Source: an uncultured Acetobacteraceae bacterium (lineage in GTDB: Bacteria; Pseudomonadota; Alphaproteobacteria; Acetobacterales; Acetobacteraceae). Taken from it: DNA of 64,000 bases. Shown piece by piece: positions 1-64,000 of the stretch (positions are counted from its first letter, which is position 1; the number at the start of each line of letters is the position of its first letter). The position numbers and the translations under genes were made by a program. The notes under the pieces were generated by a model. That model was not told where the DNA came from, did not search any database, and saw only the letters and a program-made list of their open reading frames with translations. Location of the stretch: positions 27,488 through 91,487 of the forward strand of contig CAXTJP010000001.1 in assembly GCA_964244615.1 (NCBI GenBank), given 5' to 3'.

Positions 1-362
1 ACCAGGGTCCCATCCGGCAGTTCCAGGAGCGGCGCCTCGGGAAAGCTGCCGCGGCGATCCTTGGTGCCTTGCAACAGCAGCAGATGGGCATGCGCGCCGC
101 CATCGTCGGGCGGTGCCAGCTCGTAGAGTGCGCCCTGCCGCGCCCGCCCGCCCTGCCGCGTGGTGCCGGCCAGGGCGCCCTGGCTGGTGACCAGGGGAGC
201 CGAACGCGGGCTGGCGCCACGCTCGCCATCGAAGGAGAAGATCGTGGCGAGCGGGTTCGCCTGGGCACGTGCAGCCAGAAGGATCTGTGCGCACAGCCAA
301 AGGTAGGGTCCGGCGCGGAGGCCAAACGATCCAGTCCTGGTGGAACGGCTACGTGAGAGCAT
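1..362 (-). CDS. Secreted tandem beta-repeat protein (GloVer-type repeat-like), 5' part only; runs off the left edge
   Basis: My translation from ATG at 362 (overlaps the upstream acyltransferase end by 14 nt): MLSRSRSTRTGSFGLRAGPYLWLCAQILLAARAQA-NPLATIFSFDGERGASPRSAPLVTSQGALAGTTRQGG...GALYELAPP...GSFPEAPLLELPDGTL. Signal-peptide-like N-terminus followed by a repeat unit of the F.G..GA.P...L....G.L.GTT..GG....G.LYEL type. Not in the ORF track because it has no stop in the window. Confidence 0.6.
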   Translation of the reverse strand, partial: MLSRSRSTRTGSFGLRAGPYLWLCAQILLAARAQANPLATIFSFDGERGASPRSAPLVTSQGALAGTTRQGGRARQGALYELAPPDDGGAHAHLLLLQGTKDRRGSFPEAPLLELPDGTL

Positions 363-1488
363 CGGCGCTGTTTCGCACGACGGGCGGCTCGACTGCGAGA
401 GATTTGCGCAACGAACGCAACAGTCGTTGGCATCGCCTGTCGAACAGTTGGTCGAACGCCACGCCGGCCGACACCGCCAGCAGGGCGATAACAAGGCAAG
501 TCTCGTCATTGCGGGGCAATACTCCCTGGTGGCTTATCAGAACAGTCAGCAGGTTTATCGCAGAGAAATGAACAAGGTAGATCGCGTAGGACGAGCGACC
601 GAGTCGCAGCAACAGGGTCGGCGCGCCAAGCCTGTCGCTGCTTTCCAGGAGCGCGCAGCCGGTCACGATCAACCATGCACCGCCGCCATAGACAGCGACG
701 CCCGACAGCGACTGCCCGCCCATCGTGGCAAACGCTTGCGTCAGAAAGGCGGTACCGAACAGCGCCGCGCCGGCCGACAGCCCGATGAGTGGTAGCGCCT
801 CGGCTTGCAGCAGCCGTGGCGGTCCGCCAGCCCGAATGTGCCGGACGAGCATTGCGCCCAGCATACCGAAGCCGAACTCGCAGCAGAGTGGATTGAAGCA
901 GATGCGTGCCCAGGGTTGGTCGAACTGTATGCCGCCGAGCGCCATGATCACGATCGTGACCTGCCAGAGGACCAGGCCCGCCATCCACCGGCGATCCAGG
1001 ATCAGCAAGCCGAAGACGGTGTAGAAAAACACCTCGAACTTGAGTGTCCATGTCACGTTGACGAGCGGCTCGGCTGCTTGCGGCAGCAGCAGGAAGCTGG
1101 CGGCGATGCTCCACGGCGTCGACTTGCCGGACGACTCCACGCCGGGGAAGTGGTAGCCTGTCTTGTAGACCGCCAGCGCCAGTAACGTCATGACAAAGAC
1201 AGCGGGGTATAAGCGCGCAGCGCGTGCCATCGCGTAGGATGTCAGGTGCCCGGGCTGTCCCCAGTCGGCGACGTGAGCGTAGGTGATGACGAAGCCGCTC
1301 AGCACGAAGAACAAGTCCACGCCACGATACCCCACGGCGAAAGTCCCGCCGAACACTTCGATGCCGAAGCGCTTGCCGCAGATGGATTGCGTGTGGAACA
1401 AGACGACGAGAAGTGCAGCAACAGCCCGCAGGGCATCGAGAGATCGGAAATGACCGCGGTCCGCCGGCAGCCGAGGCCGGTCAGACAT
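349..1488 (-). CDS. Acyltransferase family 3 (OafA-like) membrane O-acyltransferase
   Basis: Motifs SLDALRAVAALLVVLFH, GVDLFFVLSGFVI, RAARLYP, WTLKFEVFFY and GRSSYAIYLVH; multiple hydrophobic helices. Confidence 0.9.
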   Translation of the reverse strand: MSDRPRLPADRGHFRSLDALRAVAALLVVLFHTQSICGKRFGIEVFGGTFAVGYRGVDLFFVLSGFVITYAHVADWGQPGHLTSYAMARAARLYPAVFVMTLLALAVYKTGYHFPGVESSGKSTPWSIAASFLLLPQAAEPLVNVTWTLKFEVFFYTVFGLLILDRRWMAGLVLWQVTIVIMALGGIQFDQPWARICFNPLCCEFGFGMLGAMLVRHIRAGGPPRLLQAEALPLIGLSAGAALFGTAFLTQAFATMGGQSLSGVAVYGGGAWLIVTGCALLESSDRLGAPTLLLRLGRSSYAIYLVHFSAINLLTVLISHQGVLPRNDETCLVIALLAVSAGVAFDQLFDRRCQRLLRSLRKSLAVEPPVVRNSADALT

Positions 1489-2362
1489 ATCGGCTGCGAT
1501 TGCCGGAACAGGCGGCTATGTAGGAGAGCGACAGGAAAACCGTTCTGCTGAACGCCCGCAAACCCGACAGACGACGCGTCTTCAGGTAGTGGAGCAACAT
1601 ATGCGCATAGGCTAACAGCAGAAACAGCGCGGCTTTCGCCGGCTTGCGTTCGACCCAGTAGAACCGCTTGAATTGCACGTAGATCCGAGAGGCTTCCATG
1701 AACGGCGCGTAATAGTCTCGGTTCACCTCGGACGGGAAATGCAGGTTCGCCAAGTCGGGCAGGAAACGTACCCGGAAGCCGTGCAGCAGGATCGCACGTG
1801 CGGTCAGGTCCATCTCGTCGCAGCCATAGACGAGGCTCGGATCGAATTTCACATGGCCGAACAGGCCGATCGGAAAGACCGCCGAATTGATCACGATCGT
1901 TTCGTAGGCGTCCTGCGCTCGGTAGCCAACGGCCTGGTAGCCGAAAAAGCTCGGCCGGTGGGCTACGACGCGCCGTCCATGGTTTATTTCCGCGCCGGTC
2001 AGGATGGTGGCGTCAGCCGCCGTCCCCAGCCTGGCCACCTCGGCGGCGATGCCTTCGAGAAAGTGCTCCGACAGCATGACGTCGTCGTCGATGAACAGGA
2101 CGTGGCTGCCCGTCGCGTGGGCCAGGGCGTTGTTTCGATTGGCGCCCAGACCGAGGCGCGGTCCCTCTACGAAGATGATCTGAGGATAATCGCCCGTTAT
2201 CATCGCACGGGTGCGCCCATCGGTACTGTCGTCGGACACGACGACGCAGGACGCAGCAACCGTGGAAGCGGCGATCGACACCAGCGCCCGATGCAGGTCC
2301 TCCGGACGATTGCGCGTGCAGATGCAGATCGCGAAACGACACGTCTCCTCGGTCGGCGTCAT
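1481..2362 (-). CDS. Glycosyltransferase family 2
   Basis: C-terminal part of ORF 1481..3637, starting at ATG 2362 (ATGA overlap with the upstream gene). Motifs ICICTRNRPEDL, VVVSDDS, GLGANRN and LFIDDD. Confidence 0.9.
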   Translation of the reverse strand: MTPTEETCRFAICICTRNRPEDLHRALVSIAASTVAASCVVVSDDSTDGRTRAMITGDYPQIIFVEGPRLGLGANRNNALAHATGSHVLFIDDDVMLSEHFLEGIAAEVARLGTAADATILTGAEINHGRRVVAHRPSFFGYQAVGYRAQDAYETIVINSAVFPIGLFGHVKFDPSLVYGCDEMDLTARAILLHGFRVRFLPDLANLHFPSEVNRDYYAPFMEASRIYVQFKRFYWVERKPAKAALFLLLAYAHMLLHYLKTRRLSGLRAFSRTVFLSLSYIAACSGNRSRYV

Positions 2363-3840
2363 CCGGGGGCACCCAACGCACCGGCTGGCGCGCGTGTCCA
2401 AGACACCGGCCCTGGTCGCGCCAAGGCCGTGTTGCGGATGTCGATGGCCAAGACGTAGCCGAAGCATATCCACATCACGACGGCCGGGAACTGCAGCACG
2501 TTGATGGACGGAAATGTCGCCAGGGGACACAGGGCAGCAGCAGCCATCATGCAGCCGATCGGAGACTGCCACCGCTTGGCCAGTTGAAGCACCCGCATCT
2601 GCAGCAGCAACAAACCGACGATGTAGACGGTGCCGACGAGCCAGCCCAGTGCGATGTAGACGGAGAGAGGGCCGAAATCGATATTGATGTTGTATGAACT
2701 GGTTGACTCGGCCGCCAACCCGCGGCCCTGGCCGCCTATGCCCATGCCGAACGGATGCTGGTCCATGATGATGGGCGTCTGACCTATGATCTCCGCGCGC
2801 ACCTGCGCGCTGCCGTCGTTGGACAAGTGGCCGAACGATGAGAAACGCGTGCCAAGTTGGTCGAGGACGTTCGAGTCGAGCACGACTAGTCCGACGAGGA
2901 TCGCCACGACGGCGAAACCCGCCATTGTGGCCAGGCGCCCGACGCCGCCGCGGCCCAGCAACGCCCCGACCAGAAGTGCCAGCACCGTCGAACCGTAGAC
3001 GGAGCGCACCTGTGCGATGGCCAGAGCGGTCAGCAGCACCGGCGCCAGCAGCAACAGCAGCGTATTGCGAAAGTAGGACAGGAAGACCAGGCAGGTGCCC
3101 AGCCACACCGCCAGGAATTGCGGGCTGTTGGTCGGGCCGAACACGCGCGAGCCTTCCGGCAGCGGGTTTCCGACCGCGCCCATGCCGGACCCGACCATCC
3201 AGTCCGCATCCCAGCTGGGCATGACGAAAAACTGATAGAGCGTGTAAGGCACGATGACGAGCAGGCTCAAGGTGAGGAAGACGCGCACATGCGGCTCGGC
3301 TTCCTCGATGCGGTCCGCATGGCCGATGAAGTAGAACAGGTAGAATATCGGCCCGATCCAGTCGGCCGCGGCGAACAGGCCTCCAAGTACCTGGCCGTGC
3401 AGGAAGCTGACCGTCAGCCCGTAGAACGCGCAGCCCAGCAGCAGCAGCCCGTAGCCGCTGCCGCGTCGGGTGAACAGCCCACGCAGGGAGGCGACGTCGA
3501 GCGCGATGAACGCCGTCATGATGTTCGGCGTGCCCAGCACCAGGTCGGACGCGACAAACGGCGTGTGCCACTCCAGCAGACGCCGCACGAAGGCCGTGCC
3601 CAGCCAGAACCACAGGGTGGCGCTGAGCAGCAGCCATGGCGAGCGCCGGCGCGTGACGACGCAGAACGCAACGGCGCCGCCCATGTAGAGGATGCGGCCG
3701 ACGGCGCTGGCCCCTACCAGAGACAGGCCGACCACCAGGGCGACGAGACCGAGATAGGCCAGTGCCAGACGGATTTCGTCACGGATCGCATGGCCGTCCG
3801 GCGCGACCCGTGCGCCGAGGCGCGCGCGCGCGGCGATCAC
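2359..3840 (-). CDS. Multi-pass membrane protein, O-antigen polymerase/ligase (Wzy-like)
   Basis: About 10-12 hydrophobic segments with a large periplasmic loop (..SAQVRAEII...HPFGMGIGG..); located inside the EPS operon; GTG start overlaps the GT4 stop (GTGA). Confidence 0.75.
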   Translation of the reverse strand: MIAARARLGARVAPDGHAIRDEIRLALAYLGLVALVVGLSLVGASAVGRILYMGGAVAFCVVTRRRSPWLLLSATLWFWLGTAFVRRLLEWHTPFVASDLVLGTPNIMTAFIALDVASLRGLFTRRGSGYGLLLLGCAFYGLTVSFLHGQVLGGLFAAADWIGPIFYLFYFIGHADRIEEAEPHVRVFLTLSLLVIVPYTLYQFFVMPSWDADWMVGSGMGAVGNPLPEGSRVFGPTNSPQFLAVWLGTCLVFLSYFRNTLLLLLAPVLLTALAIAQVRSVYGSTVLALLVGALLGRGGVGRLATMAGFAVVAILVGLVVLDSNVLDQLGTRFSSFGHLSNDGSAQVRAEIIGQTPIIMDQHPFGMGIGGQGRGLAAESTSSYNINIDFGPLSVYIALGWLVGTVYIVGLLLLQMRVLQLAKRWQSPIGCMMAAAALCPLATFPSINVLQFPAVVMWICFGYVLAIDIRNTALARPGPVSWTRAPAGALGAPG

Positions 3841-5036
3841 GCCGGCAATCCCACTTCGCGCACGATGCCCTGCAGCATCTGGGGCAGGGTGAACAGCCGC
3901 ATGGCGCGCACGCGCGCCAGCGCTGTGCACCGGGCCAGCTCGCCGGCCGGCAGTGCCAGCACGTCATCGATGGCCCGTAGCAGCGCGCCCGCATCGTCGG
4001 CCGGCACCAGCCAGCGATAATCCGTGCCGAGCAGCTCGACGCTGGCGCCGTGGTTGCTGGCCACGACCGGACGGCCGGCCATGACACCTTCCACGATCAC
4101 CCGGCCGAACGGCTCGGGCGCGACCGAGGTGTGTACCACCACGTCGACGATCTGCATCAGTTGCGGCGTGTCGTGGCGGAAGCCGAGCCAGTGCAGCCGG
4201 TCGGCCACGCCAAGCTGCCTGGCCTGCTCGATCAGCCCTGCCTTGTAGGCCTGCTCGCCGAACAGGGCGTCGCCGACGATGATGGCGTGAACGCCGGGCA
4301 GACCCGCCAGGGCGCGGATCAGCACGTGCTGGCCTTTCCAGGGCGTGATGCGGCCGAACAGGCCCACGAGCGTCACGCCCGACAGGCCGAGCTTGTTCCG
4401 CAATGCCAGCGCGGCCTCTGCGTCCAGAGGCTCGAAGCGCGACGTATCGATGCCGTTTGGAACGACCGCGATCCGTCTCGGGTCGGCGCCGCAGGCGATC
4501 AGGCTGTCGCGGCTCACCCCGGAAATCGCGATGGTCTTGGTGGCGAACCGATTGGCCAACGTCACCACGCACCGGCGCTGCGCCCAGGCGAAATGTTCGG
4601 CCGACAGGATGTCGTGCAAGTGCCAGACGGCGCGACGGCGCGCGAGCGGCGCGGCCAGCAGCCCGACGATGGCAGCCTTTTGCGAGTTGAGGTAGAGCAC
4701 GTCGTAGTCCCGGCTGATCCTGGCCAGCCGAAGCACCATGCCGACCAGCGCCGGCACGGCGCGCAGCGCGCGCAGGCGGCCTGCCTCGCGCCGCATCCCC
4801 ATCACCCCCGTTCCACCCTCCATGACGGTCACGCCGATGCCGCTGGCCTCCAGTCGGTGCCGGACGGGACCATCGGCAAACAGGACGACGTGGCAGCGTT
4901 CGGGGCCATAATGCCTGGCGATGTCGATCAGGCCGTACTCGGCGCCGCCGAACTCCGCCGCATGATTGACCAGCAGCACGCGTGAAGCCGCGCCCGTGCG
5001 CCTGGAGGGTTCGTGGAACCGGCGCAAAAACCTCAT
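3837..5036 (-). CDS. Glycosyltransferase family 4 (GT-B)
   Basis: Motifs GGAEYGL, VVPNGID, GRITPWKGQ and EPFGRVIVEG. Confidence 0.92.
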   Translation of the reverse strand: MRFLRRFHEPSRRTGAASRVLLVNHAAEFGGAEYGLIDIARHYGPERCHVVLFADGPVRHRLEASGIGVTVMEGGTGVMGMRREAGRLRALRAVPALVGMVLRLARISRDYDVLYLNSQKAAIVGLLAAPLARRRAVWHLHDILSAEHFAWAQRRCVVTLANRFATKTIAISGVSRDSLIACGADPRRIAVVPNGIDTSRFEPLDAEAALALRNKLGLSGVTLVGLFGRITPWKGQHVLIRALAGLPGVHAIIVGDALFGEQAYKAGLIEQARQLGVADRLHWLGFRHDTPQLMQIVDVVVHTSVAPEPFGRVIVEGVMAGRPVVASNHGASVELLGTDYRWLVPADDAGALLRAIDDVLALPAGELARCTALARVRAMRLFTLPQMLQGIVREVGLPA

Positions 5037-6277
5037 CGTGCTGCCTCGCGGTAGATGCCGGCGACTGCAGCCGCGGCGCCGCTCGCGCTGTAGCGTGACA
5101 GCACGTAGCGTCTGCAGGCCTGCTCGTCGGGGAGCTGAACGGTCCCGCGGGTTACGGCGATCAGCCGGTCGGCCATGTCGGCGGCGGTGGCGGCACGAAA
5201 CACGAGAGCGGGCGAGAGATCGCCGACCACTTCCGGCAGGGCGCCCACGGGCGTCACGAGCGACGGCGTGCCCGAGGCCAGCGCCTCGACCGCGGTCAGT
5301 CCGAACCCCTCCAAGGCTGCCGTCGGGATCACGTTGAGATCTGCCGCGCGATAGACGAGCGGCAGGAGCGCGTCGGCGACGAAGCCCAGGAAACGCACGT
5401 GCTCGCCCAGGGACAGCGCTTCCACACGGGCGCGCAACGCCGCCTCCATGTGGCCGCGCCCGACGATCATCAGCATGGCGTCGGGGTTGGCGCGTATGAC
5501 GGCCGGCATCGCCTCGATCAGACGGTCCAGCCCCATGCGGCGCGCGAGGCGGCGGACGCTGACCAGGATTTTGCGGTCGTTGGGCCAGCCTAGGCGCATG
5601 CGCGCTTCCACCCGGCTGGCGTCCGTGTTGAAGCGGGCGGTGTCCACGCTGCCCGGGGCGTAGCGGATGCGGTCCTCCGGCACGCCGTAGGCCTGGTGCG
5701 CCACCGCCCCGAAGGCGCGGGACAGCACCACCACGCGGTCGGCCCGGCGGTAGACGTCACGCTCCAGCTGCCGCTTGGCGGCCACGACGAATGCGTGTCC
5801 GCCCTCCTCGGCCGACTCCGCCGCCCAGGGGCCGTGGAAGTGGAAAACGAACGGTACGTCGCGCAACAATGCCAGCCCGGGGCGGACGAACAGGGCGAAA
5901 TGCGCCGCCACGAGGTCGTATTGCTGCGCCTGCAACGCCGCCCGCAAGCCTGCCCGGGCACGCCACAGCCGCTCGGGAAGGCTCGCGCCGGGGCGGCCGA
6001 ACGCGGTCACCCGGTCACCCGTGCGCAGGGCCACGTCGGCAGGTCCTTGCACCAGCCCGGCCACGGCAATGCCCGCGTCGGGCAGCGCCTGCAGCAGATC
6101 GTGGAACACCCGGTCGAGCCCGCCGGAGCCGCTCTGGAACCAGTTCACGCCGAGGGCGAGCACGCGGAGCGCGGGACCGGGGCGCGACGTGGCCGCCGCC
6201 AGGCGGGGTTTCGGCGCCGTCACGGCCGTTTCTTGCCCGCTTCCTGCCATCGAGCGAAGGTCGAGCGCAGGGTGCAT
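5033..6277 (-). CDS. Glycosyltransferase family 4 (GT-B)
   Basis: Motifs GSGGLDRV, FHFHGPWAAES, VRRLARRMGL and EGFGLTAVEALASGTP; start placed at ATG 6277, which overlaps the GT2 stop (TGATG). Confidence 0.9.
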   Translation of the reverse strand: MHPALDLRSMAGSGQETAVTAPKPRLAAATSRPGPALRVLALGVNWFQSGSGGLDRVFHDLLQALPDAGIAVAGLVQGPADVALRTGDRVTAFGRPGASLPERLWRARAGLRAALQAQQYDLVAAHFALFVRPGLALLRDVPFVFHFHGPWAAESAEEGGHAFVVAAKRQLERDVYRRADRVVVLSRAFGAVAHQAYGVPEDRIRYAPGSVDTARFNTDASRVEARMRLGWPNDRKILVSVRRLARRMGLDRLIEAMPAVIRANPDAMLMIVGRGHMEAALRARVEALSLGEHVRFLGFVADALLPLVYRAADLNVIPTAALEGFGLTAVEALASGTPSLVTPVGALPEVVGDLSPALVFRAATAADMADRLIAVTRGTVQLPDEQACRRYVLSRYSASGAAAAVAGIYREAAR

Positions 6278-7293
6278 CAGCCCGGCTCCCGCTGGCTCAG
6301 GCGCACTGGCGGGATGCGCGAACCTGGCCCGATCAGAAGCCGGCAGGCCTGCATCACCGAGCGCTGCGCGATGGCGAATTTGCGCCAGGATATGATGCCC
6401 TGGGTCGGCGTAAGCCGGACCGCCTGCAACAGGCCCGGGCAGACCCGCATGCCGACCAGCGGCAGCCAGAACAGCGACGCCAGCCGGCCGAACAACGACA
6501 GGCTGCCCCAGATCGCCAGCACGTAGTTGTAGCACGCATCGGCGTAGGCTTGCGGGTCGTCCAACCGGCGCGTGGCCACGTAGGGCCGCGGCTGATCCTG
6601 GCGATACGCGTAGTGATCGAGCGTGACCAGCGGGTCGTAGACGAGCACCCAGCCGCGACGGGCCACGGCCAACGAGAAGGCCAGGTCGTCGTGCGGCTGC
6701 GCGCCCTGCCCGCGCAACCGGTCATCGAAGCGCAACGGGCCGATCGCCTCCATCTGGAAGCTCATGTTGGCGCCTTTGAGGAAATGAACGCGGCGCGGGG
6801 CGCCGAAGCCCAGGTGATGGTTGCCGATGGCGCGCCCGAACCACTGCAGGTATCCGACCGTGACGCGTCGCCTTTGATCGAACTTGGTGCCGTCATGGCA
6901 ATGGTCGCGGCCGCCGACACCGCCCAGTGTCGGCTCGCTTGCAAAACGTTTGAGGATGCGTGCCACCCACTCCGGATGCGCGCAGGTGTCGTCGTCGCAG
7001 AACGCGACGATGTCGGATTGGCAGGCCTGCAGGCCGGCATTGCGCGCGGCCACCAGCCCGGCCCGTGGGGATGGAACGATCCGCCAGGGCAGGTTGCGGC
7101 GGGGATGGGCTTCCAGCGCGGCGTGGGTGGCCACGTCCGTCGGCCTGACAACCAGCATCACGTCGTCCGGCAGGCGGGTCTGCCGGGCCAACGCCTCCAG
7201 GCAGGGGATCAGCGCGTCCGGGCGGCGATAAGTGCAGATCAGCACGGCGATGCGCACCGGCGGCGTGCGCGGCGTCGCCGGTGCGGCGTTCAC
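6277..7293 (-). CDS. Glycosyltransferase family 2
   Basis: Motifs VLICTYRRP, ARNAGL, AFCDDD and GANMSF; GTG start at 7293 overlaps the flippase stop (GTGA). Confidence 0.9.
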   Translation of the reverse strand: MNAAPATPRTPPVRIAVLICTYRRPDALIPCLEALARQTRLPDDVMLVVRPTDVATHAALEAHPRRNLPWRIVPSPRAGLVAARNAGLQACQSDIVAFCDDDTCAHPEWVARILKRFASEPTLGGVGGRDHCHDGTKFDQRRRVTVGYLQWFGRAIGNHHLGFGAPRRVHFLKGANMSFQMEAIGPLRFDDRLRGQGAQPHDDLAFSLAVARRGWVLVYDPLVTLDHYAYRQDQPRPYVATRRLDDPQAYADACYNYVLAIWGSLSLFGRLASLFWLPLVGMRVCPGLLQAVRLTPTQGIISWRKFAIAQRSVMQACRLLIGPGSRIPPVRLSQREPG

Positions 7294-8657
7294 GTGCCGG
7301 TCTCCAGGCCGGCCACCACGGCCGGTGCGGCCGGCACGCGGTCGCCAGGACCGAAAAGGCCGGTCCACACCGAGAGCACGTCGCGGTGGTCGGGCAGCAG
7401 GCGGGGACGCTTGCGCCCGTCCAGCACCAGGTGAAGCCCGGCAGCGGCGACGCCCAGCCGGAAGCAGGACGCTCCCACCATGGCGCAGGCCGCGCCGGCC
7501 GGGCCGATCAGCGGGACCAGCAGAAGCATCAGCAGCACGGAGGTGGTCACCGCCCCGACCTCGAAGAAGGTCACGATGCCCGGCCGGCCTGCGGCAGCAT
7601 ACCACTGGTAGAGGATTCGCGCGCCGTTCTCCAGCACCATGCCGGCCAGCAGCAACCGGAACGGCAGGATGCAGTCGTGAAAACGCGGGCCGTAGGCCAG
7701 CATCAGCAGGGTGGGGCCAACCAGAGCCAGCCCGGCGGCCAGCCCGGCGTTGAGCATGGTCGCGATCCGGAACGTGCCGGCCACCGTGCCGCTGACATCG
7801 GCGGCGCTGCCGGCGGCGATGCTGGGGAACAGCACGGTGATGATGCCGGTCTGCACCACCGTCAGCACGCGTGCCGAGCTGACGGCGACCACGTAGTTGC
7901 CGACCGTGTGCGGCGACAGGAAGGCCACGATCACGGTCTGGTCCAGCGTGCCGGCGACGGTGGCCAGCAGGTCGATGCCGCAGAACCGCACGCCGAAATG
8001 CAGCAGCTTGGCCACATGCGCCCGGCTGGGCCGGAACAGCGGGCGCAGCCGCACCAGCACGATCACGAAGATGGTCGCAAAGGCGGGCACCATCGGCAGG
8101 ACATAGGCCAGCGCCGCGGTGACCGGGGTCAGCAGATGCTGCCACGCCAGCAGGCCCAGGGCCGCCAGGGTCAGCAGGCTCTGCATGTAGAGCAGGCGGT
8201 TGCCCAACCCGAACCAGCCCTGCACTTCGGCCGCTCCAGTCAGCGACCACTGCACCACGATCAGCGGCGTGACCAGCAGCAACAGCCGGCCCACCTGCAC
8301 CGTGTGGCGGCTGTAGTGCGACAGCCAGTACGGTTCGAGCACCCAGCCGGCGAGCGCCCCCAGCACACCCAGGCAGAAGGTCAGCAGGATGCCGTTGCCG
8401 AGCGAGGCTCGCGCCTCGGCCGGATGCGCCTTCAGGTTGTAGATCAGCGACGCGTGCAGGCCGAGCGAGGCGACACCGCCGAGAAACGTGGGTGCCAGCA
8501 CCAGGGCCGACAGCTCGCCGCGCCCGCTCGGGCCGAGCAGGGAGGCGGTCAGCAGGCTGGTGCCGATATTGACCGCCAGCGCCACGGCTCTCAGCCCCGC
8601 CACGTGTGCCATGGAAGCGGCCCTGCCGTGTTCTGCCAGGAACGTGGCCCGACCCAT
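7290..8657 (-). CDS. Polysaccharide flippase (Wzx / MATE-like polysaccharide biosynthesis protein)
   Basis: About 12 TM helices; N-terminal LLTASLLGPSGRGEL and VGNYVVAVSSARVL are typical of the family; EPS context. Confidence 0.85.
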   Translation of the reverse strand: MGRATFLAEHGRAASMAHVAGLRAVALAVNIGTSLLTASLLGPSGRGELSALVLAPTFLGGVASLGLHASLIYNLKAHPAEARASLGNGILLTFCLGVLGALAGWVLEPYWLSHYSRHTVQVGRLLLLVTPLIVVQWSLTGAAEVQGWFGLGNRLLYMQSLLTLAALGLLAWQHLLTPVTAALAYVLPMVPAFATIFVIVLVRLRPLFRPSRAHVAKLLHFGVRFCGIDLLATVAGTLDQTVIVAFLSPHTVGNYVVAVSSARVLTVVQTGIITVLFPSIAAGSAADVSGTVAGTFRIATMLNAGLAAGLALVGPTLLMLAYGPRFHDCILPFRLLLAGMVLENGARILYQWYAAAGRPGIVTFFEVGAVTTSVLLMLLLVPLIGPAGAACAMVGASCFRLGVAAAGLHLVLDGRKRPRLLPDHRDVLSVWTGLFGPGDRVPAAPAVVAGLETGT

Positions 8658-8747
8658 CAGGCGACGCCGAAGGACTGCCGCAGGCAGGGCGCGCGGGCCC
8701 TGCCCCGGAACGCGGCCCGGCACCCGTCGAGGACGTCTGTCATCCCG

Positions 8748-11006
8748 TCAGACCGGACCGGCGATCGCGACGTGATAGTCGCGGTAGCTGCGTGTGTAGA
8801 AGCCGTCCTCCCCCACCATGCGGGCGTAGCGGCGCAGATCGACACGGCCCAGCACGATGCCGGTGACCTGCACCTGCGCGCGGCGCAACGCCCGCACGGC
8901 GGCGACGACCGCGTTTCGGGGCGTGGCCGGCCAGCTGGCCATCAGCACGACCTGGTCGGCGAAGTGGCCGAGCTTGATGGCGTCGGCCACCGCCAGCACC
9001 GGCGGGGTATCGAGGACGATCAGGTCGTAGTTCTCCCGCAGATGCGTCAGCAGCGTCGTCAGGGCGGGCCAGCCCAGCAGGCCTTGCGGGCTGCCGATGA
9101 AATCGGCCAGGCAGATGTGGCGCAGGCCCGACCGCGCGTCGACGCCCGCCGAGAGCGCGATGTCCTCCACGCTCATCGCAAGGCCGCCCTCCGTGACGGT
9201 CGCCCTTGAGGGCGCCGTGGCGCGCGGGATCGCGGGATCGATCAAGGTGCGGATCGACGGGCGGCGCACGTCGCAGTCCAGGACTATGCCGGAGAACCCG
9301 GATCGCATGGCCGAGCGTCCAAGCGCCACCGACAGGCTGGACTTGCCCTCCCGCGGCAGGGCCGAGGTTATCAGCACCACCTTCCCGACCCCCGACCGCG
9401 CGGTGCGGTCGCCCAGCAGGGTGGCCAGGGTGCCTTGCACGGCCTCCGCCTCGACACTGAGCGGGTGGTCCACGATCACGTCCTGCGGCGACACGCGCCG
9501 TGTCATCGGGTGGAGGCCGATGACCGGCAGACCGATCTCGTCTTCGACCTGGCTGGCGTCGCGAAAGCCGCGCGAGCCCATGTGCAGGGCGAAGGCCAGT
9601 CCGGTGGCCAAGCCCAGGGATCCCAGGAAGGCGCCGGCCACCATCAGCCGTGTCTTCGGGAAAGCCGGGAAGTCCGGCGGCACGGCCTCGACGGCGATGG
9701 CCACCGCAGGCGGTTGCAGGCGGCGTTCGGCGGCCACCTGCTTCTGTCGCAGGAACAGGTTTTCGTACAGCGTGCGGTCGGACTGCGCCTCGTTCTCCAA
9801 CTCGGCCAGGCTGACGGTGTTGCTGCTCTGTGTGGCGACGCCCGATTGCAGGACGGCCACGTCCGCCGCGATGGCGGCCCGGCGCGCTTCCAGGGCCGAG
9901 ACCTCCCCCGCCACGCTGGAGACCAACTTCAACGCCTCCGCGCGCGTCTGCTGCGCGTTGCGCGCCAGGGCCGCCTCGGCCGCCGCGACGCCCGGAAAGG
10001 CGCTGCCGTAGTTGGCGCGCAGCTCGGCGACGTTGGCGGCCAGTTCGCCGTGCCGCACCAGCAATTGCTGGATCACGGTGGAACTCAGCGCCGGCGCCAT
10101 CGCCTCCAGCCGGCCGGACGCGACGGCCGCGCGCACCAGTTGCAAGGTGCTGCGTCGCTCCGCCAGCAGGGCAGTGACCGAGCTCAGATCCTGGCTGCGC
10201 TGTTCCAGCTGCGCCTCGGCCACCGTGCTCGGGCCGCCGCCCATCTCGTGCGTGCGAAGCCCGACCAGGCCGTGCGACTGCCGGTAATGTTCGATGCCTG
10301 CGTCGGCCGCCAGCATCCGCGCGCGAATATCCGCGACGTCACGCCCGAGCCCCGCTTCGGCCTCCTCGCTCACGCCGCTGCGGAACGCATGTTCGCGGGC
10401 GACGAAGGCGGCGGCGAAGCCGTTGGCCAGCCGTGCCGCCAGATCCGCAGACGCGGCGCTCGCCTGGACCTGTATGATGAACGACGATCGGTCCGTGCCG
10501 ACGGTGATGTCCCGCTGCAGCGCCTTGCCGGCGATCTCGGGCGAGGCGGCGCAGGCAGGGGCGGCCGGGGCCGCGCCGCCCAGCCTGCCCAGCAGTGCTG
10601 CCAGGAACGGCTTGGGACATTTCTGGAAGGCGGGCAAGCCGACCAGGTTCATCGCCACCGCGGCGTCGCGGGCGAGCACCGGCGAGCCAAGTGCCGCGAG
10701 GTAGGTACGAACCACCTCGAGGGACGGCGCCTCGACAGGCAGGAAGGTCGTGTTCACGTCGGCCACCCGCGGCTGCGGCACGTCGATGCGCAGGTCGGCC
10801 TCTGCGGTGTAGATCGGCGTCATCAGCCTGGTTGCGGCCAGCATCAGGGCCGCGGCGGTGCCCGCCAGGATCAGGAGCATCCATTTGCGCTGCCAGGCGA
10901 TCTGCAAAGGGCTGAGATCGCCGCCCCTTGCCGGCTCGCGGAGCATGGCGGGCCTGGTCTGGCCGTCAGCCAGCGTATCGGGATCGATCGTGGTGGCCAG
11001 CGTCAT
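8748..11006 (-). CDS. wzc: Wzc/GumC-type polysaccharide co-polymerase with tyrosine kinase domain
   Basis: Two TM segments flank a coiled-coil periplasmic region; Walker A-like ALPREGKS, LDCDVRRP and Walker B VLDTPP; C-terminal Tyr cluster FYTRSYRDY; GAGGA RBS before ATG 11006. Confidence 0.88.
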   Translation of the reverse strand: MTLATTIDPDTLADGQTRPAMLREPARGGDLSPLQIAWQRKWMLLILAGTAAALMLAATRLMTPIYTAEADLRIDVPQPRVADVNTTFLPVEAPSLEVVRTYLAALGSPVLARDAAVAMNLVGLPAFQKCPKPFLAALLGRLGGAAPAAPACAASPEIAGKALQRDITVGTDRSSFIIQVQASAASADLAARLANGFAAAFVAREHAFRSGVSEEAEAGLGRDVADIRARMLAADAGIEHYRQSHGLVGLRTHEMGGGPSTVAEAQLEQRSQDLSSVTALLAERRSTLQLVRAAVASGRLEAMAPALSSTVIQQLLVRHGELAANVAELRANYGSAFPGVAAAEAALARNAQQTRAEALKLVSSVAGEVSALEARRAAIAADVAVLQSGVATQSSNTVSLAELENEAQSDRTLYENLFLRQKQVAAERRLQPPAVAIAVEAVPPDFPAFPKTRLMVAGAFLGSLGLATGLAFALHMGSRGFRDASQVEDEIGLPVIGLHPMTRRVSPQDVIVDHPLSVEAEAVQGTLATLLGDRTARSGVGKVVLITSALPREGKSSLSVALGRSAMRSGFSGIVLDCDVRRPSIRTLIDPAIPRATAPSRATVTEGGLAMSVEDIALSAGVDARSGLRHICLADFIGSPQGLLGWPALTTLLTHLRENYDLIVLDTPPVLAVADAIKLGHFADQVVLMASWPATPRNAVVAAVRALRRAQVQVTGIVLGRVDLRRYARMVGEDGFYTRSYRDYHVAIAGPV

Positions 11007-11016
11007 GGTGCGTTCC

Positions 11017-12198
11017 TCAGAGTGCCGGCGCATAGACGGCTTGCGCGATGCCGGGGTGCGGGGCTGCGACCGTTTTTTTCAGCTCGAACACGGACATCGC
11101 GTCCATGACGAAATCCTTGAACTCCATTTCGAACCGCGCCTCGGAGAAGCGTCGCGCATTGTCGTGGCAGGCCTGCGCCGTGAAATCGGCTTGTCGGCGC
11201 AGGAAGATGCGGATCGCCCCGGCGACCGCGTCGGGCGTGGCGGTGTCGAAGAACAGGCCGGTCGGCGACGGCCCGTTCGCCACCACCGTCTCGCGCACCC
11301 CGCCGCGGCCCAGGGCGATGACCGGGGTTCCGGCCGCCTGCGCTTCCACCGCAATGATGCCGAAATCCTCCTCTGCGGCGAACACGAAAGCCCGCGCCCG
11401 CTGCATCAGGTCGCGCAGGCGCGCATCCTCCACGAAACCGAGCAGTTCCACGTTCGGACCGGCCAGCTTGCGCAACCGCGGCAGTTCGGGGCCGTCACCC
11501 ACCACCACCAATCGCCGGTCGGGCAGGTCGCGGAACGCCTCGACGATGACGCGCGCGTTCTTGTAGGGAACGAGGCGCGAGGCCGTCAGGAAGAAATCTT
11601 CCCTGGCCACGTTCGGCAGGCACGGCGGCACCCGAACCGGCGGGTGGATCACGGCGGCGGCGCGCCCGTAGAGTTTCTGCACGCGACGGCCGACAAAATG
11701 GGAGTTGACGACGTAACGGTCGACACCGGCCGCCGTGCGGACGTCCCAGATACGCATGAAGTGCAGGATCGCCCGGGTGACCCAGCTGCCCACGCCGCGA
11801 CTCAACCGGCTTTCCTCCAGGTATTGCGCCTGGAGATCCCAGGCGTAGCGCATCGGCGAGTGCACGTAGCTGACGTGCAGCTGGTCCGGGCCGGTCAATA
11901 CGCCCTTGGCGACGGCATAGCTGCTGGAGATGACCAGGTCGTAGCCGCGCAGGTCGAACTGTTCGACGGCCAGGGGCATCAGCGGCAACCACATGCGGTG
12001 ATTGCGCCTGACGAGCGGGAATTTCTGCAGGAACGAGGTGTGGCTGTCGACGTAGCCGAGCTTGCGGCGGTCGTCCGGACCCAGCATGTCGAACAGCGAG
12101 AACAGCGTCGCGTCTGGAAAACAACGCAGGATGGACCGCAGCACGCGCTCGGCACCGCCGATCGTGTAAAGCCAGTCATGGACCACAGCAACGCGCAT
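11017..12198 (-). CDS. Glycosyltransferase family 4 (WbaZ-like)
   Basis: Motifs VVHDWLYTIGGAERVL, YVHSPMRYAWD, SRLVPYK and EDFGIIAVEAQAAGTPVIA. Confidence 0.92.
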   Translation of the reverse strand: MRVAVVHDWLYTIGGAERVLRSILRCFPDATLFSLFDMLGPDDRRKLGYVDSHTSFLQKFPLVRRNHRMWLPLMPLAVEQFDLRGYDLVISSSYAVAKGVLTGPDQLHVSYVHSPMRYAWDLQAQYLEESRLSRGVGSWVTRAILHFMRIWDVRTAAGVDRYVVNSHFVGRRVQKLYGRAAAVIHPPVRVPPCLPNVAREDFFLTASRLVPYKNARVIVEAFRDLPDRRLVVVGDGPELPRLRKLAGPNVELLGFVEDARLRDLMQRARAFVFAAEEDFGIIAVEAQAAGTPVIALGRGGVRETVVANGPSPTGLFFDTATPDAVAGAIRIFLRRQADFTAQACHDNARRFSEARFEMEFKDFVMDAMSVFELKKTVAAPHPGIAQAVYAPAL

Positions 12199-12382
12199 GT
12201 CCGCAGCTTCCTAGGCTAAATTGGCGTGTGTCAGAAACACATCCTGTCGCTCCCGGCACAAGGCAATCCGGGATTTAAAGATAGGCTCTGGCAAATACAG
12301 TTTTGTTTGTTATGAGTAATGGTCTGCGGGCATGTCCGGCGGAACGGACAGCCCGGCGCAGGACAGGGTGAAAGAACTCCGC

Positions 12383-12610
12383 CTACGAAGACTTGTCCTT
12401 GAGAAACAGGTCGAGCGCCGCCACCAAGATTTCCTGGTTGCTCTTGCGGGTTTTCAGGCCATAGATCTTGATCTGTTCATAGCGCGTCATGTCGAGCTTG
12501 ACAGTAACGGCCATCGGCTTCGGTCGCACTTCGCTTGCGTCCCACTCCAGGCTCCCGAAGGGACCGGCGTCGGGGTTGGCATCGAGCGACTCAGATGTCT
12601 GGCTTTTCAT
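12383..12610 (-). CDS. Small putative ribbon-helix-helix (CopG/ParG-like) DNA-binding protein
   Basis: 75 aa from ATG 12610; disordered N-terminus, then an alternating beta-strand MAVTVKLD and two helices MTRYEQIKIYGLKT / SNQEILVAALDLFL. Confidence 0.6.
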   Translation of the reverse strand: MKSQTSESLDANPDAGPFGSLEWDASEVRPKPMAVTVKLDMTRYEQIKIYGLKTRKSNQEILVAALDLFLKDKSS

Positions 12611-12672
12611 GGCTCTCGTTCGAAACCTGTTCCCGAGAGCTATTAGCACTTGCAGCAAACGTCAATAAAAAT

Positions 12673-12702
12673 CGTTAACGGACCCGTAACAACTAGTAGT
12701 TG
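12673..12702. promoter_or_regulatory. Adjacent palindromes CGTTAACG and CAACTA-G-TAGTTG in the divergent EPS promoter region
   Basis: Perfect dyads at 12673-12680 and 12690-12702 in an AT-rich intergenic stretch; the function is inferred. Confidence 0.35.
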
Positions 12703-12849
12703 CAGCGCGTCGCGTCGTCCTCGCGAGATGAACAACCTCGGGATCGCCAAGCAGCCGGCGTGTATCCGTCAGTTACCGGACGGCGTTTTCTACGCATTTG
12801 CGTAGGTGCGTAGTTGCTAATAGGGAAGGGTTCTGCCCTGACCACTTCG

Positions 12850-12871
12850 ACCGGGCGTTTACCGGGCGTTT
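12850..12871. repeat. Tandem 11-bp direct repeat ACCGGGCGTTT x2
   Basis: Exact copies at 12850-12860 and 12861-12871, about 100 bp upstream of the priming glycosyltransferase. Confidence 0.6.
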
Positions 12872-12969
12872 ATAGTTTGACAGCTTCAGTCATAACGCCT
12901 ACTTTCCTTACGGCAGGGGATCGACGCCGTTACAGCGCGTCCTTTGTTTATGAAATAAAGGGCGTGGTG

Positions 12970-14457
12970 ATGTCCCATTCATCGTCTTGCCTGGCACCCC
13001 CCGGTCTCGACGGGTTCGTCTCGACAAGCCCAACCTACAGAGAGGCGGCACGTCGTTGCTCACCGGCCCGGTTCGGCGCGCTCGTCGTGGCAGCCGACCC
13101 CGGCCTGATGATCCTTTCGGCCTTGCTGTCCATGCTGGCACTGCACATGATTTCCGGTGGCGCATGGCACGTCGGCGACATCGCTCTCGGTCCGGTCCCG
13201 GCGCTGATCACGCTTGCCGTCCTGGGTCGCCCCGACACCGGTGCGCTCGCCGAACTGCGCCGCACCATCCGCGTGCACAGCTCGGCACAGCTCGCCATAC
13301 CGGCAGGCGGGGCCGGGCTCGTCCTGGCCGCCATCGCGACCCATCACACCGCCGAAGACGCGATGCTCGGCGCCGCGGTGTGGCTGTTCAGTTCCACGGC
13401 CCTTCTCCTGTTCCGTTCCGTTGCAGCAAGGTTTTTCGCCGATCGCTGGTCGCGCAACGACTATCTCAGATTGTGCGTGGCGCTCGTCGGCACGCCCGAG
13501 GAGACAAGGATGCTTGCCGTCCAGCTGCCCGGCGCCGGTGCCGTGCCGCCGGTCAGCATCGTCGGCTGCTACGACGACACCGTCGTCAACCGCATCCAGC
13601 CACTCGGTGCGTCAGCCTGGCCGGGCGGGCTCGGCGCCCTGTTGAGCCTCGACCACGGCAGCGTGCCCGATGCCGTCCTGATCGGCGTGCCGGGCAGCGA
13701 CGCCGATCGCCTCTCACGGGCGCTGTCCGCGTTGGGCGGGCTCGCGACCACTCTCTGCGTGGCGGCACCCGCCGACGCCGCCGGCTACGGCCGAGCGCGC
13801 CTGGGCGACCTCGCACTCGGTGTCGTAGCGCGGCCGCTTTCCGGCTGGCAGACGACCCAGAAGGACATCTTCGACCGCGTCGGCGCGTTCCTGCTCCTGA
13901 TGCTGGCGCTGCCGTTCATGGCGGCGATTGCCGTGGCGATCCGTTGCGAAACGGCCGGTCCTGTCCTGTTCCGGCAGCAGCGGACCGGCCTCGGCAATCG
14001 ACCGTTCACCTGCCTGAAGTTCCGCACCATGCATCATCGCCCGCCTCTGGAGGGCCAGGCCGCCGCGTTCCAGCAGACCGTGCGCGGCGACCATCGCGTG
14101 ACGCGGGTCGGCGGATGGCTGCGCCGGACCAGCCTCGACGAGTGTCCGCAACTGCTGAACGTCCTGCGTGGCGACATGTCGCTGGTGGGCCCCCGGCCGC
14201 ACGCGCCGAACACCACGGCCGACGGGCGGTTGTTCCAGGACATCGTGACCGATTACGCCAGCCGTCATCGCGTCCGGCCGGGCATCACCGGTTGGGCGCA
14301 GGTCAACGGTTATCGTGGCGAAACCCCCGACGCCGCTTCGGTCGTCCAGCGCGTGCAGCACGACCTGTTCTACGTCGCGAACTGGTCGATGCTGCTCGAC
14401 CTGCGGATCCTGATGCGAACCGCACTCTGCGTCCTGCACGATCCGCAGGCCTTTTGA
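12970..14457 (+). CDS. Undecaprenyl-phosphate sugar-1-phosphate transferase (priming GT, WcaJ/GumD-like)
   Basis: N-terminal TM segments; C-terminal bacterial sugar transferase domain [55 protein letters not shown] and DLFYV. Confidence 0.92.
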
Positions 14458-14491
14458 ACGCGAAGACCCTTTCGAAGACAGGCAGGATTTC

Positions 14492-15754
14492 ATGAAGACC
14501 GACGTGATCATTATCGGAGCAGGGCCTTTCGGGTTGTCGCTGGCGGCGATGCTGCGGGAACGCGGCGTGAACCACCGCATCTTCGGAACGCCGATGCATA
14601 CCTGGCGCACGGCCATGCCCGCGGGGATGAACCTGAAATCGGAAGGCTTTGCCTCCGACCTCTACGGAGGCGGCGCCGGGCTGACCTTGCAAACCTATTG
14701 CGCCGCGCGCGGCATTCCATACCGGGCCGCCGGACTGCCGGTGAAGCTGGACGTCTTCACAGCCTATGGCGAAGCCTTCCAGCGCGGCCTCGTGCCGCAG
14801 CTCGAGAAACGCCAGGTGGTGGGCGTGCAACGCGCGCCGGGCGGCTACGCCGTCGAGATCGAGGGCGGCGAGCAATGCCGGGCCACCCGCGTCGTGGTGG
14901 CGGCCGGCATCACCCATTTCGCGCATCTCCCCGAGACGCTGCGCAGCCTGCCGCCCTCCCTCTGCGGCCATGCCTCGCGCTTTCCGGACCCGGCGCGCTT
15001 TGCCGGCCGGCGGCTGGCGGTGGTCGGTGCGGGTGCGTCGGCCACCGATTACGCGGCCCTTGCCGCAGAAGCGGGGGCGCAGGTCAGCATGATCGCGCGC
15101 GCGCCACGCGTGAACTTCTTGCAGCCGCCCTCCGGCCGGCCGAGGAGCCTGGCGGAGAGCCTGGCGGCGCCGCAATCGGGTCTGGGACCGGGGTGGCGTT
15201 CACGCATGGCCACGGACGCGCCGCTGGTGTTCCACCGCATGCCGGAGGCCTTTCGTCTGCTGGTGAACAAGCGCCATCTCGGCCCCGCCGGCGGCTGGTG
15301 GACCAGGGAGAGCATCGAGCAACGGGTCGACCTGCGGTCCGGCACCAGCGTGGTGGCAGCCCATCGGGCCGGCGAGAGCGTGGCGCTGGATCTGCTGCAC
15401 GCATCGGGGCAAACCAGCCGCCATGTCGTGGACCACGTCGTTGCGGCCACCGGCTACCGTCCGGACCTGCAGCGCCTGACGTTTCTCTCGCCCGAGCTGC
15501 GATGCCTGCGAACCGTGGCCGGCGCCCCGGCGCTGTCGTCCCAATTCGAATCATCGTCGCCCGGACTGCATTTCATCGGCCTGGCCTCGGTGCATGATTT
15601 CGGTCCGCTCGTGCGGTTTGCCTTCGGCGCCGATTTCTCGGCGAGCCGACTGTCGCGCTTCCTGGCCCGGCAGAGCCGTACCAGCGTGGCCGGCTACCGG
15701 GCGCCGTCCACCGTCGCCATCCCGGCCGACGCCATGGCCGGCGACCTCGCATGA
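14492..15754 (+). CDS. FAD/NAD(P)-dependent oxidoreductase (flavin monooxygenase-like)
   Basis: Two Rossmann motifs, IIGAGPFG and VVGAGASA, plus AATGY; AGGA RBS. Confidence 0.85.
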   Translation: MKTDVIIIGAGPFGLSLAAMLRERGVNHRIFGTPMHTWRTAMPAGMNLKSEGFASDLYGGGAGLTLQTYCAARGIPYRAAGLPVKLDVFTAYGEAFQRGLVPQLEKRQVVGVQRAPGGYAVEIEGGEQCRATRVVVAAGITHFAHLPETLRSLPPSLCGHASRFPDPARFAGRRLAVVGAGASATDYAALAAEAGAQVSMIARAPRVNFLQPPSGRPRSLAESLAAPQSGLGPGWRSRMATDAPLVFHRMPEAFRLLVNKRHLGPAGGWWTRESIEQRVDLRSGTSVVAAHRAGESVALDLLHASGQTSRHVVDHVVAATGYRPDLQRLTFLSPELRCLRTVAGAPALSSQFESSSPGLHFIGLASVHDFGPLVRFAFGADFSASRLSRFLARQSRTSVAGYRAPSTVAIPADAMAGDLA

Positions 15755-17067
15755 GGGCGGAGACGATCGTCCTGCACGAAGGCTGGAGCGGCGATCCCGA
15801 AACCCACGCCTGCGCGGTGCCGATCTACCAGACCGCCGCCTTCACCTTCGACAGCGCCGACCACGGCGCGGCGCTGTTCAACCTCGACGTTCCGGGCAAC
15901 ATCTATACCCGGATCGGCAATCCGACTTCCGCGGTGCTCGAGGCGCGCCTGACGGCCCTCGAGGGCGGCGTGGGGGCGTTGACGACAAGTTCCGGCGCGG
16001 CGGCGATCCACTACGCGCTGGACTGCCTCGTGCAGTCCGGCGACAACATCGTCTCCCTGCCGGAACTCTACGGCGCCACTTACACCCTGCTGGCCCATGT
16101 GATGCGCGCGCGCGGGGTGCAGGTGCGCTTCGCCGATTCCGACCGGGCGAATGACGTGGCCAGGCTGATCGACGAGCGGACACGCTGCGTCTACTGCGAA
16201 AGCGTCGGCAACCCGGCCGGCACCATCGCCGACCTCGCGACCCTGGCACGCGTGGCCCATGCCGGCGGCGTTCCGCTGATCGTGGACAACACGGTCGCCA
16301 CCCCCATCCTGTTGCGCCCCATCGAGTTCGGCGCCGACGTGGTGGTGCATTCGCTGACCAAGTTCATCGGCGGCCACGGGACGTCGCTCGGCGGCGCCAT
16401 CGTGGATGCCGGCAACTTCGACTGGGCGAGCCAGGGCGATCGCTTCGCGATGCTGGTCCAGCCAGAGCCCGCCTACCACAACGTGGTCTATACCGAGCAA
16501 TTCGGCCGCGCGGCTTTCGTCGCGCGCTGCCGTACCGTGGGGCAGCGCAACACGGGGGCGACGCTGTCGCCGTTCAACGCCTTTCTCATCCTGCAGGGTC
16601 TGGAGACGTTGCCGTTGCGGATCGAGCGGCATGTGAGCAACGCGCGGGCGGTTGCGGTTTTCCTGCGCGGGCACCGGCATGTCGCGTGGGTGAACTACGC
16701 GGGCTTCGCCGATTCGGTGCACAACGAGCGGCTTGTGGCGTATCTCGGCGGCCAGGCGCCGGCGCTGCTGACCTTCGGCGTGATCGGTGGTTGGGAGGCC
16801 GGCAAGCGCTTCCTCGATTCGCTGCGCATGTTCAAGCGGCTGGTGAACATGGGCGACGCGAAGTCGCTGGCCACGCATCCTGCGTCGACCACACACCGGC
16901 AGCTGTCGGGGCAGGAACTCGCACGGGCCGGGGTGGCGCCGGAGATGATCCGGCTGGCCATCGGACTCGAACACATCGATGACATCCTGGCGGATCTCGA
17001 CCAGGCGCTGCGGCACTCGGCCGCGACGCCGGCCGTGCAACTGCTCGAAGACGCGTTCGCACAGTGA
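15751..17067 (+). CDS. metY: O-acylhomoserine aminocarboxypropyltransferase (sulfhydrylase), MetY family
   Basis: Motifs [27 protein letters not shown] lysine [18 protein letters not shown] and IRLAIGLEH; ATGA overlap with the upstream gene. Confidence 0.88.
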
Positions 17068-18020
17068 ACGTGCTCGCGCCCATCAGGCTGTGGCCACGTC
17101 ACGACATCGAGGCCGGGCATGACCGGCCGCTGGTCATAGGATTGCTGAACAACGCGTCCGAGGCGGCGTTCCGCACGACCGAGCGCCAGTTCGCACGGCT
17201 GTTGAACAACGCGTCGCCGGGGCCGGCCGTCATCCTGCGCAGCTATGCCCTGCCGGAAATCCATCCCGACCCGATCGCCTGCCTGCGCCACAGCCACTCC
17301 CACCTCTCGATGGACATGCTGCGCTGCGTGCCGCCCGACGGTCTCATCGTCAGCGGCGCAGAACCCGGCTCCGCCAGCCTGAAGGACGAGCCTTACTGGC
17401 GATCGCTGGTGGCGGTGCTGGACTGGGCACGCGCCGCGCGCTTGCCGACGATACTGTCCTGCCTGGCCGCCCATGCCGCCGTGTTGCACGCATCAGGCAT
17501 CGAGCGGCGCCGGCTGGTGCGCAAATGCACCGGCATCTACCCGATCAGCGCGGCGGCAAACCACTGGCTGTTGCCCAAATTGGGGCCGAACCCCTGCATG
17601 CCGCACTCGCGCTGGCACGAGCTCGACGAGAGAGCCCTCGTCCAAGCCGGCTACGTGGTTCTCACGCGTTCGGCGCAGGCGGGGGTGGACATGTTCGCGT
17701 CACCCGACGAGGACGCCTGGCTTTTTTTCAACGGGCACCCCGAATACGACGAGGACACGCTGATGAAGCAGTATCGGCGCGACATCGGGCAGTTCCTGCG
17801 GGGCGAGCGCGCGGACTATCCGGACCTGCCGTGCCAGGACATGGCGCCGGCGACGGCTCGCCGTCTTGCCATGGTGCGTCGGCTGGCGCTGGCCGGCCTG
17901 CCGACACGGGCCATCGAGGCTTTCCCGGCGACGGAGCAGGCGGGAACGCCCGCCTGGCGGCAGATGGCGGCCGGCGTCGTCGGCAACTGGCTGATGAGGG
18001 TTCGTGACCGTGTGGCCTGA
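17064..18020 (+). CDS. metA: Homoserine O-succinyl/acetyltransferase family protein (MetA-like, divergent)
   Basis: Motifs TERQFARLL, DGLIVSGAEPG, nucleophile Cys in LSCLAAHAA, PHSRW and catalytic HPEY; GTGA overlap with metY. Confidence 0.8.
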   Translation: MNVLAPIRLWPRHDIEAGHDRPLVIGLLNNASEAAFRTTERQFARLLNNASPGPAVILRSYALPEIHPDPIACLRHSHSHLSMDMLRCVPPDGLIVSGAEPGSASLKDEPYWRSLVAVLDWARAARLPTILSCLAAHAAVLHASGIERRRLVRKCTGIYPISAAANHWLLPKLGPNPCMPHSRWHELDERALVQAGYVVLTRSAQAGVDMFASPDEDAWLFFNGHPEYDEDTLMKQYRRDIGQFLRGERADYPDLPCQDMAPATARRLAMVRRLALAGLPTRAIEAFPATEQAGTPAWRQMAAGVVGNWLMRVRDRVA

Positions 18021-19242
18021 AACCCCCGCCCTCGACTCCCGCCCGGCGACGGGCAGCCGGTTCTTGCCTGTCGTTCGGATGGCGTTTTGCACCGTGCTGG
18101 CGCGCGACGATGGCGGCGATGGCGACTTCTTCGACCTCGGCGGGGACTCGATCCTGGCGGTCGAACTGTTCCTGACGCTGCGTCGCCTGACGGGCATCGA
18201 GCTGCCGATCACCGCCATCTACGACGCATCCACCGTCGGCAGCCTGGCTGCACTTCTGGATGAGGGCGCGGTTGTCGGCCAGCGCTCCTGCGTGGTGGCG
18301 TTGCGGCCGGCGCGTGCCGGCTGCACCCTGCCCCCGCTCTTTGTGGTGCATGGCATGGGCGGGCTGGCGCTGACGTTCCGCGACATGGCGTCGCGCCTGG
18401 AAGACGGCCGCGCCGTCTATGGCATCGAACCGCAGGGACTGGACGGCACGCAAACCCCCTTGGAAACGGTCGAGTCGATGGCGGCGCTGTACCTCGACGC
18501 GGTTCGCGCCATCCAGCCCTGCGGCCCCTATGCCTTCGCCGGCTACTCCTTCGGCGGCCTGGTGGCCTTCGAGATGGCGTGCAGGCTGCACGAGCAGGGC
18601 TGCGTCGTCGAACCGCTCATCCTGCTGGACAGCTTCTCGCATCCGCAGCGCTGGCCGATGGACGCCCGCCTGTACGCGCTGCGTTCGCTGCTGCCGACCT
18701 ATCTCTCGGGCGGAGCCGTTCGGCGGCTGCTCGACTATTACGTCCGTCGCATCCGGGCGCTGCCGAAGGCCTCGGTTCCCGCCTACCTGGCGGGTGCCCT
18801 GTTGCGGGCCGTGCGGTCGCCCCTCGATGTCGGGCGAGCGGGGTTTGCGACGCGCATGGCAGCCTCGGCGCAGCGTTATGCGCCGCCCGACACGGCCGAA
18901 ACGGCGCTGCCGGCCTTGGCACAGGTGACACGCGCCTGCCATCGCGCGTTCCGCGCCTATGCACCCGGCTACCTTCCCGGGCCGTTGACGATCGTCAAGG
19001 CGGAGCAGGAGGATTTCCTGCCGTTCTCGCCAAGGCTGGTCTGGCGACGTCATTGCCTGCGCGTCACAGTCAGGCGCGTGCCGGGCGGCCACCAGCGTCT
19101 CGTCCGCCTGGGCTCGGCATCGCTCGCGGCCGAACTGTCCGCCTGCCTGGCGGCAGCAGCGGACGAGGCCGGCTCGGCAGCGATGCCCGATCGGACCGCG
19201 CTGCCAGCGGCCACCGGCTGGCCCGCCGGCCAGTGCGCATGA
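18004..19242 (+). CDS. Carrier protein (phosphopantetheine-binding) fused to thioesterase
   Basis: DFFDLGGDSILAVELF carries the Ppant Ser; the TE domain has LFVVHGMGG, GYSFGG (GxSxG), LLDS and a C-terminal GGH. Confidence 0.87.
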   Translation: MTVWPETPALDSRPATGSRFLPVVRMAFCTVLARDDGGDGDFFDLGGDSILAVELFLTLRRLTGIELPITAIYDASTVGSLAALLDEGAVVGQRSCVVALRPARAGCTLPPLFVVHGMGGLALTFRDMASRLEDGRAVYGIEPQGLDGTQTPLETVESMAALYLDAVRAIQPCGPYAFAGYSFGGLVAFEMACRLHEQGCVVEPLILLDSFSHPQRWPMDARLYALRSLLPTYLSGGAVRRLLDYYVRRIRALPKASVPAYLAGALLRAVRSPLDVGRAGFATRMAASAQRYAPPDTAETALPALAQVTRACHRAFRAYAPGYLPGPLTIVKAEQEDFLPFSPRLVWRRHCLRVTVRRVPGGHQRLVRLGSASLAAELSACLAAAADEAGSAAMPDRTALPAATGWPAGQCA

Positions 19243-20786
19243 TGCCGTGTCCCACGCTGGACGGGGGCGATGCCGCGGCGCTGCTGCGGACCTTGCCGGA
19301 CAGCATTTCCGAGATGCTGGCGGCATCGGTGCGGGAGGGGCCGCACCGGTTGGCCGTCACCGACGAGACTGGTCGCTGGACATACGCGGACCTTGCCGCC
19401 GGCGTGGACGCAGCGATGGCCGTATTGGCAGAAAACGGGCTCGGCAGCGGCATGCGGGTGCTGCTGCTGGGCGAGAACCGCCGCGCGACGGTGGCCATGC
19501 TGTTGGCCGTGCTGGCAGCGGGGGCCTGGGCCGTGCCGCTCAATCCCAGGATGGCGCAGGCGGAGCTCGACGGCATACGCGATCATGCCGACGCGTTCAT
19601 GGCGGTGTACTGCCTGGACGAAGCGCCGCAGGTGCGCGCGCATGCCGCGCGTTACGGCGCGGACCTGATCGACGTGCCGGGCGTGGGCAGGATCGGCCTC
19701 GAACGGATCGGCGGCGGCGATCAGGTGGCGGCAGCCAACGGACGCGTGGCCGTCCTGATCTACACGTCCGGCAGTTCCGGCACGCCGAAGGGCGTGATGC
19801 TGACGCACCGCAACCTGTTGTTCATGGCAGCCGCGTCGGGTGCGGTACGGACGCTGGGGCCGGCCGACCGGCTTTACCTCGTGCTGCCGCTTTCGCATAT
19901 CGTGGGGCTTGCGGTGATCCTGCTGGGCGGCCTGTTGCATGGCGCCACGGTGCAGCTTGCTTCACAGTTCCGGCCGCGCGAACTGTTCCGCGCGTTGGCG
20001 GAGGACGGCGTCACCATCCTGCTCGGCACGCCGGCGCTGCTGACGTTCCTGCTGGACCATGCGCGGACGCGGCCCGCGCCCTCGACACCGCGGCTGCGTA
20101 TCGTGTCGGTCTCCGGCGCGCCGCTGGACCAGGCCACCAAGGTGCGCGCCGAAGCCCTGTTCGGGCTGACCCTGCATCATGGCTACGGCATTACCGAATG
20201 CGCGCCCACCATCGCCCAGACACGCCCCGAGGCGCCGCGGTCCGACTGCTCGGTCGGCCGTCTGCTGCCGGGGATGCAGGCGCGCCTGGTCGACCCGGCC
20301 TCCGGCCTGGCGGCGCGCGACACCGGCGAACTGCACGTGCGGGGGCCAAACATCATGCTCGGCTACTTCCGCGCGGAGGAGGAGACCGCGCGCCTGTTGG
20401 ATCGGGACGGCTGGTTCAACACCGGCGACCTCGCGCGCGTCGAGGACGGACATCTGTTCATCGTCGGCCGCACCAAGGAGATGGTGATCCGCTTCGGGTT
20501 CAACGTCTATCCGGCTGAGATCGAGGCCGTGCTGGTAACGCATCCGGGCGTCAGGGCCTGCGCGGTCGTCGGGCACAGCGATGGCGGCGAGGAGCAACTG
20601 ATCGCGTTCGTCGAACCGCTTCCCGGTCGGGACGTGACCGCGGAGAGGCTGATGCGTCACGCGGCTGAGCATCTGGCCTCCTACAAGCGCCCGAGCCGGC
20701 TGGTGCTGCTGCCCGCCTTGCCGATGACACTCTCCGGCAAGGTGCGGAAGTCGGAGCTGATGCAGCTCGCCTGCGTGCCCGCGTGA
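19239..20786 (+). CDS. Stand-alone adenylate-forming enzyme (acyl-CoA/acyl-carrier ligase class)
   Basis: Motifs YTSGSSGTPKG, HGYGITE, NTGDL, GRTKE and SGKVRK; ATGA overlap with the carrier-TE gene. Confidence 0.9.
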   Translation: MMPCPTLDGGDAAALLRTLPDSISEMLAASVREGPHRLAVTDETGRWTYADLAAGVDAAMAVLAENGLGSGMRVLLLGENRRATVAMLLAVLAAGAWAVPLNPRMAQAELDGIRDHADAFMAVYCLDEAPQVRAHAARYGADLIDVPGVGRIGLERIGGGDQVAAANGRVAVLIYTSGSSGTPKGVMLTHRNLLFMAAASGAVRTLGPADRLYLVLPLSHIVGLAVILLGGLLHGATVQLASQFRPRELFRALAEDGVTILLGTPALLTFLLDHARTRPAPSTPRLRIVSVSGAPLDQATKVRAEALFGLTLHHGYGITECAPTIAQTRPEAPRSDCSVGRLLPGMQARLVDPASGLAARDTGELHVRGPNIMLGYFRAEEETARLLDRDGWFNTGDLARVEDGHLFIVGRTKEMVIRFGFNVYPAEIEAVLVTHPGVRACAVVGHSDGGEEQLIAFVEPLPGRDVTAERLMRHAAEHLASYKRPSRLVLLPALPMTLSGKVRKSELMQLACVPA

Positions 20787-20820
20787 GGACGTTTCGCGGC
20801 CGGCCCCGGCGAGCGCGGGC

Positions 20821-22152
20821 ATGACACCGCCGCCGAGCATGGGGGCTGCCACGCCGTTGGCATTGGCACGAACGGCCCCGGCCGCGAGCGAAGTCTCAAC
20901 GACGAGGCAGCGCCGTGGCCCTGTGGATGGCACGCCAGGCCAGCCCGGCTCCACGCCCGCCGACAGGCTCGCCTGGCTGGATGCCATGCGGCTGCTCACC
21001 ATGGTCGAGATCCTGGGCTTTCACTGGCTGAGAACGTGCCAGGAGAACGGCAGCTTCGGACTGACCTGGTCGCCAGGATACGAGGACGTGGGCAGGGGAT
21101 TGCACCAGATCGGTTACTTGCTGACCGACCAGACGGGTTTGTCGGCAGCGTCGTTCTGCAACAACCTGATCGGCCTTGTTTTCGGCTATGGCTGGGAGGC
21201 GGTGAACGTGTTCGTGATGCTGAGCGGCATCGGCCTGGCGCTCAGCTACCGTCGCGGCACGGCTCTGCGGCCCTGGTATGCGCGGCGATACCGACGCATT
21301 CTCGTGCCGTACTACCTGGCCTGCTTTCCGCTGATACTCGCAGCCGAAATGCTCAGGCAGGTCGGCAGCGGGCGTCCGGGCATGCTCGGTCATCTCGCCG
21401 CCAAGCTCACCGTCAAGAACCTGCCCGATCCGCTGGGCATCGAACTGGCCAAGCACCTGGTCCTGATCGACCCGCGGCAGTTTCTCGGCATCATCGACTT
21501 CTTCTCGCCGGCCTGGTGGTTCTTGCCGCCGATCCTGTTCGCCTACCTGCTGTTTCCAGGCCTCGTCTGGTTGTTCGACCGCCTGGGTGCTGCTCCCGTG
21601 CTGGCGGCGGCGTTCGTCATCTCACTGTCGGCGTACGAGCTCACCCATTTCGGCCTGCTGCCCGAGCACGGCTGGTACTTCGTGGCGCTGCACGAATGCT
21701 TCGACTTCAACCTTGCGATCTGGGTGGGCCTTCGTCTGCGCAGCGATGGCGGCCGGGCGCACATCGCGCGTTGGCTGCGCTCGCCCACGGCTTTGGCGAT
21801 CGGCGCGGCCGCTTTCGTGGCCGGCAACGTGTTGAGCTGGTTTTCGCCGACGCATTTCGTCGCCAGCTGCGTGTTCGCGCCCGGGCTTGCGATCCTGTTG
21901 GGCTGGATGTCGATCCATCTGACCCGCCTGCACTGGACGGCTGGCGCAGCCCGGAGGTGGGACACGTATTTCATCTATCTTCTGCACCAGTGGATCGCCT
22001 TTCCTCTTGTGCTTGCCACCGCGCTGCTGGCTGGTCCGTTGGCCCATTCCGTCGGCTTCGCGGCAGGAATGCTGGCCTATCTCTGCCTCGTGCTGCTCGT
22101 GGTGGCCGTGTTTTCCCGGACAGTGGCGTACCTGCCTGCAGCTTTGCGGTAA
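20821..22152 (+). CDS. Acyltransferase family 3 membrane protein (divergent)
   Basis: Motifs WLDAMRLL, AVNVFVMLSG, RRYRRILVPYY, WWFLPP and TYFIYLLH; multi-TM. Confidence 0.78.
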   Translation: MTPPPSMGAATPLALARTAPAASEVSTTRQRRGPVDGTPGQPGSTPADRLAWLDAMRLLTMVEILGFHWLRTCQENGSFGLTWSPGYEDVGRGLHQIGYLLTDQTGLSAASFCNNLIGLVFGYGWEAVNVFVMLSGIGLALSYRRGTALRPWYARRYRRILVPYYLACFPLILAAEMLRQVGSGRPGMLGHLAAKLTVKNLPDPLGIELAKHLVLIDPRQFLGIIDFFSPAWWFLPPILFAYLLFPGLVWLFDRLGAAPVLAAAFVISLSAYELTHFGLLPEHGWYFVALHECFDFNLAIWVGLRLRSDGGRAHIARWLRSPTALAIGAAAFVAGNVLSWFSPTHFVASCVFAPGLAILLGWMSIHLTRLHWTAGAARRWDTYFIYLLHQWIAFPLVLATALLAGPLAHSVGFAAGMLAYLCLVLLVVAVFSRTVAYLPAALR

Positions 22153-22167
22153 GCGACGCCACGGCGA

Positions 22168-23526
22168 TCAGAGAAAGGTGCTGGCCGTCTGTTCAAGCGG
22201 CCGCCGGGAGAGAGCGGCGTGCTTGGGGCCGGCGTCCACCATGCCGACATGCTTGGCCCTCCAGCGGGCGAGCATACGCGCCAGCAATCCACGGTCGGGC
22301 CACGGCAGACGCACCAGTTCGGCCAGCAAGCGCGGATCGTCCCAGGGGACGTCATGGAAGGCTTCGTGCAGGGCCGGCATGGTCGGGTCCTGCCGCCAGG
22401 CCTGGGGGAACAACGCGATCGTCTTGTTGACCGTCGACGGTTCGCTCGACACGGCGAGGCCGGTCATCGTGCCTGCCAAAGCCGACATGGGATCGCATCC
22501 CACCCCCAGGGCCAAGGATGCCAGCGGCGTGCTTCTGCCGTTCAACTCGATGAGATGTGCCCGGCCGGTGGCGGATTCCACGATGAAATCCAGGCCGCAA
22601 AACCCCGACAGGCCGAGCTGCCCGACGAGTTGCTCCGCCATGTCGCGCATCTCGGCGTTGTCGGTGACCTGCACCACGGTGGACGCACCGACTTCGGTTC
22701 TTGCCTTGAGGACGTTGACGTATATGCCGCCCAGCACACGCCCTCGCCTGCAGGACACCACGCAGTTTGCCGGATGACCCTCGACGTACCGTTGCAAACT
22801 GACGCGCGGCACGGCACGGGAAAGACAAGGCAGCACGTGAAACGCGTCGCGGTCGACAAGCAAGCGTTTGAGGGCGCGCACGACCGGCAACGGCCGCGAC
22901 AGCTTTTCGAAGGCTGCCTCGGCCTGGGCGGCGCTTCGAACGACCACCACACCCAGACCGCCCCAGGTCCCGTCCACCTTCATCACAGCCGCCGCGCCCA
23001 GCGCTTCGAACGCAACGCCGGCAGACGCGGCCGAGTTGACCTCCAACGTCTCAGGCGCACGCAGCCCGGCCGATCGCGCACAGCGTATGAGTTCGACCCG
23101 GCTGTCCACGATCGGGAAGCTCGCGGGAGAGCCCAGGGAACGCTCGAGAATATCGCGCCGATGTGTATCGGACCGTTCGTAGAGGCAGTGGAGATGCGAC
23201 AGCGCCCGGTCGTCGCACGGCACCACCAGATCGGGTCTCGCTGTCCCGATCGCCTTGCCAAGCGAACCGATGGGACGCACTGCAGAATAACGATGCAGCC
23301 GGTGCACGCCCCGGGTCTTGTAAAGCGGATGTCCGACCGGGCAAACCGCCTCGACGCGAAACCCCAGTTTGTTGAACCGCGCGGCCATGCGTGCAGCAAA
23401 CGCCCACCATACCGTCGTGGTGAGAAGGACGGTCGGCACTTTCGCTCCGACATGCAACAGGTCGCCACCGTGCGGTAGGTCCAGTTGCGCGTGCAGGTGT
23501 GCGAGCGAGCTCGAAAGCGAAGTCAT
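22168..23526 (-). CDS. ATP-grasp domain protein
   Basis: Motifs VVPCDD, VMKVDGTWGGLGV, LQRYVEG, GLSGFCGLDFI and LIELNGR; start placed at ATG 23526. Confidence 0.8.
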   Translation of the reverse strand: MTSLSSSLAHLHAQLDLPHGGDLLHVGAKVPTVLLTTTVWWAFAARMAARFNKLGFRVEAVCPVGHPLYKTRGVHRLHRYSAVRPIGSLGKAIGTARPDLVVPCDDRALSHLHCLYERSDTHRRDILERSLGSPASFPIVDSRVELIRCARSAGLRAPETLEVNSAASAGVAFEALGAAAVMKVDGTWGGLGVVVVRSAAQAEAAFEKLSRPLPVVRALKRLLVDRDAFHVLPCLSRAVPRVSLQRYVEGHPANCVVSCRRGRVLGGIYVNVLKARTEVGASTVVQVTDNAEMRDMAEQLVGQLGLSGFCGLDFIVESATGRAHLIELNGRSTPLASLALGVGCDPMSALAGTMTGLAVSSEPSTVNKTIALFPQAWRQDPTMPALHEAFHDVPWDDPRLLAELVRLPWPDRGLLARMLARWRAKHVGMVDAGPKHAALSRRPLEQTASTFL

Positions 23527-24030
23527 GGACGCGATACGCACCCTCTCACCAGTATACGGTATCGACAGCCTCCCCGGGGAGCGCGTCCCATGGGAGCTTT
23601 CTTCTTCAACCAGCCGCTTGACACGCCGACACGACAAACACCCTTCTGTCAGAAGACGTTGCCGACCGGACATGAAAGGACGAGGAGCCACTGCACGGCG
23701 CGATCCAGCGCAAGTCTGCTCGGAAGATCAATCCGGAGAAGCTGCGCCAAACCAAGTTCTACATGGCAAGATATCGTCGACAAAGTCAACGATTGTGGTG
23801 ATCCCGACGGCCAGGATTCGCAGGATCAAATAGTCCTTTGAGTCATGGCGGGCTCTGCATGCTGCCATCGACGGTTGCAGACTTTCCCGCTGAACCTGAA
23901 AAGTCGGCGTGTCCGAAGGGAGCGAGCCTGTTCACCGCCGGCGCCAGGACAGTCCAGCATGGTCGCCGGCTCACGATGTTCCGCGTCCGAAAGACCTGTA
24001 GTGTCCGCCTGCGCCATGCTATGCCAAGCA

Positions 24031-25134
24031 ATGGGAACCGCGACCCTTGCTTCTCTGCGCACCGGGCGACCGGACTTCCCGACGATCCAGGTTCTGCGAG
24101 CCCTGGCGGCCTTGATGGTCGTGGCCTTCCATGCCTTGGAAGCGTGGCAACGATTGCTGGATCCACGACACGCGACGGCCGCCTGGCCGAACGGGTCTGC
24201 CGGGGTCGATCTGTTTTTCGTCATCAGCGGCTTCGTCATCGCTATCGCCTCGCGCAGCCTGGCAGGCGGCCCGCTTGGCTGGCGCCTGTTTCTCATGCGG
24301 CGGTTGCAACGGATCGTCCCTCTGTACTGGCTGCTGACCACGTGCATGCTGGCCATGGTGCTCCTCGCGCCAGCGCTCGCGCCGCATATCCAGCCCGGTG
24401 TCTGGAACACCGCAGCGTCGTACCTGTTCGTCCCGTCTTACGACAGGGCAGGCCTGCTGCGGCCTGTGCTCACGGTGGGCTGGACCCTCAACTTCGAAAT
24501 GCTGTTCTACGTCCTGTTCGCAGCCGCCCTCGCCTGGCGGATTGCACCGCTCAAGCTGCTCCTGCCGATCCTGCTGCCGCTGGCGCTGCTCGGTTTCTTT
24601 CGCCTTGACAGCTGGCCGGCCGTGACGTCGCTCGCCAACAGCCTGGTGCTGGAGTTCTGCTTCGGGATCGTGGTGGCCCAGATCCACATGTCAGGCCGTC
24701 GCGTCTCGCCTGCCTGGGCCTGGTGTCTTTTGGTCGGTGGTTGCTGCCTGCTACCGACCTTGCCTGACGCGGGTGCTGCACGCGGGTTGGTTTGGGGCCT
24801 TCCGGCGGCCGCGATCGTGTTGGGCGCGACGATGCTGGAGCCTGTACTGGGGCCGTATATCCCGGTCCTCGCTCTTGAGCTCGGTGATGCCTCCTACGCC
24901 ATCTACCTGGTACACCCGTTCATCGTTCCGGCGCTGGCTCATGGGTTCCGACACCTGCCTGTGTCGCGCGGTGCGCTGCTGTTCATCGAAGTCGGCGCCT
25001 CGATACTGGCAAGCGGGCTCGCCGGCAGACTGCTCAACCAGCGTTTGGAACGGCCTATGCTGGCCTGGTTCAGGCGTGGACGCCCGCAGCGCAGCGTGGA
25101 GGCCGCTCAGCCTGTGCCAATGGGCACGGCCTGA
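24031..25134 (+). CDS. Acyltransferase family 3 (ExoZ/OafA-like)
   Basis: Motifs IQVLRALAALMVVAFH, GVDLFFVISGFVI, RRLQRIVPLYW, VGWTLNFEMLFY and GDASYAIYLVH. Confidence 0.88.
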   Translation: MGTATLASLRTGRPDFPTIQVLRALAALMVVAFHALEAWQRLLDPRHATAAWPNGSAGVDLFFVISGFVIAIASRSLAGGPLGWRLFLMRRLQRIVPLYWLLTTCMLAMVLLAPALAPHIQPGVWNTAASYLFVPSYDRAGLLRPVLTVGWTLNFEMLFYVLFAAALAWRIAPLKLLLPILLPLALLGFFRLDSWPAVTSLANSLVLEFCFGIVVAQIHMSGRRVSPAWAWCLLVGGCCLLPTLPDAGAARGLVWGLPAAAIVLGATMLEPVLGPYIPVLALELGDASYAIYLVHPFIVPALAHGFRHLPVSRGALLFIEVGASILASGLAGRLLNQRLERPMLAWFRRGRPQRSVEAAQPVPMGTA

Positions 25135-25211
25135 TCGTCGCGAGAAGTCCCAAAGACTCCGTCGCGGCCCATGGCCACCCTTGTCGAACCGTCGGTCAGG
25201 TCAGCCCGTCG

Positions 25212-27185
25212 TCAATCGGGCTTCGTCACGGCAAGGACGAGCGTGTCCCAGCGAGACAGCGAAACCGGCAGAGTGATCAGGCCGGCTTGCGCGTCGATGA
25301 CGGTGCTGGTTGCCTTGAACAAGTCCGAGACCTGGGCTCGTGCGATACCCAGATCGGCCAAGGTCACCGTGCCGGATGCGCTGTCAGCCATGGGCCCGGT
25401 CGAAGGATTGCTGATGACCAAGATCAGCCGCCCGTTCTGGTCATAGAACCCGAAGCAGGCCAGACCCGCGGACAGCTTGAGCGGCTGGTTGGTCAAGGCG
25501 GCAAACTCGCCGGGCGAGCTGACGACCGGCGCTATGGAAGTGAGCGCCTGCAGCTCGGATGGCGGCAGCAAGCTGGTGCCGCCGATCACCGCCCATGCCG
25601 AAGGTGCATTGTTCGTGCCGGCTTTGATGCTGCCGAGCGCTGCATCGGAGACGTAGTAGCCGACCGGACCGCCGCCATCGATGAAGGTCTGCAGGTCCGT
25701 CGCGGACAGGTAGCCACCGACCGAGAGGCCCGCACCGTGGCTGGCGGCGCCGGCCCGTTCGACGGCACGCTCGATGGCGGCCGAGTAGTACAGAGCCGCC
25801 CCGAACGGCCGGGTCGGCACGATGGACTGTATCAAGGAGGTGAGAGGGTCCAACGCGCTGAGCGTTCCGACATCCCAGTAATCGCGTGTGGTGTAGGCAA
25901 GCGCCCGCCGCACCCGGCCAGCTTGGTCGGCGACATGCGCCCAGGCCGACCACAGCCACAGGCGCTTCATTAGCTTGTAGCCGACCTCCTGCCGCGTCGC
26001 CTGGTCCAGCGTGGGGTAGAATTGCGCGATGGCCTGCCAGTAGGCGCTGTCATCGGCCTCCAGGTTGGCGCCGTTTCGCAATCTCGGCTCGCGTGCGGCA
26101 GCGACGGCGAAGCCGGAAAGCTCGCCTACGGGAGAGACCGCGACCGGCCCCTGGCGATCGGCCTGGATCAGGTGATCGTCCCATGTGCACAGGTATGATC
26201 TCGGGTTTATATGAGCCACGAGAATGCGCTCGTCATTGCCGACCATGCGGCGATAGGACGGAGTCTCCGCACATTGATCGACGACCAGCCCGGTCCGGCC
26301 CGCGGCGCCGCCTACGCGCAGGGCCAGTGCTCGGTAGAAGGCGCCGTAGCCCGCCGAGAGGAAGTCGTTCCACTGGTTGAACGCATTCCGTACGATCCAG
26401 TCTGCCTGGGCCGGTACCGTGGCGCCCTGGATCGTCAGCGACGGGTAGGCCTTGGCGAACGCGGACACGATGCGCGGGTTGAAGCTTTGGAAGCTGGAGG
26501 GCCGGTCGGGCTGGCTGTCGGTGAAATCCGAAAGGATCAGGCCGTAGGCGCCGGACAATGCCGATGTCAGGGACCAACGATAGGCATAATCGTCGCCCCA
26601 GTCGCACGCCGTCATGCCAGGCGGACAATCGGCCGTGTCGAGCGGCGTGAGCGGGCTGATGTGGCCCCACTGACCGCCCCAGGATCTGTAGTAGCTCTCC
26701 GTCGGCATGGCGCCTCCGTCGAAGCCAAGATCCCAATATTGCGGGTGCGTGGCTACGAAGTTCCGCCAGGCCACAAATTCCGGCTTGTTGTAGAAGCCAA
26801 GGTTGAGATCGTTGACGACGAAGTCAGGTGGGTTCTGGAACGTCCCCGGTGGAAACGAGGCCGCGTACGTGTCTTCCCAACGCTGCAGGCCGGCGGCGGG
26901 AACGATACCGGCGGCTTCGAGCGAAGCGGCAGCATGTTTCGCAGACGCAATATCGTCCGGATTGTCGTAGAACGAACTCGGATTCGCCTGGTAGAACAGG
27001 TTGCCCGGTTCCAGCCCGACTGCGGCCCCGTAGGAATACTGGAAGATGCTGTTTTGGAAAGGCAGTGTTCTGTAGCTGGTCATGCCCACTTGCCCGGCCG
27101 CATCCACCGGCTGACTCATCGCCGCCTGGCACCAGGCGGCCGCTGCTATGCTGATGGGAACGATGTATCGACGAAAATCCGACAT
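25212..27185 (-). CDS. Large secreted protein of unknown function, possibly glycoside-hydrolase-like
   Basis: 657 aa from ATG 27185 with a signal-peptide-like MSDFRRYIVPISIAAAAWCQA; rich in Trp/Tyr/Asp; the GH assignment is only an impression. Confidence 0.65.
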   Translation of the reverse strand: MSDFRRYIVPISIAAAAWCQAAMSQPVDAAGQVGMTSYRTLPFQNSIFQYSYGAAVGLEPGNLFYQANPSSFYDNPDDIASAKHAAASLEAAGIVPAAGLQRWEDTYAASFPPGTFQNPPDFVVNDLNLGFYNKPEFVAWRNFVATHPQYWDLGFDGGAMPTESYYRSWGGQWGHISPLTPLDTADCPPGMTACDWGDDYAYRWSLTSALSGAYGLILSDFTDSQPDRPSSFQSFNPRIVSAFAKAYPSLTIQGATVPAQADWIVRNAFNQWNDFLSAGYGAFYRALALRVGGAAGRTGLVVDQCAETPSYRRMVGNDERILVAHINPRSYLCTWDDHLIQADRQGPVAVSPVGELSGFAVAAAREPRLRNGANLEADDSAYWQAIAQFYPTLDQATRQEVGYKLMKRLWLWSAWAHVADQAGRVRRALAYTTRDYWDVGTLSALDPLTSLIQSIVPTRPFGAALYYSAAIERAVERAGAASHGAGLSVGGYLSATDLQTFIDGGGPVGYYVSDAALGSIKAGTNNAPSAWAVIGGTSLLPPSELQALTSIAPVVSSPGEFAALTNQPLKLSAGLACFGFYDQNGRLILVISNPSTGPMADSASGTVTLADLGIARAQVSDLFKATSTVIDAQAGLITLPVSLSRWDTLVLAVTKPD

Positions 27186-27557
27186 TGCTGTTTCCCGAAT
27201 GGGGGTCGACCGGAGCCTGCCCCTGAACAGATCGATCTCGTTGCGGACACGCCCTTGGACTCGTCGAACATCTGGCTGGACGACGCGCGCCATCCGGCCG
27301 ATCAGGGCCGTTCCGCGCAGCGCTGACACGGCTGATCGCGGCGCGGCATTCTGCATTGCTGGCAAGCCTGGCACAGTGACATGACTATCGGTCTGTAGCA
27401 GGCTCCACGGAAGCTTACAACCTTAAGCTGTCATATGATGACTTATTCTACTCAAGGTAGCGTCTTCTTGTTGCTGCCCATCGTTGCCAGTTGACGTCGT
27501 TTTGCTTAGTCACTATCGTTCCATCAGGGTACAGGTACCAGGGCTCGGTAAGCACTG

Positions 27558-27749
27558 ATGGCGAGGCTTGAAGGTCGTCGCTTCTTGACCCGTCTGATCA
27601 GGGCGCTGTCGGTGCTGATCAGGGCCATACTCCTGACGCCGATCATACTCTGCCTGGCTTTTGCGTGGCTCGTGGCTGCCGCCCTGGCGATGATCGGCAA
27701 CCTTCTCCGCCTGACCCGCAAGTCCGACGCTTCCGGCATGGATCCCTAG
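27558..27749 (+). CDS. Small basic/hydrophobic membrane protein
   Basis: 63-aa ORF with an Arg-rich N-terminus and a long hydrophobic stretch, lying after an AT-rich promoter-like region. Confidence 0.4.
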   Translation: MARLEGRRFLTRLIRALSVLIRAILLTPIILCLAFAWLVAAALAMIGNLLRLTRKSDASGMDP

Positions 27750-27857
27750 CAGCCTGCGGGGACGGCAAACACTGGCGAACTTGGCTGGGCCGGTGAGTTG
27801 GCCGACTTTAGCGAAGCGCTTGCGATCGGCCGCATCACCATGCCGGAGGAGTTGAGC

Positions 27858-29279
27858 ATGGACGGGCGGGACATCGTGACGGAGAACAGCGTATTGCAGC
27901 GCGCGCAGGCGCACGCGGAACGATTCCTCGCAAGCCTTTCCACGGCACCGTTATCGGCCACCAAGGATGCAGCCGCATTGCGGCAGGCGCTCGGCGGTCC
28001 GATGCCGGAGACGGGGACGCCGCCGGAGGAGGTCATCGATGCACTCGTGGCAGCGGTCGAGGGCGGCCTGCTTCGCTCCGGGTCCGGGCGCTTTTTCGGC
28101 TGGGTCATCGGCGGCACGCTGCCGGTGGCGCTCGCGGCCGACTGGATGACCGCCGTCTGGGATCAGAACGCGGCCTCCTATGCCACCAGCCCGGCCGCAT
28201 CGGTGGCGGAGGAGGTCTGCGGCACGTGGCTGAAGGACGTGCTGATGCTGCCGCCGGACGCGTCGTTCGCCATCGTCACAGGATGTCAGATGGCGCATGC
28301 CACCGCGCTTGCGGCCGCCCGACACCGGCTGCTGCAGCGCCGTGGCATCGATGTGGAGGCCGACGGGCTCGCGGGTGCACCGCGCATACGGATCCTCACC
28401 GGGGCGCACAGGCACGAATCCCTGCTGCGCGCGGCCAGGCTGCTCGGGCTGGGATCGCGCTGCGTCGAACTGGTCGCCTGCGATCCCGACGGCAGGCTGT
28501 CGATGGCCGCCCTGGCTCGGGCGCTGGCTGCCGACGCGGGACCGACCATCGTCGTGCTGCAGGCCGGCGACATGAACACCGGCAGGTTCGACGATTTCGG
28601 ACAGGCCTGTGCGCTGGCGCACGCGGCCGGCGCCTGGGTGCATGTGGACGGCGCCTTCGGCCTCTGGGCGGCCGTCAGCGAACGAACGCGTCACCTGCTG
28701 AACGGCGCGTCGCAAGCCGATAGCTGGGTGACCGACGGGCACAAATGGCTGAACCAGGGTTTCGATTCGGGCTACGTGTTCGTCGCGGATGCGGTCGCGC
28801 ACCGGGCCGCCTTCGCCTTGGAAACCCAATACAGCCACGCCGTGGAAGGCACGCGTCGGCAGATCGACTGGAACCCGGAATGGTCGCGCCGTGCGCGCGT
28901 GTTCTCGGTGTACGCGTCGTTGCGCGGCCTGGGGCGCAGCGGTTTGTGCGAGCTGATCGAACGGTGCTGCGACATGACGCGCCGGCTCGTGGCGGCCCTG
29001 GAGCAGCTGCCTGGCGTGGTGGTGCTGGCGGCGCCGGTCATCAACCAGGCGCTCGTCTGTTTCACCGCGCCAGACGGCCAGGACGACGAGAGGACCGATC
29101 GGGTGATCGCCGAATTGCAGGCGTCGGGCGAGGCGTGGTTCGGCGGCACGACGTGGCGTGGCCGCCGGGCGATGCGGATATCGGTCTGCAACTGGAGTAC
29201 CAACGAGAGCGATGTCGGTCGCGCCGTGCAATCCATCCGTTGCGCCATACGTGACGTGGCAGCGCAGGGCAGTCGGTAA
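27858..29279 (+). CDS. PLP-dependent group II amino acid decarboxylase (aromatic-L-amino-acid decarboxylase-like)
   Basis: Motifs RFFGWVIGG, HVDGAFG, PLP lysine TDGHKWLN and WSRRAR; GGAG RBS before ATG 27858. Confidence 0.9.
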   Translation: MDGRDIVTENSVLQRAQAHAERFLASLSTAPLSATKDAAALRQALGGPMPETGTPPEEVIDALVAAVEGGLLRSGSGRFFGWVIGGTLPVALAADWMTAVWDQNAASYATSPAASVAEEVCGTWLKDVLMLPPDASFAIVTGCQMAHATALAAARHRLLQRRGIDVEADGLAGAPRIRILTGAHRHESLLRAARLLGLGSRCVELVACDPDGRLSMAALARALAADAGPTIVVLQAGDMNTGRFDDFGQACALAHAAGAWVHVDGAFGLWAAVSERTRHLLNGASQADSWVTDGHKWLNQGFDSGYVFVADAVAHRAAFALETQYSHAVEGTRRQIDWNPEWSRRARVFSVYASLRGLGRSGLCELIERCCDMTRRLVAALEQLPGVVVLAAPVINQALVCFTAPDGQDDERTDRVIAELQASGEAWFGGTTWRGRRAMRISVCNWSTNESDVGRAVQSIRCAIRDVAAQGSR

Positions 29280-29388
29280 GCGATTCTTTTCTAAAAACAA
29301 ACAAAGAACTTTGCCTCTTGAGTCGCGCGTTGCGGAGAGTCCCGCGACAGCACGAGCAGTTTTCGCTGCTCAAAGCAGGCCTTTGCCT
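29275..29388 (-). repeat. AT-rich MITE/REP-like element, copy A (degenerate)
   Basis: Ends GGTAAG...CTTTGCCT; its reverse complement shares the core CGTGCTGTCGCGG..CAACGCGC with the copy at 61691; contains the TAA stop of the decarboxylase. Confidence 0.65.
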
Positions 29389-29400
29389 CACCAACGCGCG

Positions 29401-31461
29401 TCAGACATCCTTGGCCAATCGCAGCGCATCAAAGACGGCGGCGTGGATGTTGCGGCTGGACACCGCGTCGCCGATGCGGAACAGCTGGTAGCGCGCCTGA
29501 ACGTTGCGCACCACGGTCTGGGCGCGGCCGGCGAGCAGGGCCGCGTGGTCCACCTCGCCGCCGTTGCGCGAGCCGGGCTTCAGCGCTTCGTACAGCTCGT
29601 CGAGCGGCAACGTGCCGTGCTCGATCACCACCTGATCGACACACCGCTCCTCCGTCTGCGTCCCGTAATCGCTGCCCAGCACGGCCACCAGCGCGTTGCC
29701 GTGTCGGCGCACCGAATGCAGCCGGGTGTTGACCGTCACCCGCACGCCGCAGCGATGAAAGATGCGGGCGTAGGCGGCGTGGTTCAGGCCGCCGATCTCC
29801 GGTGCCAGCATGCGCTCGGGCGTCACGAGTTCCACCGAGGCGCCGGCTTCGGCCAGCATCTCGGCCGCCTGCATGCCGGGATGCGCCCCGTTGTCGTCGT
29901 AGACCAGCACCCGGCCCGACAATGCGGCAGCGCCACCCAGCACGTCCCAGCTCGAGACGACGAGGTCGCGGCCGTCCTGCAGCACCGCCGTGTCCGGCAC
30001 ACCGCCGGTGGCGACGAACACGGTGTCCGGGGCCAGCGCCAGCACGTCTTCGGCACCCGCATAGGTGTCGAAGCGGATCGTGGCACCCATCCGCGCCAGC
30101 TCGGACAGCCGCCAGTCCACGATGCCGATCAGTTCGCGGCGGCGCGGCGCGCGGGCCGCCAGCAGGATCTGCCCGCCGGCACGCGCGGTCGCTTCCAGCA
30201 CCGTCACCCGGTGCCCGCGCTCGGCGGACACGCGTGCCGCTTCCAGCCCGGCGGGACCGGCGCCCACCACCACCACGTGGCGCGTCGGGCCGTCGGCGCG
30301 CGGGATCACGTGCGGCATGCTGGCTTCCCGCCCGGTCGCGGCGTTGTGCACGCATAGCGCCTCGTTACCCTCGTAGATGCGGTCCAGGCAGTAGGTGGCC
30401 CCGACGCAGGGGCGTATGCGGTCTTCCTGGCCCGACAGGACCTTGCGCACGATGTGCGGCTCGGCGATGTGCGCGCGGGTCATGCCGACCATGTCGAGCT
30501 TGCCCTCGGCGATCGCGTGCCGGGCGGTCGCCACGTCGTTGATGCGGGCGGCGTGGAAGGTGGGAAAGCCGGTCGCCGCGCGCACTTCGCCGGCGAAGTC
30601 CAGGTGCTGCGCCGTGCCCATGCCGTGGATCGGGATGACGTGCGAGAGCGCGTTGTCGGTGTCCATGTGCCCGCGGATGATGTTGAGGAAGTCCACCACG
30701 CCGCCACCGGCGAAGCGGCGGGCGATCTCCACCCCGTCCGTGCGGCTCAGGCCGCTCTCCCAGTCCTCGTCGGCAACCATGCGCACGCCGATCAGGAAAT
30801 CGGGCCCCACCGCGTCGCGCATCGCCTGCAGCACGCGCACGGAGAAGCGCATGCGGTTCTCCAGCGTGCCGTTGTACTCGTCGTCGCGGTGGTTGGTGGC
30901 GGGCGACCAGAACTGGTCCGGCAGGTGGCCGTAGGCGTCGATCTCGAACCCGTCGAGCCCTGCCGCCTGCATGCGCTGTGCCGCCGCCGCGTAGTCGGCG
31001 ACGATACGGTCGAGGTCCCAGCGCTCCGCCGCCTTGGGGAAACCGCGATGCGCCGCCTCCCGCACGCGCGAGGGGGCCAGCACCGGCAGCCAGTCCGCCT
31101 TGTTCCACGCGGTACGGCGGCCGAGATGGGTGAGCTGGATCATCACCGCCGAGCCGTGCTCGTGGCACTCGTCGGACAGGCGGCGCAGCCAGGGCACGAT
31201 CTCGTCACTATAGGCGAGCAGATTGCCGAACACCGGCGGGCTGTCCGGCGAGACCACGGCGGACCCCGCCGTCATCGTCAGGGCGATGCCGCCGCGCGCT
31301 TTCTCGACATGGTAGAGCCGGTAGCGGTCCTTCGGCATGCCGTCTTCGGAGTAGGACGGCTCGTGCGCGGTGCTCATCACACGGTTGCGCAGCGTCAGGT
31401 GCCGCAACTGGTACGGCTGCATCAAGGGATCGCGGCTGATCGGCGTGGCGCTCGCGTGCAT
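29401..31461 (-). CDS. stcD: NADH:flavin oxidoreductase, StcD/HpbA-like (probable N-methylproline demethylase)
   Basis: N-terminus DPLMQPYQLRHLTLRNRVMSTAHEPSYSEDGMPKDRY, RPCVGATYCLDRIY, VVGAGPAGLEAA and C-terminus IGDAVSSRNIHAAVFDALRLAKD closely match the rhizobial stachydrine-utilisation flavoenzyme as I recall it. Confidence 0.8.
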   Translation of the reverse strand: MHASATPISRDPLMQPYQLRHLTLRNRVMSTAHEPSYSEDGMPKDRYRLYHVEKARGGIALTMTAGSAVVSPDSPPVFGNLLAYSDEIVPWLRRLSDECHEHGSAVMIQLTHLGRRTAWNKADWLPVLAPSRVREAAHRGFPKAAERWDLDRIVADYAAAAQRMQAAGLDGFEIDAYGHLPDQFWSPATNHRDDEYNGTLENRMRFSVRVLQAMRDAVGPDFLIGVRMVADEDWESGLSRTDGVEIARRFAGGGVVDFLNIIRGHMDTDNALSHVIPIHGMGTAQHLDFAGEVRAATGFPTFHAARINDVATARHAIAEGKLDMVGMTRAHIAEPHIVRKVLSGQEDRIRPCVGATYCLDRIYEGNEALCVHNAATGREASMPHVIPRADGPTRHVVVVGAGPAGLEAARVSAERGHRVTVLEATARAGGQILLAARAPRRRELIGIVDWRLSELARMGATIRFDTYAGAEDVLALAPDTVFVATGGVPDTAVLQDGRDLVVSSWDVLGGAAALSGRVLVYDDNGAHPGMQAAEMLAEAGASVELVTPERMLAPEIGGLNHAAYARIFHRCGVRVTVNTRLHSVRRHGNALVAVLGSDYGTQTEERCVDQVVIEHGTLPLDELYEALKPGSRNGGEVDHAALLAGRAQTVVRNVQARYQLFRIGDAVSSRNIHAAVFDALRLAKDV

Positions 31462-31481
31462 GGTCTGCTCCTGCGGCCTGC

Positions 31482-33071
31482 CTAACGGTCGATAGTCAGG
31501 TCGCTGGTCGGGCGGGCGCAGCACAGCAGCGCGAAGCCCTCGTCGATCTCGCTTTGCAGGATGCCGCCGTCATGGCGCATCTCGACCGTGCCGGACAGGA
31601 TGCGGCTCTTGCAAGTGCCGCAGACGCCCTTGCCGCAGGCGTAGGGCAGCCGCACGCCGGCGGCGCGGGCGGCCTCCAGCACGGTCGTGTCGCTGGGGCA
31701 GGTCACGTCGCGATCGCGGCGGGCGAAGCGAATGGCGAACACACCCGAGGCGATCCGGTCGTGAACCGGCGCGGCAGGCGCGTCACGCCGCGGCGCCGGC
31801 CCGGCGGGCGCTGCGGGTTCGCGGCGAAGCTGCAGCCCGGCACTCATGCGTTCCCCGTACCACCGGCAGAAATCGTCCACCAACCCCTCGGTGTACGGCG
31901 AGTAGGGGCCGGGCTCGTAGGCCGGGCTCACGACCCCTTGCTGGGTGATCTCCACCAGGTGGGCGTCCTGTCGGTTGGTCGCCTGCCAGACGGCCACCAG
32001 GTTGTCCGGGTCGTAATCCACGCCCTCCACCGCGTCCCTGTGCACCAGCCAGGTGGTGCGCAGCAGCGTGCGGCCGGGCTCCAGCGGCAGGACGCAGAAA
32101 GTGACCGCGTGGTCGGCCATCACGTGGTGCCAGGAGTTCGGCTGGGTCCAGAAGGTGAGCCCGCCCAGCCGCGTGTCCTTGAGGCCGCCCAGCAGCACCC
32201 GGCAGGCGCTCCTGGTGTCGCTCGTCTGGCTCTCCCCTGTCTGGTCCAGCGGCAGGCGCTCGGTCCGGTAACCGGTCGGGCGTCCGGTCAGCCGCTCGAT
32301 CCGGCGCGACGGCAGGCCGGAGGCCTCCCACCGCCCATGCATCTCCTGCACCAGCGTGTCGTAGCGCGCGGCCTGGTCCCGTTCGGCCTGGTTCAGCGAC
32401 GAGGGCGCGAAGCCGAAGCCGTAGGCGAAGAGCGGGACGGTCAGCTCCGGGTGGTTCGCCGCGCAGTGGTAGCACTCGCGGTTGTTCTCCATCGTGAGCT
32501 TCCAGTTGCCGCGCTCCACCAGATCCACCTGCCGCGCCACCTTCGCGTGACGCAGCCCGTGCGGCAGCAGGTACGGTTCCATCTCCGCCGCCATCGCCTC
32601 GATGTCGTCGGGCGGGTCCGCCGCCAGGCACACGAACAGCAGGCCGGCGACGGCGCGCAGCGCCACCGGGCGCAGCCCGCGGCAGGACGGATCGAAACCG
32701 TCGCCCATGTGGTCGGCGAACAGCAGCGCGCCGTCCAGGCCGTAGGTCCAGCTGTGGTAGCGGCACACCAGGTTGCCCACCCGGCCGGCGCCGTCCGCCA
32801 CGAGCTGCGCGCCGCGATGGCGGCAGACGTTGTGGAAGGCGCGCACCTCGCCCGAGCGGTCCCGCAGGATCAGGATCGGCGCGCGGCCGATGCGGATCGC
32901 CATCAAATCGCCCGGCTCCGGCACGTCGGGTTCCTGCCCGACGAAGATCCAGTGGCGGCCGAAGATCAGATCCATGTCGGCCTGGAACACCGCGGCGTCG
33001 GTGTAGAACGCGGCGTCGAGGCTGTGGCCGGGCCGCCGGTCGGCCAGCAGGCGCGGGAGATGGTCGGACAC
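31482..33071 (-). CDS. Rieske oxygenase alpha subunit (GbcA/Stc2-like) fused to a C-terminal plant-type [2Fe-2S] ferredoxin domain
   Basis: Rieske motifs CRHRG and CRYHSW; mononuclear Fe ligands NRECYHCAANH and QD; Pro/Ala linker; ferredoxin motif CGKGVCGTC...LLCC; GTG start at 33071. Confidence 0.9.
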   Translation of the reverse strand: MSDHLPRLLADRRPGHSLDAAFYTDAAVFQADMDLIFGRHWIFVGQEPDVPEPGDLMAIRIGRAPILILRDRSGEVRAFHNVCRHRGAQLVADGAGRVGNLVCRYHSWTYGLDGALLFADHMGDGFDPSCRGLRPVALRAVAGLLFVCLAADPPDDIEAMAAEMEPYLLPHGLRHAKVARQVDLVERGNWKLTMENNRECYHCAANHPELTVPLFAYGFGFAPSSLNQAERDQAARYDTLVQEMHGRWEASGLPSRRIERLTGRPTGYRTERLPLDQTGESQTSDTRSACRVLLGGLKDTRLGGLTFWTQPNSWHHVMADHAVTFCVLPLEPGRTLLRTTWLVHRDAVEGVDYDPDNLVAVWQATNRQDAHLVEITQQGVVSPAYEPGPYSPYTEGLVDDFCRWYGERMSAGLQLRREPAAPAGPAPRRDAPAAPVHDRIASGVFAIRFARRDRDVTCPSDTTVLEAARAAGVRLPYACGKGVCGTCKSRILSGTVEMRHDGGILQSEIDEGFALLCCARPTSDLTIDR

Positions 33072-33259
33072 GGAGGCACCTTGGTGTTTGCGGCGCATCA
33101 TTGCCCGATGGCGGGCGTGCCGGCCAACGGAAACCGGCAGGTTCGGGTCGTTTTACGCCAACTTCGTGCTGCGTCGCGAAAACGGCCTCCCACGCCGCTT
33201 CAGGGTGGTGTTACGCTCCCCAGACGTCAACGAAGGGGCACGACCTGACCACGGCACCG

Positions 33260-34348
33260 ATGATCGCGATCGAGGGCGTGAGCTGCGTGTTCGGCGCGCG
33301 CGAGCGAGAGGCGCTGGCCATGATGCGCGCCGGCGAGAGCCGCGCCGCCATCCTGGAGCGCACCGGCGCGGTGGTGGCCCTTCGCGACGTGGCGCTGCGC
33401 GTGGACGAGGGCGAGCTTCTGGTCGTCATGGGCCTGTCCGGCAGCGGCAAGAGCACGCTGCTGCGCTGCCTGAACCGCCTGGTCACGCCGGCCTGCGGCA
33501 GCATACGCGTCGCCGGCCAGGATGTGATGGCGATGGGCGATCGCCAGCTCCGCGCGTTCCGGCGGCGCAGCTTCGGCATGGTGTTCCAGCATTTCGCCCT
33601 GCTGCCGCACCGCACCGTGCTGCAGAACGTGGAGTTCGGCCTGGAGGTCCAGGGGGTGGGCCGCGCCGCCCGCCGCCGCTCGGCCGAGCAGGCCCTGGCG
33701 CTGGTGGGCCTGGCCGGCTGGGAGGGCAAGTGGCCGAGCCAGCTCTCCGGCGGCATGAAGCAGCGCGCGGGCCTGGCCAGGGCGCTGGCCGCCGACGCCA
33801 GCGTGCTGCTGATGGACGAGGCGTTCAGCGCGCTCGACCCGCTGATCCGGCGCGAGATGCAGACCGAGCTGGTTGCCCTGCAGAGGCGCGTGCGCAAGAC
33901 GATCGTCTTCGTCAGCCACGACCTGGACGAGGCCGTGGCACTCGGCGGGCGCATCGCGCTGATGATGGACGGCGTCATCGTCCAGGACGGCACGGCGGAG
34001 GGCATCCTGACCGCGCCGAAAACCCCCTATGTCCGGCGGTTCCTCGAGCACATCGACGTGGCCGGCGTGCTTCGGGTGGGAACGCTCGCCGATCGCGCCC
34101 CGCCGCCGCCCGGGCCGCGCGCCGTGCTGCGCGCCGAGATGACGCTGCGCGAGGCGCTGCCGCTGCTGGCGGACGGACCCGACGGGCTACCGGTCCAGGA
34201 TGCGGCCGGGCGTCACGTCGGCGTGCTGTCGCGCACCGCGGCACTGTCCGCCCTGGCCGGGCGGCCGAACAAGGAGGAGCCTGCGTGGCCACCGCCATCC
34301 CCCGCTTCCCGCTCGACGATCTATGCGACCGCGCCCTCGATTGGCTGA
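33260..34348 (+). CDS. proV: Glycine betaine/proline-type ABC transporter ATP-binding subunit (ProV/OpuAA-like)
   Basis: Walker A GLSGSGKS, FQHFALLPH, LSGGMKQR, DEAFSALDP and a C-terminal CBS-like segment. Confidence 0.88.
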   Translation: MIAIEGVSCVFGAREREALAMMRAGESRAAILERTGAVVALRDVALRVDEGELLVVMGLSGSGKSTLLRCLNRLVTPACGSIRVAGQDVMAMGDRQLRAFRRRSFGMVFQHFALLPHRTVLQNVEFGLEVQGVGRAARRRSAEQALALVGLAGWEGKWPSQLSGGMKQRAGLARALAADASVLLMDEAFSALDPLIRREMQTELVALQRRVRKTIVFVSHDLDEAVALGGRIALMMDGVIVQDGTAEGILTAPKTPYVRRFLEHIDVAGVLRVGTLADRAPPPPGPRAVLRAEMTLREALPLLADGPDGLPVQDAAGRHVGVLSRTAALSALAGRPNKEEPAWPPPSPASRSTIYATAPSIG

Positions 34349-35127
34349 CCGCGAACGGCGCCGGGACCACGCGTGTCCTGAGCCACGTCGTGTCTGCCTG
34401 GGTGGGCGGGCTGACCGGGGCGCTGCAGGCAGTGCCGCCGCTGCTGTTCGTCGGTGTGGCGGGCCTGCTGGCCTGGCGCGCGGCGGGCTGGCGGCTGGGG
34501 TTGCTGACGCTGGCCGGGCTGCTGTTCCTGTGGAATCTCGGCCTGTGGACGCCGATGATCGCGACGCTGGTGCTGGTGACGGTCTCGACGCTCGCCGCCG
34601 TGCTGATCGGGCTGCCGCTCGGCATCGCCGCCGCGCTGAGCCGGCGCACCTGGCGCCTGGTGTCGCCCTGCCTGGACGTGATGCAGACGATGCCGAGCTT
34701 CGTCTACCTGATCCCGGCCATCCCGTTCTTCGGCCTGGGCGCGGTTTCGGCCTGTTTCGCCACCATCATCTTCGCCGCACCGCCCACGATTCGGCTGACC
34801 GCGCTGGGCATCCTGCAGGTGCCGCACGAGCTGAGCGAGGCCGCCGACGCGTTCGGGTGCACGCCCTGGCAGAAGCTGCTGAAGGTGCAGTTGCCGCAGG
34901 CGCTGCCCACCATCATGGCGGGGATCAACCAGACGATCATGCTGGCCCTGTCGATGGTGGTGATCGCCGCGATGATCGGCGCCGGCGGGCTTGGCCGGGA
35001 GGTCTGGAGCGCCATCCAGCGGCTGCAGGCCGGGCGCGGCTTCCAGGCGGGCATCGCCATTGCCATACTGGCGGTGATCTTGGATCGGGTGACGAATGCG
35101 CTGTCGCGACGGTTGCGGACGGCTTGA
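34285..35127 (+). CDS. proW: Glycine betaine/proline-type ABC transporter permease (ProW-like)
   Basis: Motifs LDVMQTMPSFVYLIP, EAADAFG and GINQTIMLALSMVVIAAMIGAGGLG; AAGGAGG RBS before GTG 34285. Confidence 0.9.
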   Translation: MATAIPRFPLDDLCDRALDWLTANGAGTTRVLSHVVSAWVGGLTGALQAVPPLLFVGVAGLLAWRAAGWRLGLLTLAGLLFLWNLGLWTPMIATLVLVTVSTLAAVLIGLPLGIAAALSRRTWRLVSPCLDVMQTMPSFVYLIPAIPFFGLGAVSACFATIIFAAPPTIRLTALGILQVPHELSEAADAFGCTPWQKLLKVQLPQALPTIMAGINQTIMLALSMVVIAAMIGAGGLGREVWSAIQRLQAGRGFQAGIAIAILAVILDRVTNALSRRLRTA

Positions 35128-35251
35128 AAAAAAGTCTTCTTCGAGAAGAAGCAGGCTTTTATCTGCGCTGTCGCGGACAGCTGAAACGTCACTGCGACGT
35201 ATCGTATCCGAACGAAGGTTTTTCGTTCTTTTCAAAACAGCCTCCTTGCCT
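35125..35251 (+). repeat. AT-rich MITE/REP-like element, copy B
   Basis: AAGTCTTCTTCGAGAAGAAGCAGG...GCGCTGTCGCGG...GGTTTTTCGTTCTTTTCAAAACAGCCTCCTTGCCT, lying between proW and proX; left boundary approximate. Confidence 0.65.
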
Positions 35252-35268
35252 TCTCGGGACACATCGCC

Positions 35269-36108
35269 ATGAACCGCAGAGACCTGCTCATCGGCGCCGC
35301 AGCCCTTGCCGCCTCGCCCGCCCGCGCCGCCGGCAAGACGCCGGTGCGGATCGCCTATGTCGAATGGTCGGACGCGATCGTTTCCAGCAACATCCTGGCC
35401 GCCGTGCTGCAGGACATGGGGCACGAGGTCACGCTGCTTCCGGTCTCGGGTGCGGCGATGTGGCAGGCCGTGGCGTCGGGCGATGCCGACTGCATGCTGG
35501 CAGGCTGGCTGCCGACGACCCATGCCGCCTACTACGCGAAGCTGCGAGACCAGGTGGACCTGATCGGCCCCAACTTCACCGGTGCCCGGATCGGCTGGGC
35601 GACGCCGGACTACGCGCCGCTGAACGCGATCCCCGACCTCAAGACCGAGGGCGAGCTGGTGGGCAACACCGTGATCGGGATCGACGCCGGTGCGGGGATG
35701 ATGCGCGCGTCCGAACATGCGATCGAGGTGTACGGGCTCAGCAGCATCACGCTGGTCGATGGCAGCGAGGCGACCATGGTCGGTGCGCTGAAGGAGGCCA
35801 TCGCCCGCAAGCAGGCCGTCGTTGTGACCATCTGGACGCCGCACTGGATGTTTGCGGCCTGCAAGCTAAAGTTCCTTGCCGATCCGAAGGGATGTTTCGG
35901 TGGGGCCGAGACGGTGAACACGGTCGCGCGCCTCGGCCTGAAGGCCGACATGCCGGACGTCCACGCCGTGCTCAGCCGCTTTCGGCTGTCCGCGGCCGAC
36001 GAGCAGGCGGTGATGATGCAGAACCAGGCGCGCGGCGCCGACCCCGCGAAAACCGCCGCCGCCTGGGTTGCGGCCAACGCCACGCTGGTCAGGTCCTGGC
36101 GTAGCTGA
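35269..36108 (+). CDS. Glycine betaine-type ABC substrate-binding protein (OpuAC/ProX-like)
   Basis: Tat-like signal MNRRDLLIGAAALAASPARA; motifs YVEWSD, GWLPTTH, IGIDAGAG and WTPHWMF. Confidence 0.9.
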   Translation: MNRRDLLIGAAALAASPARAAGKTPVRIAYVEWSDAIVSSNILAAVLQDMGHEVTLLPVSGAAMWQAVASGDADCMLAGWLPTTHAAYYAKLRDQVDLIGPNFTGARIGWATPDYAPLNAIPDLKTEGELVGNTVIGIDAGAGMMRASEHAIEVYGLSSITLVDGSEATMVGALKEAIARKQAVVVTIWTPHWMFAACKLKFLADPKGCFGGAETVNTVARLGLKADMPDVHAVLSRFRLSAADEQAVMMQNQARGADPAKTAAAWVAANATLVRSWRS

Positions 36109-36124
36109 GCGGGGTGCCGGGCCG

Positions 36125-37288
36125 ATGATCTTCGACGTCATCGTGGTGGGCGGCGGCGGCATGGGCAGCGCCGCCGCGTGGCAACTGGCCAGACGCGGCC
36201 AGCGCGTGCTGGTGCTGGAACGTTACGACGTGCCGCACGCGCACGGCTCCTCGCACGGCATCAGCCGCATCATCCGCCTGCCCTATTACGAGAACCCCGC
36301 CTACGTCCCCCTGCTGCACCGGGCCTACGCGCTTTGGCGAGAGGCGGAGGCGGCGAGCGGCTGCGAGCTGCTGGTCACCACCGGGTCGGTCGATGCCAGC
36401 CCGGAATGGGATCCGCTGTTCCAGGGCGCGCTCGCCTCGGCCCGGCTGCACGGTCTGCGGCACGAGGTGCTGACCGGTGCCGAGGTCAACGCCCGTTTTC
36501 CCGGCTACCGGCTGCCGGAGCGCCACCGCGCGGTGTTCCAGCCCGATGGCGGCCTGATCGCGAGCGAGCGCGCCGTGGTGGCTCACATCGCCCTCGCCCA
36601 GGCGAACGCCGCCGTGGTCCGGGCGCGCGAGAAGGTGCTGGGCTGGGAGGCGGCCGGCGGCGGCGAAGGGGTGACCGTGACCACGAGCCGCGGCCGCTAC
36701 CAGGCCGGCCGGCTAGTGCTGACAGCCGGCGCCTGGATGGGCGAGCTGGTTCCCCTGCTGGCCGGGCGGGCGGTTGCCGAACGCCAGGTGCTGGCCTGGC
36801 TGCAGCCGCACGAGCCCGCGCTGTTCAGCCCCGGCCGGTTCCCGGTGTTCAACCTTCAGGTGGAGGAAGGCCGCTACTACGGCCTGCCGATCTACGAGGT
36901 GCCGGGCTTCAAGTTCGGCCGCTACCACCACCAGGGGGAGAGCGGCCACCCGGAGGCGCTGCTGCGCGAGCCGGACGACGCCGACGAGCGCCTGCTGCGC
37001 GCCTTTGGCGAGCGCTACTTCCCGGCGGGGTCGGGACCCGTGATGGCGCTGCGTGCCTGCCTGTTCACCAACACGCCCGACGAGCACTTCATCCTCGACC
37101 ACCATCCGCATTACGGGCAGGTCGTGCTCGCCTCGCCGTGCAGCGGCCACGGCTACAAGTTCTGCAGCGTGGTCGGAGAGATCCTGGCGGACCTCGCCAC
37201 TGGAGACGGCACCACCCGGCACGACATCGGTTTCCTGCGTCTGAACCGTCCCAGCCTGGCCGAACACCCGGCGCTCGGCGTTGCGTAG
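36125..37288 (+). CDS. solA: Monomeric sarcosine oxidase / N-methyltryptophan oxidase family flavoenzyme
   Basis: Motifs VVGGGGMGSA, HAHGSSHGISRIIR, CLFTNTPDEHF and SPCSGHGYKF. Confidence 0.85.
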   Translation: MIFDVIVVGGGGMGSAAAWQLARRGQRVLVLERYDVPHAHGSSHGISRIIRLPYYENPAYVPLLHRAYALWREAEAASGCELLVTTGSVDASPEWDPLFQGALASARLHGLRHEVLTGAEVNARFPGYRLPERHRAVFQPDGGLIASERAVVAHIALAQANAAVVRAREKVLGWEAAGGGEGVTVTTSRGRYQAGRLVLTAGAWMGELVPLLAGRAVAERQVLAWLQPHEPALFSPGRFPVFNLQVEEGRYYGLPIYEVPGFKFGRYHHQGESGHPEALLREPDDADERLLRAFGERYFPAGSGPVMALRACLFTNTPDEHFILDHHPHYGQVVLASPCSGHGYKFCSVVGEILADLATGDGTTRHDIGFLRLNRPSLAEHPALGVA

Positions 37289-39299
37289 CGCGGACACGCA
37301 GGACGCGGCCGAGAGACCATCTCCGATAGAGGCGGAGGTGCTGCGCATACGATCGCTGCTGCAGCTTGGCGACCATCGTCAGGCGCTGCAGGCCGGGTTC
37401 GCCCTGTGCGCCCGCGTGCCAGAAAACCGTGACGTGCTCTACATGATCGCCGTCGCGCAGCGGTACCTGCGGCTTCATGCCGACGCGCTGCAGACGCTGG
37501 CACGGCTGCAGGCAGCGCATCCCGCCTACAGCCGTCTCTACCAGGAGCGCGGCCATTGTTTCGCCGCCGCCGGCGATCCCGCCGCGGCCCTCGCGGCGTA
37601 TCTCGACGCGGTGAACCTCAACGCGGCGCTGCCGGCGAGCTGGCAGGCGCTGGCCGTGTTGTTCCGCGCCGCGGGCCGGACCGAAGAGGCGGGCATGGCG
37701 GCGGGCCACGTGGCCAAGCTCCGCCAGCTGCAGCCTGCGGTCGTGACGGCATCCAGCCTGTTTGCCGACGGCGAGGTGAACGAGGCCGAGCGGGTGATAC
37801 GGCAGTTCCTGCGCGAGCACCCACGCGACGTGGAGGGCATGCGGTTGCTCGCACGCATCGGCATGAAGCTCGACGGGCTGGAGGATGCCGAGTTCCTGCT
37901 GGAGAGCGTGCTGGCTTTCTCGCCCGGCTACCATCTCGCGCGCTACGACTACGTGCGCGTCCTGCTGCAACGCCATCGCAACGCCAAGGCATTGGAAGAA
38001 GCCAGGGTGCTGCTGCAGGCGGAGCCGGCCAACCGGGACTACCGTGCGGTTTACGCGACCGCCTGCCTGGCGCTGTCCGATTACGACGAGGCGATCCGCA
38101 CCTATCGCCAGCTTCTGGAAGAAGCACCGGCGGCGGCAGACCTGCATCTGTCGATCGGCCACGCCCTCAAGACGCTCGGGCGCCAGCAGGACGCGATCGC
38201 ATCCTATCGCGCGGCCGCTGCCGTCAAGCCCGGGTTCGGCGACGCCTACTGGAGCCTCGCGAACCTGAAGACCTACCGGTTCACCGACGACGAGATCGCC
38301 CGCATGCGGCAACAGGAGGCCGATCCGGCGGCGTCGGCGGTCGACCGCGCTCACCTGTGTTTCGCGCTGGGCAAGGCGCTGGAGGATCGCGCCTCCTACG
38401 CCGAGTCGTTCGGCTACTACGAGCGCGGCAACGCGCTGAAAAGGACCGAGACGCAGTACCGCCCGGACGCGATCGAGGGGAGCGCCCGACAGCAGGTGGC
38501 GCTGTTCACGCCGGCGTTCTTCGCCGCCCGTCCGGATTGGGGCTGCCCCAGCAACGAGCCGATCTTCGTGGTGGGGTTGCCGCGCGCGGGATCGACGCTG
38601 ATCGAACAGATCCTCGCCTCGCACTCGCAGGTCGAGGGCACGATGGAACTGGCCGACATCCCGCGCCTGGTGCTGCGCCTGCAGGGGCGCGCGCACGACG
38701 AGACCGCGCCCGCCTACCCGGCGGCGCTCGCCGACCTGTCTGCGGCGCAACTGCGCCGGCTGGGCGAAAGCTACCTGGCCGACACGCGCGTCTATCGCAC
38801 CGGCCGCGCGTTCTTCATCGACAAGAACCCGAACAATTTCCGCCATCTCGGGCTGATCCACCTCATGTTGCCGAACGCGCGCATCATCGACGCGCGGCGC
38901 GACCCGATGGCGTGCTGTTTCAGCAACTTCAAGCAGCTCTTCGCCTTCGGTCAGGAATTCACCTACGATCTGCGCGACATCGCCCGCTACTACCGCTCCT
39001 ACGTGGCGCTGATGGCGCATTGGGAGGCGGTGATGCCGCGGCACATCCTGCGCGTGCAGCACGAGGACGTGGTTGCGGACCTGGAGGGCAGCGTGCGACG
39101 CCTGCTCGATTTCTGCGGCCTGGCTTACGAGCCGGGCTGCGTCCTGTTCCACAGGACCGAGCGCAGCGTGCGCACCGCGAGCTCCGAACAGGTGCGTCGG
39201 CCCATCAACGCGGATGGGCTGTCGCAATGGACGCATTTCAGGCCCTGGCTCGGTGTGCTTGAGGATGCGCTGAAAGGCAGGGAAGGCCTTCTTTTTTGA
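37281..39299 (+). CDS. Tetratricopeptide-repeat protein with C-terminal sulfotransferase domain
   Basis: Several TPR-like helical repeats; PAPS-binding motif FVVGLPRAGSTLIEQIL, FIDKNP, RRDPMACCFS and VRTASSEQVR; the last 8 residues come from repeat copy C. Confidence 0.9.
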   Translation: MRSADTQDAAERPSPIEAEVLRIRSLLQLGDHRQALQAGFALCARVPENRDVLYMIAVAQRYLRLHADALQTLARLQAAHPAYSRLYQERGHCFAAAGDPAAALAAYLDAVNLNAALPASWQALAVLFRAAGRTEEAGMAAGHVAKLRQLQPAVVTASSLFADGEVNEAERVIRQFLREHPRDVEGMRLLARIGMKLDGLEDAEFLLESVLAFSPGYHLARYDYVRVLLQRHRNAKALEEARVLLQAEPANRDYRAVYATACLALSDYDEAIRTYRQLLEEAPAAADLHLSIGHALKTLGRQQDAIASYRAAAAVKPGFGDAYWSLANLKTYRFTDDEIARMRQQEADPAASAVDRAHLCFALGKALEDRASYAESFGYYERGNALKRTETQYRPDAIEGSARQQVALFTPAFFAARPDWGCPSNEPIFVVGLPRAGSTLIEQILASHSQVEGTMELADIPRLVLRLQGRAHDETAPAYPAALADLSAAQLRRLGESYLADTRVYRTGRAFFIDKNPNNFRHLGLIHLMLPNARIIDARRDPMACCFSNFKQLFAFGQEFTYDLRDIARYYRSYVALMAHWEAVMPRHILRVQHEDVVADLEGSVRRLLDFCGLAYEPGCVLFHRTERSVRTASSEQVRRPINADGLSQWTHFRPWLGVLEDALKGREGLLF

Positions 39300-39414
39300 A
39301 AAAAAAAGCAAAGAACTTCTGGTCGTGCTGTCGCCGAGGCTACAGATACCCGACCAATGATCAGAAGTTTTTTGGTCCTTTTTCTCAAAAAAGGACTGCT
39401 TGCTTTCCTTGCCT
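39275..39414 (+). repeat. AT-rich MITE/REP-like element, copy C (140 bp, best preserved)
   Basis: Terminal inverted repeats AGGCAGGGAA / TTCCTTGCCT; sub-terminal CTTTTTTGAAAAAA palindromic arms; separates two convergent genes and overlaps both stop codons. Confidence 0.85.
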
Positions 39415-42001
39415 AGTTGAAGCTGTAGCTGACCTTCAAACCCGCCGTCAGCGGCCGGGTCACGATGATCGACTGCACGAACTGCGCGGCGCTGATGAAC
39501 TCCTGGCCGCGCTCGTTGGTCAGGTTGTTGACGTAGAGCTGCGCCCGCCACGAATCCTTGGTCACGCCGACCGCTGCGTTCACCGTGGTGATCGGTGATT
39601 CGTAGAAATTGTTGAAGTTCGCTACCGCCGAGTGCGTGTGCGAGGAATGCGAGATGTTGGCCTGCACGAAGCAGAGATAGTCGTTCACGCTGAATTCGTA
39701 GCGCCCCAGGAGATCGCCCTTGAACGCCGGCGATTGTGCGAGCGTGTCTCCGACCTCGCCGAAAATGCCCACCGAACCCGGCAGGGCCGCCCCTGTCGCA
39801 CTGGTGACGGGCGGCGAGGTCAACTGCCTGGTGTCGTTGGCGGCGAAGCCGCCCGAAAGCGTCAGCCCGTCGAGCGGCACGGCACTCACCTGCACCTCCG
39901 CCCCGCGCACACGATAGTTCGGGCCGTTCACCGTGAAGGCCAGGTTGCCGAACGCGCCGGGATCAAACAGCCGGTCCTGCACGTTGTTCCAGTCTTCCTG
40001 GTAGAACGCGCCGTTCACCGTCAGCCTGCGCTGCAGGAACTGCATTTTGTAGCCGACCTCGTTGTTGGTCAGCGAGTCGGACTGGTAGCCGATCTGGCCC
40101 ACGAACGCGCCGTGATCGGTGCTCGGTGCGCGTCGGTTGAAGCCCGCCGGCCGGTAGCCCTGCGACCACGTGTAGTACAGCATGATGTCGGGCGTGACCT
40201 TCCAGGTCACGTTCGCACGGCTCTTGAAACCGTAATCGGCGCTCTTGAGGTTCTTGGCGTCCAGGTTGGTGGCGCCGGCGGTGCAGGGTACGCCGCCGGT
40301 GTAGAACACGCTGCAGCCGAAGCCGCTGACGACCGAGCCTTTCTCGAAATTGTGGAAGTCGTACCAACGCGTGCCCCCCGTGACCGTCAGGACATGCGGG
40401 ATGATGTCGAAATCGGCCGATCCGAAGATCGCGTACTGGGTGTAGCCGCGCGTTATGTCGTTGAAGAAGCCCGTCTGTGGCCCTCTCGGGTTCGGATCGG
40501 CGACCGTGCTACCGGGCGACGGCCCGAGCTGGGTGAAGCCGGGCGCGGTCAGATAGTTGAAGTTGGTCCGGTTCTGAATCTCGAAATCCTCGTAGAAGAA
40601 TCCTCCGATCGCCCGCAGCCGCCAGTTGTCCGGCGTGCTGATACGCGCCTCCTGGCTCAGATGCGTGTCGTGCTCGATATCCTGCCAGGTCGAGCCCGGC
40701 GAGTAGCATTGCGACTTGGCAAAGCCCTTGGCCGGGTTGGCCGGCTGGCACTGGTAGTAATCCGCGTAGAGGCCGCGCGCGTAGGCGGTGTAATCCTGTA
40801 TCTGGTCGGTGTTGCGTATCAGGTAGGCGCCGTCATAGACGACCTTCAGCGGGCCGACCCGCCCATCGATGGTCAGCGCGGTGTTCTCGAAGAAATCCCT
40901 GTCCGTGGTCGGCTCATAGAGCTGGACCGACAGGTCGGGCAGCTTGACCGGGCTGGAGCCGGAGCTCTGCGGCGTCTCGTAGAACACGCCGTCCGCGTCC
41001 AGGTTCTGCACCGATTGCGACAGCAGCGCGCTCCAATCGTCGCTGAACTTCCACAGCAGCTCGCCGCGGGTGCCCACGTAGTTCACCGGGTTGATGTTGT
41101 TCTGCACCAGCGATGCGTTGTTGATCGAGTTCGTGGCCGTGGCCGGTCCGGGGATGTTGTTGGTGTAGCCGGCATAGTGGATGCCGCGATCGGTGCTCTG
41201 GCGCACGAAGGTGCCGGGCACGTTGTCGATGTAGCCGCCGCGCTGGTCGTCGTACACCGTCAGGCGCAGCGCCATCTCGTTCGTCACGAGCGGGACGTTG
41301 ACGGTGGCGTCAACGTTCTTGCTCAGCGCGCCGTGCACCGTGCCGGCGATGCCGGTGTCCACGGTGGCGCTGAACCGGTCGAGCACCGGCTTGTTGGTGA
41401 TGTAGCGAAGCACGCCGCCCTGCGCGCCGGACCCGAACAGCGTGCCCTGCGGACCCTCGAGCACTTCGACCTGCTGCAGGTCAGCCGTGTAGATGTCGAG
41501 GTTGCGTCCGGGAACCTGGGCGGACTGGTCGTCGAGGTAGACGGCCACGTTGGGAAACGAGCCGACGCCGCCGCCGCCCTGGCCGCCTTCGTCACCGCCG
41601 ATGCTGAGGCCGCGCATATAGACGTTGACCTGCCCGGGGCCGAAGCCGCCCTGCGTGACGTTGGGCAGAACCCTGATCAGATCGTCGAAGTTCTCGATGC
41701 TCTGCCGCTTCAGCGCGGCGCCGCTCAGCACCTGTATGGAAATCGGAACGTCCTGCAGGTTCTGTACACGCCGCTGCGCCGTCACGATGACGCTTTCGGT
41801 CGCCGATGTGCTCTTCGGTGTCTTGTTCGGCGCCGCCTTCGTCGTGGCCCCCGTGCTTGCCGGCGCCTGATCGGCGGCGGGCTGTTGGGCTCGGGATGCG
41901 ACCGTGCACACCACGCTCAGGGCCACGCCCGACAGAAGCGCCCTTCGCATGCCCAGCCAGATCGGCCTCTTGTGAAAGCGCTCGGTCGTGATCGCAGCCA
42001 T
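39413..42001 (-). CDS. TonB-dependent outer-membrane receptor
   Basis: Signal peptide; TonB box/plug ESVIVTAQRRVQNLQDVPISI and VEVLEGPQGTLFG; beta-barrel; C-terminal YVNNLTNE...GLKVSYSFN. Confidence 0.95.
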   Translation of the reverse strand: MAAITTERFHKRPIWLGMRRALLSGVALSVVCTVASRAQQPAADQAPASTGATTKAAPNKTPKSTSATESVIVTAQRRVQNLQDVPISIQVLSGAALKRQSIENFDDLIRVLPNVTQGGFGPGQVNVYMRGLSIGGDEGGQGGGGVGSFPNVAVYLDDQSAQVPGRNLDIYTADLQQVEVLEGPQGTLFGSGAQGGVLRYITNKPVLDRFSATVDTGIAGTVHGALSKNVDATVNVPLVTNEMALRLTVYDDQRGGYIDNVPGTFVRQSTDRGIHYAGYTNNIPGPATATNSINNASLVQNNINPVNYVGTRGELLWKFSDDWSALLSQSVQNLDADGVFYETPQSSGSSPVKLPDLSVQLYEPTTDRDFFENTALTIDGRVGPLKVVYDGAYLIRNTDQIQDYTAYARGLYADYYQCQPANPAKGFAKSQCYSPGSTWQDIEHDTHLSQEARISTPDNWRLRAIGGFFYEDFEIQNRTNFNYLTAPGFTQLGPSPGSTVADPNPRGPQTGFFNDITRGYTQYAIFGSADFDIIPHVLTVTGGTRWYDFHNFEKGSVVSGFGCSVFYTGGVPCTAGATNLDAKNLKSADYGFKSRANVTWKVTPDIMLYYTWSQGYRPAGFNRRAPSTDHGAFVGQIGYQSDSLTNNEVGYKMQFLQRRLTVNGAFYQEDWNNVQDRLFDPGAFGNLAFTVNGPNYRVRGAEVQVSAVPLDGLTLSGGFAANDTRQLTSPPVTSATGAALPGSVGIFGEVGDTLAQSPAFKGDLLGRYEFSVNDYLCFVQANISHSSHTHSAVANFNNFYESPITTVNAAVGVTKDSWRAQLYVNNLTNERGQEFISAAQFVQSIIVTRPLTAGLKVSYSFN

Positions 42002-42307
42002 GGCTCAGGCACCCCCTCGATGGACCTCCGAGCACAGGCCAGGCCTGATGCCCTCTTGAATGCCGGCCGCCCCCCCGGGCACTCGCTGGCTTCTGAAAAG
42101 CCGAGATCCGGACACCGGACTCGGCCTGTCGGCAGGCACGGACCGCCTGGCACGCCAAGCCGGTCGTGCGCCGGATCATTCTACGTTGAACATGGTTGCC
42201 TGACATCCGGGCGAACAAGCAATCGCTAATCGTCATCAGCCTGTCGCTTTTTCGACGGTGTTGCACGGGCGGGAGCAGGCAGGGCGCAACGCCTGTCGGG
42301 CAGCCCG

Positions 42308-43219
42308 TTACGGCTGCGTCGCCGGGTGGGGTCCGGGGTGGTGCGGCTGCCACGCGTATCGCGCGGCCACGTCCCGGTAGCCGCGATAGACCGGCCCGCG
42401 CCGTGTCGAGATCATGCGCGCGCGCGCCAGACGCCATTGGGCGGGAAGCTCGTACCACGGAACGGACGGGCGCTCGTGATGCAAGACATGCAGGTTGTTG
42501 TTGAGGTAGAGCAGACCCAGCAGGCCCGCGCGTTCGACCACGGCGGTGCGGTCCTCCTGTCGCTCCGCGGCGTGATGTTCGACCAGCGATCGCAGCAGGA
42601 TCAGCGCGGCGCCCGGATAGACGAAGCACGCGACGTAGCCCAGCAGGTCTATACGGCAAACGCCGCACACCCAGCCGAGGACCAGGGCCACCCCCGACGC
42701 GTGCGCCAGCCAGACGCGCCAGAACGCGCCATCCCGGGTTCGGCGCAGCTGGCTCCGCCCGAACAGGACGATGGTGCAGGCGGGGCCCAGCAACAGGCGG
42801 CCGGACAGCGTGTTGCACGCACCGTGCAGCCCACGCCGGACCCGCCCGGCCCGGGCCCAGGCCGCAGGCGTCATGTAGGTGCTCTCCGGGTCTTCGAACG
42901 GATCCGTCAGTTCGGCCTGGTGGTGCTTCAGGTGGGAAAGCCGGTAAAGCGGGTAGGGCAGCCAAAGGTTGAGCGGCGGCCAGGCAAGCAGGCCGTTGAT
43001 ACGCTCGCTGCGCGTCGGGTGGCCGTGCATCAGCTCGTGCTGCAGGGACATGTGCCAGGCGCAGAGCCAGGCCGCTGCGGGCAGGACCACCCAGACCGGC
43101 AAGGTGTTCCAGCAGACGGTCAGTGCCAGCCAGCCACCATATATGGTGAAGGCGAGGATCCAGGTCGGCGCCTCCAGCCGCCGCGCCGTCCGCCGCGCCG
43201 CTTTGAACCACTGAACCAT
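42308..43219 (-). CDS. Membrane fatty-acid-desaturase-family di-iron enzyme
   Basis: Three His boxes QHELMH, SHLKHH and LHVLHH, plus TM segments; start at ATG 43219. Confidence 0.88.
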   Translation of the reverse strand: MVQWFKAARRTARRLEAPTWILAFTIYGGWLALTVCWNTLPVWVVLPAAAWLCAWHMSLQHELMHGHPTRSERINGLLAWPPLNLWLPYPLYRLSHLKHHQAELTDPFEDPESTYMTPAAWARAGRVRRGLHGACNTLSGRLLLGPACTIVLFGRSQLRRTRDGAFWRVWLAHASGVALVLGWVCGVCRIDLLGYVACFVYPGAALILLRSLVEHHAAERQEDRTAVVERAGLLGLLYLNNNLHVLHHERPSVPWYELPAQWRLARARMISTRRGPVYRGYRDVAARYAWQPHHPGPHPATQP

Positions 43220-43308
43220 CTGCTCTCCCGGCACCCGCGTTTTCCAAAACCCGGCATGAACATAGGGGAAGATGCGTCGGCTTGGCCCTGCCGCGTTTGC
43301 GGAGAAAT

Positions 43309-43363
43309 TGCGGCATTTAAGCACGTCACAACCCACATGTTGTGTTCACGCAGCATTTGCCGC
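43309..43363. promoter_or_regulatory. Nested dyad (TGCGGCA...CACAAC-N5-GTTGTG...TGCCGCA), putative XRE operator
   Basis: Inner perfect inverted repeat at 43327-43343 and outer 7-bp arms at 43309-43315 and 43357-43363, with nearly the same centre, between the divergent desaturase and XRE genes. Confidence 0.5.
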
Positions 43364-43392
43364 ATATCTTGCCTCCTATGAGGTGAGAACGC

Positions 43393-44259
43393 ATGCCGCC
43401 TTCGACCGCTCTGGACCGCCGCGAAATCCTGCCGCGCTTCCAGCAGCGGCTGCGGCAGGTCCTGGCCCGATCCGAGATGAGCCAGACCGATTTCGCCCTG
43501 GCCGCGGGGATCGACCGGAGCACCCTCTCCCAGCTGCTGGCCGCAGGGGCGGACCGGCTGCCGAGGGTCGAGTCGGTCGCCGCCATCGCGCAGATCGGCA
43601 ACACCTCGATGGACTGGTTGCTCGGCCTGAGCCAGGGCGAGCAGCCGGGGTCGAACATGGTGTCCGAGAGCCTGCAGATCGAACGCGACGCGCCGAGCCC
43701 GCTCGACGAGCGCCTGCTCGGCTGGCTGAAGGAGGCCTCCGGCTACCGGATACGGCACATCCCCACCACCTTCCCGGACGTGCTCAAGACCGATGCGGTG
43801 ATCGAGGACGAGTACAGCCACTACGCGGCACTGGGGCCGCGCCGCCGGATCGAGATCACCCAGTCCCGCCTGGAGTATCTCCGCCAGCCGGAGACCGAGA
43901 TCGAGTGCTGCACCGCCATCCAGACCTTCGAGGCCCTGGCGCGCGGCGAGGACATCTGGCGCGGCATCAGGCCGGCACAACGGCGCGCGCAGCTGGAGCA
44001 GATCGTCTCGCTGTGCGACGAGTTCTACCCGCGCCTGCGGCTGTTCCTCTACGACCGCAAGGAGCTGTTCTCGATCCCGCTGACCGTGTTCGGGCCGTTG
44101 CGTGCGGCGATCTATCTCGGCCAGACCTACTTCGTGTTCCACTCGACGGAGCACATACGCGCGCTGACCCGCCACTTCGACCAGATCGTGCGCGGCGCCA
44201 TCGTCCAGCCGACCGGCATCGCCGACTACATGGCGAAGTTGCTGGGGCGGAGTTCCTGA
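43393..44259 (+). CDS. XRE/Cro-C1 family transcriptional regulator with C-terminal ligand-binding-like domain
   Basis: N-terminal HTH MSQTDFALAAGIDRSTLSQLL...SMDWLLGL; GAGG RBS. Confidence 0.85.
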   Translation: MPPSTALDRREILPRFQQRLRQVLARSEMSQTDFALAAGIDRSTLSQLLAAGADRLPRVESVAAIAQIGNTSMDWLLGLSQGEQPGSNMVSESLQIERDAPSPLDERLLGWLKEASGYRIRHIPTTFPDVLKTDAVIEDEYSHYAALGPRRRIEITQSRLEYLRQPETEIECCTAIQTFEALARGEDIWRGIRPAQRRAQLEQIVSLCDEFYPRLRLFLYDRKELFSIPLTVFGPLRAAIYLGQTYFVFHSTEHIRALTRHFDQIVRGAIVQPTGIADYMAKLLGRSS

Positions 44260-44361
44260 AGGCAAGCAGCCCGCTACCGGTCGGGTGTCTGTGGAAACTC
44301 CGCGCCAGCACGACCAAAAGTCTTTTGCTTCTTTTCTTCAGAAAAGAAGGCCTTCCTTACC
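44260..44361 (-). repeat. AT-rich MITE/REP-like element, copy D (one arm reduced)
   Basis: The minus strand GGTAAGGAAGGCCTTCTTTTCTGAAGAAAAGAAGCAAAAGACTTTTGGTCGTGCTGGCGCGGAG...CACAGACACCCGACC aligns with copy C; the other end is CTGCTTGCCT. Confidence 0.8.
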
Positions 44362-45138
44362 CGCCCCGATGGCCAGCACCGCGTCGTAGGCGCCCGGTTC
44401 GAACACCGCGACTCCGTCCAGCAACAACGCGTCCCGAACAGCCGCCAGCGCCGGGTCGCCGGCAACCTCATCGATGGCCTGCCGCAGAGCCGCCAGGGTG
44501 GGCGCGTCCGTGCCGGCGCCGGTGATCAGCGGCAGGCCCGGGCTGGCGGCGGTCCAGGCCAGCACGCGCAGCCCGGCGGTCAAGTTCGGGCGCAGACGCT
44601 GCAGCTGCGCCCAGGTGACGCAGTCGATCGCCGCCACGTCGGCGCGGCCCTCCGCCACCGCGCGGATGCTGGCCGCGTGGGCGCCGGTCCAGACGATTTC
44701 GCCGAAGAACGGGGCACGGCCGGGGAGCGCCGCCACCGCTTGGCGCAACAGGTTCATGCCGCTGTTGGAGGCGGCGTCGTTCACCGCGCAGCGCCGCCCG
44801 CGCAGCGCGGCCAGCGTGCGGGCGGGCTCGGCCGCGCGCACCACGATGGCGCTACGATAGGACGCGCCCTGGCAGCCCAACGCGCGGTAGCAGGGCGTGG
44901 CGACGACGGTGACGCGGCCTCTCAGCGCGGTCGCCAGCGGGTAGCCGCAGGTCTGCGCCAACAGCAGGCCGGAATCGGTCCACAACGCATCGGGGGACGG
45001 TCCTCGCGTCAGCGACGCCGGCGCCTCGACCCCGAGCCGCGTCAGGCGCCCGGCGATGGCGGCCCACAGCGCGTCGGTCGCCGGACGCAGCTCCTCGAAA
45101 TCGTACATCGGCAAGGCGGCGAGACGGGGCGGGTTCAC
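44338..45138 (-). CDS. PhnD/SsuA/transferrin-like periplasmic-binding-fold protein without a signal peptide
   Basis: N-terminus LAALPMYD, LAQTCGYPL, YRSAIVVR, SNSGMN, AHAASI and ADVAAIDCVT; GTG start overlaps the LysR stop (GTGA). Confidence 0.78.
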   Translation of the reverse strand: MNPPRLAALPMYDFEELRPATDALWAAIAGRLTRLGVEAPASLTRGPSPDALWTDSGLLLAQTCGYPLATALRGRVTVVATPCYRALGCQGASYRSAIVVRAAEPARTLAALRGRRCAVNDAASNSGMNLLRQAVAALPGRAPFFGEIVWTGAHAASIRAVAEGRADVAAIDCVTWAQLQRLRPNLTAGLRVLAWTAASPGLPLITGAGTDAPTLAALRQAIDEVAGDPALAAVRDALLLDGVAVFEPGAYDAVLAIGAGKEGLLF

Positions 45139-46052
45139 GGCGGGACGTCGCGCGCGAAGTTGCGGATCATCCACGCGCGAAACACCGCGATGACCGGGTC
45201 GGCCAGGTCGTCGGCCGCGAGATGGAGGAAGTAGCCGTAGCCGTCCTCGAACGTCTCGGCGAAGGGTGTGACGAGGATGCCGGCGGCGATGTCCGGCGCG
45301 AACAGGTCGCGGTCGAGCAGCACCACGCCCTCGCCGCCGGCGGCGTATTGCGCGGCCAGCGCGGCGGTGTCGAAGGCGAGCCCCCGGTTCGTTTGCATGT
45401 CCAGGCCGAAATGCCGGGAGAACGCCTGCCAGATCATGCCCGGCGGCTCGCCCTCGAGCTTGACGTGCAGCAGCTCGTTATCCGCGATGAAGCGGGCTAG
45501 CGCGCGGCCCGGCTGGGCTGCGGCCAGCGCCGGGCTGCAGCCGGGCGTCACGCGCGACATCCACAGCAGGTCCGACACCGCCTCTCCGCTGCGCGGCCGG
45601 TCGTAGACGACGGCCACGTCGGTCTTCGTGGGCGGCGCGCCGGTCATGCCGAGGCTGGAGATCTCGATGAAGATGTCGGGGAAGTCCTTCCGAAACGCCT
45701 GCAGGATGGGCAGGGCCAGCTTCTGCGCGAACGAGGGCGGCAGCTGCAGGCGCAGCGTGCGCAGGCCGCCGCCGTCGCGCACCACGTCGTTCAGCGCGTG
45801 CTCGATCCGGTCGAAGGATCCGCGCACCGTCGGCAGCAGCGCGCCGCCCGCCTTGGTCAGCGCCAGCGATTGCGGGCGCCGCTCGAACAATGCGTGGCCC
45901 AGCAGCTCCTCCAGCCCGATCACGTGCCGGCTGACGGCGCTCTGCGACACGCCGAGCGCCTGTGCGGCCGCCGTGAAGCTGAGGTGGCGCCCGACCGCGT
46001 CGAAGGCGCGAAGCGCGTTCAGCGGCAGCCAGCGCCTGTCGAACGTGACCAA
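45135..46052 (-). CDS. LysR family transcriptional regulator (GcvA-like)
   Basis: HTH LPLNALRAFDAVGRHLSFTAAAQALGVSQSAVSRHVIGLEELLG; start (TTG 46052) uncertain. Confidence 0.9.
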   Translation of the reverse strand: MVTFDRRWLPLNALRAFDAVGRHLSFTAAAQALGVSQSAVSRHVIGLEELLGHALFERRPQSLALTKAGGALLPTVRGSFDRIEHALNDVVRDGGGLRTLRLQLPPSFAQKLALPILQAFRKDFPDIFIEISSLGMTGAPPTKTDVAVVYDRPRSGEAVSDLLWMSRVTPGCSPALAAAQPGRALARFIADNELLHVKLEGEPPGMIWQAFSRHFGLDMQTNRGLAFDTAALAAQYAAGGEGVVLLDRDLFAPDIAAGILVTPFAETFEDGYGYFLHLAADDLADPVIAVFRAWMIRNFARDVPP

Positions 46053-46117
46053 AGGGTGGGGCCTTCCCGGACGATGCCGCCCATCATCGGCCAACACCCC
46101 GGAATACCAAATAGCCC

Positions 46118-46134
46118 AATGCCGATTAGGCATT
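46118..46134. promoter_or_regulatory. Putative LysR recognition site AATGCC-N5-GGCATT (T-N11-A)
   Basis: Perfect inverted repeat containing T46120-N11-A46132, between the divergent LysR and Rieske genes. Confidence 0.65.
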
Positions 46135-46200
46135 ATCGCGCGTCGCCGGGCTGTGCCATGCGGTTTGATGCGGCCGCACACACACGGCCCGGAGGTGGCG

Positions 46201-47409
46201 ATGTCGGAGTTCAGCCGGGTCAGAGCATCGCTGCAATCCCGCCTGCCCGGCCATGCGCTGCCGCAGGCGCTCTACGCCACCGAGGAAGCCTACGAATTCG
46301 ACCTGCGCGCGATCTTCGGGCGCGCTTGGGTGCTGGCCGGCCTGGAATCGGAGCTGCCCGCGCCCGGCTCGGCGCTGGCGCTCACCATCGGCACCTCGCC
46401 CATCGTGGTGCTGCGCGACAAGGCGGGCACGATACGCGGCTTCCACAATTCCTGCCGGCACCGCGGCGCGATGGTCTGCCCGCCCGGCCGCAGCCAGCGG
46501 CCGGTGCTGGTCTGCCCATACCACCAGTGGAGCTACGACCTGACTGGCCGCCTCGTGAGTGCCCGGCGCATGCAGGACGATTTCGACAAGGCCACCCATG
46601 GCCTGCGGCCGATCGAGGTGCGCAACGTCGCCGGCTGCCTGTATGTGAGCCTGTCGGAGGATCCGCCGCCCTTCGACGCGTTCAGCGCCGGCCTGGCCCC
46701 CCTGCTGGCGCCGCACGATCTGGCGAACGCGAAACTGGCGCACGAGGCGGTGTTCATCGAGCGCGCGAACTGGAAGCTGGTGATGGAGAACGCGCGCGAG
46801 TGCTACCACTGCGCGGTGCGCCACCCGGACCTGTCGATCGCCTTCCCGACCGAGGTGCGCGCCCATTTCGAGGGCGACGAGGAGGGCCGCGTAGAGCGTT
46901 TCAACGCCCGCATGGAACGCGCCGGCCTGCCGGTCGGACCCTCCCTGGGCGACTGGTGGGGTGCCGTCCGCTTCCCGCTCAACGACGGCGTGGTGTCGCT
47001 CACCATGGACGGCAAGCACGCCGTCTCCCGCCTGATGATCGAGCAGGAGGCGGGCGATGTCGGATCGGTGCGCTGGGCCGGCGAGCCGAACAGTTTCTGC
47101 CACGCGGTGGCCGACCACGTGTTCGTCTTCACCGCCGAGCCGACCGGGCCGCAGGAGACGCTGGTGACCGCCAAGTGGTTCGTCCACAAGGACGCCGTCG
47201 AGGGCACGGACTACCATCTGGAGAACCTGGTGGCGCTGTGGATGACGACCAACCAGCAGGACATAGAGCTGGTGGAGAACAACCAGCGCGGCGTGAACTC
47301 GATGGGCTACCTGCCGGGGCCATACTCGGAGGAGGCGGAAGCGCTGGTCGGCCGCTTCACGAACTGGTACTGCGCGCAGGCCGAACAGGCGTTGGAGCGG
47401 ATGGACTGA
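46201..47409 (+). CDS. Rieske oxygenase alpha subunit (GbcA/Stc2/CntA-like quaternary amine oxygenase family)
   Basis: Motifs CRHRG, CPYHQW, ENARECYHCAVRH and QQDIELVE; GGAGG RBS before ATG 46201. Confidence 0.92.
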   Translation: MSEFSRVRASLQSRLPGHALPQALYATEEAYEFDLRAIFGRAWVLAGLESELPAPGSALALTIGTSPIVVLRDKAGTIRGFHNSCRHRGAMVCPPGRSQRPVLVCPYHQWSYDLTGRLVSARRMQDDFDKATHGLRPIEVRNVAGCLYVSLSEDPPPFDAFSAGLAPLLAPHDLANAKLAHEAVFIERANWKLVMENARECYHCAVRHPDLSIAFPTEVRAHFEGDEEGRVERFNARMERAGLPVGPSLGDWWGAVRFPLNDGVVSLTMDGKHAVSRLMIEQEAGDVGSVRWAGEPNSFCHAVADHVFVFTAEPTGPQETLVTAKWFVHKDAVEGTDYHLENLVALWMTTNQQDIELVENNQRGVNSMGYLPGPYSEEAEALVGRFTNWYCAQAEQALERMD

Positions 47410-47410
47410 C

Positions 47411-48673
47411 ATGGACGGTCCGGCCGGCAGGTTCCTGCATCGCGAAACGCTGACGGTGACCGCCGGCTACGATGCGGCCCAGCATCACGGGTCGATCAAG
47501 CCGCCGCTGTTCGCCAGCTCCACCTTCGCCTATCGCAGCGCGCAGCACGCCAAGGACGTGCACCAGGCCTATTTCCGCGCCACACCGCCAGAGGCAGGCG
47601 CCGAGCCGGGCTACATCTACGCCCGGCTGGACCACCCGAACATGGCGATGCTGCAGGCCAGGCTGGCCGTGCTGGACGGCGCCGAGGATTCGGCGGTGTT
47701 CAACTGCGGCATGGCGGCCATCAACGCCATCGCCCAGGCGTTCCTGCGGCCGGGGGACACGGTGCTGCACACCAGGCCGCTGTACGGCGGCACCGACGGG
47801 CTGCTCTACAGCCACCTCGCGGCGTTCGGCGTGACACCCGTGGGCATCGCCGACGCGCTGGACGCGGACAGCATACGGGCCGCCGCCCACGAGGCCGCGT
47901 CGCGCGGCCGCATCGGGCTGGTGATGGTGGAGACGCCGGCAAACCCCACCAGCGGCATCGCCGACATCGCGCTGATCGCCGAGGTCGCGTCCGAGATCGG
48001 GCGCGCGCAGGCAACCCGGCCGCTGGTGGTGGTGGACAACACGTTCCTGGGGCCGTTCCAGCAGAACCCGCTGGCCCAGGGTGCCGACCTCTGCGTGACG
48101 TCGCTGACGAAATACGCGGGCGGGCACAGCGATCTTCTGGCCGGCGGAATCAGCGGCGCCGCCGCCCCGATCCACACCCTGAAGCAGCTGCGCACCCTGC
48201 TGGGCAGCCAGCTGGACGGTCATTCGTGCTGGATGGTGCTGCGGTCGCTGGAGACGATGCATTTGCGCACCGAGCGGGCCGGGCGCAACGCCCTGGCGGT
48301 GGCGGACTTCCTGCGCGGCCACCCGGCCGTCGCTTCGGTCAACTACGTGGGCTTCCAGGCGCCCGGCAGCCGCGCGCACGCCGTGTTCGCGCGCCAGTGC
48401 GGCGGGGCGGGTTCGACCTTCACCTTCCGCATCCATGGCGGGGAGCCGGCAGCGTTCCGCATGCTCGACCGGCTGCGTGTCATTCAGATGGCGGTCAGCC
48501 TGGGCGGCACCGAAACACTGATCTGCCATTCGGCCACCACCACCCACGCCAACGTGCCCGCCGCGCGACGGCTGGATGTGGGGATCGACGACAGCTCGCT
48601 GCGCATCTCCGTGGGCGTGGAGCACCAGGACGACCTGATCGAGGACCTGCGCCAGGCGCTGGAGGCGGTCTGA
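47411..48673 (+). CDS. PLP-dependent Cys/Met metabolism enzyme (cystathionine gamma-synthase / methionine gamma-lyase family)
   Basis: Motifs KPPLFASSTF, YIYARL, GMAAI, PLYGGT, VVDNT, PLP lysine SLTKYAGGHSD, VSLGGTETL and RISVGVE. Confidence 0.9.
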   Translation: MDGPAGRFLHRETLTVTAGYDAAQHHGSIKPPLFASSTFAYRSAQHAKDVHQAYFRATPPEAGAEPGYIYARLDHPNMAMLQARLAVLDGAEDSAVFNCGMAAINAIAQAFLRPGDTVLHTRPLYGGTDGLLYSHLAAFGVTPVGIADALDADSIRAAAHEAASRGRIGLVMVETPANPTSGIADIALIAEVASEIGRAQATRPLVVVDNTFLGPFQQNPLAQGADLCVTSLTKYAGGHSDLLAGGISGAAAPIHTLKQLRTLLGSQLDGHSCWMVLRSLETMHLRTERAGRNALAVADFLRGHPAVASVNYVGFQAPGSRAHAVFARQCGGAGSTFTFRIHGGEPAAFRMLDRLRVIQMAVSLGGTETLICHSATTTHANVPAARRLDVGIDDSSLRISVGVEHQDDLIEDLRQALEAV

Positions 48674-50223
48674 TGGACGCGACACCAGAATCGCTGCGCG
48701 GCACCGACCCTTGCGCCATCGACGGCAAGTTCGTGGCCCCGGACGAGCATGCCCAGCTGCTCGTGGTGGGGGCGGGCCCGGCCGGGATCGCCGCGGCGCT
48801 GGAGGGGGCGCGGCTCGGCCTGCGCGTGGTGCTGGTGGACGAGAACCCGGTTTCGGCCTCGCTGATGGGGCTGGACGTGCCGCTGTTCTACGGCCAGCGC
48901 ATGACGGCGTCGGTGCAGGAGCCGGCCCGGATGATCGGGCGCCTGGTCGCATCCACACCCGGCCTGGAAGCGGCGTTCGACGCCGGCGTGGACGTGCGGC
49001 TCGGCATCACCGTCTGGGGCGTGTTCGTCAACGGCGCGGCCCTGAGCGCCCTGCCCGTCCGGGTCGCCGGCCTGTCGGACGGAACAAGAAGCTGGATGTG
49101 CGGCTTCGACGCGCTGATCCTGGCCACCGGCGCGCGCGACCTGGTGCTGGGCTTCCCCGGCGTGGACATCCCCGGCGTGATGGGTGCCCGCGCGCTGCAC
49201 AGCCTGCTGGCCCGCTACGACGCGTTTGACGGCCACCGGCTGCTGATCCTCGGCTCCGGCGACCTGGCCGTGCAGACCGCCCTGCTCGCGCTGGATCGCG
49301 GGCTGCAGGTGGCGGCCCTGGTCGAGGTGTTGCCCGAGGCGCAGGCCGCCCCGGCGTGGGCGGCCTCGCTCACGGCACGGGGGGTTGCGATCCTGACAGG
49401 GGCCACGGTCCTGCGGGCGGAAGGCGTGGGACTAGGCCTGGCCGCGGCGGTGGTCCGCCGGGACGGCGTGGAGCAGCGCCTGGCGTGCGATACCGTCTGC
49501 CTGGCCATCGATGCCGTGCCGGCGATCGAGCTGGCGGGGGCCGCGGGCTGCCGCCTCACCTATCGCGGCGACCTGGGCGGCCACGTGCCGCTTTTGTCGG
49601 CGGACGGCGCAACCTCGCTGCCCGGGACGTTCTGCGCCGGCGACTGTGCCGGCCTGGCCGACGATGCCGCGTGCGAAGACCAGGGCCGCGCGTCCGCACG
49701 CGCCGCCGCACGATGGCTGGAAACCCGCGCGCCGACACAGGCGGCGCCCGCATCCTCACTTGGCCAGGACGGCACGGCGTATCGCCTGGCGTGGATGCGC
49801 GCGCTGCTGATCGAGGAGAGCGTGTCGGCGCCGGTCTGCCTGTGCGAGGAGGTGAGCCGTGCCGAGCTGCTCGGCCTCAAGCCGCCGCGCTACCTCGGCT
49901 GCGCGTCCGAACGGATGGCGGCGCGCGACGGCGCCAGCCTGCTGCGCGACGGGCCGCTGCACCCGGACCAGGTCAAGCGGCTGACCCGCGCCGGCATGGG
50001 CGTGTGCCAGGGCAGGCGGTGCCGCGAACAGATCGCGCTGCTGCTGGCACTGACCTCCGGCGCCTCGCCCGCGGACATCCCGCTGGCGAGCTATCGTGCG
50101 CCGGTGCGGCCGTTGCCGTTGGGCGTGCTGGCCGATCACGCCACGATGCGCGATGGATGGGACGTCTGGTTCGGGATAGGGACGCAGTGGGTGCCGTATG
50201 ACGTGATAGAGACAGGCAAGTGA
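48673..50223 (+). CDS. FAD-dependent oxidoreductase with C-terminal BFD-like [2Fe-2S] domain (opine oxidase A / HcnB-like)
   Basis: Motifs VVGAGPAG, LATGARD, FPGVDIPGV, AGD, VCLCEEV and KRLTRAGMGVCQGRRC; TGATG overlap with the upstream gene. Confidence 0.85.
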   Translation: MDATPESLRGTDPCAIDGKFVAPDEHAQLLVVGAGPAGIAAALEGARLGLRVVLVDENPVSASLMGLDVPLFYGQRMTASVQEPARMIGRLVASTPGLEAAFDAGVDVRLGITVWGVFVNGAALSALPVRVAGLSDGTRSWMCGFDALILATGARDLVLGFPGVDIPGVMGARALHSLLARYDAFDGHRLLILGSGDLAVQTALLALDRGLQVAALVEVLPEAQAAPAWAASLTARGVAILTGATVLRAEGVGLGLAAAVVRRDGVEQRLACDTVCLAIDAVPAIELAGAAGCRLTYRGDLGGHVPLLSADGATSLPGTFCAGDCAGLADDAACEDQGRASARAAARWLETRAPTQAAPASSLGQDGTAYRLAWMRALLIEESVSAPVCLCEEVSRAELLGLKPPRYLGCASERMAARDGASLLRDGPLHPDQVKRLTRAGMGVCQGRRCREQIALLLALTSGASPADIPLASYRAPVRPLPLGVLADHATMRDGWDVWFGIGTQWVPYDVIETGK

Positions 50224-50326
50224 AGCACTCCTTTTTTGAAAAGGAGCAGAAGACTCTTGTCCGTTTGGCGCGCGACAGCCGGACAAAAGTTCTTTGGTTC
50301 TTTCTTTCAAGAAAGAACTCTTGCCT
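50214..50326 (+). repeat. AT-rich MITE/REP-like element, copy E (113 bp)
   Basis: Exact terminal inverted repeats AGGCAAG / CTTGCCT; internal TTGTCCG...CGGACAA stem; fills the whole gap between two operon genes. Confidence 0.85.
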
Positions 50327-51457
50327 ATGATCGCCGTCATCGGCGGCGGCGTCACCGGCCTCAGCGCCGCCTGGTGGCTCGCCCGCGCCGGCCACGACGT
50401 GACCGTGTTCGAGCGCTTCATCGTCGGCTGGGAAGCGTCCGGCCGCAACGGCGGCGGCGCCACACACTACCAGAGCCCGCTGTTCCACGAGGAGCAGCGC
50501 CTGTGGCCGATGATGGACGACCTGCTCGGCTACCCGACCGAGTACCAACGCCGGCGTATCGTCATCAACCTGACGCCGGAGGACGAGGCACGCTACCGGG
50601 CCATGGCGACGCTCACGCGCACGATGGGCTACGAATCCGAAGAGCTCGACGTGAAGCAGTTGCGCGAGCTGGCGCCCTTGGCCACCGAGCAGGCGCTCAG
50701 CGCGCAGTATTTTCGTTTCGGCGGCCACGCCAACCCGCAGCGCACCGTGCAAGCCTATGCCTGGGCGCTGCAGGACCATGGCGGCCGCATCCTGCAGCAC
50801 ACCGACGTGCACGGTTTGAAGACCCGAAACGGCCGCGTCACCGAGATCCTTGCCGGTGGCGACAGGCACGGTTGCGATGCCGTCGTCATCGCGGCGGGGC
50901 CGCAGACCGCGTCCCTGCTGGCGCAACTGGGCGTGGACCTGCCGCTGGCCGCGGCACGGGCCGAAATGATCGTGACCGAGGCGCTGCCGCTGATGCCGGT
51001 GGGCGGCGTGGACGGCAACGGGCTTTACGGCCGGCAGACACGACGCGGCAACCTCGCCTATGGCGGCGGCCCGCATGAGTGGCTGGAGGACGACGCCCAC
51101 CTGCAAGCGGCGCGGCCGACCACGCCGCTGCTGCGCAACCTGGCGGCACGGCTGGCGACGCTGTTCCCGCGCGCCGCGCATGCGCGCGTGCTGCGAAGCT
51201 GGGCCGGCATCGTCGAGAACACGCCGGATGGCCGCCCGGTGCTCGACCGGCTGAGCGCGCCCGACAACGTCACGGTGGCCACGATGTCCAGCGTCGGCTT
51301 CGGGCTGTCGCCGGCGACCGGCCGCGCGGTCGCCGACCTGGTGACGACCGGCGCTTGCAGCTTCACCGACATCGCCAAGCTCGGCATCGGACGGTTCGCC
51401 GGGCTGCCGGCGGATTGGCGCGCGGCGCGTGGATGGCAGGCGCTGGTTCCCGCGTGA
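50327..51457 (+). CDS. D-amino-acid oxidase family FAD-binding oxidoreductase (opine oxidase B / HcnC-like)
   Basis: Motifs VIGGGVTG, ASGRNGGG, HANPQ, RSWAG..TPDGRP and GFGLSPATG; ATG 50327 directly follows element E. Confidence 0.88.
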   Translation: MIAVIGGGVTGLSAAWWLARAGHDVTVFERFIVGWEASGRNGGGATHYQSPLFHEEQRLWPMMDDLLGYPTEYQRRRIVINLTPEDEARYRAMATLTRTMGYESEELDVKQLRELAPLATEQALSAQYFRFGGHANPQRTVQAYAWALQDHGGRILQHTDVHGLKTRNGRVTEILAGGDRHGCDAVVIAAGPQTASLLAQLGVDLPLAAARAEMIVTEALPLMPVGGVDGNGLYGRQTRRGNLAYGGGPHEWLEDDAHLQAARPTTPLLRNLAARLATLFPRAAHARVLRSWAGIVENTPDGRPVLDRLSAPDNVTVATMSSVGFGLSPATGRAVADLVTTGACSFTDIAKLGIGRFAGLPADWRAARGWQALVPA

Positions 51458-52710
51458 CGCGGCGGTTTTCGATCGTCTCGCTGCTCGCCCAGGCGGCGAA
51501 GGGGCAGAAGGGCTGGGCGCCGCAATGGCGGTCGCCCGAGCCCAAATCCGAGTACGACGCGCTGATCGTGGGCGGCGGCGGGCATGGTCTGGCCTGCGCC
51601 TACTACCTGGCGAAGACCTACGGGTTGAAGAACGTCGCGGTCATCGAAAAAGGCCTGGTCGGCTCTGGCAATGTCGGGCGCAACACCACCATCATCCGGT
51701 CGAACTACTTACTGCCGGGCAACATCCCGTTCTACGAAAAGTCTTTGAGTTTGTGGGAGGGGCTGGAGCAGGAGATCAACTACAACGCGATGATCAGCCA
51801 GCGCGGCGTGCTGAACCTGTTCCATTCCGACGGCCAGCGCGATGCGGCGATCCGGCGCGGCAACGCGATGCTGCTGCACGGCATCGACGCGCGATTGCTG
51901 AGCCGCGACGAGATACGCGCGCGCCACCCGTTCCTGGATTTCGACACCGCGCGCTTCCCGATCATGGGCGGCCTGCTGCAGCAGCGCGGCGGCACCGTGC
52001 GGCACGACGCCGTCGCCTGGGGCTATGCGCGCGCGGCGGACAGGCTCGGCGTGGACATCTTGCAGCATTGCGAGCTGACGGGGCTGCGCATCGAGGGCGG
52101 CCGGGTGATCGGTGCGGAAACCTCGCGCGGGTTCATCGGCGCCAGAAAGATCGGTCTGTCGGTCGCCGGCAACTCGTCGCGCGTGGCCGCCATGGCAGGC
52201 TTGCGCTTGCCGATAGAGAGCCACGTGCTGACCGCCTTCGTGAGCGAGGGCATAAAGCCGATGATCGACTGCGTGATCACCTTCGGCGCGGGGCATTTCT
52301 ACATCAGCCAGTCGGACAAAGGCGGTCTGGTGTTCGGCGCCAGCGTGGACGGCTACAACTCCTACGCCCAGCGCGGCAACCTGCCGTGCATGGAGGAGAC
52401 CTGCGAGGAGGCGATGGCGTTGATGCCGTCGATCGGCCGGCTGCGCATGCTGCGCAGCTGGGGCGGTGTCATGGACATGACGATGGATGGCAGCCCGATC
52501 ATCGACCGCACGCCGGTCGAGGGTCTTTACTTCAACGGCGGCTGGTGCATCGGCGGCTTCAAGGCGACACCCGCCGCCGGCCTGTGCCTTGCCCACCTGA
52601 TGGCAAAAGACGAGCCGCACCCAGTGGCAACGAAGTACCGCCTGGACCGCTTCGCCACCGGCCACCTGCTCGACGAAACCGGCGGCGGCACCAACATGGC
52701 ACTCCATTGA
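51454..52710 (+). CDS. soxB: Heterotetrameric sarcosine oxidase beta subunit
   Basis: Motifs GGGGHGLACAYYLAK, GNVGRNTTIIRSNY, RHDAVAWGYA and GWCIGGFKATP; GTG start. Confidence 0.92.
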   Translation: MTRRFSIVSLLAQAAKGQKGWAPQWRSPEPKSEYDALIVGGGGHGLACAYYLAKTYGLKNVAVIEKGLVGSGNVGRNTTIIRSNYLLPGNIPFYEKSLSLWEGLEQEINYNAMISQRGVLNLFHSDGQRDAAIRRGNAMLLHGIDARLLSRDEIRARHPFLDFDTARFPIMGGLLQQRGGTVRHDAVAWGYARAADRLGVDILQHCELTGLRIEGGRVIGAETSRGFIGARKIGLSVAGNSSRVAAMAGLRLPIESHVLTAFVSEGIKPMIDCVITFGAGHFYISQSDKGGLVFGASVDGYNSYAQRGNLPCMEETCEEAMALMPSIGRLRMLRSWGGVMDMTMDGSPIIDRTPVEGLYFNGGWCIGGFKATPAAGLCLAHLMAKDEPHPVATKYRLDRFATGHLLDETGGGTNMALH

Positions 52711-52750
52711 TAAAGATCTTCCGGTTCTTTTCTTCAGAGAACGCCTGTCC
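52711..52750 (+). repeat. Right-arm remnant of the AT-rich element
   Basis: AAAGATCTTCCGGTTCTTTTCTTCAGAGAACGCCTG resembles the right arm GGTTCTTT(C)TTCAAGAAAGAAC..CTTGCCT. Confidence 0.5.
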
Positions 52751-52996
52751 ATGCGCCTGACCTGCCCTTTCTGCGGCGAACGCGGCCTGGAAGAATTCGT
52801 GTACGCAGGCGACGCAACCCTCTCCCGTCCCGGCTCGAACGCCGAGCCTTCTGCCTGGGTGGACTACGTGTATTTCCGGGACAACCAAGCAGGCCCGCAC
52901 AGCGAACTCTGGTACCACGCCGCCGCGTGCCGGCAGTTCCTGACGGTGGAACGCGACACGCGCACGCATGAAGTGCTCTCGACGGTCGTCCGGTGA
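52751..52996 (+). CDS. soxD: Sarcosine oxidase delta subunit
   Basis: Zn-binding pattern CPFCGER..EEF, YVYFRDN, WYHAAACRQF and RDTRTHE. Confidence 0.92.
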   Translation: MRLTCPFCGERGLEEFVYAGDATLSRPGSNAEPSAWVDYVYFRDNQAGPHSELWYHAAACRQFLTVERDTRTHEVLSTVVR

Positions 52997-55914
52997 CACA
53001 GGCGTTTCGCAGTGAAACAGGCGGCCGGATCGACCGGGCGCGTCCTGTCGCGTTCACGTTCGACGGCAAGCGGCTCGAGGGGTTCGAGGGCGACACGCTG
53101 GCCTCCGCCCTGCTCGCCAACGGCGTGCGGCTGGTCGGCCGGTCGTTCAAGTATCATCGGCCGCGCGGCGTCCTGTCGGCCGGGCCGGAGGAGCCGAACG
53201 CGCTGGTCGAGTTGCGCGAAGGTGCCGCACGCGAGCCGAACACGCGGGCGACGACCGCGGAACTGTTCGAAGGCTTGCGGGCGAAGAGCCAGAACCGTTT
53301 TCCCAGCCTGCGACACGATTTTCTCGCGATCAACGGCGTGCTGGCTCCGGTGTTGGGGGCGGGCTTCTACTACAAGACGTTCATGTGGCCCGCGGCGTTC
53401 TGGGAGCGTGTTTACGAGCCGCTGATCCGTCGGGCCGCCGGGCTCGGCCGCGCTTCCGGGTTGCCCGACCCGGATGCCTACGAGAAGCAGACGGCTTTTG
53501 CCGACGTGCTCATCATCGGCGCGGGTCCGGCCGGTCTGGCGGCCGCCCTGGCGGCGGCCGATGGCGGTGCGCGGGTGGTGCTGGCGGAGCAGGATTTCGC
53601 CATCGGCGGCCGGCTGCTGTCGGACCGCCGGACGATCGCCGGGCAGCCCGCCAGCGTGTGGCTCGCCGAAGCCGAGGCGAGGTTGCGCGCGGCCCCTGGC
53701 GTGCGGCTCCTGACACGCACGACCATCACCGGCGTCTACGACGGTGGCACCTATGCCGGCGTGGAGCGTGTGAGCGACCATCTGGCGCAGCCCGGCACGC
53801 TGCCGAGGCAGCGTCTGTGGCGCATCGTGGCGCCGCGCGCGGTGCTGGCGACCGGCGCCATCGAACGGCCGCTGGTGTTCGGCGGCAACGACCTGCCGGG
53901 CGTGATGCTGGCCGGCGCGGTGCGCAGCTACGTCAACCGCTTCGGTGTCAGGCCGGGCACGCGCGCCGTGGTGTTTGCCAACAACGACGATGCTGCCGGC
54001 ACGATTGGGGATCTCGCTCAGGCGGGCATCGAAGTCGCAGGCCTCGTCGATGCGCGGCCGGAGACGCCGCCTGCGTTGCGGGCGTGGGCGAAGTCGTTCG
54101 GGGTTCCGGTGTTCGGCGGGGCGACGGTCCAGCAGGCGGTGGGCGGTGCAGCGCTGAAGGGCGTGGTGCTCGGCGGCGACGCTGCGGGCACCAGGCTCGC
54201 CTGCGACCTGCTCGCAATGTCCGGCGGGTGGAACCCCGCGGTCCACCTCGCCTCGCATCATGGCGGCAAGCCCGTGTGGCAGGAGGCACTCGCAGCCTTC
54301 GTGCCTGGCCCCATGCCCCCCGGCATGCAGGCGGCCGGTGCGGCGGCCGGGCATTTCTGCCTGCGCGACGCGCTCGCGACCGGTGCGGCGGCGGGTGGCG
54401 GCGCGGCCGATGTGGCGCCATCGACGGGTGAGGAGAATGCGGCGGTGACGCCGCTCTGGGAGGTGCCCGACGCGACCGGGAAGGCGTTCGTGGATTTCCA
54501 GAACGACGTCATCGCGTCCGACGTGGCGCTCGCCGCGCGTGAGGGTTTCACCGCGGTCGAGCACCTCAAGCGCTACACCACGCTCGGCATGGCGACGGAC
54601 CAGGGCAAGACGTCCAATGTGACGGGCCTGGCGATGATGGCGGCGCTGACCGGGCGGACGATCGCCCAGACCGGCACGACCGTGTTCCGGCCGCCCTACA
54701 CGCCCGTCGCCATCGGGGTGATGGCGGGCCCGCATCGCGGCGCGCATTGGCGGCCGACGCGTCGCACGCCCGCGCATGAATGGGCGCTGGCGCAGGGCGC
54801 GGCCTTTGTCGAGGCGGGCGAGTGGCTGCGCGCGACGCATTTCGCCCAGCCCGACGAGACGATGCAGCAGAGCGTAAACCGCGAGGTGCGCCTGGTGCGG
54901 CGATCGGCGGGGTTCTGCGACGTGTCCACGCTCGGGAAGATCGACGTGCAGGGCCCCGATGCCGCGGCGTTTCTTGACTTCGTCTATGCAAACACCATCG
55001 CCAGCCTGGCGCCCGGCCGGGTGCGTTACGCGCTGATGCTGCGCGAGGATGGGTTTGCCTTCGACGACGGCACCGTGGCAAGGCTGTCGGACACGCATTT
55101 CGTGGCGACCATGACGACGGCCAACGCGTGGCGCGTGCTGCAACACCTGGATTTCTGCCGGCAAAGGCTCAAGCCGGAGCTCGATGTCTGCGTGGAGCCG
55201 GTCACCGACCAGTGGGCGCAGTTCGCGTTGGCGGGACCGCAGGCGCGCTCGGTGCTCGAGACGGTTGTCGGCACTGCCGATGTCAGCGATGGCGGGTTGC
55301 CGTTCATGGCGATGACCGAGGCGATCGTCTGCGGCGTTCCCGCCCGGATTTTCCGCATCTCGTTCTCCGGCGAACTGGCCTACGAAGTCGCGGTCGGCGC
55401 CTCGCACGCCGCGGCCCTGGCGGGGGCGTTGCAGGCGGCCGGCGCCGTCCCTTACGGGGTGGAGGCGTTGAACGTCTTGCGCCTGGAGAAGGGCCATCCC
55501 GTGGGCGCGGAGCTGAACGGGCAGACCACCGCGGCCGATCTGGGGCTGGGCCGCATGCTGAAGAAGAAGGATTTCATCGGCCGCGCGCTGTCGGCACGTC
55601 CGGCGCTGCTGGACCCCGAACGGCCGGCGCTGGTCGGGCTGCGCCCCCGTGCGCCGGGTGCTGTGCTGCAGGCGGGCGCACATCTGGTCCCGGCCGGTGC
55701 TGCCGGGCACAGCGCGAACGATCATGGCACCGTCACGTCCGCCGCCTACTCGGCCACGTTGGGATGCTGGATCGGCCTTGGTCTGCTGGCGGGTGGCCAG
55801 CGGCGCGTGGGCGAAGTGTATCGCGCCGTCAACCCGCTGCAGAAGACGGCGACGGAGGTGGACATCGTGTCCCAGATGTTCCACGACCCGGCGGGGCTGT
55901 CGCTGCGTGGCTGA
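52993..55914 (+). CDS. soxA: Sarcosine oxidase alpha subunit
   Basis: Motifs GRSFKYHRPRG, VDFQNDV, HLKRYTTLGMATDQGK, DVSTLGKID and a GcvT-like C-terminus. Confidence 0.94.
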   Translation: MTQAFRSETGGRIDRARPVAFTFDGKRLEGFEGDTLASALLANGVRLVGRSFKYHRPRGVLSAGPEEPNALVELREGAAREPNTRATTAELFEGLRAKSQNRFPSLRHDFLAINGVLAPVLGAGFYYKTFMWPAAFWERVYEPLIRRAAGLGRASGLPDPDAYEKQTAFADVLIIGAGPAGLAAALAAADGGARVVLAEQDFAIGGRLLSDRRTIAGQPASVWLAEAEARLRAAPGVRLLTRTTITGVYDGGTYAGVERVSDHLAQPGTLPRQRLWRIVAPRAVLATGAIERPLVFGGNDLPGVMLAGAVRSYVNRFGVRPGTRAVVFANNDDAAGTIGDLAQAGIEVAGLVDARPETPPALRAWAKSFGVPVFGGATVQQAVGGAALKGVVLGGDAAGTRLACDLLAMSGGWNPAVHLASHHGGKPVWQEALAAFVPGPMPPGMQAAGAAAGHFCLRDALATGAAAGGGAADVAPSTGEENAAVTPLWEVPDATGKAFVDFQNDVIASDVALAAREGFTAVEHLKRYTTLGMATDQGKTSNVTGLAMMAALTGRTIAQTGTTVFRPPYTPVAIGVMAGPHRGAHWRPTRRTPAHEWALAQGAAFVEAGEWLRATHFAQPDETMQQSVNREVRLVRRSAGFCDVSTLGKIDVQGPDAAAFLDFVYANTIASLAPGRVRYALMLREDGFAFDDGTVARLSDTHFVATMTTANAWRVLQHLDFCRQRLKPELDVCVEPVTDQWAQFALAGPQARSVLETVVGTADVSDGGLPFMAMTEAIVCGVPARIFRISFSGELAYEVAVGASHAAALAGALQAAGAVPYGVEALNVLRLEKGHPVGAELNGQTTAADLGLGRMLKKKDFIGRALSARPALLDPERPALVGLRPRAPGAVLQAGAHLVPAGAAGHSANDHGTVTSAAYSATLGCWIGLGLLAGGQRRVGEVYRAVNPLQKTATEVDIVSQMFHDPAGLSLRG

Positions 55915-56398
55915 CGCGGGCGTCACGATCGGCGAGGCTCCGCCCGGGTCGCTGGCGGGGATCGCCGCGTTCCGGGATCGTGCGCGACTGATGGCGGCGT
56001 TGCGGGCGGCGTTCGGCGTGGACGTGCCGGTCACGTCGCGTTACGTGCAGGCTGGCGGTGTTGCATTGTCCTGCCTGGCGCCCGGACGTTTTCTCGCGAG
56101 CGGCGCGCGTGATGCGGATCTGCCGGCGAGGCTGGCCCGAAGCCTGGCCGGCCTGGCGGCCGTGACGGACCAGAGCGACATGTGGGCGGTCTTCGTCGTG
56201 TCCGGTGCGTCGGTGCGCGAGGTCCTGGCGAAAGTGGTGCCGGTCGATCTCGGTGACGACCAGTTCCGCACAGGCGACGTGGCGTTGACGCGCGCCGGCC
56301 ACCTGGACGTCCGATTATGGCGCATGACGGAACACAGCTACGAGATATCCACAACCCGCTCCTTCGGAACCGACCTGCGCCACCTGCTCCGACGATGA
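55907..56398 (+). CDS. soxG: Sarcosine oxidase gamma subunit
   Basis: Position after soxA; motifs LAPGRF, AVTDQS and REVLAKVVPVDL. Confidence 0.8.
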   Translation: MADAGVTIGEAPPGSLAGIAAFRDRARLMAALRAAFGVDVPVTSRYVQAGGVALSCLAPGRFLASGARDADLPARLARSLAGLAAVTDQSDMWAVFVVSGASVREVLAKVVPVDLGDDQFRTGDVALTRAGHLDVRLWRMTEHSYEISTTRSFGTDLRHLLRR

Positions 56399-56400
56399 CC

Positions 56401-56437
56401 GAAAGTTCCTTGCGCCTTCAGGAAAGATGGCCTGCCT
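56401..56437 (-). repeat. Left-arm remnant of the AT-rich element
   Basis: The minus strand AGGCAGGCCATCTTTCCTGAAGGCGCAAGGAACTTT resembles the left arm of copy G and encodes the last codons and stop of the ABC ATPase. Confidence 0.45.
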
Positions 56438-58376
56438 TTGGCAACTCATGAGCCGGCAAGTGGCACCGGACAGGATGCGCATCCCCCGCCACAAACGCGG
56501 GCGCCACCGTTTCGCAAACGGGCCCGATCTTCCGCGGACAGTTGAGCTGAAAGATGCACCCAGCAGCCACCGTGCCGGGCGCCGGAATGTCGCCCTTCAG
56601 CCGGATCCGCGTGGAGGCCGTGGCGGCCGACACGAGGGCCGCGGTGTAGGGGTGGTGCGGGCCGGCGAGCACGTCCTCGGCCGGGCCGATTTCCAGCATC
56701 TGGCCCAGGTACATCACGGCGATGCGGTCGGCCAGGTAGCGCACCACCGCGAGGTCGTGGGAGATGAACACGTAGCAGACGTGCTCGCGCACCTGCAGCC
56801 CGGCGAGCAGGTTGAGGATGGCGGCCTGGACGGAGACGTCGAGCGCGGAGGTGGGTTCGTCGCAGATCACCACGCGCGGCCGGCCGGCAAAGGCGCGCGC
56901 GATGGCGGCGCGCTGCTTCAGCCCGCCCGAGAGCGCGCGCGGGCGCATGGCGAGGTGGGCCTCGCCCAGGCGCACGCCCTGGGCCAACTCGGACAGCGCG
57001 GCGTTCAGCGTGCGGCCGGACAGGCCTGCGAGGCGGGCCAGGGGGCGCGACAGGATGTGCCGGATGCGGTGCGCGCGGTTCAGCGCGGAATCGGGGTTCT
57101 GGAAGATGATCTGGATGGCGCGGCGGTCCGCGCGGCTGCGGGCCTTCATCGTCGGGCCGAGGGCCGCCCCGTCGAGCGTGAGCGTGCCGCCCGGATCGGG
57201 CGCGGTCAGGCCCAGCAGCATGCGCGCCAGCGTGGTCTTGCCGCTGCCCGACTCGCCGACCAGGCCCAGCGTCTCGCCAGCCGACAGCGTGAGCGTGACG
57301 TCGTCCACGGCGCGCACCGTGCCGCCCGCGCCGGCGTAGGTCTTGGACAGATGGCGCGCCACCAGCACAGGTGCGCCCGCGGTGCGCGGCTGAACCGCGC
57401 CGGCAGCGGCATCCAGCGAGGCCGGAAACGGCGGGGTGAAGTGGCAGCGCGCCATGTGGGCGCCGGTCCAGCGCGCCGGGGGCGGCGTGGCCCCGCAGAT
57501 CGCTTCCCGGCGGTCGCAGCGCGGGGCGAACACGCACGGGTCCAGCTTCGCGCCCGGCGCGGGAAGCCCGCCCGCGATGGTCTGCAGCGCGCCGTCCTGC
57601 TTGCGTCGCCCGGCGCCCGGCAGGCAGGCGACCAGGCGCGCCGTGTAGGGGTGTGCCGGCGCGCGCAGCACGTCCTGCGCGGCGCCCTGCTCCACCAGGG
57701 TGCCGGCGTAGAGCACGCCTATGCGGTCGCACATGCGCGCCACCATCGGCAGGTTGTGGCTGATCAGCAGCACGGCGGTGCCCTGCTCGCGGCGCAGCGC
57801 GTCCACCAGGTCGAGGATCTCGGCCTCCACCGTCGCGTCCAGCCCGGTCGTCGGCTCGTCCAGCACGAGGAGATGCGGGTTCTTGGCCAGTGCCATCGCG
57901 ATCACCACGCGCTGCTGCGTGCCGCCGGAGAGCTGGTGCGGGTAGGCGGACAGCACGCGGTCGGGCGACGGGATCTGCACGCGGGCGAGCATCGCCGCCG
58001 CCCTGGCTCGGACCGACGATACGCCCAGCACCGTAAAGGCCTCGGCCAGCTGGTCGCCGACCGTCAGGGTGGGGTTCAGCGCGCGGCTGGGGTCCTGGTA
58101 GACCATCGAGACGCGAAGCGCCCAAAGCTGGCGCAGCCCGGCGCGCGACAACGCCAGCACATCCTGCCCGTCGATGGTGATGCTGCCGGCGGTGACACGC
58201 CCCGCCGGCGGCAAGGCGCGCAGGGCGGCGAAAGCGGCGGTGGATTTGCCGCAGCCGGATTCGCCCACCAGGCCGAAACACTCGCCGGGCGCCACGTCGA
58301 ACGACACGCGATGCAGGATGGCCGTGTTCCCGTAGGACACCGACAATTCGGCGAGCGACAGCGCGGGCGCGGTCAC
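56418..58376 (-). CDS. Peptide/nickel-type ABC transporter ATP-binding protein with two fused NBDs (DppD/F-like)
   Basis: Two Walker A motifs, GESGCGKS and GESGSGKT; LSGG signatures; DEPTT/DEPTS; HPYT oligopeptide-transporter C-terminal motifs. Confidence 0.92.
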
Positions 58377-59188
58377 CGCAACGCGTCCTGCAGACCCTCG
58401 GCCACCAGGTTGACGCCGACCACCAGCGATGCCGTGGCCAGGGCGGCGAAACCCACCGTCCAGCCGTAGCCGCCGACGATCAGCCCGTAATTCTCAGCGA
58501 TCGACAGGCCCCAATCCGGCGAGGGCGGCTGTATGCCGAAGCCCAGGAAACTTAGCGAAGCGACGGTGAAGATGGCGTAGCCCAGGCGCACCGTCACCTC
58601 CACCAGGATCGGCGGCAGGATGTTGGGCAGTATCTCCACGAACATGATGTGCAGCGCACCCTCGTTGCGCAGTTGCGCGGCCGGAACGTAATCCAGCTTG
58701 CACTCCGCCAGCACGGCGCTGCGCACGGTGCGCGCGATGATCGGCGTGAACACCAGCGCGATCACCAGCGTGACGTTGAACGACGACGGCCCGAGCGCCA
58801 CCAGCACCAGCAACGCCACCACGATCAGCGGCAGCGCCAGTATCACCTCGATCAGCCGGCTCAGCACCGTGTCGACCCAGCCGCCGGCATAGCCGGTGAC
58901 CAGGCCCAGCGTGGTGCCGCACAGCATGGCCAGCAGCGTGGCGGCAGGAGCGACCGACAGGATGGGCCGGGCGCCGGCGATGACGCGGGAGAACACATCC
59001 CGGCCGATCTGGTCGGTGCCGAACCAGTGTTGCGCGGAGGGCGGGGCCAGCGCGTTCATCAGGTCGTCAGCGTAGGGATCTTGCGGGGCCAGGTGACCAC
59101 CGAAGATGGCGCAAATCGCCCAGAAGCCCACCACCATCAAGCCAAGAAAGAAAGGCGTTCTTTTTCGAGAAAAAGAAACAAGGTTCAT
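58373..59188 (-). CDS. Peptide ABC transporter permease (DppC-like)
   Basis: Motifs HWFGTDQIGRDVFSR and PPSPDWG; ATG 59188 overlaps the upstream stop (ATGA). Confidence 0.9.
   Translation of the reverse strand: MNLVSFSRKRTPFFLGLMVVGFWAICAIFGGHLAPQDPYADDLMNALAPPSAQHWFGTDQIGRDVFSRVIAGARPILSVAPAATLLAMLCGTTLGLVTGYAGGWVDTVLSRLIEVILALPLIVVALLVLVALGPSSFNVTLVIALVFTPIIARTVRSAVLAECKLDYVPAAQLRNEGALHIMFVEILPNILPPILVEVTVRLGYAIFTVASLSFLGFGIQPPSPDWGLSIAENYGLIVGGYGWTVGFAALATASLVVGVNLVAEGLQDALR
59144..59188 (+). repeat. Element-like arm embedded in the 5' end of the DppC-like gene
   Basis: AAGAAAGAAAGGCGTTCTTTTTCGAGAAAAAGAAACAAGG matches the left-arm pattern GGAAGGC.TTCTTTTT.GA.AAAAAGAAGCAAA; strongly AT-rich within a GC-rich operon. 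Confidence 0.5.
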
Positions 59189-60129
59189 CTTGGGTCCAGC
59201 AGCGTGACTAGCGTGTCGGCCAGGATGGCGGAGAGGATGTAGGCGGTGCCTACCGTCAGGATGCCGGCTTCCAGCATCGGGTAGTCCTTGCCGTGCGCGG
59301 CGGTCAGGATCAGGCTGCCGATGCCCTGGTAGCGGAACAGGGTTTCCACCACGACCAGGCCGCCCAGCAGGTAGCTCGTCTGCGCGGCGATCACCGTGAT
59401 CGTGGGCAGCAGCGCGTTGCGCAGCACATGATGCAAAATCACCCGACGCCGCCGCAGGCCTTCCAGCGTGGCGGTGCGCGTGTAGTCGGCCTCCAGCGCG
59501 TCGATCATGCCGGCGCGGGTGATCCTGGCGATGTAGCCGAACAGGATCAGCACCAGCGGCAGCGCCGGCAGGATCAGGTGGCGCAACTGCTCCGGCACGC
59601 TGGTGCCGGGCCTGGTGTTGGCGGAGATCGGCAACCAGCGCAGCCACACGCCGAACACCAGGATCAGCAGGATGCCGGAGACGAACTCCGGCACCACGGT
59701 CAGCGACAGGCCGCCCAGGTTGATCAGCCGGTCCGGCCAGCGCCCGCGATACAGCGCCGCCAGCACGCCGGCCCCGATCGACAGCGGCACCACGATCGTC
59801 AGCGTGATCGCCGCCAACGCCAGCGACCTGCCGAGCGCGCGCAGGATGAACGGCGCCACCGGACTGCGATAGGCGTAGGAGATCCCCATGTCACCCTGCA
59901 CGAGGTGGCCGATCCAGCGCGCGTACATCAGCAGCGGCGGCGCGTCGGTGCCGAGCTGGTGGTTCAGCACGGCCACCGCGCGCGCATCGGCCAGCGGTCC
60001 CAGGATCGAGCGCCCGACATCGCCCGGCAGCACCTGGCCGGCGGCGAACACCACCGCGCTCAGCAGCAGCAGCGTCAGCAGGCTGAGCGCGAGGCGGACC
60101 AGAACCGGGCGGACACCGCCGCGCGTCAC
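59185..60129 (-). CDS. Peptide ABC transporter permease (DppB-like)
   Basis: Motifs LPGDVGRSILG, GDMGISY, PEFVSG, DYTRTA..EG and HVLRNALLP; GTG start at 60129. Confidence 0.9.
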   Translation of the reverse strand: MTRGGVRPVLVRLALSLLTLLLLSAVVFAAGQVLPGDVGRSILGPLADARAVAVLNHQLGTDAPPLLMYARWIGHLVQGDMGISYAYRSPVAPFILRALGRSLALAAITLTIVVPLSIGAGVLAALYRGRWPDRLINLGGLSLTVVPEFVSGILLILVFGVWLRWLPISANTRPGTSVPEQLRHLILPALPLVLILFGYIARITRAGMIDALEADYTRTATLEGLRRRRVILHHVLRNALLPTITVIAAQTSYLLGGLVVVETLFRYQGIGSLILTAAHGKDYPMLEAGILTVGTAYILSAILADTLVTLLDPR

Positions 60130-61664
60130 GACAGCGCCGCGTCCTGCAGGAAAATCTGCGACAGGCCGCTGACGGCGACGCCGGTGACCGTCGGGCCGGT
60201 GGCGCACAGGTAGTCGTAGAAATAGGGGATGATCACCGGCGTCTCGTCCAGCAGCAGGGTCTGTATCCTGCCCGCAAGCACGCGCTGTGCCGCAAGATCG
60301 GTGGCGGCGATGTACTCCGCCACCAGACGGTCGTAATCCGGGTTCCTGAAATGCGCGGCGTTCCAGGCGCCCTGGCTGAGATAGGGTGCGGCGAGGTTCA
60401 CGTTCGGCACGCCGCGATGGCCGTAATCGGTGATGCCCATCGTGCTGTCGAGCCAGTCCGAACGGCCGAACTGCGCGGTGCCGTAATAGGTGCCGGCATC
60501 CTCGATGCGCAAATTGAGCCGTATGCCGATCTGCGCGCAGGCGTTCTGTACCAGCACGGCGAGGTCGGGGATCTCCTGCTGGCGCTCGGTGGTCAGCGTG
60601 GTTTCGAACCCCTCGGCGTGGCCGGCCTCGCGCATCAGCGCGCGGGCGCGGGCCAGGTCGCGGGCGCGCTGCGGCACCGAACGGTCGGTCGATGCGAACA
60701 GCGGGTCGAACGGGGAATCGTTGGCCAGCCTGGCGCGGCCCTGGAACAGGCCGTGCACCAGGCCGGGTCGATCGAGGCTCAGGGCGATGGCCTGGCGCAC
60801 GCGCCGGTCGGCGAGCGGCCCCTCGTCGCAGCGCAGATGGATCTGGCGATGGGTGGAAGCCGGGATGTCGATGATGCGCACGTCCGGGTCGCGCAGCAGG
60901 CCCTGCGCGCCCTGCACGGAGATCTGCACGATGACGTCGACCTGGTCGTCTTCCAGCGCCAGTATCTGCGGCTGCTGGTCGGTGAAGAACGAGAACTCGG
61001 TGCGCGCCGGCAAGGCCGGACGGCCCCAATAAGCCGGGTTGCGAACGAAGCTCGCGCCCTGCTTCGGCGCGTAACGCTCCAGCCGGAACGGTCCGGTGCC
61101 GTTGAAATCGGTCTCGAAATCGCCCGCGTACTTCGCCGGCAGCATGATGGCGTTGTAGTTGTCCGACGACACGTAGAACGGGAAGTTTCCGTTCGGCGCG
61201 TCCAGCTCGAAACGCACCGTGAGGTCGTCGATCCGCCTGGTGCCGCCGGGCGACAGCACGCCGCGCAGGACGGAGAGCGCGTTGGAGCCCTGTTTTGGGT
61301 CGCACAGCCGATCCATCGTGGCCACCACGTCGGCCGCGCCGAAGCCCTGCCCGTCGTGGAATCTCACGCCCGGGCGCAGCTTGAACACCCAGGCCGAGCA
61401 ATCCGCGTTCGGATACCAACCGAGTGCCAGCGAGGGGCGCAGCACCAGGTCGGACCCGTCGTCGATGAGGAACTCGCCGGTCTGGCACAGCATCGCCAGG
61501 CCGCCGATCTCGGAGACCGTCAGCGGCTCGATGGCGCCCGCCGGCACCTGGCTGGCGACGCGGATTGTGGCACCGGGCCGCCCAAGCGACGCCGGCACGG
61601 CGGCGAGCAGGCCGATGCGGGCGGCGTGGCGGATGAACAGCCTACGGCTGAGCCGTCTGACGAT
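60126..61664 (-). CDS. Peptide ABC transporter substrate-binding protein (family 5) with Tat-like signal; apparent ATC start
   Basis: Motifs LRPGVRFHDG, GTGPF, DRRVRQAI and EGFE; the frame extends upstream of GTG 61598 through LSRRLFIRHAARIGLLAAVPA to ATC 61664, which follows AGGAG; an in-frame TAG lies just upstream. Confidence 0.85.
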   Translation of the reverse strand: MVRRLSRRLFIRHAARIGLLAAVPASLGRPGATIRVASQVPAGAIEPLTVSEIGGLAMLCQTGEFLIDDGSDLVLRPSLALGWYPNADCSAWVFKLRPGVRFHDGQGFGAADVVATMDRLCDPKQGSNALSVLRGVLSPGGTRRIDDLTVRFELDAPNGNFPFYVSSDNYNAIMLPAKYAGDFETDFNGTGPFRLERYAPKQGASFVRNPAYWGRPALPARTEFSFFTDQQPQILALEDDQVDVIVQISVQGAQGLLRDPDVRIIDIPASTHRQIHLRCDEGPLADRRVRQAIALSLDRPGLVHGLFQGRARLANDSPFDPLFASTDRSVPQRARDLARARALMREAGHAEGFETTLTTERQQEIPDLAVLVQNACAQIGIRLNLRIEDAGTYYGTAQFGRSDWLDSTMGITDYGHRGVPNVNLAAPYLSQGAWNAAHFRNPDYDRLVAEYIAATDLAAQRVLAGRIQTLLLDETPVIIPYFYDYLCATGPTVTGVAVSGLSQIFLQDAALS

Positions 61665-61690
61665 GGTTGACTCCTGCTAGGCTACGCTTA

Positions 61691-61814
61691 AGGCAAGGCC
61701 TGCTTTTTTGAAAAGCGACAAAAAACTTCGGGTCATGCTGTCGCGGAGGTTTCCACAACGCGCAACCAGGCAACAAAAGTTTTTTGGTTCTTTTCAAAAA
61801 AGAACCGCTTGCCT
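61691..61814 (+). repeat. AT-rich MITE/REP-like element, copy G (124 bp)
   Basis: Exact terminal inverted repeats AGGCAAG / CTTGCCT; core GGTCATGCTGTCGCGGAGGTTTCCAC is shared with copies C and D; contains the TTG start of the MFS gene. Confidence 0.85.
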
Positions 61815-63167
61815 TCTGCAACGCCGAACCTGGTCCTAGCAACCTGCATCCTCGCATCCAGCCTGGCATTCGTGGACGGCTCGGTGGTCAATGTCGGCCT
61901 GCCGGCGATCGGCCGGGACCTGCAGGTCGATTCCGAGGCGCTGCAATGGGTGGTCAACGCCTATTTGCTGCCGCTCAGCGCGCTGCTGCTGCTCGGTGGT
62001 GCTGCCGGCGACCGTTACGGGCGCCGCCGGCTGCTGATCGCCGGGACCATCCTGTTCGCGGCCGCATCGCTCGCCTGCGCCCTCGCCCCTACCCTGGCAG
62101 TTCTGCTGGGTGGACGGGGGCTGCAGGGCGTGGGTGCGGCGATGCTGATGCCGAACAGCCTTGCCATTCTCGGTGCCGCGTTCAGCGGCGAGTCCAAGGG
62201 ACGGGCGATCGGCATCTGGGCCGCCACCGGCGCCGCCATGGGCGCGCTGGGGCCGGTGCTGGGCGGTTTGCTGATCGACACCATCGGCTGGCGTGCGATC
62301 TTCCTGATCAACCTGCCGCTGGCCGCCGGTGCGGTCCTGCTCGCCTGGCGCTTCGTGCCCCTCGATACCGACGGGCGGGATCGTCCGCTCGATGTGTGGG
62401 GCGGGTTGCTGGCCACGTCAGGCCTGGCCACGGCCACCTGGGCGCTGACGGTGGGCTCCGGCCCGGCGGGTTGGACCACGGCCGCCCTGGTGGCCGCCGC
62501 CACCGCCGCGGTGCTGATGGCGGGTTTCGCGGCGCTGGAGCGTCGGCTGGGCGAGGCTGCGACGACCCCGCTCGCCCTGTTCGGGTCCAGAACCTTCGTC
62601 GGCCTGACCGTGCTGACGCTGCTGCTCTACGGCGCGCTGGGCGGCCTGTTCGTGCTGCTGCCGTTCCTGCTGATCCAGGCAGCCGGCTATTCCGGCACCC
62701 AGGCCGGCGCGGCGCTGCTGCCGCTGCCGCTCATCCTGGCGGGCCTGTCGCCGACGATGGGTGCGCTGGCCGGGCGCATCGGCCCGCGCCTGCCCCTGGC
62801 TGTCGGACCGCTGGTCGTCGCGTGCGGCTTCGCCCTGCTGACCCGGATCGGCGAGCGGGCCGGCTACTGGACCGAGGTCTTCCCCGCCTTGCTGGTGATC
62901 GCCGTCGGGCTGAGCGGGGCGGTCGCACCGTTGACCGCGGCGGTGCTGCAGTCGGTGGACGATCGCCATGCCGGCTCGGCGTCCGGGCTGAACAGCGCCG
63001 TTGCCCGCACCGGTGGCCTGGTTGCGACCGCACTGGTCGGCGCCGTGCTGGCGGCGCGTGGTGCGGACCTGCTCGCCGGCTTCCACCTCGCCGCATCGGT
63101 CGGCGCCTGTGCCTGCCTGCTGGCGGGCCTGACCGCTTTCTGCCTCGTCGGCCGCGTCGCACCATGA
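61809..63167 (+). CDS. MFS transporter, DHA2 (drug:H+ antiporter-like) family
   Basis: Motifs LAFVDGSVVNVGLP, GAAGDRYGRRR, GRGLQGVGAA, GPVLGG and WRAIFLINLP. Confidence 0.92.
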   Translation: MPSATPNLVLATCILASSLAFVDGSVVNVGLPAIGRDLQVDSEALQWVVNAYLLPLSALLLLGGAAGDRYGRRRLLIAGTILFAAASLACALAPTLAVLLGGRGLQGVGAAMLMPNSLAILGAAFSGESKGRAIGIWAATGAAMGALGPVLGGLLIDTIGWRAIFLINLPLAAGAVLLAWRFVPLDTDGRDRPLDVWGGLLATSGLATATWALTVGSGPAGWTTAALVAAATAAVLMAGFAALERRLGEAATTPLALFGSRTFVGLTVLTLLLYGALGGLFVLLPFLLIQAAGYSGTQAGAALLPLPLILAGLSPTMGALAGRIGPRLPLAVGPLVVACGFALLTRIGERAGYWTEVFPALLVIAVGLSGAVAPLTAAVLQSVDDRHAGSASGLNSAVARTGGLVATALVGAVLAARGADLLAGFHLAASVGACACLLAGLTAFCLVGRVAP

Positions 63168-63460
63168 TCGTGTCACCGGATAGGGCATGACACGCGCGTG
63201 GACAGCACATTTCCGCCTGGATGCTTGGCCAGCATTGCGGCTGATTCAACCGCAGGTGGAACGAGGTCGAGCATGACCAGCCCTGTTTGGCGGCAACCCA
63301 GCACGCTTCGAATGCTGAGTGTTGCTGAACAGGTTCGTTCCGCACTCTGTCGAAGGCTCGGTCGATCGGCATTTCATGAGCGAAAGAAATTTTTCGCGAT
63401 TGCGCTTCGGCGCAAAACCGTTTCAGTGTGCCGCCGCCACAGAAGCGAGCTCCCTCAAAA

Positions 63461-64000
63461 ATGAAAATCACGCATTTATCGGCATTGTTCGCCCTGCCTT
63501 GTGCCGCACTCTTCGCGAGTGCAGGCGCTTCGGCTGCCACGCCCGACACCGTGTTTGCCGCAATAGCGGCGCCGGCCGGCGTGAGCCTTTCCGCGGTGGC
63601 CGACGCGACGCCGATGACCGTAGTACTCGCGGTGCCGATGCGCGACCGCGCGGGCGCGGAGGCCTATGCCGCCGCCGTCTCGCAGCCCGGCAACGCGCTG
63701 TACGGACATTATCTGACGCCGAAGCAATTCGGCGCGCGCTTTGGTGGCGATGCCGCCAACTACGAATTCCTGCGCAACTGGGCGGCCGCCCAGGGTCTGA
63801 CGGTCGGTGAGCGCATGGACGCGCGGACCAGCCTGTCGGTCGAAGGCACGGCGGCCCAGTTCGCCAGCCTGTTCAGCACCAGCTTCGCCCGGTTCGAGAC
63901 GGCCGAGCACGGCGACGGCCAGGTGACGCTCTCGCCGCCGCGCCTGCCCTCCGTGCTGGCCGGTCGCGTCGAAGGCGTGGTCGGCCTGGACAGCGCCGGC
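63461..64000 (+). CDS. Secreted S53 (sedolisin/kumamolisin) peptidase, signal and pro-domain; truncated by the window end
   Basis: My translation from ATG 63461: signal peptide MKITHLSALFALPCAALFASAGASAA, then the activation-domain pattern VSQPGNALYGHYLTPKQFGARF...WAAAQGL...VEGT..FASLF...LP..L...VEGVVGL. Confidence 0.8.
   Translation, partial: MKITHLSALFALPCAALFASAGASAATPDTVFAAIAAPAGVSLSAVADATPMTVVLAVPMRDRAGAEAYAAAVSQPGNALYGHYLTPKQFGARFGGDAANYEFLRNWAAAQGLTVGERMDARTSLSVEGTAAQFASLFSTSFARFETAEHGDGQVTLSPPRLPSVLAGRVEGVVGLDSAG

Follow-up and report, generated by a model that had tools for sequence, protein, structure and literature searches.

We analysed a 64,000-nucleotide stretch of DNA (the window) from an uncultured Acetobacteraceae bacterium, whose genome (G000) is 92% complete and lies in 180 contigs. 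As shown in Table 1, one gene of the window encodes a Rieske oxygenase joined to a ferredoxin domain, as a single 529-amino-acid-residue product. The stop-free ORF extends over 31482-33101 on the minus strand and ends with a TAG codon at 31482-31484. Because homologues begin with MSD or MTD in the alignment, the start was placed at the GTG codon at 33071, which has AAGGTG upstream, and not at 33101. The gene caller predicted the same fused gene of 529 residues (P0002), with a GC3 of 0.93.

Table 1. Genes of the locus and domains of the fused protein (window coordinates; residue numbers refer to the 529-residue protein).
Feature	Position	Strand	Evidence
Fused gene: GbcA/Stc2-family Rieske monooxygenase, linker and Fer2	31482..33071	-	Translation, homologue alignment, Pfam
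Rieske [2Fe-2S] domain, residues 40-116	32724..32954	-	PF00355, 64 bits
Catalytic non-haem iron domain, residues 176-410	31842..32546	-	PF00848, 123 bits
Disordered Pro/Ala-rich tether, residues 418-441	31749..31820	-	pLDDT below 50, variability, dN/dS
Plant-type [2Fe-2S] ferredoxin domain, residues 444-529	31485..31742	-	PF00111, 59.8 bits; GbcB-model match
DgcA/StcD-like FMN flavoprotein, 686 aa	29401..31461	-	Pfam Oxidored_FMN and Pyr_redox_2
ProV/ChoV-like ABC ATPase, betaine-type importer, divergent	33101..34348	+	Pfam ABC_tran; NCBIfam choline/betaine ABC ATPase models
ABC permease	34300..35127	+	BPD_transp_1 in C-terminal part of frame 33088-35127
OpuAC-type glycine-betaine-family substrate-binding protein	35269..36108	+	PF04069, 228.6 bits
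Monomeric sarcosine / N-methyl-amino-acid oxidase (SolA/MSOX-like)	36068..37288	+	Pfam DAO

The DgcA/StcD-like gene is co-oriented with the fused gene and lies downstream of it, its ATG being 20 nt past the stop codon and having AGGAG 6 nt upstream. The closest solved structures of its product are 2,4-dienoyl-CoA reductase and the histamine and trimethylamine dehydrogenases, and it is probably the enzyme of the second demethylation step. On the other side are the importer genes, and the true start of the ABC ATPase is probably near 33260. The SolA/MSOX-like protein matched the NCBIfam N-methyl-L-tryptophan oxidase model with 454 bits (cut-off 257) and probably catalyses the third step; an MSOX-like gene also adjoins the fused gene in locus L009. 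No beta-subunit gene was found in the locus when the window genes were searched with Pfam.

In the numbering of the longer, 539-residue translation of the ORF, Pfam placed Rieske at 50-126, Ring_hydroxyl_A at 186-420 and Fer2 at 462-532, all far above the cut-offs. The Rieske CxH...CxxH ligands (C83, H85, C103 and H106 in the 529-residue numbering, which is used from here on) are invariant in 53 sequences. The alignment columns of the NNRECYHCxxNHPE motif (E199, C200, H202, C203, H207) and of D320 are invariant as well, and we propose from them that H202, H207 and D320 are the iron ligands of the catalytic domain (2-His-1-carboxylate). E199-C200-x-x-C203 is the group V motif, in which the role of the bridging Glu and the adjacent Cys-x-x-Cys has been described (PMC10952381). 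The AlphaFold model of the fused protein has a pLDDT of 84.9, with residues 418-441 below 50, and its oxygenase fold best matches Stc2 (3vca/4qur, TM 0.86-0.89), then CntA, in the PDB. Cluster ligands, iron-site motif and fold all fit a predicted member of the group V (quaternary-amine) Rieske monooxygenases.

The four Cys of Fer2 (C479, C484, C487 and C517; CX4CX2C...C) are conserved without exception, in lineages as distant as about 56% identity. This part most closely matches the C-terminal end of NF058606, the GbcB reductase model (positions 274-361, 77.7 bits), and shares 55-75% identity with the corresponding ends of relatives' GbcB proteins. FAD_binding_6 and NAD_binding_1 were both absent from the fused protein in the Pfam search, and the GbcB model was matched at 274-361 only. 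The linker in between has about 25-30 residues and is rich in Pro and Ala, and its length and sequence vary among homologues. An earlier note on this DNA had read the frame as a complete GbcA/Stc2-like oxygenase joined by a Pro/Ala linker to a domain like the C-terminus of GbcB; the translation, the Pfam matches and the NF058606 match agree with that reading, and the gene has precisely the coordinates that the note gave. It had also considered that the fusion might be unique to this assembly, and this is not the case, as the same architecture recurs in 33 clusters (54-82% identity). The metal ligands are all invariant among 13 fused proteins. The fused form was present in 2 of 101 Acetobacteraceae genomes and was absent from 400 genomes sampled across the class, a search in which three candidates per genome were scored.

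Canonical relatives, about 75% identical, have the gene order gbcA-gbcB-(gbdR)-dgcA-like. In the canonical loci L028, L113 and L114, gbcA overlaps by 4 nt with gbcB, whose domains are FAD_binding_6, NAD_binding_1 and Fer2, and then (gbdR and) the same DgcA-like gene follow; this gene is 85-90% identical between canonical and fused loci. The fused relative in L009, at 82% identity, has the canonical gene order minus the FNR module. In global alignment the window protein corresponds to the whole of GbcA, the GbcB interdomain linker, to which the tether aligns, and Fer2, and about 255 residues are missing. On this sequence evidence, the tether arose from the C-terminal tail of GbcA and the interdomain linker of GbcB, and deletion of the FAD/NAD module (about 255 aa) of GbcB, leaving an in-frame fusion, is supported.

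Across loci the identity of Fer2 tracks that of the oxygenase in fused and unfused forms alike, consistent with a fusion that arose in situ. Capture of an unrelated plant-type ferredoxin was rejected, since Fer2 best matches GbcB and its divergence parallels that of the oxygenase. A single ancestral fusion was rejected too: a single clade gave an AU p of 0.0006 and the tree needs 3-8 changes. The trees thus indicate that the FNR module was lost repeatedly. Two unfused calls inside the window's clade (P0017 and P0019, on contigs of 2.4-2.7 kb) are likely truncated and were omitted from the second tree. A variant with a stand-alone 94-aa Fer2 exists at locus L012.

Profile and domain searches found no GbcB-type reductase in G000, where the only notable match to the GbcB model was the fused Fer2 domain itself. 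The search for gbcB-like genes that the earlier note had suggested was thus negative in this 92%-complete assembly. Its statement that the window holds no reductase is also correct, because NAD_binding_1 (FNR-type) matches in the whole assembly were found on contigs C2 and C13 only and the window is on contig C1. The same is true of its claim that neither Rieske gene has an adjacent reductase: the second one, a GbcA-like gene at 46228-47409 (+), has a LysR gene and a gene for a Cys/Met PLP enzyme as its neighbours. Genome G498 likewise yielded no GbcB-type reductase, and none lies within 10 kb of any of the nine fused loci inspected. Near FNR-less loci no conserved extra gene recurs as a candidate reductase. 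A cNMP-binding Pyr_redox_2 protein (L027) and a Pyr_redox_dim flavoprotein (L009) were each one-off neighbours, and the latter also occurs in canonical locus L113. G000 encodes generic reductases, namely an Fpr-type reductase (contig 13), an Fdx-FdR cluster with a glutathione-reductase-type FdR (contig 152) and a Rieske-FdR fusion (contig 22), none of them linked to the fused locus. As the flavin module is gone, Fer2 must be reduced in trans, and we infer that such generic ferredoxin reductases are the likeliest donors.

A GbcB-type reductase elsewhere, in the unassembled 8% of the genome or unlinked as in G007, may instead serve the oxygenase, with Fer2 redundant or auxiliary. G007, the one complete genome bearing the fused gene, does encode an unlinked GbcB-family reductase (348 bits, compared with 340-369 for genuine partners), and the second GbcA-like gene of the window is equally partnerless. 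However, the genomic context of the G007 reductase, next to an IS fragment, is unrelated, and G000 and G498 yielded none. A redundant domain should also decay, whereas Fer2, with its four invariant Cys, is as constrained as the oxygenase. The dN/dS between the window and L009 was 0.10 for Fer2, 0.09 for the oxygenase and 0.43 for the linker; between L010 and L024 the values were 0.12, 0.07 and 0.66. Fer2 is under purifying selection as strong as that on the oxygenase, and the linker drifts. We regard a GbcB-type partner elsewhere as unlikely.

The earlier note had proposed, as one alternative, a new architecture fed by another flavoprotein, for example the adjacent StcD-like enzyme. The first part stood, since the fusion is real and no paper describing it was found; the StcD-like donor has no specific support. 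In a scheme of electron recycling, the DgcA/StcD-like enzyme would oxidise dimethylglycine or N-methylproline and pass the two electrons via Fer2 to the Rieske oxygenase, making NAD(P)H unnecessary for the first demethylation. In favour of this, the fused gene and the DgcA-like gene make up an operon with a 20-nt gap, and oxygenase and DgcA-like genes are neighbours in the window, L009, G007, L025 and L012, the locus with the stand-alone Fer2. The DgcA-like protein is a member of the trimethylamine/histamine dehydrogenase family, whose known solved members oxidise substrates and pass electrons to external acceptors, and it has one GxGxxG motif only, so that a role as an NAD(P)H-driven reductase is unlikely. 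However, it has only three of the four cluster cysteines of FadH, and a DgcA-like gene with the same motifs also follows intact gbcA-gbcB in L028, L113 and L114. Adjacency thus reflects the pathway, not the loss of the FNR module, and is no evidence of electron feeding. In addition, at least four fused lineages (L010/L024, L026, L027 and L030) have no DgcA-like gene within 10 kb and have DMGDH or soxBDAG instead. The StcD/DgcA-like protein was therefore rejected as a specifically supported donor, and we consider electron recycling very unlikely.

A deletion scar was the other explanation put forward at first. Its origin by deletion is supported by the canonical loci and the missing 255 or so residues; its inactivity is not. 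The canonical electron entry point was lost with the flavin module, but an inactive or decaying gene is hardly credible when the frame is intact, the GC3 is 0.93, a ribosome-binding site is present, all ligands are kept, dN/dS is about 0.1 and the architecture, which arose repeatedly, is retained in lineages as distant as 54% identity. An assembly or gene-calling artefact in this metagenome-assembled genome of 180 contigs has a negligible chance, because the 33 clusters with the identical fusion come from independent NCBI, ENA, JGI and Logan assemblies, among them G007, a 4.5-Mb genome in one contig, and a contig of 2.2 Mb. The fusion is confirmed as a real, rare architecture.

The best model for the oxygenase part was the NCBIfam GbcA equivalog NF058607 (433.5 bits, positions 15-417). 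This score is below the curated cut-off of 670, so glycine betaine is uncertain as the substrate, which could also be stachydrine or a different betaine. The HpbC2B2 enzyme of Paracoccus is a documented case of relaxed specificity. The context of the locus points to glycine betaine over proline betaine. Genes for soxBDAG, DMGDH, a GbdR-like protein and serine dehydratase adjoin other fused members.

Our preferred reading, to which we give a probability of about 0.6, is that the protein would be a working glycine betaine monooxygenase with a deletion-derived ferredoxin fusion, reduced in trans by a non-dedicated reductase. It builds on the demonstrated architecture, origin, conservation and recurrence, and adds an inferred substrate, electron route and donor. 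The ancestor was an ordinary two-gene gbcA-gbcB pair, in which deletion of the GbcB FAD/NAD module joined the interdomain linker and Fer2 in frame to the end of GbcA. The product would be a group V Rieske N-demethylase, most likely converting glycine betaine to dimethylglycine and formaldehyde, as the first step of a local uptake-and-demethylation locus (importer, oxygenase, DgcA/StcD-like flavoprotein and sarcosine-type oxidase). Fer2, on its flexible tether of about 25-30 residues, would pass electrons one at a time to the Rieske cluster of the alpha3 oxygenase, for transfer to the mononuclear iron. Fer2 itself would receive its electrons in trans from an NAD(P)H:ferredoxin reductase not dedicated to the oxygenase, and the candidates here are the Fpr-type enzyme, the glutathione-reductase-type FdR and the Rieske-reductase fusion. 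A two-component system would thus have become an oxygenase-ferredoxin fusion with a shared reductase.

Like GbcA/GbcB of Pseudomonas (BmoA/BmoB in Chromohalobacter salexigens), the window protein belongs to this oxygenase family, its Fer2 is homologous to the GbcB C-terminus, and its locus includes the same kinds of partners (GbdR-like, DgcA-like, sarcosine oxidase and betaine ABC importer). It differs in that the FAD/NAD module of GbcB is missing and Fer2 sits on the oxygenase. Among solved structures, Stc2 of Sinorhizobium meliloti (3VCA, 4QUP-4QUR) and TM1040_3219 (3N0Q) are the best sequence and fold matches (E 1e-103 to 1e-105), with the Rieske ligands and the E-C-x-x-C motif in common. 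Identity in the fold search was only about 41-42%, and Stc2 has no C-terminal ferredoxin domain. In the caffeine N-demethylase NdmA/NdmB with its reductase NdmD, a plant-type ferredoxin domain docks at the boundary of the alpha3 trimer and delivers electrons (PMC12445004). This is likewise a Rieske N-demethylase served by a plant-type ferredoxin domain, and by analogy the tethered Fer2 likely docks at the alpha3 boundary as in NdmD, with an interface that is probably inter-subunit. NdmD keeps its ferredoxin domain on the flavin reductase; in the window protein the oxygenase carries this domain and there is no flavin part. MCCYP51FX of Methylococcus capsulatus is a sterol 14-alpha-demethylase P450 joined to a ferredoxin by an Ala-rich linker. 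Like the window protein, it has a ferredoxin alone at the C-terminus of an oxygenase, on an Ala/Pro-rich tether, and needs a separate reductase. The two proteins differ in oxygenase superfamily and in the kind of ferredoxin cluster, and are evolutionarily unrelated.

About 30 clusters of full GbcA-GbcB single-chain fusions were found in passing, such as an 873-aa protein annotated 'SRPBCC family protein [Cocleimonas flava]'. These five-domain proteins come from the oxygenase family of the window protein, to which the two that were scored are 41-45% identical, and their chains likewise end with Fer2. Unlike the window protein, they keep FAD_binding_6 and NAD_binding_1 between oxygenase and Fer2, and would therefore be self-sufficient. 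The window protein falls outside the definition of a single-chain self-sufficient enzyme, since the Pfam search found no flavin/NAD domain in it.

No description of a natural Rieske oxygenase-ferredoxin fusion was found in the literature searched, and the fused architecture appears to be a previously undescribed variant within the known GbcA/GbcB-type Rieske family. Rieske oxygenases are in demand as biocatalysts, and the chief practical obstacle to their use is that several components are needed to supply electrons. Nature has made both a recurrent oxygenase-ferredoxin fusion and a full oxygenase-reductase-ferredoxin chain, with natural linkers and domain orders for engineers to copy. A 2025 perspective, which discusses artificial fusions of oxygenases with redox partners, stated that a natural self-sufficient Rieske oxygenase had not yet been identified (PMC12445004).

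The loss of the flavin module may also have been an adaptive re-wiring, in which the tethered ferredoxin couples demethylation to a different electron source, though we think this quite unlikely. The source could be the next dehydrogenase of the pathway (DgcA/StcD-like or DMGDH/ETF), passing on electrons taken from its substrate, or the NADPH/Fpr pool. The first, oxygen-dependent demethylation would then be independent of a dedicated NADH reductase, and the repeated independent origin would mark a selectable design principle for Rieske oxygenases.

In the preferred reading, with a non-dedicated reductase, a dedicated reductase would be dispensable for betaine demethylation in some bacteria, which raises the question of which reductase of the cell supplies the tethered ferredoxin. 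Where gbcB is required for calling glycine betaine catabolism, annotations and metabolic models would overlook the organisms bearing the fused gene.

The frame 31482-33101 on the minus strand is open throughout, and we placed the start of the fused gene at GTG 33071, because this codon lies downstream of an AAGGTG ribosome-binding site and gives an MSD/MTD start common to 13 aligned fused homologues. The gene limits proposed in the earlier note are thereby confirmed, as is its oxygenase, linker and ferredoxin in one frame: the product contains the Pfam domains Rieske, Ring_hydroxyl_A and Fer2, with scores far over the cut-offs.

Coordinates of the fused gene and of other features in the window, in compared loci (L) and in the one-contig genome G007
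Feature	Coordinates	Strand	Remarks
Fused gene (P0002)	31482-33071	-	529 aa
DgcA/StcD-like flavoprotein gene	29401-31461	-	20 nt after fused gene; AGGAG site; contains CVGATYCLDRIYEGNEALC
TPR-repeat and sulfotransferase protein	37281-39299	+	672 aa
Second GbcA-family Rieske gene	46228-47409	+	43% identical
Stand-alone Fer2 gene	L012 11426-11710		94 aa
TPR-sulfotransferase gene	L026 15274-17271		665 aa
Single-chain GbcA-GbcB fusion (P0280)	L116 6134-8755		others: P0125, P0126, P0275-P0300, P0267
GbcB-family reductase	G007:C1:2053737-2054870 (L110 7732-9420)	-	348 bits, as high as for genuine partners; 562-aa open frame
C152 cluster	L117 2497-4360		MFS transporter, amidohydrolase, Rieske ferredoxin, [2Fe-2S] ferredoxin, glutathione-reductase-type ferredoxin reductase
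C22 fusion	L109 205-1755		single protein, Rieske domain fused to Pyr_redox_2/Reductase_C reductase

In sequence and fold the nearest solved structures are TM1040_3219 (3N0Q) and the stachydrine demethylase Stc2 (3VCA), matched with TM 0.86-0.89 by an AlphaFold model of mean pLDDT 84.9. Residues 418-441 of this model have pLDDT below 50 and are predicted to form a disordered Pro/Ala tether joining two well-folded parts, and the final 88 residues correspond to positions 274-361 of the NCBIfam model of the GbcB reductase subunit. Among the fused proteins, and equally among 53 fused and unfused relatives, there was no variation in the Rieske ligands, in the two His and the Asp of the iron site or in the E-C-x-x-C motif, a hallmark of quaternary-amine ('group V') Rieske enzymes (PMC10952381); in every fused protein aligned, the plant-type cluster also had its four Cys. 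All sequence and fold tests applied place the protein in the oxygenase family of GbcAB/BmoAB and Stc2, and it would be expected to work like these Rieske N-demethylases. It is not a GbcB reductase, two of whose three domains it lacks, nor is it a self-sufficient Rieske oxygenase.

The fused architecture is neither an artefact nor unique to this assembly. Among the best 120 matches from 5.8 billion proteins searched, 33 clusters had the three-domain architecture; they were 54-82% identical and came from NCBI, ENA, JGI and Logan assemblies. Among the sources are a 2.2-Mb contig (L009) and G007, a genome from the window's own family assembled as one contig of 4.5 Mb. In genomes the fused form is rare: of 101 genomes sampled from the family 2 had it, of 400 others sampled from the class none did, and it occurred in one of the 80 best loci of a species-representative collection, a Steroidobacteraceae MAG. 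The best named relatives are from Acetobacteraceae.

The canonical pair is found in close unfused relatives (about 75% identity): gbcA, of 415 aa, and gbcB, of about 350 aa, overlap by 4 nt, and gbcB encodes FAD_binding_6, NAD_binding_1 (together the FNR module) and a C-terminal Fer2. Genes that often follow the pair are one for a GbdR-like regulator and the same OYE-FMN/Pyr_redox_2 (DgcA/StcD-like) gene, and the canonical locus L113 matches the window exactly in having a divergent OpuA-type ABC importer. When the fused protein was aligned globally with the concatenated GbcA and GbcB of canonical locus L028, GbcA was matched through to its last residues, a gap of about 255 residues covered the FAD and NAD modules, and the alignment picked up again in the Pro/Ala-rich interdomain linker of GbcB and Fer2; the G007 fusion aligned likewise to the GbcB linker. 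The gene order of L009 (fused, 82% identity) is that of L028 minus the FNR module. Loss of the FNR domains, suggested in the earlier note, is thus borne out as the origin. In locus L012 a separate Fer2 gene stands between the DgcA-like gene and the gene of a 429-aa oxygenase with 75% identity to that of the window; this is a third state of the system, with the FNR module gone without fusion. Capture of a foreign ferredoxin is disfavoured: Fer2 identity to the window declines in parallel with oxygenase identity, whether Fer2 is fused, in GbcB or stand-alone, which fits origin in place.

In a tree restricted to the oxygenase parts, 6-8 changes were required to account for the fused state, at least three of them forced by well-supported branches, and a single fused clade was rejected by the AU test (delta lnL 112, p = 0.0006); the architecture arose repeatedly. 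Nei-Gojobori dN/dS was informative only for the two closest pairs, because dS was high in more distant ones. The values for oxygenase, Fer2 and linker were 0.09, 0.10 and 0.43 (window and L009) and 0.07, 0.12 and 0.66 (L010 and L024): selection maintains the ferredoxin domain while the tether drifts. The inactive deletion scar that had been offered as one explanation is not tenable.

Genes divergent from the fused gene encode the ATPase (ProV-like), permease and binding protein (OpuAC) of a betaine-type ABC importer, as well as a monomeric sarcosine/N-methyl-amino-acid oxidase. Neighbours of other fused members include soxBDAG, dimethylglycine dehydrogenase, a GbdR-like regulator and serine dehydratase; soxBDAG and the two enzymes form a textbook route from glycine betaine through glycine to serine. 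Because of these neighbours we read the fused enzyme as a putative N-demethylase of glycine betaine or a closely related betaine. Caution on the substrate is advised, as GbcA, the top NCBIfam model, scored 433 bits against an equivalog cut-off of 670, so that the protein is not certified as a GbcA equivalog. A second caution comes from the relaxed specificity known in relatives: HpbC2B2 of Paracoccus accepts stachydrine as well as glycine betaine (bioRxiv 10.1101/2023.12.12.567942). The TPR-sulfotransferase gene lies directly downstream of the betaine locus, and the similar gene of L026 is near a fused homologue on an unrelated metagenome contig.

The earlier note had observed that neither Rieske gene of the window has an adjacent reductase, and this held: no FNR-type gene was found within 10 kb of the fused loci inspected, and no reductase or ferredoxin near the second Rieske gene, so that this one needs a donor in trans too. 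The operon of the second gene is LysR-controlled and includes a PLP enzyme of Cys/Met metabolism. The genome search that it proposed gave no dedicated reductase in the window's own assembly (3.07 Mb, 180 contigs, 92% complete), where the GbcB model had, apart from the fused domain, no match but a weak one to an Fpr-like gene. FNR-type NAD-binding domains were limited there to a 257-aa Fpr-like gene (contig C13) and a CysJ-like gene (C2). No GbcB was found in the Steroidobacteraceae MAG. One GbcB-family reductase is encoded in the complete genome G007, unlinked to the fused gene; on one side it has an IS fragment (IS240-family transposase), on the other a 1089-aa ORF without family match, and it adjoins a DAHL-domain two-component system.

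The StcD-like neighbour, suggested previously as the donor, has no specific support: it is equally faithful 3' of intact gbcAB pairs, is absent from at least four fused lineages and has like motifs in fused and canonical loci, its adjacency being explained as that of the next enzyme of the pathway. All DgcA/StcD-like flavoproteins (window, L009, L012, L025, L113 and L114) share the sequence in the table; they have a single canonical GxGxxG motif in both kinds of locus and three cysteines (CVGATYC...C), against the four [4Fe-4S] ligands (CIGCNQAC...C) of FadH, the 2,4-dienoyl-CoA reductase. No DgcB-like gene adjoins them.

We somewhat favour (probability about 0.55-0.6) a route in which a non-dedicated NAD(P)H:ferredoxin reductase would pass electrons in trans to the tethered ferredoxin, which would hand them on to the Rieske centre. 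The generic reductases of the assembly are Fpr, the C152 cluster, which reaches the contig end with no oxygenase before it, and the C22 fusion; the latter two are candidate shared donors. The tethered ferredoxin probably docks at a subunit boundary, by analogy with the NdmD ferredoxin domain on NdmA (PMC12445004).

Full-text literature searches turned up no account of a natural fusion between a Rieske oxygenase and a ferredoxin. The nearest design analogy is with P450-ferredoxin fusions such as MCCYP51FX. In about 30 other clusters of this oxygenase family, five domains form a single chain (Rieske, catalytic, FAD_binding_6, NAD_binding_1 and Fer2; 770-873 aa); P0267 has the reverse order, with the reductase first. 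Examples are one from a Granulosicoccaceae MAG and the 873-aa 'SRPBCC family protein [Cocleimonas flava]' (NCBI nr), which is encoded by one uninterrupted frame on a contig of an independent Logan assembly. If active, these chains would be natural self-sufficient Rieske oxygenases; they bear on a 2025 perspective in which none had been identified and fusions were an engineering goal (PMC12445004). The fused gene itself is an uncharacterised new version of a known two-component system, rather than a new kind of system; this version has arisen repeatedly, and it is of use to enzymologists and engineers of Rieske oxygenases and for the annotation of betaine catabolism.

Follow-up and report, generated by a model that had tools for sequence, protein, structure and literature searches.

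Among the closest described systems to the locus analysed here are pathways that demethylate betaines. In Pseudomonas and Chromohalobacter, the GbcAB (BmoAB)-DgcAB-SoxBDAG pathway uses three different enzymes in series to remove three N-methyl groups. In the stachydrine and hydroxyproline betaine pathways, the later steps are performed by an OYE-type N-methylproline demethylase and by proline or hydroxyproline enzymes, and to our knowledge neither pathway includes a gamma-family PLP enzyme. The group V Rieske oxygenases are recognised by a bridging Glu followed by Cys-x-x-Cys near the mononuclear iron and by two iron-binding His residues, and one of them, Stc2, is able to remove two methyl groups alone (PMC10952381). 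Clusters annotated as heterotetrameric sarcosine oxidase often have other N-methyl amino acids as the substrate, and N-methylglutamate dehydrogenase is a SoxBDAG family member that has been misannotated as sarcosine oxidase (PMC13236597). The homarine operon homABCDER, which encodes a flavin ring-opening pair, a peptidase and an aldehyde dehydrogenase, is unrelated to the present locus (PMC13236597). A full-text literature search found no paper describing the gene set reported below or a matching pathway, and no catabolic route for homoserine betaine or the DGTS head group.

The window, a 64,000-nucleotide stretch of DNA from an uncultured Acetobacteraceae bacterium, contains eight genes on the + strand at positions 46201–56398 in the order Rieske, PLP, OoxA-like, OoxB-like, soxB, soxD, soxA and soxG. 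All eight frames are coding as judged by third-position GC (0.87–0.92). The Rieske and PLP genes are separated by 1 nt, the PLP and OoxA-like genes overlap by 1 nt within a TGATG sequence, and the OoxA-like and OoxB-like genes are 103 nt apart. The OoxB-like gene overlaps soxB by 4 nt, a gap of 40 nt separates soxB from soxD, and soxD–soxA and soxA–soxG overlap by 4 and 8 nt respectively. A convergent gene begins 19 nt past soxG. The 103-nt gap is an AT-rich palindromic repeat element (50224–50326; families D1, D2 and D6) that can be read directly, and the 40 nt preceding soxD (52711–52750) are a fragment of it belonging to repeat family D2; the 19 nt past soxG are likewise a copy or fragment. 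Further copies of the element lie at 39278–39392, 44306–44345 and 61690–61804. The earlier note had described eight same-strand, mostly overlapping genes apart from repeat insertions, and the coordinates and junctions agree with that description. No + strand terminator-like site was called in the element at 50224–50326, and the promoter and terminator scan returned no + strand site exceeding shuffle expectation.

Directly outside the operon is a divergent gene on the − strand (45135–46052) encoding a LysR-family regulator of the GcvA/choline-sulfate-regulator subfamily, with the Pfam domains HTH_1 and LysR_substrate. The top NCBIfam match of this protein is GcvA, with 192 bits, which is below the cut-off. 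The 148-nt divergent spacer contains the dyad ATGCCGATTAGGCAT (T-N11-A; 46119–46133), read directly, which is a candidate LysR box. The same dyad occurs in the spacers of three related loci (L019, L031 and L034), and L013 has it as six tandem 24-bp copies. A divergent LysR homologue is found in 58 of the 69 related loci that have enough flank. From this layout we infer LysR control and co-transcription of the eight genes; the LysR protein would turn the operon on in response to the substrate or an intermediate.

The eight-gene set is a real unit and most likely an operon, kept intact across many kinds of Alphaproteobacteria. The arrangement is far beyond chance: 11 other genomes of the genus and about 70 further species have it as well. 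All eight genes and lysR are present in identical order in 10 of these genus genomes, and the eleventh (L023) gave no lysR match. Synteny was counted over 80 species-level clade loci from at least five alphaproteobacterial orders, drawn from Acetobacteraceae, Azospirillaceae, Ferrovibrionaceae, Caulobacterales, Sphingomonadales and Hyphomicrobiales; by their record titles, the carrier genomes are mostly freshwater plankton MAGs. Isolates with the operon include Jiella sp. M17.18, Novosphingobium sp. B 225, Methylobacterium organophilum and Aurantimonas sp. VKM B-3413. The Rieske gene lies upstream of the PLP gene in 68 of 71 loci, and OoxA (71/73) and OoxB (69/71) follow downstream of it. A third oxidase, either soxB or a monomeric sarcosine-oxidase-like gene, comes after OoxB in 45 of 51 loci. 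In eight loci, a monomeric N-methyl-amino-acid-oxidase-like gene is found instead of SoxBDAG, a swap that would fit removal of the final N-methyl group. The earlier note had named a lack of conservation of the PLP enzyme in this neighbourhood as one finding that would refute its reading, and the counts over the 80 loci show the opposite. Formate dehydrogenase genes (FdsABG with FdhD) are near the operon in 13–17 loci, and GSH-formaldehyde dehydrogenase, S-formylglutathione hydrolase and purU are also recurrent nearby, which backs the suggestion in that note that N-methyl groups are removed. Its view of a conserved catabolic unit distinct from standard glycine betaine breakdown is supported as well, with the PLP enzyme being an integral and conserved part of the unit.

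The first gene (46201–47409) encodes a group V Rieske oxygenase alpha subunit of the Stc2/GbcA-like N-demethylase type with the Pfam domains Rieske and Ring_hydroxyl_A. Among PDB entries, the protein matches 3N0Q with 365 bits and Stc2 (3VCA) with 351 bits, and the match to the C-N-cleaving CntA (116 bits) is far below that to the N-demethylase Stc2. The GbcA equivalog (NCBIfam NF058607) was rejected, with 412 bits against a cut-off of 670. The 2Fe-2S ligands C85-R-H87 and C105-P-Y-H108 are present, as are E200-C201-Y-H203-C204 and H208 by the mononuclear iron, and both sets are at least 97% conserved among 61 orthologues. No GbcB/CntB/Stc4-like FNR-type reductase was found in the window or in the 92%-complete assembly, where the other Rieske protein gives the sole reductase match through its Fer2 tail. 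A GbcB-type reductase is likewise absent from four of five near-complete genomes of the genus, but the operons of L027, L029 and L066 do carry a reductase gene. Where this reductase is lacking, the electron source of the Rieske protein is a point against the main reading given below; the oxygenase might possibly draw its electrons from the flavoprotein steps.

The second gene (47411–48673) encodes a Cys/Met-metabolism PLP enzyme from an operon-linked clade of NCBIfam PRK07049 and is predicted to be a gamma-lyase. It matches PF01053 with 335 bits (cut-off 27) and PRK07049 with 514 bits (cut-off 504), and the nearest structure is 5IJG, an uncharacterised protein. The residues Y70, R72, Y125, D209, K234, S363 and R398 are invariant among 88 operon-linked sequences. 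These sequences form a single clade apart from the PRK07049-proper paralogue, which is encoded elsewhere in every genome of the genus; on contig C15, the neighbours of this paralogue encode an aldo-keto reductase, MazG and a glycosyltransferase and give no hint of its chemistry. No PRK07049 member above the cut-off was found in the 14 named control genomes, Caulobacter vibrioides included, so that this comparison linked no model organism to the operon. The sources consulted assign no function to any PRK07049 member. Enzymes of the Cys/Met family act on gamma-substituted 2-aminobutyrates, require a primary alpha-amine and build their active site across a dimer. The PLP enzyme requires its substrate to have a free alpha-amino group, and the favoured starting compound is an alpha-amino acid that is N-trimethylated and bears a leaving group at the gamma position.

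The next two genes encode a flavoprotein pair. The OoxA/HcnB/SoxA-N-terminal-like subunit (48673–50223; Pfam Pyr_redox_2, SO_alpha_A3 and Fer2_BFD) has a BFD-like 2Fe-2S/SO_alpha_A3 region in its C-terminal part, and among known structures it comes nearest to the N-terminal half of SoxA and to PH1363 of the Pyrococcus proline dehydrogenase. The OoxB/SoxB-like subunit (50327–51457) is a DAO-family amine dehydrogenase (Pfam DAO, 209 bits) with the beta subunit of a heteromeric proline dehydrogenase, 1Y56_B, as its nearest structure. The side-by-side genes for a Pyr_redox_2 subunit with a BFD-like 2Fe-2S motif and a DAO subunit are the hallmark of the OoxAB/HcnBC type, and the context of the pair points to N-methyl substrates. 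The last four genes are of the SoxBDAG family, in the order B-D-A-G. The beta subunit gene soxB (51454–52710; TIGR01373, 667 bits against 529) and the alpha subunit gene soxA (52993–55914; TIGR01372, 1290 bits against 1164) exceed their cut-offs. The alpha subunit matches Fer2_4, SO_alpha_A3, GCV_T and GCV_T_C in Pfam and thus has the folate-binding GCV_T domain. The delta subunit gene soxD (52751–52996; Pfam SoxD, 106 bits) falls below its TIGR01374 cut-off (101 against 116.5 bits), as does the gamma subunit gene soxG, the last of the operon (55907–56398; Pfam SoxG, 30.7 bits), for TIGR01375 (79 against 144 bits). The 92%-complete assembly yielded no other soxB-type gene, so the single soxBDAG copy may also serve ordinary sarcosine.

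Beyond soxG, a Dpp/Opp-type ABC importer is encoded on the − strand (56418–61598; Pfam) and is probably the uptake system. It is composed of a fused double ATPase (56418–58376), two permeases (58373–59059 and 59185–60129) and a family-5 binding protein (60126–61598), which is matched best, though weakly, by proteins that bind nickel or staphylopine-metal (top NCBIfam match NikA/Opp5A, 117 bits, below the cut-off). This family-5 system adjoins the operon in the genus and in L042, L050 and L086 (54–72% identical), and a second type of family-5 ABC system lies beside it in L027–L029, L035, L036, L047 and L104. The operon-associated importers are family-5 (peptide/opine/nickel-type) ABC or MFS systems and not OpuAC, ProX or BCCT, which argues against a small free betaine. 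On the other side of the operon are genes for a TPR-sulfotransferase (37434–39299, + strand, with the true start probably further upstream) and a TonB-dependent receptor (39413–42001, − strand). About 16 loci of Acetobacteraceae, Caulobacterales and Sphingomonadales have this pair, or the receptor, next to the operon, and in the latter two orders it is often accompanied by an MFS transporter and by a secreted hydrolase that resembles PAF-acetylhydrolase. The genes that follow encode an FA_desaturase-family membrane di-iron protein (42308–43234, − strand), an XRE regulator (43393–44259, + strand) and a signal-less PhnD-like binding-fold protein (44338–45138, − strand) that overlaps lysR by 4 nt. 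These three genes are kept with the operon across the genus, and the desaturase-like and PhnD-like genes also adjoin it in Segnochrobactrum (L039) and in Jiella (L068), in the latter on the same strand as the operon. All five of these proteins were assigned by Pfam, and NCBIfam gave none of them a specific name. A separate cluster of the proline-betaine/glycine-betaine type is present 9 kb upstream in the window (29401–37288) and encodes a Rieske-Fer2 fusion, a DgcA-like flavoprotein, an OpuAC-type ABC system and an MSOX-like oxidase, which makes the operon a second, different route.

On balance, the operon is probably a catabolic route for an imported N-methylated alpha-amino acid, most likely N,N,N-trimethylated, with a leaving group on the gamma carbon. 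We infer the order and chemistry of all steps from family chemistry. The Stc2/GbcA-type Rieske oxygenase would hydroxylate one N-methyl group of the quaternary amine with release of formaldehyde, and the OoxA/OoxB-like heteromeric flavoprotein would then oxidise the tertiary amine and remove the second methyl group. As Stc2 can remove two methyl groups alone, the OoxAB-like pair may have another task than this second demethylation. The SoxBDAG-type enzyme would take the last methyl group, with the GCV_T domain of SoxA handing it on to tetrahydrofolate. Only then would the alpha-amino group be free to form the PLP aldimine, and gamma-elimination by the Cys/Met-family enzyme would yield 2-oxobutyrate, ammonia and the gamma substituent.

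As substrate, homoserine betaine is our best but tentative guess, either as a free osmolyte or as part of a larger conjugate such as the deacylated DGTS head group; the conjugate is more likely, since the binding protein is of the peptide/opine type and a TonB receptor is encoded nearby. Algae, fungi, cyanobacteria and phosphate-starved bacteria make betaine lipids and homoserine betaine, both rich in nitrogen, in abundance. Possibly, although we say this with reserve, the operon could supply the bacterial route so far missing for homoserine betaine and for the N,N,N-trimethylhomoserine unit of the betaine lipid DGTS, with uptake of the substrate or its glyceryl ether by TonB and family-5 ABC or MFS transporters, three demethylations, and a new PLP gamma-lyase clade that forms 2-oxobutyrate and ammonia. 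In some lineages, the secreted PAF-acetylhydrolase-like lipase would act first. Two points count against a homoserine-type substrate: a hydroxyl or ether oxygen at the gamma position leaves poorly in gamma-elimination, and free homoserine has no need of a dedicated lyase. A search for BtaA (PF11899) gave no match in the host genome and none in the control genomes either.

An unlikely alternative is a non-betaine substrate, namely an opine-like or aminocarboxypropyl secondary or tertiary amine such as a nicotianamine-, phytosiderophore- or staphylopine-type chelator, taken up by way of the TonB receptor and an ABC system of the NikA/CntA-like type. Cleavage of a separate C-N bond by each of the three enzymes (Rieske, OoxAB-like and Sox-like) and elimination of the gamma-carbon amine of a 2-aminobutyrate unit by the PLP enzyme, as this alternative would have it, are equally doubtful. 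Aminocarboxypropyl units are gamma-substituted 2-aminobutyrates, and the metal-binding-protein matches of the importer, the recurrence of the TonB receptor beside the operon in three orders and the membership of the OoxAB-like pair in the opine-oxidase/HcnBC/proline-dehydrogenase group all favour a chelator. However, the folate-binding domain of SoxA points to one-carbon units and not to larger alkyl groups, as do purU and the formate and formaldehyde genes that recur nearby, the Rieske protein is much nearer to Stc2 than to CntA, and the carriers are mostly freshwater plankton.

Somewhat more improbable as the substrate is an S-methylated osmolyte or the betaine of methionine, homocysteine or cysteine, from which the PLP enzyme, once demethylation is complete, would release methanethiol or sulfide as a C-S lyase. 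The closest characterised relatives of the PLP enzyme are indeed methionine gamma-lyases (MGLs; approximately 229 bits), and the logic of three demethylations is equally valid for methionine betaine. Against this, the Cys of the MGL motif YGCT is Gly127 (YGGT) in 88 of 88 operon-linked enzymes, the MGL equivalog TIGR01328 was rejected with 319 bits against a cut-off of 549.7, and the neighbours that recur in the 80 loci include no methanethiol oxidase, sulfide or sulfite gene. S-methylmethionine and DMSP have no N-methyl groups, which would leave the Rieske, OoxAB and Sox enzymes without a role, and we know of no evidence that methionine betaine is an abundant natural product. The conserved catabolic unit of the earlier note, with the PLP enzyme as a member, is supported, and the emphasis of that note on sulfur or S-methylated amino acids and a C-S lyase is not. 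Least probable is a variant glycine betaine pathway from Rieske (to dimethylglycine) through OoxAB-like (to sarcosine) to SoxBDAG (to glycine), with the PLP enzyme as a passenger or as the catalyst of some side reaction. In its favour, the three enzyme types parallel GbcAB, DgcAB and SoxBDAG, the soxBDAG copy is the sole one found in the assembly, and both Rieske genes of the window score below the GbcA cut-off, so that no canonical GbcA is evident. Against it, the PLP gene from a dedicated clade lies between Rieske and OoxA in 68–71 of about 72 loci of at least five orders, which would not be expected of a passenger, the glyA and sdaA genes of standard glycine betaine clusters are lacking, a separate betaine cluster with an OpuAC-type transporter is encoded upstream, and several relatives have a second SoxA/SoxB set close to the operon.

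The operon, tightly conserved in common freshwater and soil Alphaproteobacteria, is a concrete candidate for the catabolism of DGTS and homoserine betaine. If this is true, it would provide the first function for an entire clade of PRK07049 PLP enzymes and for an OoxAB-like flavoprotein pair. Even with a different substrate, it would represent an undescribed methylated-amine pathway that delivers C1 units and 2-oxobutyrate to central metabolism.

Compared with known systems, the PLP enzyme has the same fold family as MGL, cystathionine gamma-synthase, cystathionine gamma-lyase and the PRK07049 structures 5IJG and 7SWH, neither of which is characterised, and it retains the PLP lysine, the stacking Tyr, the Asp to the pyridine N and the carboxylate Arg. 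It differs from the MGL type in having R261/T262 in place of the Lys-Asp pair, an insertion of approximately 10 residues ahead of the YxR motif, and the clade-specific residues Y41, A47, H51, L73, D129, T230 and L243. The flavoprotein pair has the two-subunit architecture of OoxAB/NoxAB, HcnBC and the proline dehydrogenase 1Y56, with a Pyr_redox_2 subunit carrying a BFD-like Cys motif and a DAO catalytic subunit. Its similarity to 1Y56 is low (38–91 bits), the operon has no gene for a small third subunit, and the genomic context is one of demethylation and not of opine use. Stc2 of Sinorhizobium meliloti is the nearest characterised relative of the Rieske protein and has the same E-C-x-x-C signature beside the mononuclear iron; its substrate is an alpha-trialkylammonio carboxylate, which resembles the substrate type proposed here. 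As in the GbcAB-DgcAB-SoxBDAG pathway, three different enzymes are encoded for three N-methyl groups, with a group V Rieske oxygenase first, a folate-domain SoxBDAG enzyme last and C1-disposal genes nearby. The operon departs from that pathway in a Rieske protein that scores below the GbcA equivalog (412 against 670 bits), a middle enzyme that is an OoxAB/HcnBC-type pair and not DgcAB, an importer that is of the family-5 ABC or MFS type and not ProX, OpuAC or BCCT, the lack of a reductase gene, and a Cys/Met-family PLP enzyme embedded among the demethylation genes.

The operon is composed of eight genes on the forward strand (46201–56398) of a window of about 70% G+C, in which the coding frames stand out by third-position GC. 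The first gene encodes a Rieske oxygenase alpha subunit (46201–47409) and is followed, after a gap of 1 nt, by a gene for a Cys/Met-metabolism PLP enzyme (47411–48673). The next gene, sharing 1 nt with the latter (TGATG), encodes an OoxA-like flavoprotein of Pyr_redox_2 type bearing SO_alpha_A3 and BFD-like motifs (48673–50223). A 103-nt gap separates it from the gene for an OoxB-like flavoprotein of the DAO family (50327–51457), which overlaps soxB by 4 nt. The genes soxB, soxD, soxA and soxG follow in succession (51454–56398), with a 40-nt gap after soxB and overlaps of 4 nt between soxD and soxA and 8 nt between soxA and soxG. A LysR gene (45135–46052) is divergent from the operon, and the 148-nt spacer between it and the Rieske gene contains the dyad ATGCCGATTAGGCAT, a T-N11-A box and a candidate LysR box (46119–46133). 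The eight-gene operon described in the earlier note (46201–56398) is thus confirmed to the base. In the corresponding spacer of a related genome (G016, locus L013, 4560–4700) this candidate box is amplified, with about six tandem 24-bp units, ATGCCGA(G/A)TAGGCATTATCGCCC, in place of the window's lone copy (46119–46133).

Both gaps within the operon, and the 19 nt following soxG, consist of whole or partial copies of a palindromic, AT-rich element, which is also found in four further intergenic spots of the region. The family (39278–39392, 44306–44345, 50218–50326, 52712–52741, 56391–56420 and 61690–61804) is intergenic within a region of 70% G+C, and the Acetobacteraceae form of the operon, as seen in the window, is broken up by such repeats. 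A TPR-sulfotransferase and a PhnD-like protein, which are unrelated, both terminate in EGLLF-stop encoded by an element arm.

Within the genus, the eight genes and lysR are retained in the same order in 10 other genomes, with protein identities of 54–93%. An eleventh (G004, locus L023) retains the eight genes without a match to lysR; its copy looks damaged, the PLP gene being in two overlapping pieces. The copy in G017 (L016) also looks damaged, with a TAA inside the PLP match, an OoxA match of 330 of 516 residues and SoxA in two pieces, and assembly error is possible in both. Three more distant loci with PLP homologues of 64–71% identity encode the same core: one on a contig resembling Methylobacterium organophilum, one in an alphaproteobacterial genome of 7.4 Mb (71% identical to a Ferrovibrionaceae locus) and one in an Azospirillaceae MAG. 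Two of these have a GbcB-type reductase inserted behind the Rieske gene, one has a monomeric DAO-family oxidase and an ETF:quinone oxidoreductase in place of soxBDAG, and one has purU downstream.

Scanning a single genome of each species gave 80 loci, three of which (53–54% identity) carry the PLP gene alone and are placed outside the operon clade. The clade likewise comprises 80 loci, the three distant ones included, and the tallies that follow use loci with enough flank and are not independent, since related species share ancestry. The Rieske gene lies directly upstream of the PLP gene in 68 of 71 loci, the OoxA-like gene directly downstream in 71 of 73, and the OoxB-like gene next in 69 of 71. 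Behind these, 45 of 51 loci have a third oxidase gene (soxB in 37, MSOX-like in 8), and LysR is divergent in 58 of 69. Two members of the clade, L105 and the 2.3-kb contig L060, have no partner gene seen. The carriers belong to the Acetobacteraceae, Azospirillaceae, Ferrovibrionaceae, Caulobacterales, Sphingomonadales and Hyphomicrobiales (Methylobacterium, Jiella, Segnochrobactrum). The earlier note staked its proposal on the PLP gene being conserved in this neighbourhood, which it is in the genus, distant-locus and one-genome-per-species comparisons; the PLP enzyme thus belongs to the stable core of the unit. Full-text paper searches found no description of this operon.

The nearest relatives of the Rieske protein are 3N0Q, a protein from structural genomics (365 bits), and the stachydrine demethylase Stc2 (351 bits); the carnitine monooxygenase CntA is distant (116 bits). 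Identity with the GbcA equivalog was rejected (412 against a cut-off of 670 bits). The protein contains the Rieske ligands, both iron-binding histidines and a Glu-Cys-x-x-Cys signature, which marks group V Rieske enzymes acting on quaternary amines (PMC10952381). A GbcB-type (full FNR-type) Rieske reductase was not found in the window, in the source assembly (G000; 3.07 Mb, 180 contigs, 92% complete) or in four of five near-complete genus genomes, the finding covering G000 and its relatives G006, G008, G010 and G016. Only the fused ferredoxin tail of the window's other Rieske protein gave a match. All of the genomes lacking the reductase still carry the operon's Rieske N-demethylase-type gene, and G000 has a second gene of this type; the absence of a reductase across the genus does not fit the demethylation model.

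The OoxA/OoxB-like pair resembles the N-terminal half of SoxA together with SoxB, and likewise the alpha and beta subunits of Pyrococcus proline dehydrogenase, and has no folate domain. As Stc2 by itself takes off two methyl groups (PMC10952381), the part of this pair in demethylation is putative. SoxB and SoxA both score above their family cut-offs, and SoxA contains the GCV_T folate-binding domain. In many cases a cluster of the SoxBDAG type encodes an N-methyl amino acid dehydrogenase and not sarcosine oxidase (PMC13236597). The window's soxBDAG is the only copy in the assembly and may therefore additionally handle sarcosine.

The PLP enzyme narrowly exceeds the cut-off of the Cys/Met-metabolism family PRK07049 (514 against 504 bits), and its nearest structures are 5IJG and 7SWH, neither of which is given a functional name in its PDB entry. 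The gamma-family catalytic residues are invariant in all 88 operon-clade sequences, and seven positions set this clade apart from PRK07049 proper. A PRK07049-proper paralogue (613 bits; 48% identical to the operon enzyme), which almost all genomes of the genus possess, is encoded on contig C15 of the same genome (16256–17533; L024 8257–9537) and adjoins an aldo/keto reductase; the family search showed one TGA within this match. The three solitary PLP genes group on the tree with this paralogue and the uncharacterised 5IJG.

Enzymes of the Cys/Met PLP family use 2-aminobutyrates substituted at the gamma position and require a primary alpha-amine, and the substrates of Stc2/GbcA-type Rieske enzymes are alpha-trialkylammonio carboxylates. 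Three demethylation enzymes ahead of the PLP step would thus form a coherent route. The Rieske demethylase would convert a trimethyl to a dimethyl amine, the OoxAB-like tertiary/secondary amine dehydrogenase would produce the monomethyl form, and the folate-linked N-methyl amino acid oxidase of SoxBDAG type would release the free amino acid. The PLP enzyme would act last, its gamma-elimination yielding 2-oxobutyrate, ammonia and the gamma group.

Recurrent neighbours were surveyed by clustering all ORFs of 83 loci and annotating the recurring groups. These include genes for C1 disposal: FdsABG formate dehydrogenase with FdhD (13–17 loci), glutathione-dependent formaldehyde dehydrogenase (10 loci), S-formylglutathione hydrolase and purU. 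Methyl removal is thereby supported, as Rieske N-demethylases and amine dehydrogenases lacking a folate domain both give off free formaldehyde. Uptake systems vary: the window's convergent family-5 ABC system (56418–61598) has similar counterparts adjoining the operon throughout the genus and also in three further loci (L042, L050, L086), and a second family-5 system is found in seven loci, whereas an MFS transporter takes the place of an ABC system in Sphingomonadales and Caulobacterales. A TonB-dependent receptor and a signal-less TPR-sulfotransferase (37434–42001) accompany the operon as a pair in about 16 loci from three orders (among them, beyond the window, L044, L058, L073, L082, L094, L097, L103, L106 and L109), often with an MFS gene and a signal-peptide-bearing PAF-acetylhydrolase/PETase-like hydrolase in the freshwater lineages of Sphingomonadales and Caulobacterales. 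An FA_desaturase-family membrane di-iron protein and a signal-less PhnD-like binding-fold protein (42308–45138), the gene for the latter sharing 4 nt with lysR, are retained throughout the genus and also adjoin the operon in Segnochrobactrum and Jiella (L039, L068), lying in Jiella on the operon strand behind the oxidase genes.

Among known natural products, N,N,N-trimethylhomoserine best unites an alpha-trimethylammonium with a gamma-substituted aminobutyrate skeleton and is a candidate substrate. Its free form is homoserine betaine, and the betaine lipid DGTS contains it in ether linkage to glycerol. The peptide/opine-type binding protein, TonB receptor and secreted lipase-like hydrolase suggest that a larger conjugate fits better than a free osmolyte. 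A misfit is that oxygen, whether as an ether or as a hydroxyl, leaves poorly; speculatively, the cytoplasmic sulfotransferase could in principle activate the oxygen, but its gene is present in only about a fifth of the loci. A chelator of the opine or aminocarboxypropyl type, which would share the gamma-substituted skeleton and suit the same binding protein, is an improbable substrate. A sulfur amino-acid betaine, close to the methylated sulfur amino acid favoured by the earlier note and in keeping with the PLP family, is quite unlikely: the cysteine that marks methionine gamma-lyase is a glycine in 88 of 88 operon-clade sequences, and no sulfur-handling gene recurs among the neighbours in the 83 loci.

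A second betaine-type cluster (29401–37288) lies upstream. It encodes a DgcA-like OYE and FAD flavoprotein (29401–31461) and a fusion of a Rieske oxygenase with a plant-type ferredoxin domain (31482–33071), both on the reverse strand, an OpuAC/choline-type ABC importer on the forward strand (33260–36108) and an N-methyltryptophan-oxidase-like MSOX (36125–37288; 454 bits against a cut-off of 257). Both Rieske genes of the window fall below the GbcA cut-off. The presence of this separate cluster argues that the operon at 46201–56398 is not a general betaine route, and a glycine betaine variant with the PLP gene as a passenger, which the sole-copy soxBDAG would suit, is very unlikely. Stepwise demethylation followed by gamma-cleavage parallels the demethylation series of the GbcAB-DgcAB-SoxBDAG glycine betaine route, to which the operon described here would add a cleavage step.

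What the first reader, a model, noticed from the sequence alone, without database searches (positions are those of the whole stretch)
50203..50330. Removing element E exactly restores an ATGA stop/start overlap
Seen: the upstream gene reads ...GAG ACA GGC AAG TGA (ETGK*) using element sequence, and the next ATG begins immediately after CTTGCCT. Deleting 50214-50326 gives GAG ACA TGA with the ATG overlapping the TGA, the same ATGA coupling seen throughout this window. Inference: this is evidence for insertion into a translationally coupled junction without a duplication, and it defines the element boundaries.
Basis: partly seen in the sequence, partly recalled or inferred. Interest (0 to 1): 0.62.

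Follow-up and report, generated by a model that had tools for sequence, protein, structure and literature searches.

The report
Repeat element splitting an ATGA gene overlap

Summary
The sequence facts are correct. The OoxA/HcnB-like gene ends GAG ACA GGC AAG TGA at 50223. A 46% G+C hairpin-rich insert follows. The DAO-family gene starts ATG at 50327. Deleting 50214-50326 gives ACATGA.

Thirteen element-free genomes of the genus (uncultured Acetobacteraceae) and several outgroups end this gene ...GGNMHA*. Eleven of the thirteen have CAC GCA TGA overlapping the next ATG. So an ATGA overlap is ancestral, but at the present TGA (50221-50223), not at ACA.

All ten other element-bearing sequences whose left flank can be read keep NTGA on both sides: stop on the left, start on the right. 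This argues against "no duplication" at this site. G000 itself reads GTGA (50220-50223), element, ATGA (50327-50330).

G000's short tail (WVPYDVIETGK*) is best explained by a lineage-specific 33-nt in-frame deletion inside the tail plus a 3-nt loss in the left inverted repeat. GGC AAG TGA is then probably the gene's own sequence, the element is about 50224-50326, and the 7-bp AGGCAAG/CTTGCCT repeat is partly fortuitous.

The element belongs to a genus-wide family (216 loci in this genome) that sits against gene stop codons.

The parts
48673..50223 (+). Upstream gene: OoxA/HcnB-like FAD/NAD(P) oxidoreductase subunit, 516 aa. Pfam domains Pyr_redox_2, SO_alpha_A3 and a BFD-like 2Fe-2S domain. 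Its start overlaps the PLP-enzyme gene's stop as TGATG.
   Evidence: PDB relatives: sarcosine oxidase alpha chain 1VRQ/2GAG, and PH1363 1Y56_A
50188..50223 (+). Truncated C-terminal tail WVPYDVIETGK*. Relatives have 22-26 residues here, ending (G)GNMHA*. The most likely cause is a 33-nt in-frame deletion between GGC AA and G TGA.
50214..50220 (+). AGGCAAG. It is most likely the gene's own codons (Thr third base + GGC AA + G), and it happens to be the perfect complement of 50320-50326.
   Evidence: L129 has ACC GGC AAC at the homologous codons; TGA directly precedes GGAAGCACTCC / GCAAGCACTCC in relatives
50220..50223 (+). Left copy of the NTGA tetranucleotide (GTGA). This is the ancestral stop codon of the upstream gene.
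50224..50326 (+). Element E within its comparative boundaries: 103 nt, 46% G+C. It is orthologous to the copies at the same junction in G016 and G014. It is a member of a genus-wide dispersed family of about 125 nt with ends AAGGCAAG/CTTGCCTT.
50228..50246 (+). Left sub-terminal hairpin: CTCCTTTT, loop TTG, AAAAGGAG. The variable stem position is C-G here, against G-C or U-A in other copies.
50297..50318 (+). Right sub-terminal hairpin: GTTCTTTCT, loop TTCA, AGAAAGAAC. This is the most conserved module of the family.
50320..50326 (+). Right terminal inverted repeat CTTGCCT (family consensus CTTGCCTT).
50327..50330 (+). Right copy of the NTGA tetranucleotide (ATGA). It holds the start codon of the downstream gene.
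50327..51457 (+). Downstream gene: DAO-family FAD oxidoreductase (OoxB/HcnC-like), 376 aa, N-terminus MIAVIGGG. Its stop overlaps the soxB start as GTGA.

Best explanation
A non-coding element entered the 4-nt ATGA stop/start overlap between the OoxA/HcnB-like gene and the DAO-family gene. It is AT-rich, bears hairpins and has terminal inverted repeats. It belongs to a high-copy, genus-specific MITE/REP-like family. This happened in an ancestor of G000, G014, G016 and four metagenomic relatives.

After the insertion, the overlap tetranucleotide stands on both sides: (A/G)TGA on the left and (A/G/T)TGA on the right. The upstream gene therefore kept its stop and the downstream gene kept its start. 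That state is shown. The mechanism behind it is inferred: either a target duplication of at least 4 bp, or element ends that supply TGA...CA.

Later, in the G000 lineage only, a 33-nt in-frame deletion removed 11 codons of the conserved C-terminal tail. The deletion runs from ...ACN GGC AA[C GAG ... CAC GC]G TGA. Three further bases were lost from the left inverted repeat just after the stop. What remains is ACA GGC AAG TGA AGCACTCC. This is inferred from alignment.

The two genes are now separated by 103 nt carrying three hairpins, so direct termination-reinitiation coupling is lost (inferred).
For: Ancestral overlap. Eleven of 13 element-free genus genomes have CAC GCA TGA with the downstream ATG overlapping it, and so do Acidiphilium and other alphaproteobacterial outgroups. 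The tail ends ...GG-x-[ML]-H-[ALVT] in about 95% of the 120 nearest protein clusters.

Orthology and age of the element.
- G000 is sister to (G016, G014) with 100/100 support.
- All three carry the element ending at the same base before ATGATCGCC.
- E's best match outside its own genome is that junction in G016: 83% identity over 104 nt, against 78% or less for other G016 copies.
- Four further metagenome contigs of the same clade carry it or remnants of it (tree).

NTGA on both sides.
- G016/G014: GCG TGA | ... | C ATGATC
- L128: GCA TGA | ... | T TTGATC
- L129: GCA TGA | ... | A ATGATC
- L130: GCT TGA | ... | C GTGATT
- L131: GCG TGA | ... | C ATGATC
- G008/G017: GCA TGA | ... | C ATGAAA
- G010: GCG TGA | ... 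| T TTGACC
- A second, independent case is the DAO/soxB overlap in G004: GGCATGA | element | GCGATGAGATTC. Relatives there have a single gcATGAAGTTC.

Deletion model. G000 is 36 nt shorter than G016 between the Thr codon and AGCACTCC, which equals 33 + 3. GGC AA equals the tail codons GGC AAC of L129. G-TGA equals GCG TGA of the sisters. TGA sits directly before (GGA/GCA)AGCACTCC in G016 and L128.

Family context. There are 216 loci in G000, 70 of them full length. The family is in 24 of 24 genus genomes and in 0 of 16 genomes from other families of the class. At 62% of full-length termini, the stop codon of an incoming long ORF lies close by, mostly within about 10 nt.
Against: - The perfect 7-bp complement AGGCAAG/CTTGCCT equals the family's consensus ends. 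On this model it has to be partly coincidental: 5 of the 7 bases pre-exist in L129.
- No target duplication of 4-10 bp is detectable family-wide in 100 full-length copies (z about 0). The duplication at this site may therefore reflect survival of rare events, or element-borne ends, rather than a regular feature of insertion.
- The tree cannot decide between one and three insertions at this junction (AU test p = 0.069).
- G000's junction is known from a single MAG contig. No second assembly of the species was found.
Confidence: 0.62

Rival explanations
1. Fusion to the element's end. The ancestral element began TGA|GGCAAGTGAAGCAC. A 42-nt deletion in G000 removed 13 tail codons together with the original stop. 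The ORF now reads two codons and a stop (GGC AAG TGA) out of the element's left inverted repeat, although the flank is still not the ancestral junction.
For: AGGCAAG matches the family's consensus left end and pairs perfectly with CTTGCCT. Other genes in this genome do end inside element arms: there is a cluster of stops 19-21 nt inside the element. G008 and G010 carry GCAAG repeats right after TGA.
Against: It needs the same 5-6-nt loss (TGAAG/GCAAGT) to have occurred independently in the L128 lineage and in the G016/G014 lineage (tree; sequences). It makes the TGA that lies 0-3 nt before AGCACTCC in G000 a coincidence. It also makes the GGC AA match to L129's tail codons a coincidence.
Confidence: 0.2
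2. The element inserted precisely, without duplication, into an ACATGA overlap. Positions 50214-50326 are its exact extent, and the pre-insertion protein ended ...DVIET*.
For: Deleting 50214-50326 gives an in-frame ACA TGA overlapping ATG. No family-wide target duplication was found.
Against: The sister species G016 and G014 carry the orthologous element downstream of a full 22-residue tail, so the insertion came before the truncation. No element-free orthologue ends at ...ET*. The frame match has about a 1-in-3 chance, and a second deletion 'restores' an overlap equally well.
Confidence: 0.04
3. Assembly artefact. The short tail, or the junction as a whole, is a mis-join of a metagenome assembly inside a repeated element.
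For: The genome is a MAG of 180 contigs. The element family has 216 loci. No independent assembly of this species was found.
Against: Both flanks are collinear with G016 and G014 over more than 15 kb. E's left arm and core have no close paralogue in the genome. The deletion lies in unique coding sequence, keeps the frame, and has a parallel in L128.
Confidence: 0.04
4. The AT-rich stretch is an old intergenic spacer lost by the other lineages, not an insertion.
For: Seven of about 20 genus genomes have an element at this junction. A single origin is not rejected (AU p = 0.069).
Against: The earliest-branching genus member (G013) and outgroups from other families have the bare ATGA overlap. The sequence belongs to a dispersed family of hundreds of copies confined to the genus. 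A precise loss that recreates ATGA many times over is implausible.
Confidence: 0.02

Closest known systems
Correia elements (Neisseria MITEs, about 100-155 bp)
   Same: Short and non-coding, with terminal inverted repeats and hundreds of copies. They lie between genes, including inside operons. They are co-transcribed and can form hairpins. Internally deleted short forms exist.
   Different: No sequence relation. Correia elements duplicate a TA target, whereas no regular duplication is detectable here. This family is AT-rich in a 69% G+C genome and sits against stop codons. No promoter-like or terminator-like consensus was found in E.
ERIC/IRU elements of enterobacteria (about 127-bp imperfect palindromes in transcribed intergenic regions)
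   Same: Similar length. Located within operons or just 3' of ORFs. Present or absent at orthologous junctions among related species. Stable once present.
   Different: Unrelated sequence. Copy number here is far higher: first-look candidates range from about 30 to about 1,800 per genome. This family also has two AT-rich sub-terminal hairpins and a GC-richer core.
REP/BIME elements with RAYT transposases (REPINs)
   Same: High-copy extragenic hairpins at the 3' ends of genes, held at orthologous sites across species. G008 and G017, about 90% identical, share essentially all mapped sites.
   Different: No Y1/RAYT transposase (PF01797) in five genomes, all at least 92% complete. No GTAG/CGTC head. 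The unit is about 125 nt and has true terminal inverted repeats.
Rickettsia palindromic elements (RPE)
   Same: Small repeats that can become part of reading frames. In this genome some ORFs end inside element arms.
   Different: RPEs insert in frame within genes and are translated. Here the element lies between two genes, and the upstream stop is most likely the gene's own.

Membership tests
MITE (non-autonomous derivative of a DDE transposon) | Short non-coding unit with terminal inverted repeats | tested here: met
   Family consensus is about 125-130 nt with AAGGCAAG...CTTGCCTT ends. E's own left repeat is degenerate (TGA|AGCAC), and the apparent AGGCAAG is probably coding sequence.
MITE (non-autonomous derivative of a DDE transposon) | Many dispersed copies | tested here: met
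   216 loci (70 full length) in the 3.07-Mb genome. Present in 24 of 24 genus genomes.
MITE (non-autonomous derivative of a DDE transposon) | Target-site duplication of fixed length | tested here: inconclusive
   Paired versus shuffled flanks of 27 and then 100 full-length copies show no excess for k = 3-10. Yet NTGA stands on both sides at this junction in every readable lineage, and at the G004 DAO/soxB junction.
MITE (non-autonomous derivative of a DDE transposon) | A full-length insertion sequence with the same ends somewhere in the group | not tested
   No search for a transposase flanked by AAGGCAAG ends was made. The genome search closed before it could be tried.
MITE (non-autonomous derivative of a DDE transposon) | Presence/absence polymorphism among close relatives (recent mobility) | tested here: not met
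   About 25 mapped sites between G008 and G017 (about 90% nt identity) are occupied in both. Sites in G000, G016 and G014 are mostly shared too. Lineage-specific occupancy is seen only at deeper splits.
REP/BIME with RAYT (REPIN) | Cognate Y1 (RAYT) transposase gene in the genome | tested here: not met
   PF01797 gave no match in G000, G008, G016, G015 or G012, while 6 of the 14 control genomes matched.
IS200/IS605-derived palindrome-associated elements | Y1 transposase family present; sub-terminal hairpins without inverted-repeat ends | tested here: not met
   No PF01797. The family does have terminal inverted repeats.
Rfam-described RNA families | Match to a curated covariance model | tested here: not met
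   No hit at gathering score in the whole window. No hit at E <= 1 on 50150-50400.
Intrinsic transcription terminator | G+C-rich hairpin followed by a T-run | tested here: not met
   No terminator-like site in 49900-50600 on either strand. The stems are AT-rich.
Translationally coupled NTGA overlap (ancestral state of the junction) | Stop of the upstream gene overlaps the start of the downstream gene by 4 nt in element-free orthologues | tested here: met
   gcATGA in G001, G002, G004, G006, G007, G013, G015, G018, G024, CAXTCL, CBDAQJ and outgroups. G022 has TGATG, and G003 has an altered tail.

The most novel reading that the evidence does not exclude
The family has a real preference for stop codons and NTGA stop/start overlaps, and it inserts in a way that leaves both reading frames intact. 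That would explain three things: up to three separate hits at this one 4-nt junction, a further hit at the next overlap of the same operon in G004, and the crowding of element ends against stop codons genome-wide. A corollary follows. Once the overlap is split, the conserved ...GGNMHA tail erodes: three independent in-frame deletions occurred in the element-bearing clade. This hints that part of the tail's conservation served translational coupling rather than the protein.
Probability: 0.2. Interest if true: 0.6.

Novelty: new member of a known kind. Interest (0 to 1): 0.3.

Why it matters
For this finding the value is mainly corrective. An apparently exact 'excision restores the junction' argument, made from one sequence, is shown by orthologues to be a frame coincidence layered on a real but older event. 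The proposed element boundaries move by 10 nt.

More broadly, the locus is a clean natural example of how a small repeat can split a 4-nt stop/start overlap without destroying either gene, because NTGA ends up on both sides. It also shows what happens afterwards: loss of coupling, then repeated erosion of the upstream gene's C-terminal tail. The family itself appears undescribed. It is abundant, confined to one genus of uncultured Acetobacteraceae, and tied to gene 3' ends.

Tried and rejected
- Rfam, at gathering score and at E-value threshold: nothing.
- Y1/RAYT transposase search: nothing in five genomes.
- Promoter and terminator consensus scan: nothing.
- Family-wide target-duplication tests, by exact k-mers and by best ungapped match with offsets: no signal.
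- Clean filled/empty site pairs, G000 against G016/G014 and G008 against G017: none. The elements are shared at orthologous sites or lie at rearranged sites.
- A second assembly of this species, to confirm the short tail: exact-protein look-up found nothing. The nearest proteins are G014 and G016 at 90-91%. A 20-nt junction pattern in metagenome contigs gave only three unrelated chance hits. Cluster look-up gave unrelated 52-aa fragments.
- My first model, a 42-nt deletion fusing the ORF to the inverted repeat: demoted after contigs L128 and L129 were read.
- A single 36-nt deletion: rejected, because it leaves six consecutive mismatches.
- Literature searches: no description of this repeat family.
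Full report
**1. What is in the sequence**

The window is a 69% G+C stretch of a 3.07-Mb, 180-contig genome.

At the site, an ORF running 48673-50223 (516 aa) reads ...TGG GTG CCG TAT GAC GTG ATA GAG ACA GGC AAG TGA. Pfam places it with Pyr_redox_2, SO_alpha_A3 and a BFD-like 2Fe-2S domain. PDB relatives are the sarcosine oxidase alpha chain and PH1363.

A DAO-family gene (376 aa, MIAVIGGG...) starts at ATG 50327. Between the two genes lies AT-rich DNA at 46% G+C, against 69-73% in the flanks. It folds into three hairpins closed by AGGCAAG/CTTGCCT (z = -3.3).

Deleting 50214-50326 does give GAG ACA TGA with ATG overlapping the stop.

**2. The element is one of a large family**

An iterated nhmmer profile finds 216 non-overlapping loci in this genome. 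Seventy are full length (about 125-130 nt), and together they make up 0.6% of the DNA.

- The consensus has ends AAGGCAAG...CTTGCCTT, two AT-rich sub-terminal hairpins and a GC-richer core (GCTGTCGCGGAG...).
- One stem position of the left hairpin shows G-C in 20 copies and U-A in 14. E has C-G there.
- Short forms arise by deletion between the two arms (pair 1).
- The family is present in all 24 other genomes sampled from the genus. It was not found in 16 genomes from other families of the class. First-look candidate numbers range from about 30 to about 1,800 per genome.
- Record titles identify the genus as uncultured Acetobacteraceae; many records appear to come from lichen-metagenome MAGs.
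- No Rfam family matches. No Y1/RAYT transposase is present in five genomes. E has no promoter-like or terminator-like consensus.
- At 87 of 140 termini of full-length copies, an incoming long ORF with high GC3 stops near the end of the element. Most stop within about 10 nt. A second cluster stops 19-21 nt inside the arm.
- Between two species about 90% identical in DNA, essentially all of the roughly 25 mapped elements occupy orthologous sites. The copies are therefore old and stable.

**3. The orthologous junction**

Orthologues of the downstream gene were taken from same-genus genomes and from the wider genome collection. The junction was then read in each.

*Element-free genomes.* There are thirteen in the genus.
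- Eleven have CAC GCA TGA with the next ATG overlapping it: G001, G002, G004, G006, G007, G013, G015, G018, G024, CAXTCL and CBDAQJ.
- G022 has TGATG.
- G003 has an altered, longer tail.
- Acidiphilium and other alphaproteobacterial outgroups also have NTGA overlaps.

In all of these, the upstream protein continues 22-26 residues past the conserved Trp and ends ...(G)G-N-M-H-A. Among the 120 nearest protein clusters, about 95% keep an ending of the form ...GG-x-[ML]-H-[ALVT].

An ATGA overlap is therefore ancestral, but it lies at the end of a tail that G000 lacks.

*Element-bearing genomes.* These are G000, G014, G016, G008, G017, G010 and G019. In G019 a different gene lies upstream. Four metagenome contigs also carry the element or remnants of it: L128, L129, L130 and L131.

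Wherever the left flank can be read, the full or partly eroded tail ends GC(N) TGA immediately before the element, and the downstream gene starts (A/G/T)TGA immediately or shortly after it. Examples:
- G016: CAC GCG TGA|GGAAGCACTCC...CTTCCC|ATGATCGCC
- L128: GAC GCA TGA|GCAAGCACTCC...CTTCTTT|TGATCTGC
- L129: CAC GCA TGA|AGCAAAAAAC...CTTCCA|ATGATCGCA
- G008: CAC GCA TGA|GCAAGCAAGC...GCTC|ATGAAAGAC

The tetranucleotide that was once shared by stop and start is thus present twice.

The same pattern appears independently at the next overlap of the operon in G004. There the sequence reads GGCATGA | element | GCGATGAGATTC, whereas relatives have a single gcATGAAGTTC.

This contradicts 'without a duplication' for this site. 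However, tests on 27 and on 100 full-length copies show no general target duplication of 3-10 bp. I cannot say whether the doubling is (a) a staggered-cut duplication that has decayed elsewhere, (b) survival of rare events that spared both genes, or (c) the result of element ends that read TGA...CA.

**4. Phylogeny**

- On DAO+soxB DNA, and on DNA with the upstream gene added, G000 is sister to (G016, G014) with 100/100 support.
- On the upstream protein, this trio is sister to (L129, L128). Both pairs are then sister to (P0005 = L130, P0073 = L131).
- All seven members carry the element and share the short downstream N-terminus MI(A/C)(V/I)IGGG. The insertion therefore predates the whole clade.
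- E's best match outside its own genome is the copy at the same junction in G016: 83% over 104 nt, against 78% or less for other G016 copies and 80% for the best G000 paralogue.
- Whether clade B (G008, G017, G019) and G010 descend from the same event is open. The best tree needs three changes, but a single clade is not rejected (AU p = 0.069).

**5. How G000's junction arose**

Tails in the element-bearing clade:
- 22 residues: G016, G014, L130, L131
- 18 residues: L129
- 11 residues: L128, which ends ...GTDA*
- 11 residues: G000, which ends ...ETGK*

L128 and G000 lie in different sub-clades, so their truncations are independent.

G000 is 36 nt shorter than G016 between the Thr codon and AGCACTCC.

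My first model was a 42-nt deletion that fused the ORF to a canonical GGCAAG end. It became the less parsimonious option once L128 and L129 were read, for three reasons:
- TGA sits directly before (GGA/GCA)AGCACTCC in G016 and L128, and G000 has TGA AGCACTCC.
- The base before TGA is G in G000, as in its sisters (GCG TGA).
- GGC AA after the Thr codon equals GGC AAC at the homologous codons of L129.

One 33-nt in-frame deletion, GGC AA[C GAG...CAC GC]G TGA, plus a 3-nt loss after the stop reproduces G000 exactly.

On this reading, GGC AAG TGA is the gene's own sequence and the element is 50224-50326. G000 itself carries GTGA (50220-50223) and ATGA (50327-50330) on the two sides. Deleting 50224-50330 'restores' a GTGA overlap with both frames intact.

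One thing remains unexplained. AGGCAAG is a perfect complement of the right end and equals the family consensus. Five of its seven bases pre-exist in L129's tail. G000's right end, CTTGCCT, is closer to the consensus than those of its relatives, which read CTTCC. Chance, selection for a closing stem, and conversion from another copy are all possible.

**6. Consequences (inferred)**

- The two genes are no longer overlapped. They are separated by 103 nt of hairpins.
- No strong Shine-Dalgarno sequence precedes the ATG at 50327.
- The upstream protein has lost the conserved ...GNMHA end. The archaeal relative PH1363 ends before this tail, so the tail is not part of the core fold.
- Three independent in-frame erosions of the tail occurred within the one clade that carries this old insertion. 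Near-universal conservation elsewhere contrasts with this. The pattern suggests relaxed constraint after uncoupling, but this is only a correlation.

**7. Limits**

- The junction of G000 rests on a single MAG contig of 94 kb.
- The genome search closed. This prevented wider sampling of the genus and a search for an autonomous partner element.
- No second assembly of the species was found.

**8. Verdict**

The junction was indeed an ATGA overlap. However, the element's left boundary, the origin of the last codons, the 'no duplication' claim and the 'restored' junction are all contradicted, or made unlikely, by orthologues.

The element is a new family of a known kind: MITE/ERIC/REP-like intergenic repeats. 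Interest is modest.

Noticed in passing
window 56389-56439: An arm remnant of the element marks a synteny break. Relative G014 has about 27 kb here that is absent from G000 and G016.
   Followed up: partly
window 61690-61815: Collinearity with both G016 and G014 ends about 35 nt before this full-length copy (alignments stop at 61655-61657). Element copies seem to coincide with rearrangement breakpoints.
   Followed up: no
window 52711-52750 (soxB/soxD junction): G000 keeps a short arm remnant here. G016 and G014 have 55-75-nt half elements. G008, G017, G019, G015 and G024 have other forms. CBDAQJ has a bare TGAcATG. The same operon has therefore been hit at several junctions.
   Followed up: partly
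L037 (G004) 3626-3830, DAO/soxB junction: A lineage-specific full-length element splits the gcATGA overlap, with ATGA kept on both sides. The two flanks also resemble each other over about 11 nt: TTTCGGCATGA against TTTCCGCGATGA.
   Followed up: partly
L035 (G017) about 3626-3760: A duplication of about 110 nt at the DAO/soxB junction repeats CCGGCGTGAGCGGCCGGTTCTCCTTCG. It is not related to the element.
   Followed up: no
L033 (G019) about 2270-2500: A different gene lies upstream of the DAO-family gene. It appears to read into the element arm and end ...KGRKQGLLF* at the TGA in the hairpin loop. This suggests rearrangement at the element.
   Followed up: no
L041 (G015) junction: The element-free junction reads gcATGAGCAAGGCCGGTTCC. 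GCAAGGCC equals the family's left-end consensus. The N-terminal MSKA of the downstream protein could be a scar of a lost element, or the likeness could be chance.
   Followed up: no
L131 2750-3320: In this relative the junction has grown to about 570 nt. It holds two tandem copies of a composite unit (another GC-rich repeat plus an element left half) before the right arm and ATGATC.
   Followed up: no
whole genus: First-look candidate counts for the family differ about 60-fold between species of one genus: about 30-50 in G014 and G016, 146 in G000, and about 1,300-1,800 in G001, G018, G019, G017 and G008. In an 80-kb stretch of G008 there is one element per 1.9 kb.
   Followed up: partly
genome-wide, G000: Ends of full-length elements abut stop codons of incoming genes, mostly within about 10 nt. 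A second group of genes terminates 19-21 nt inside the arm, at the TGA of the hairpin loop.
   Followed up: partly
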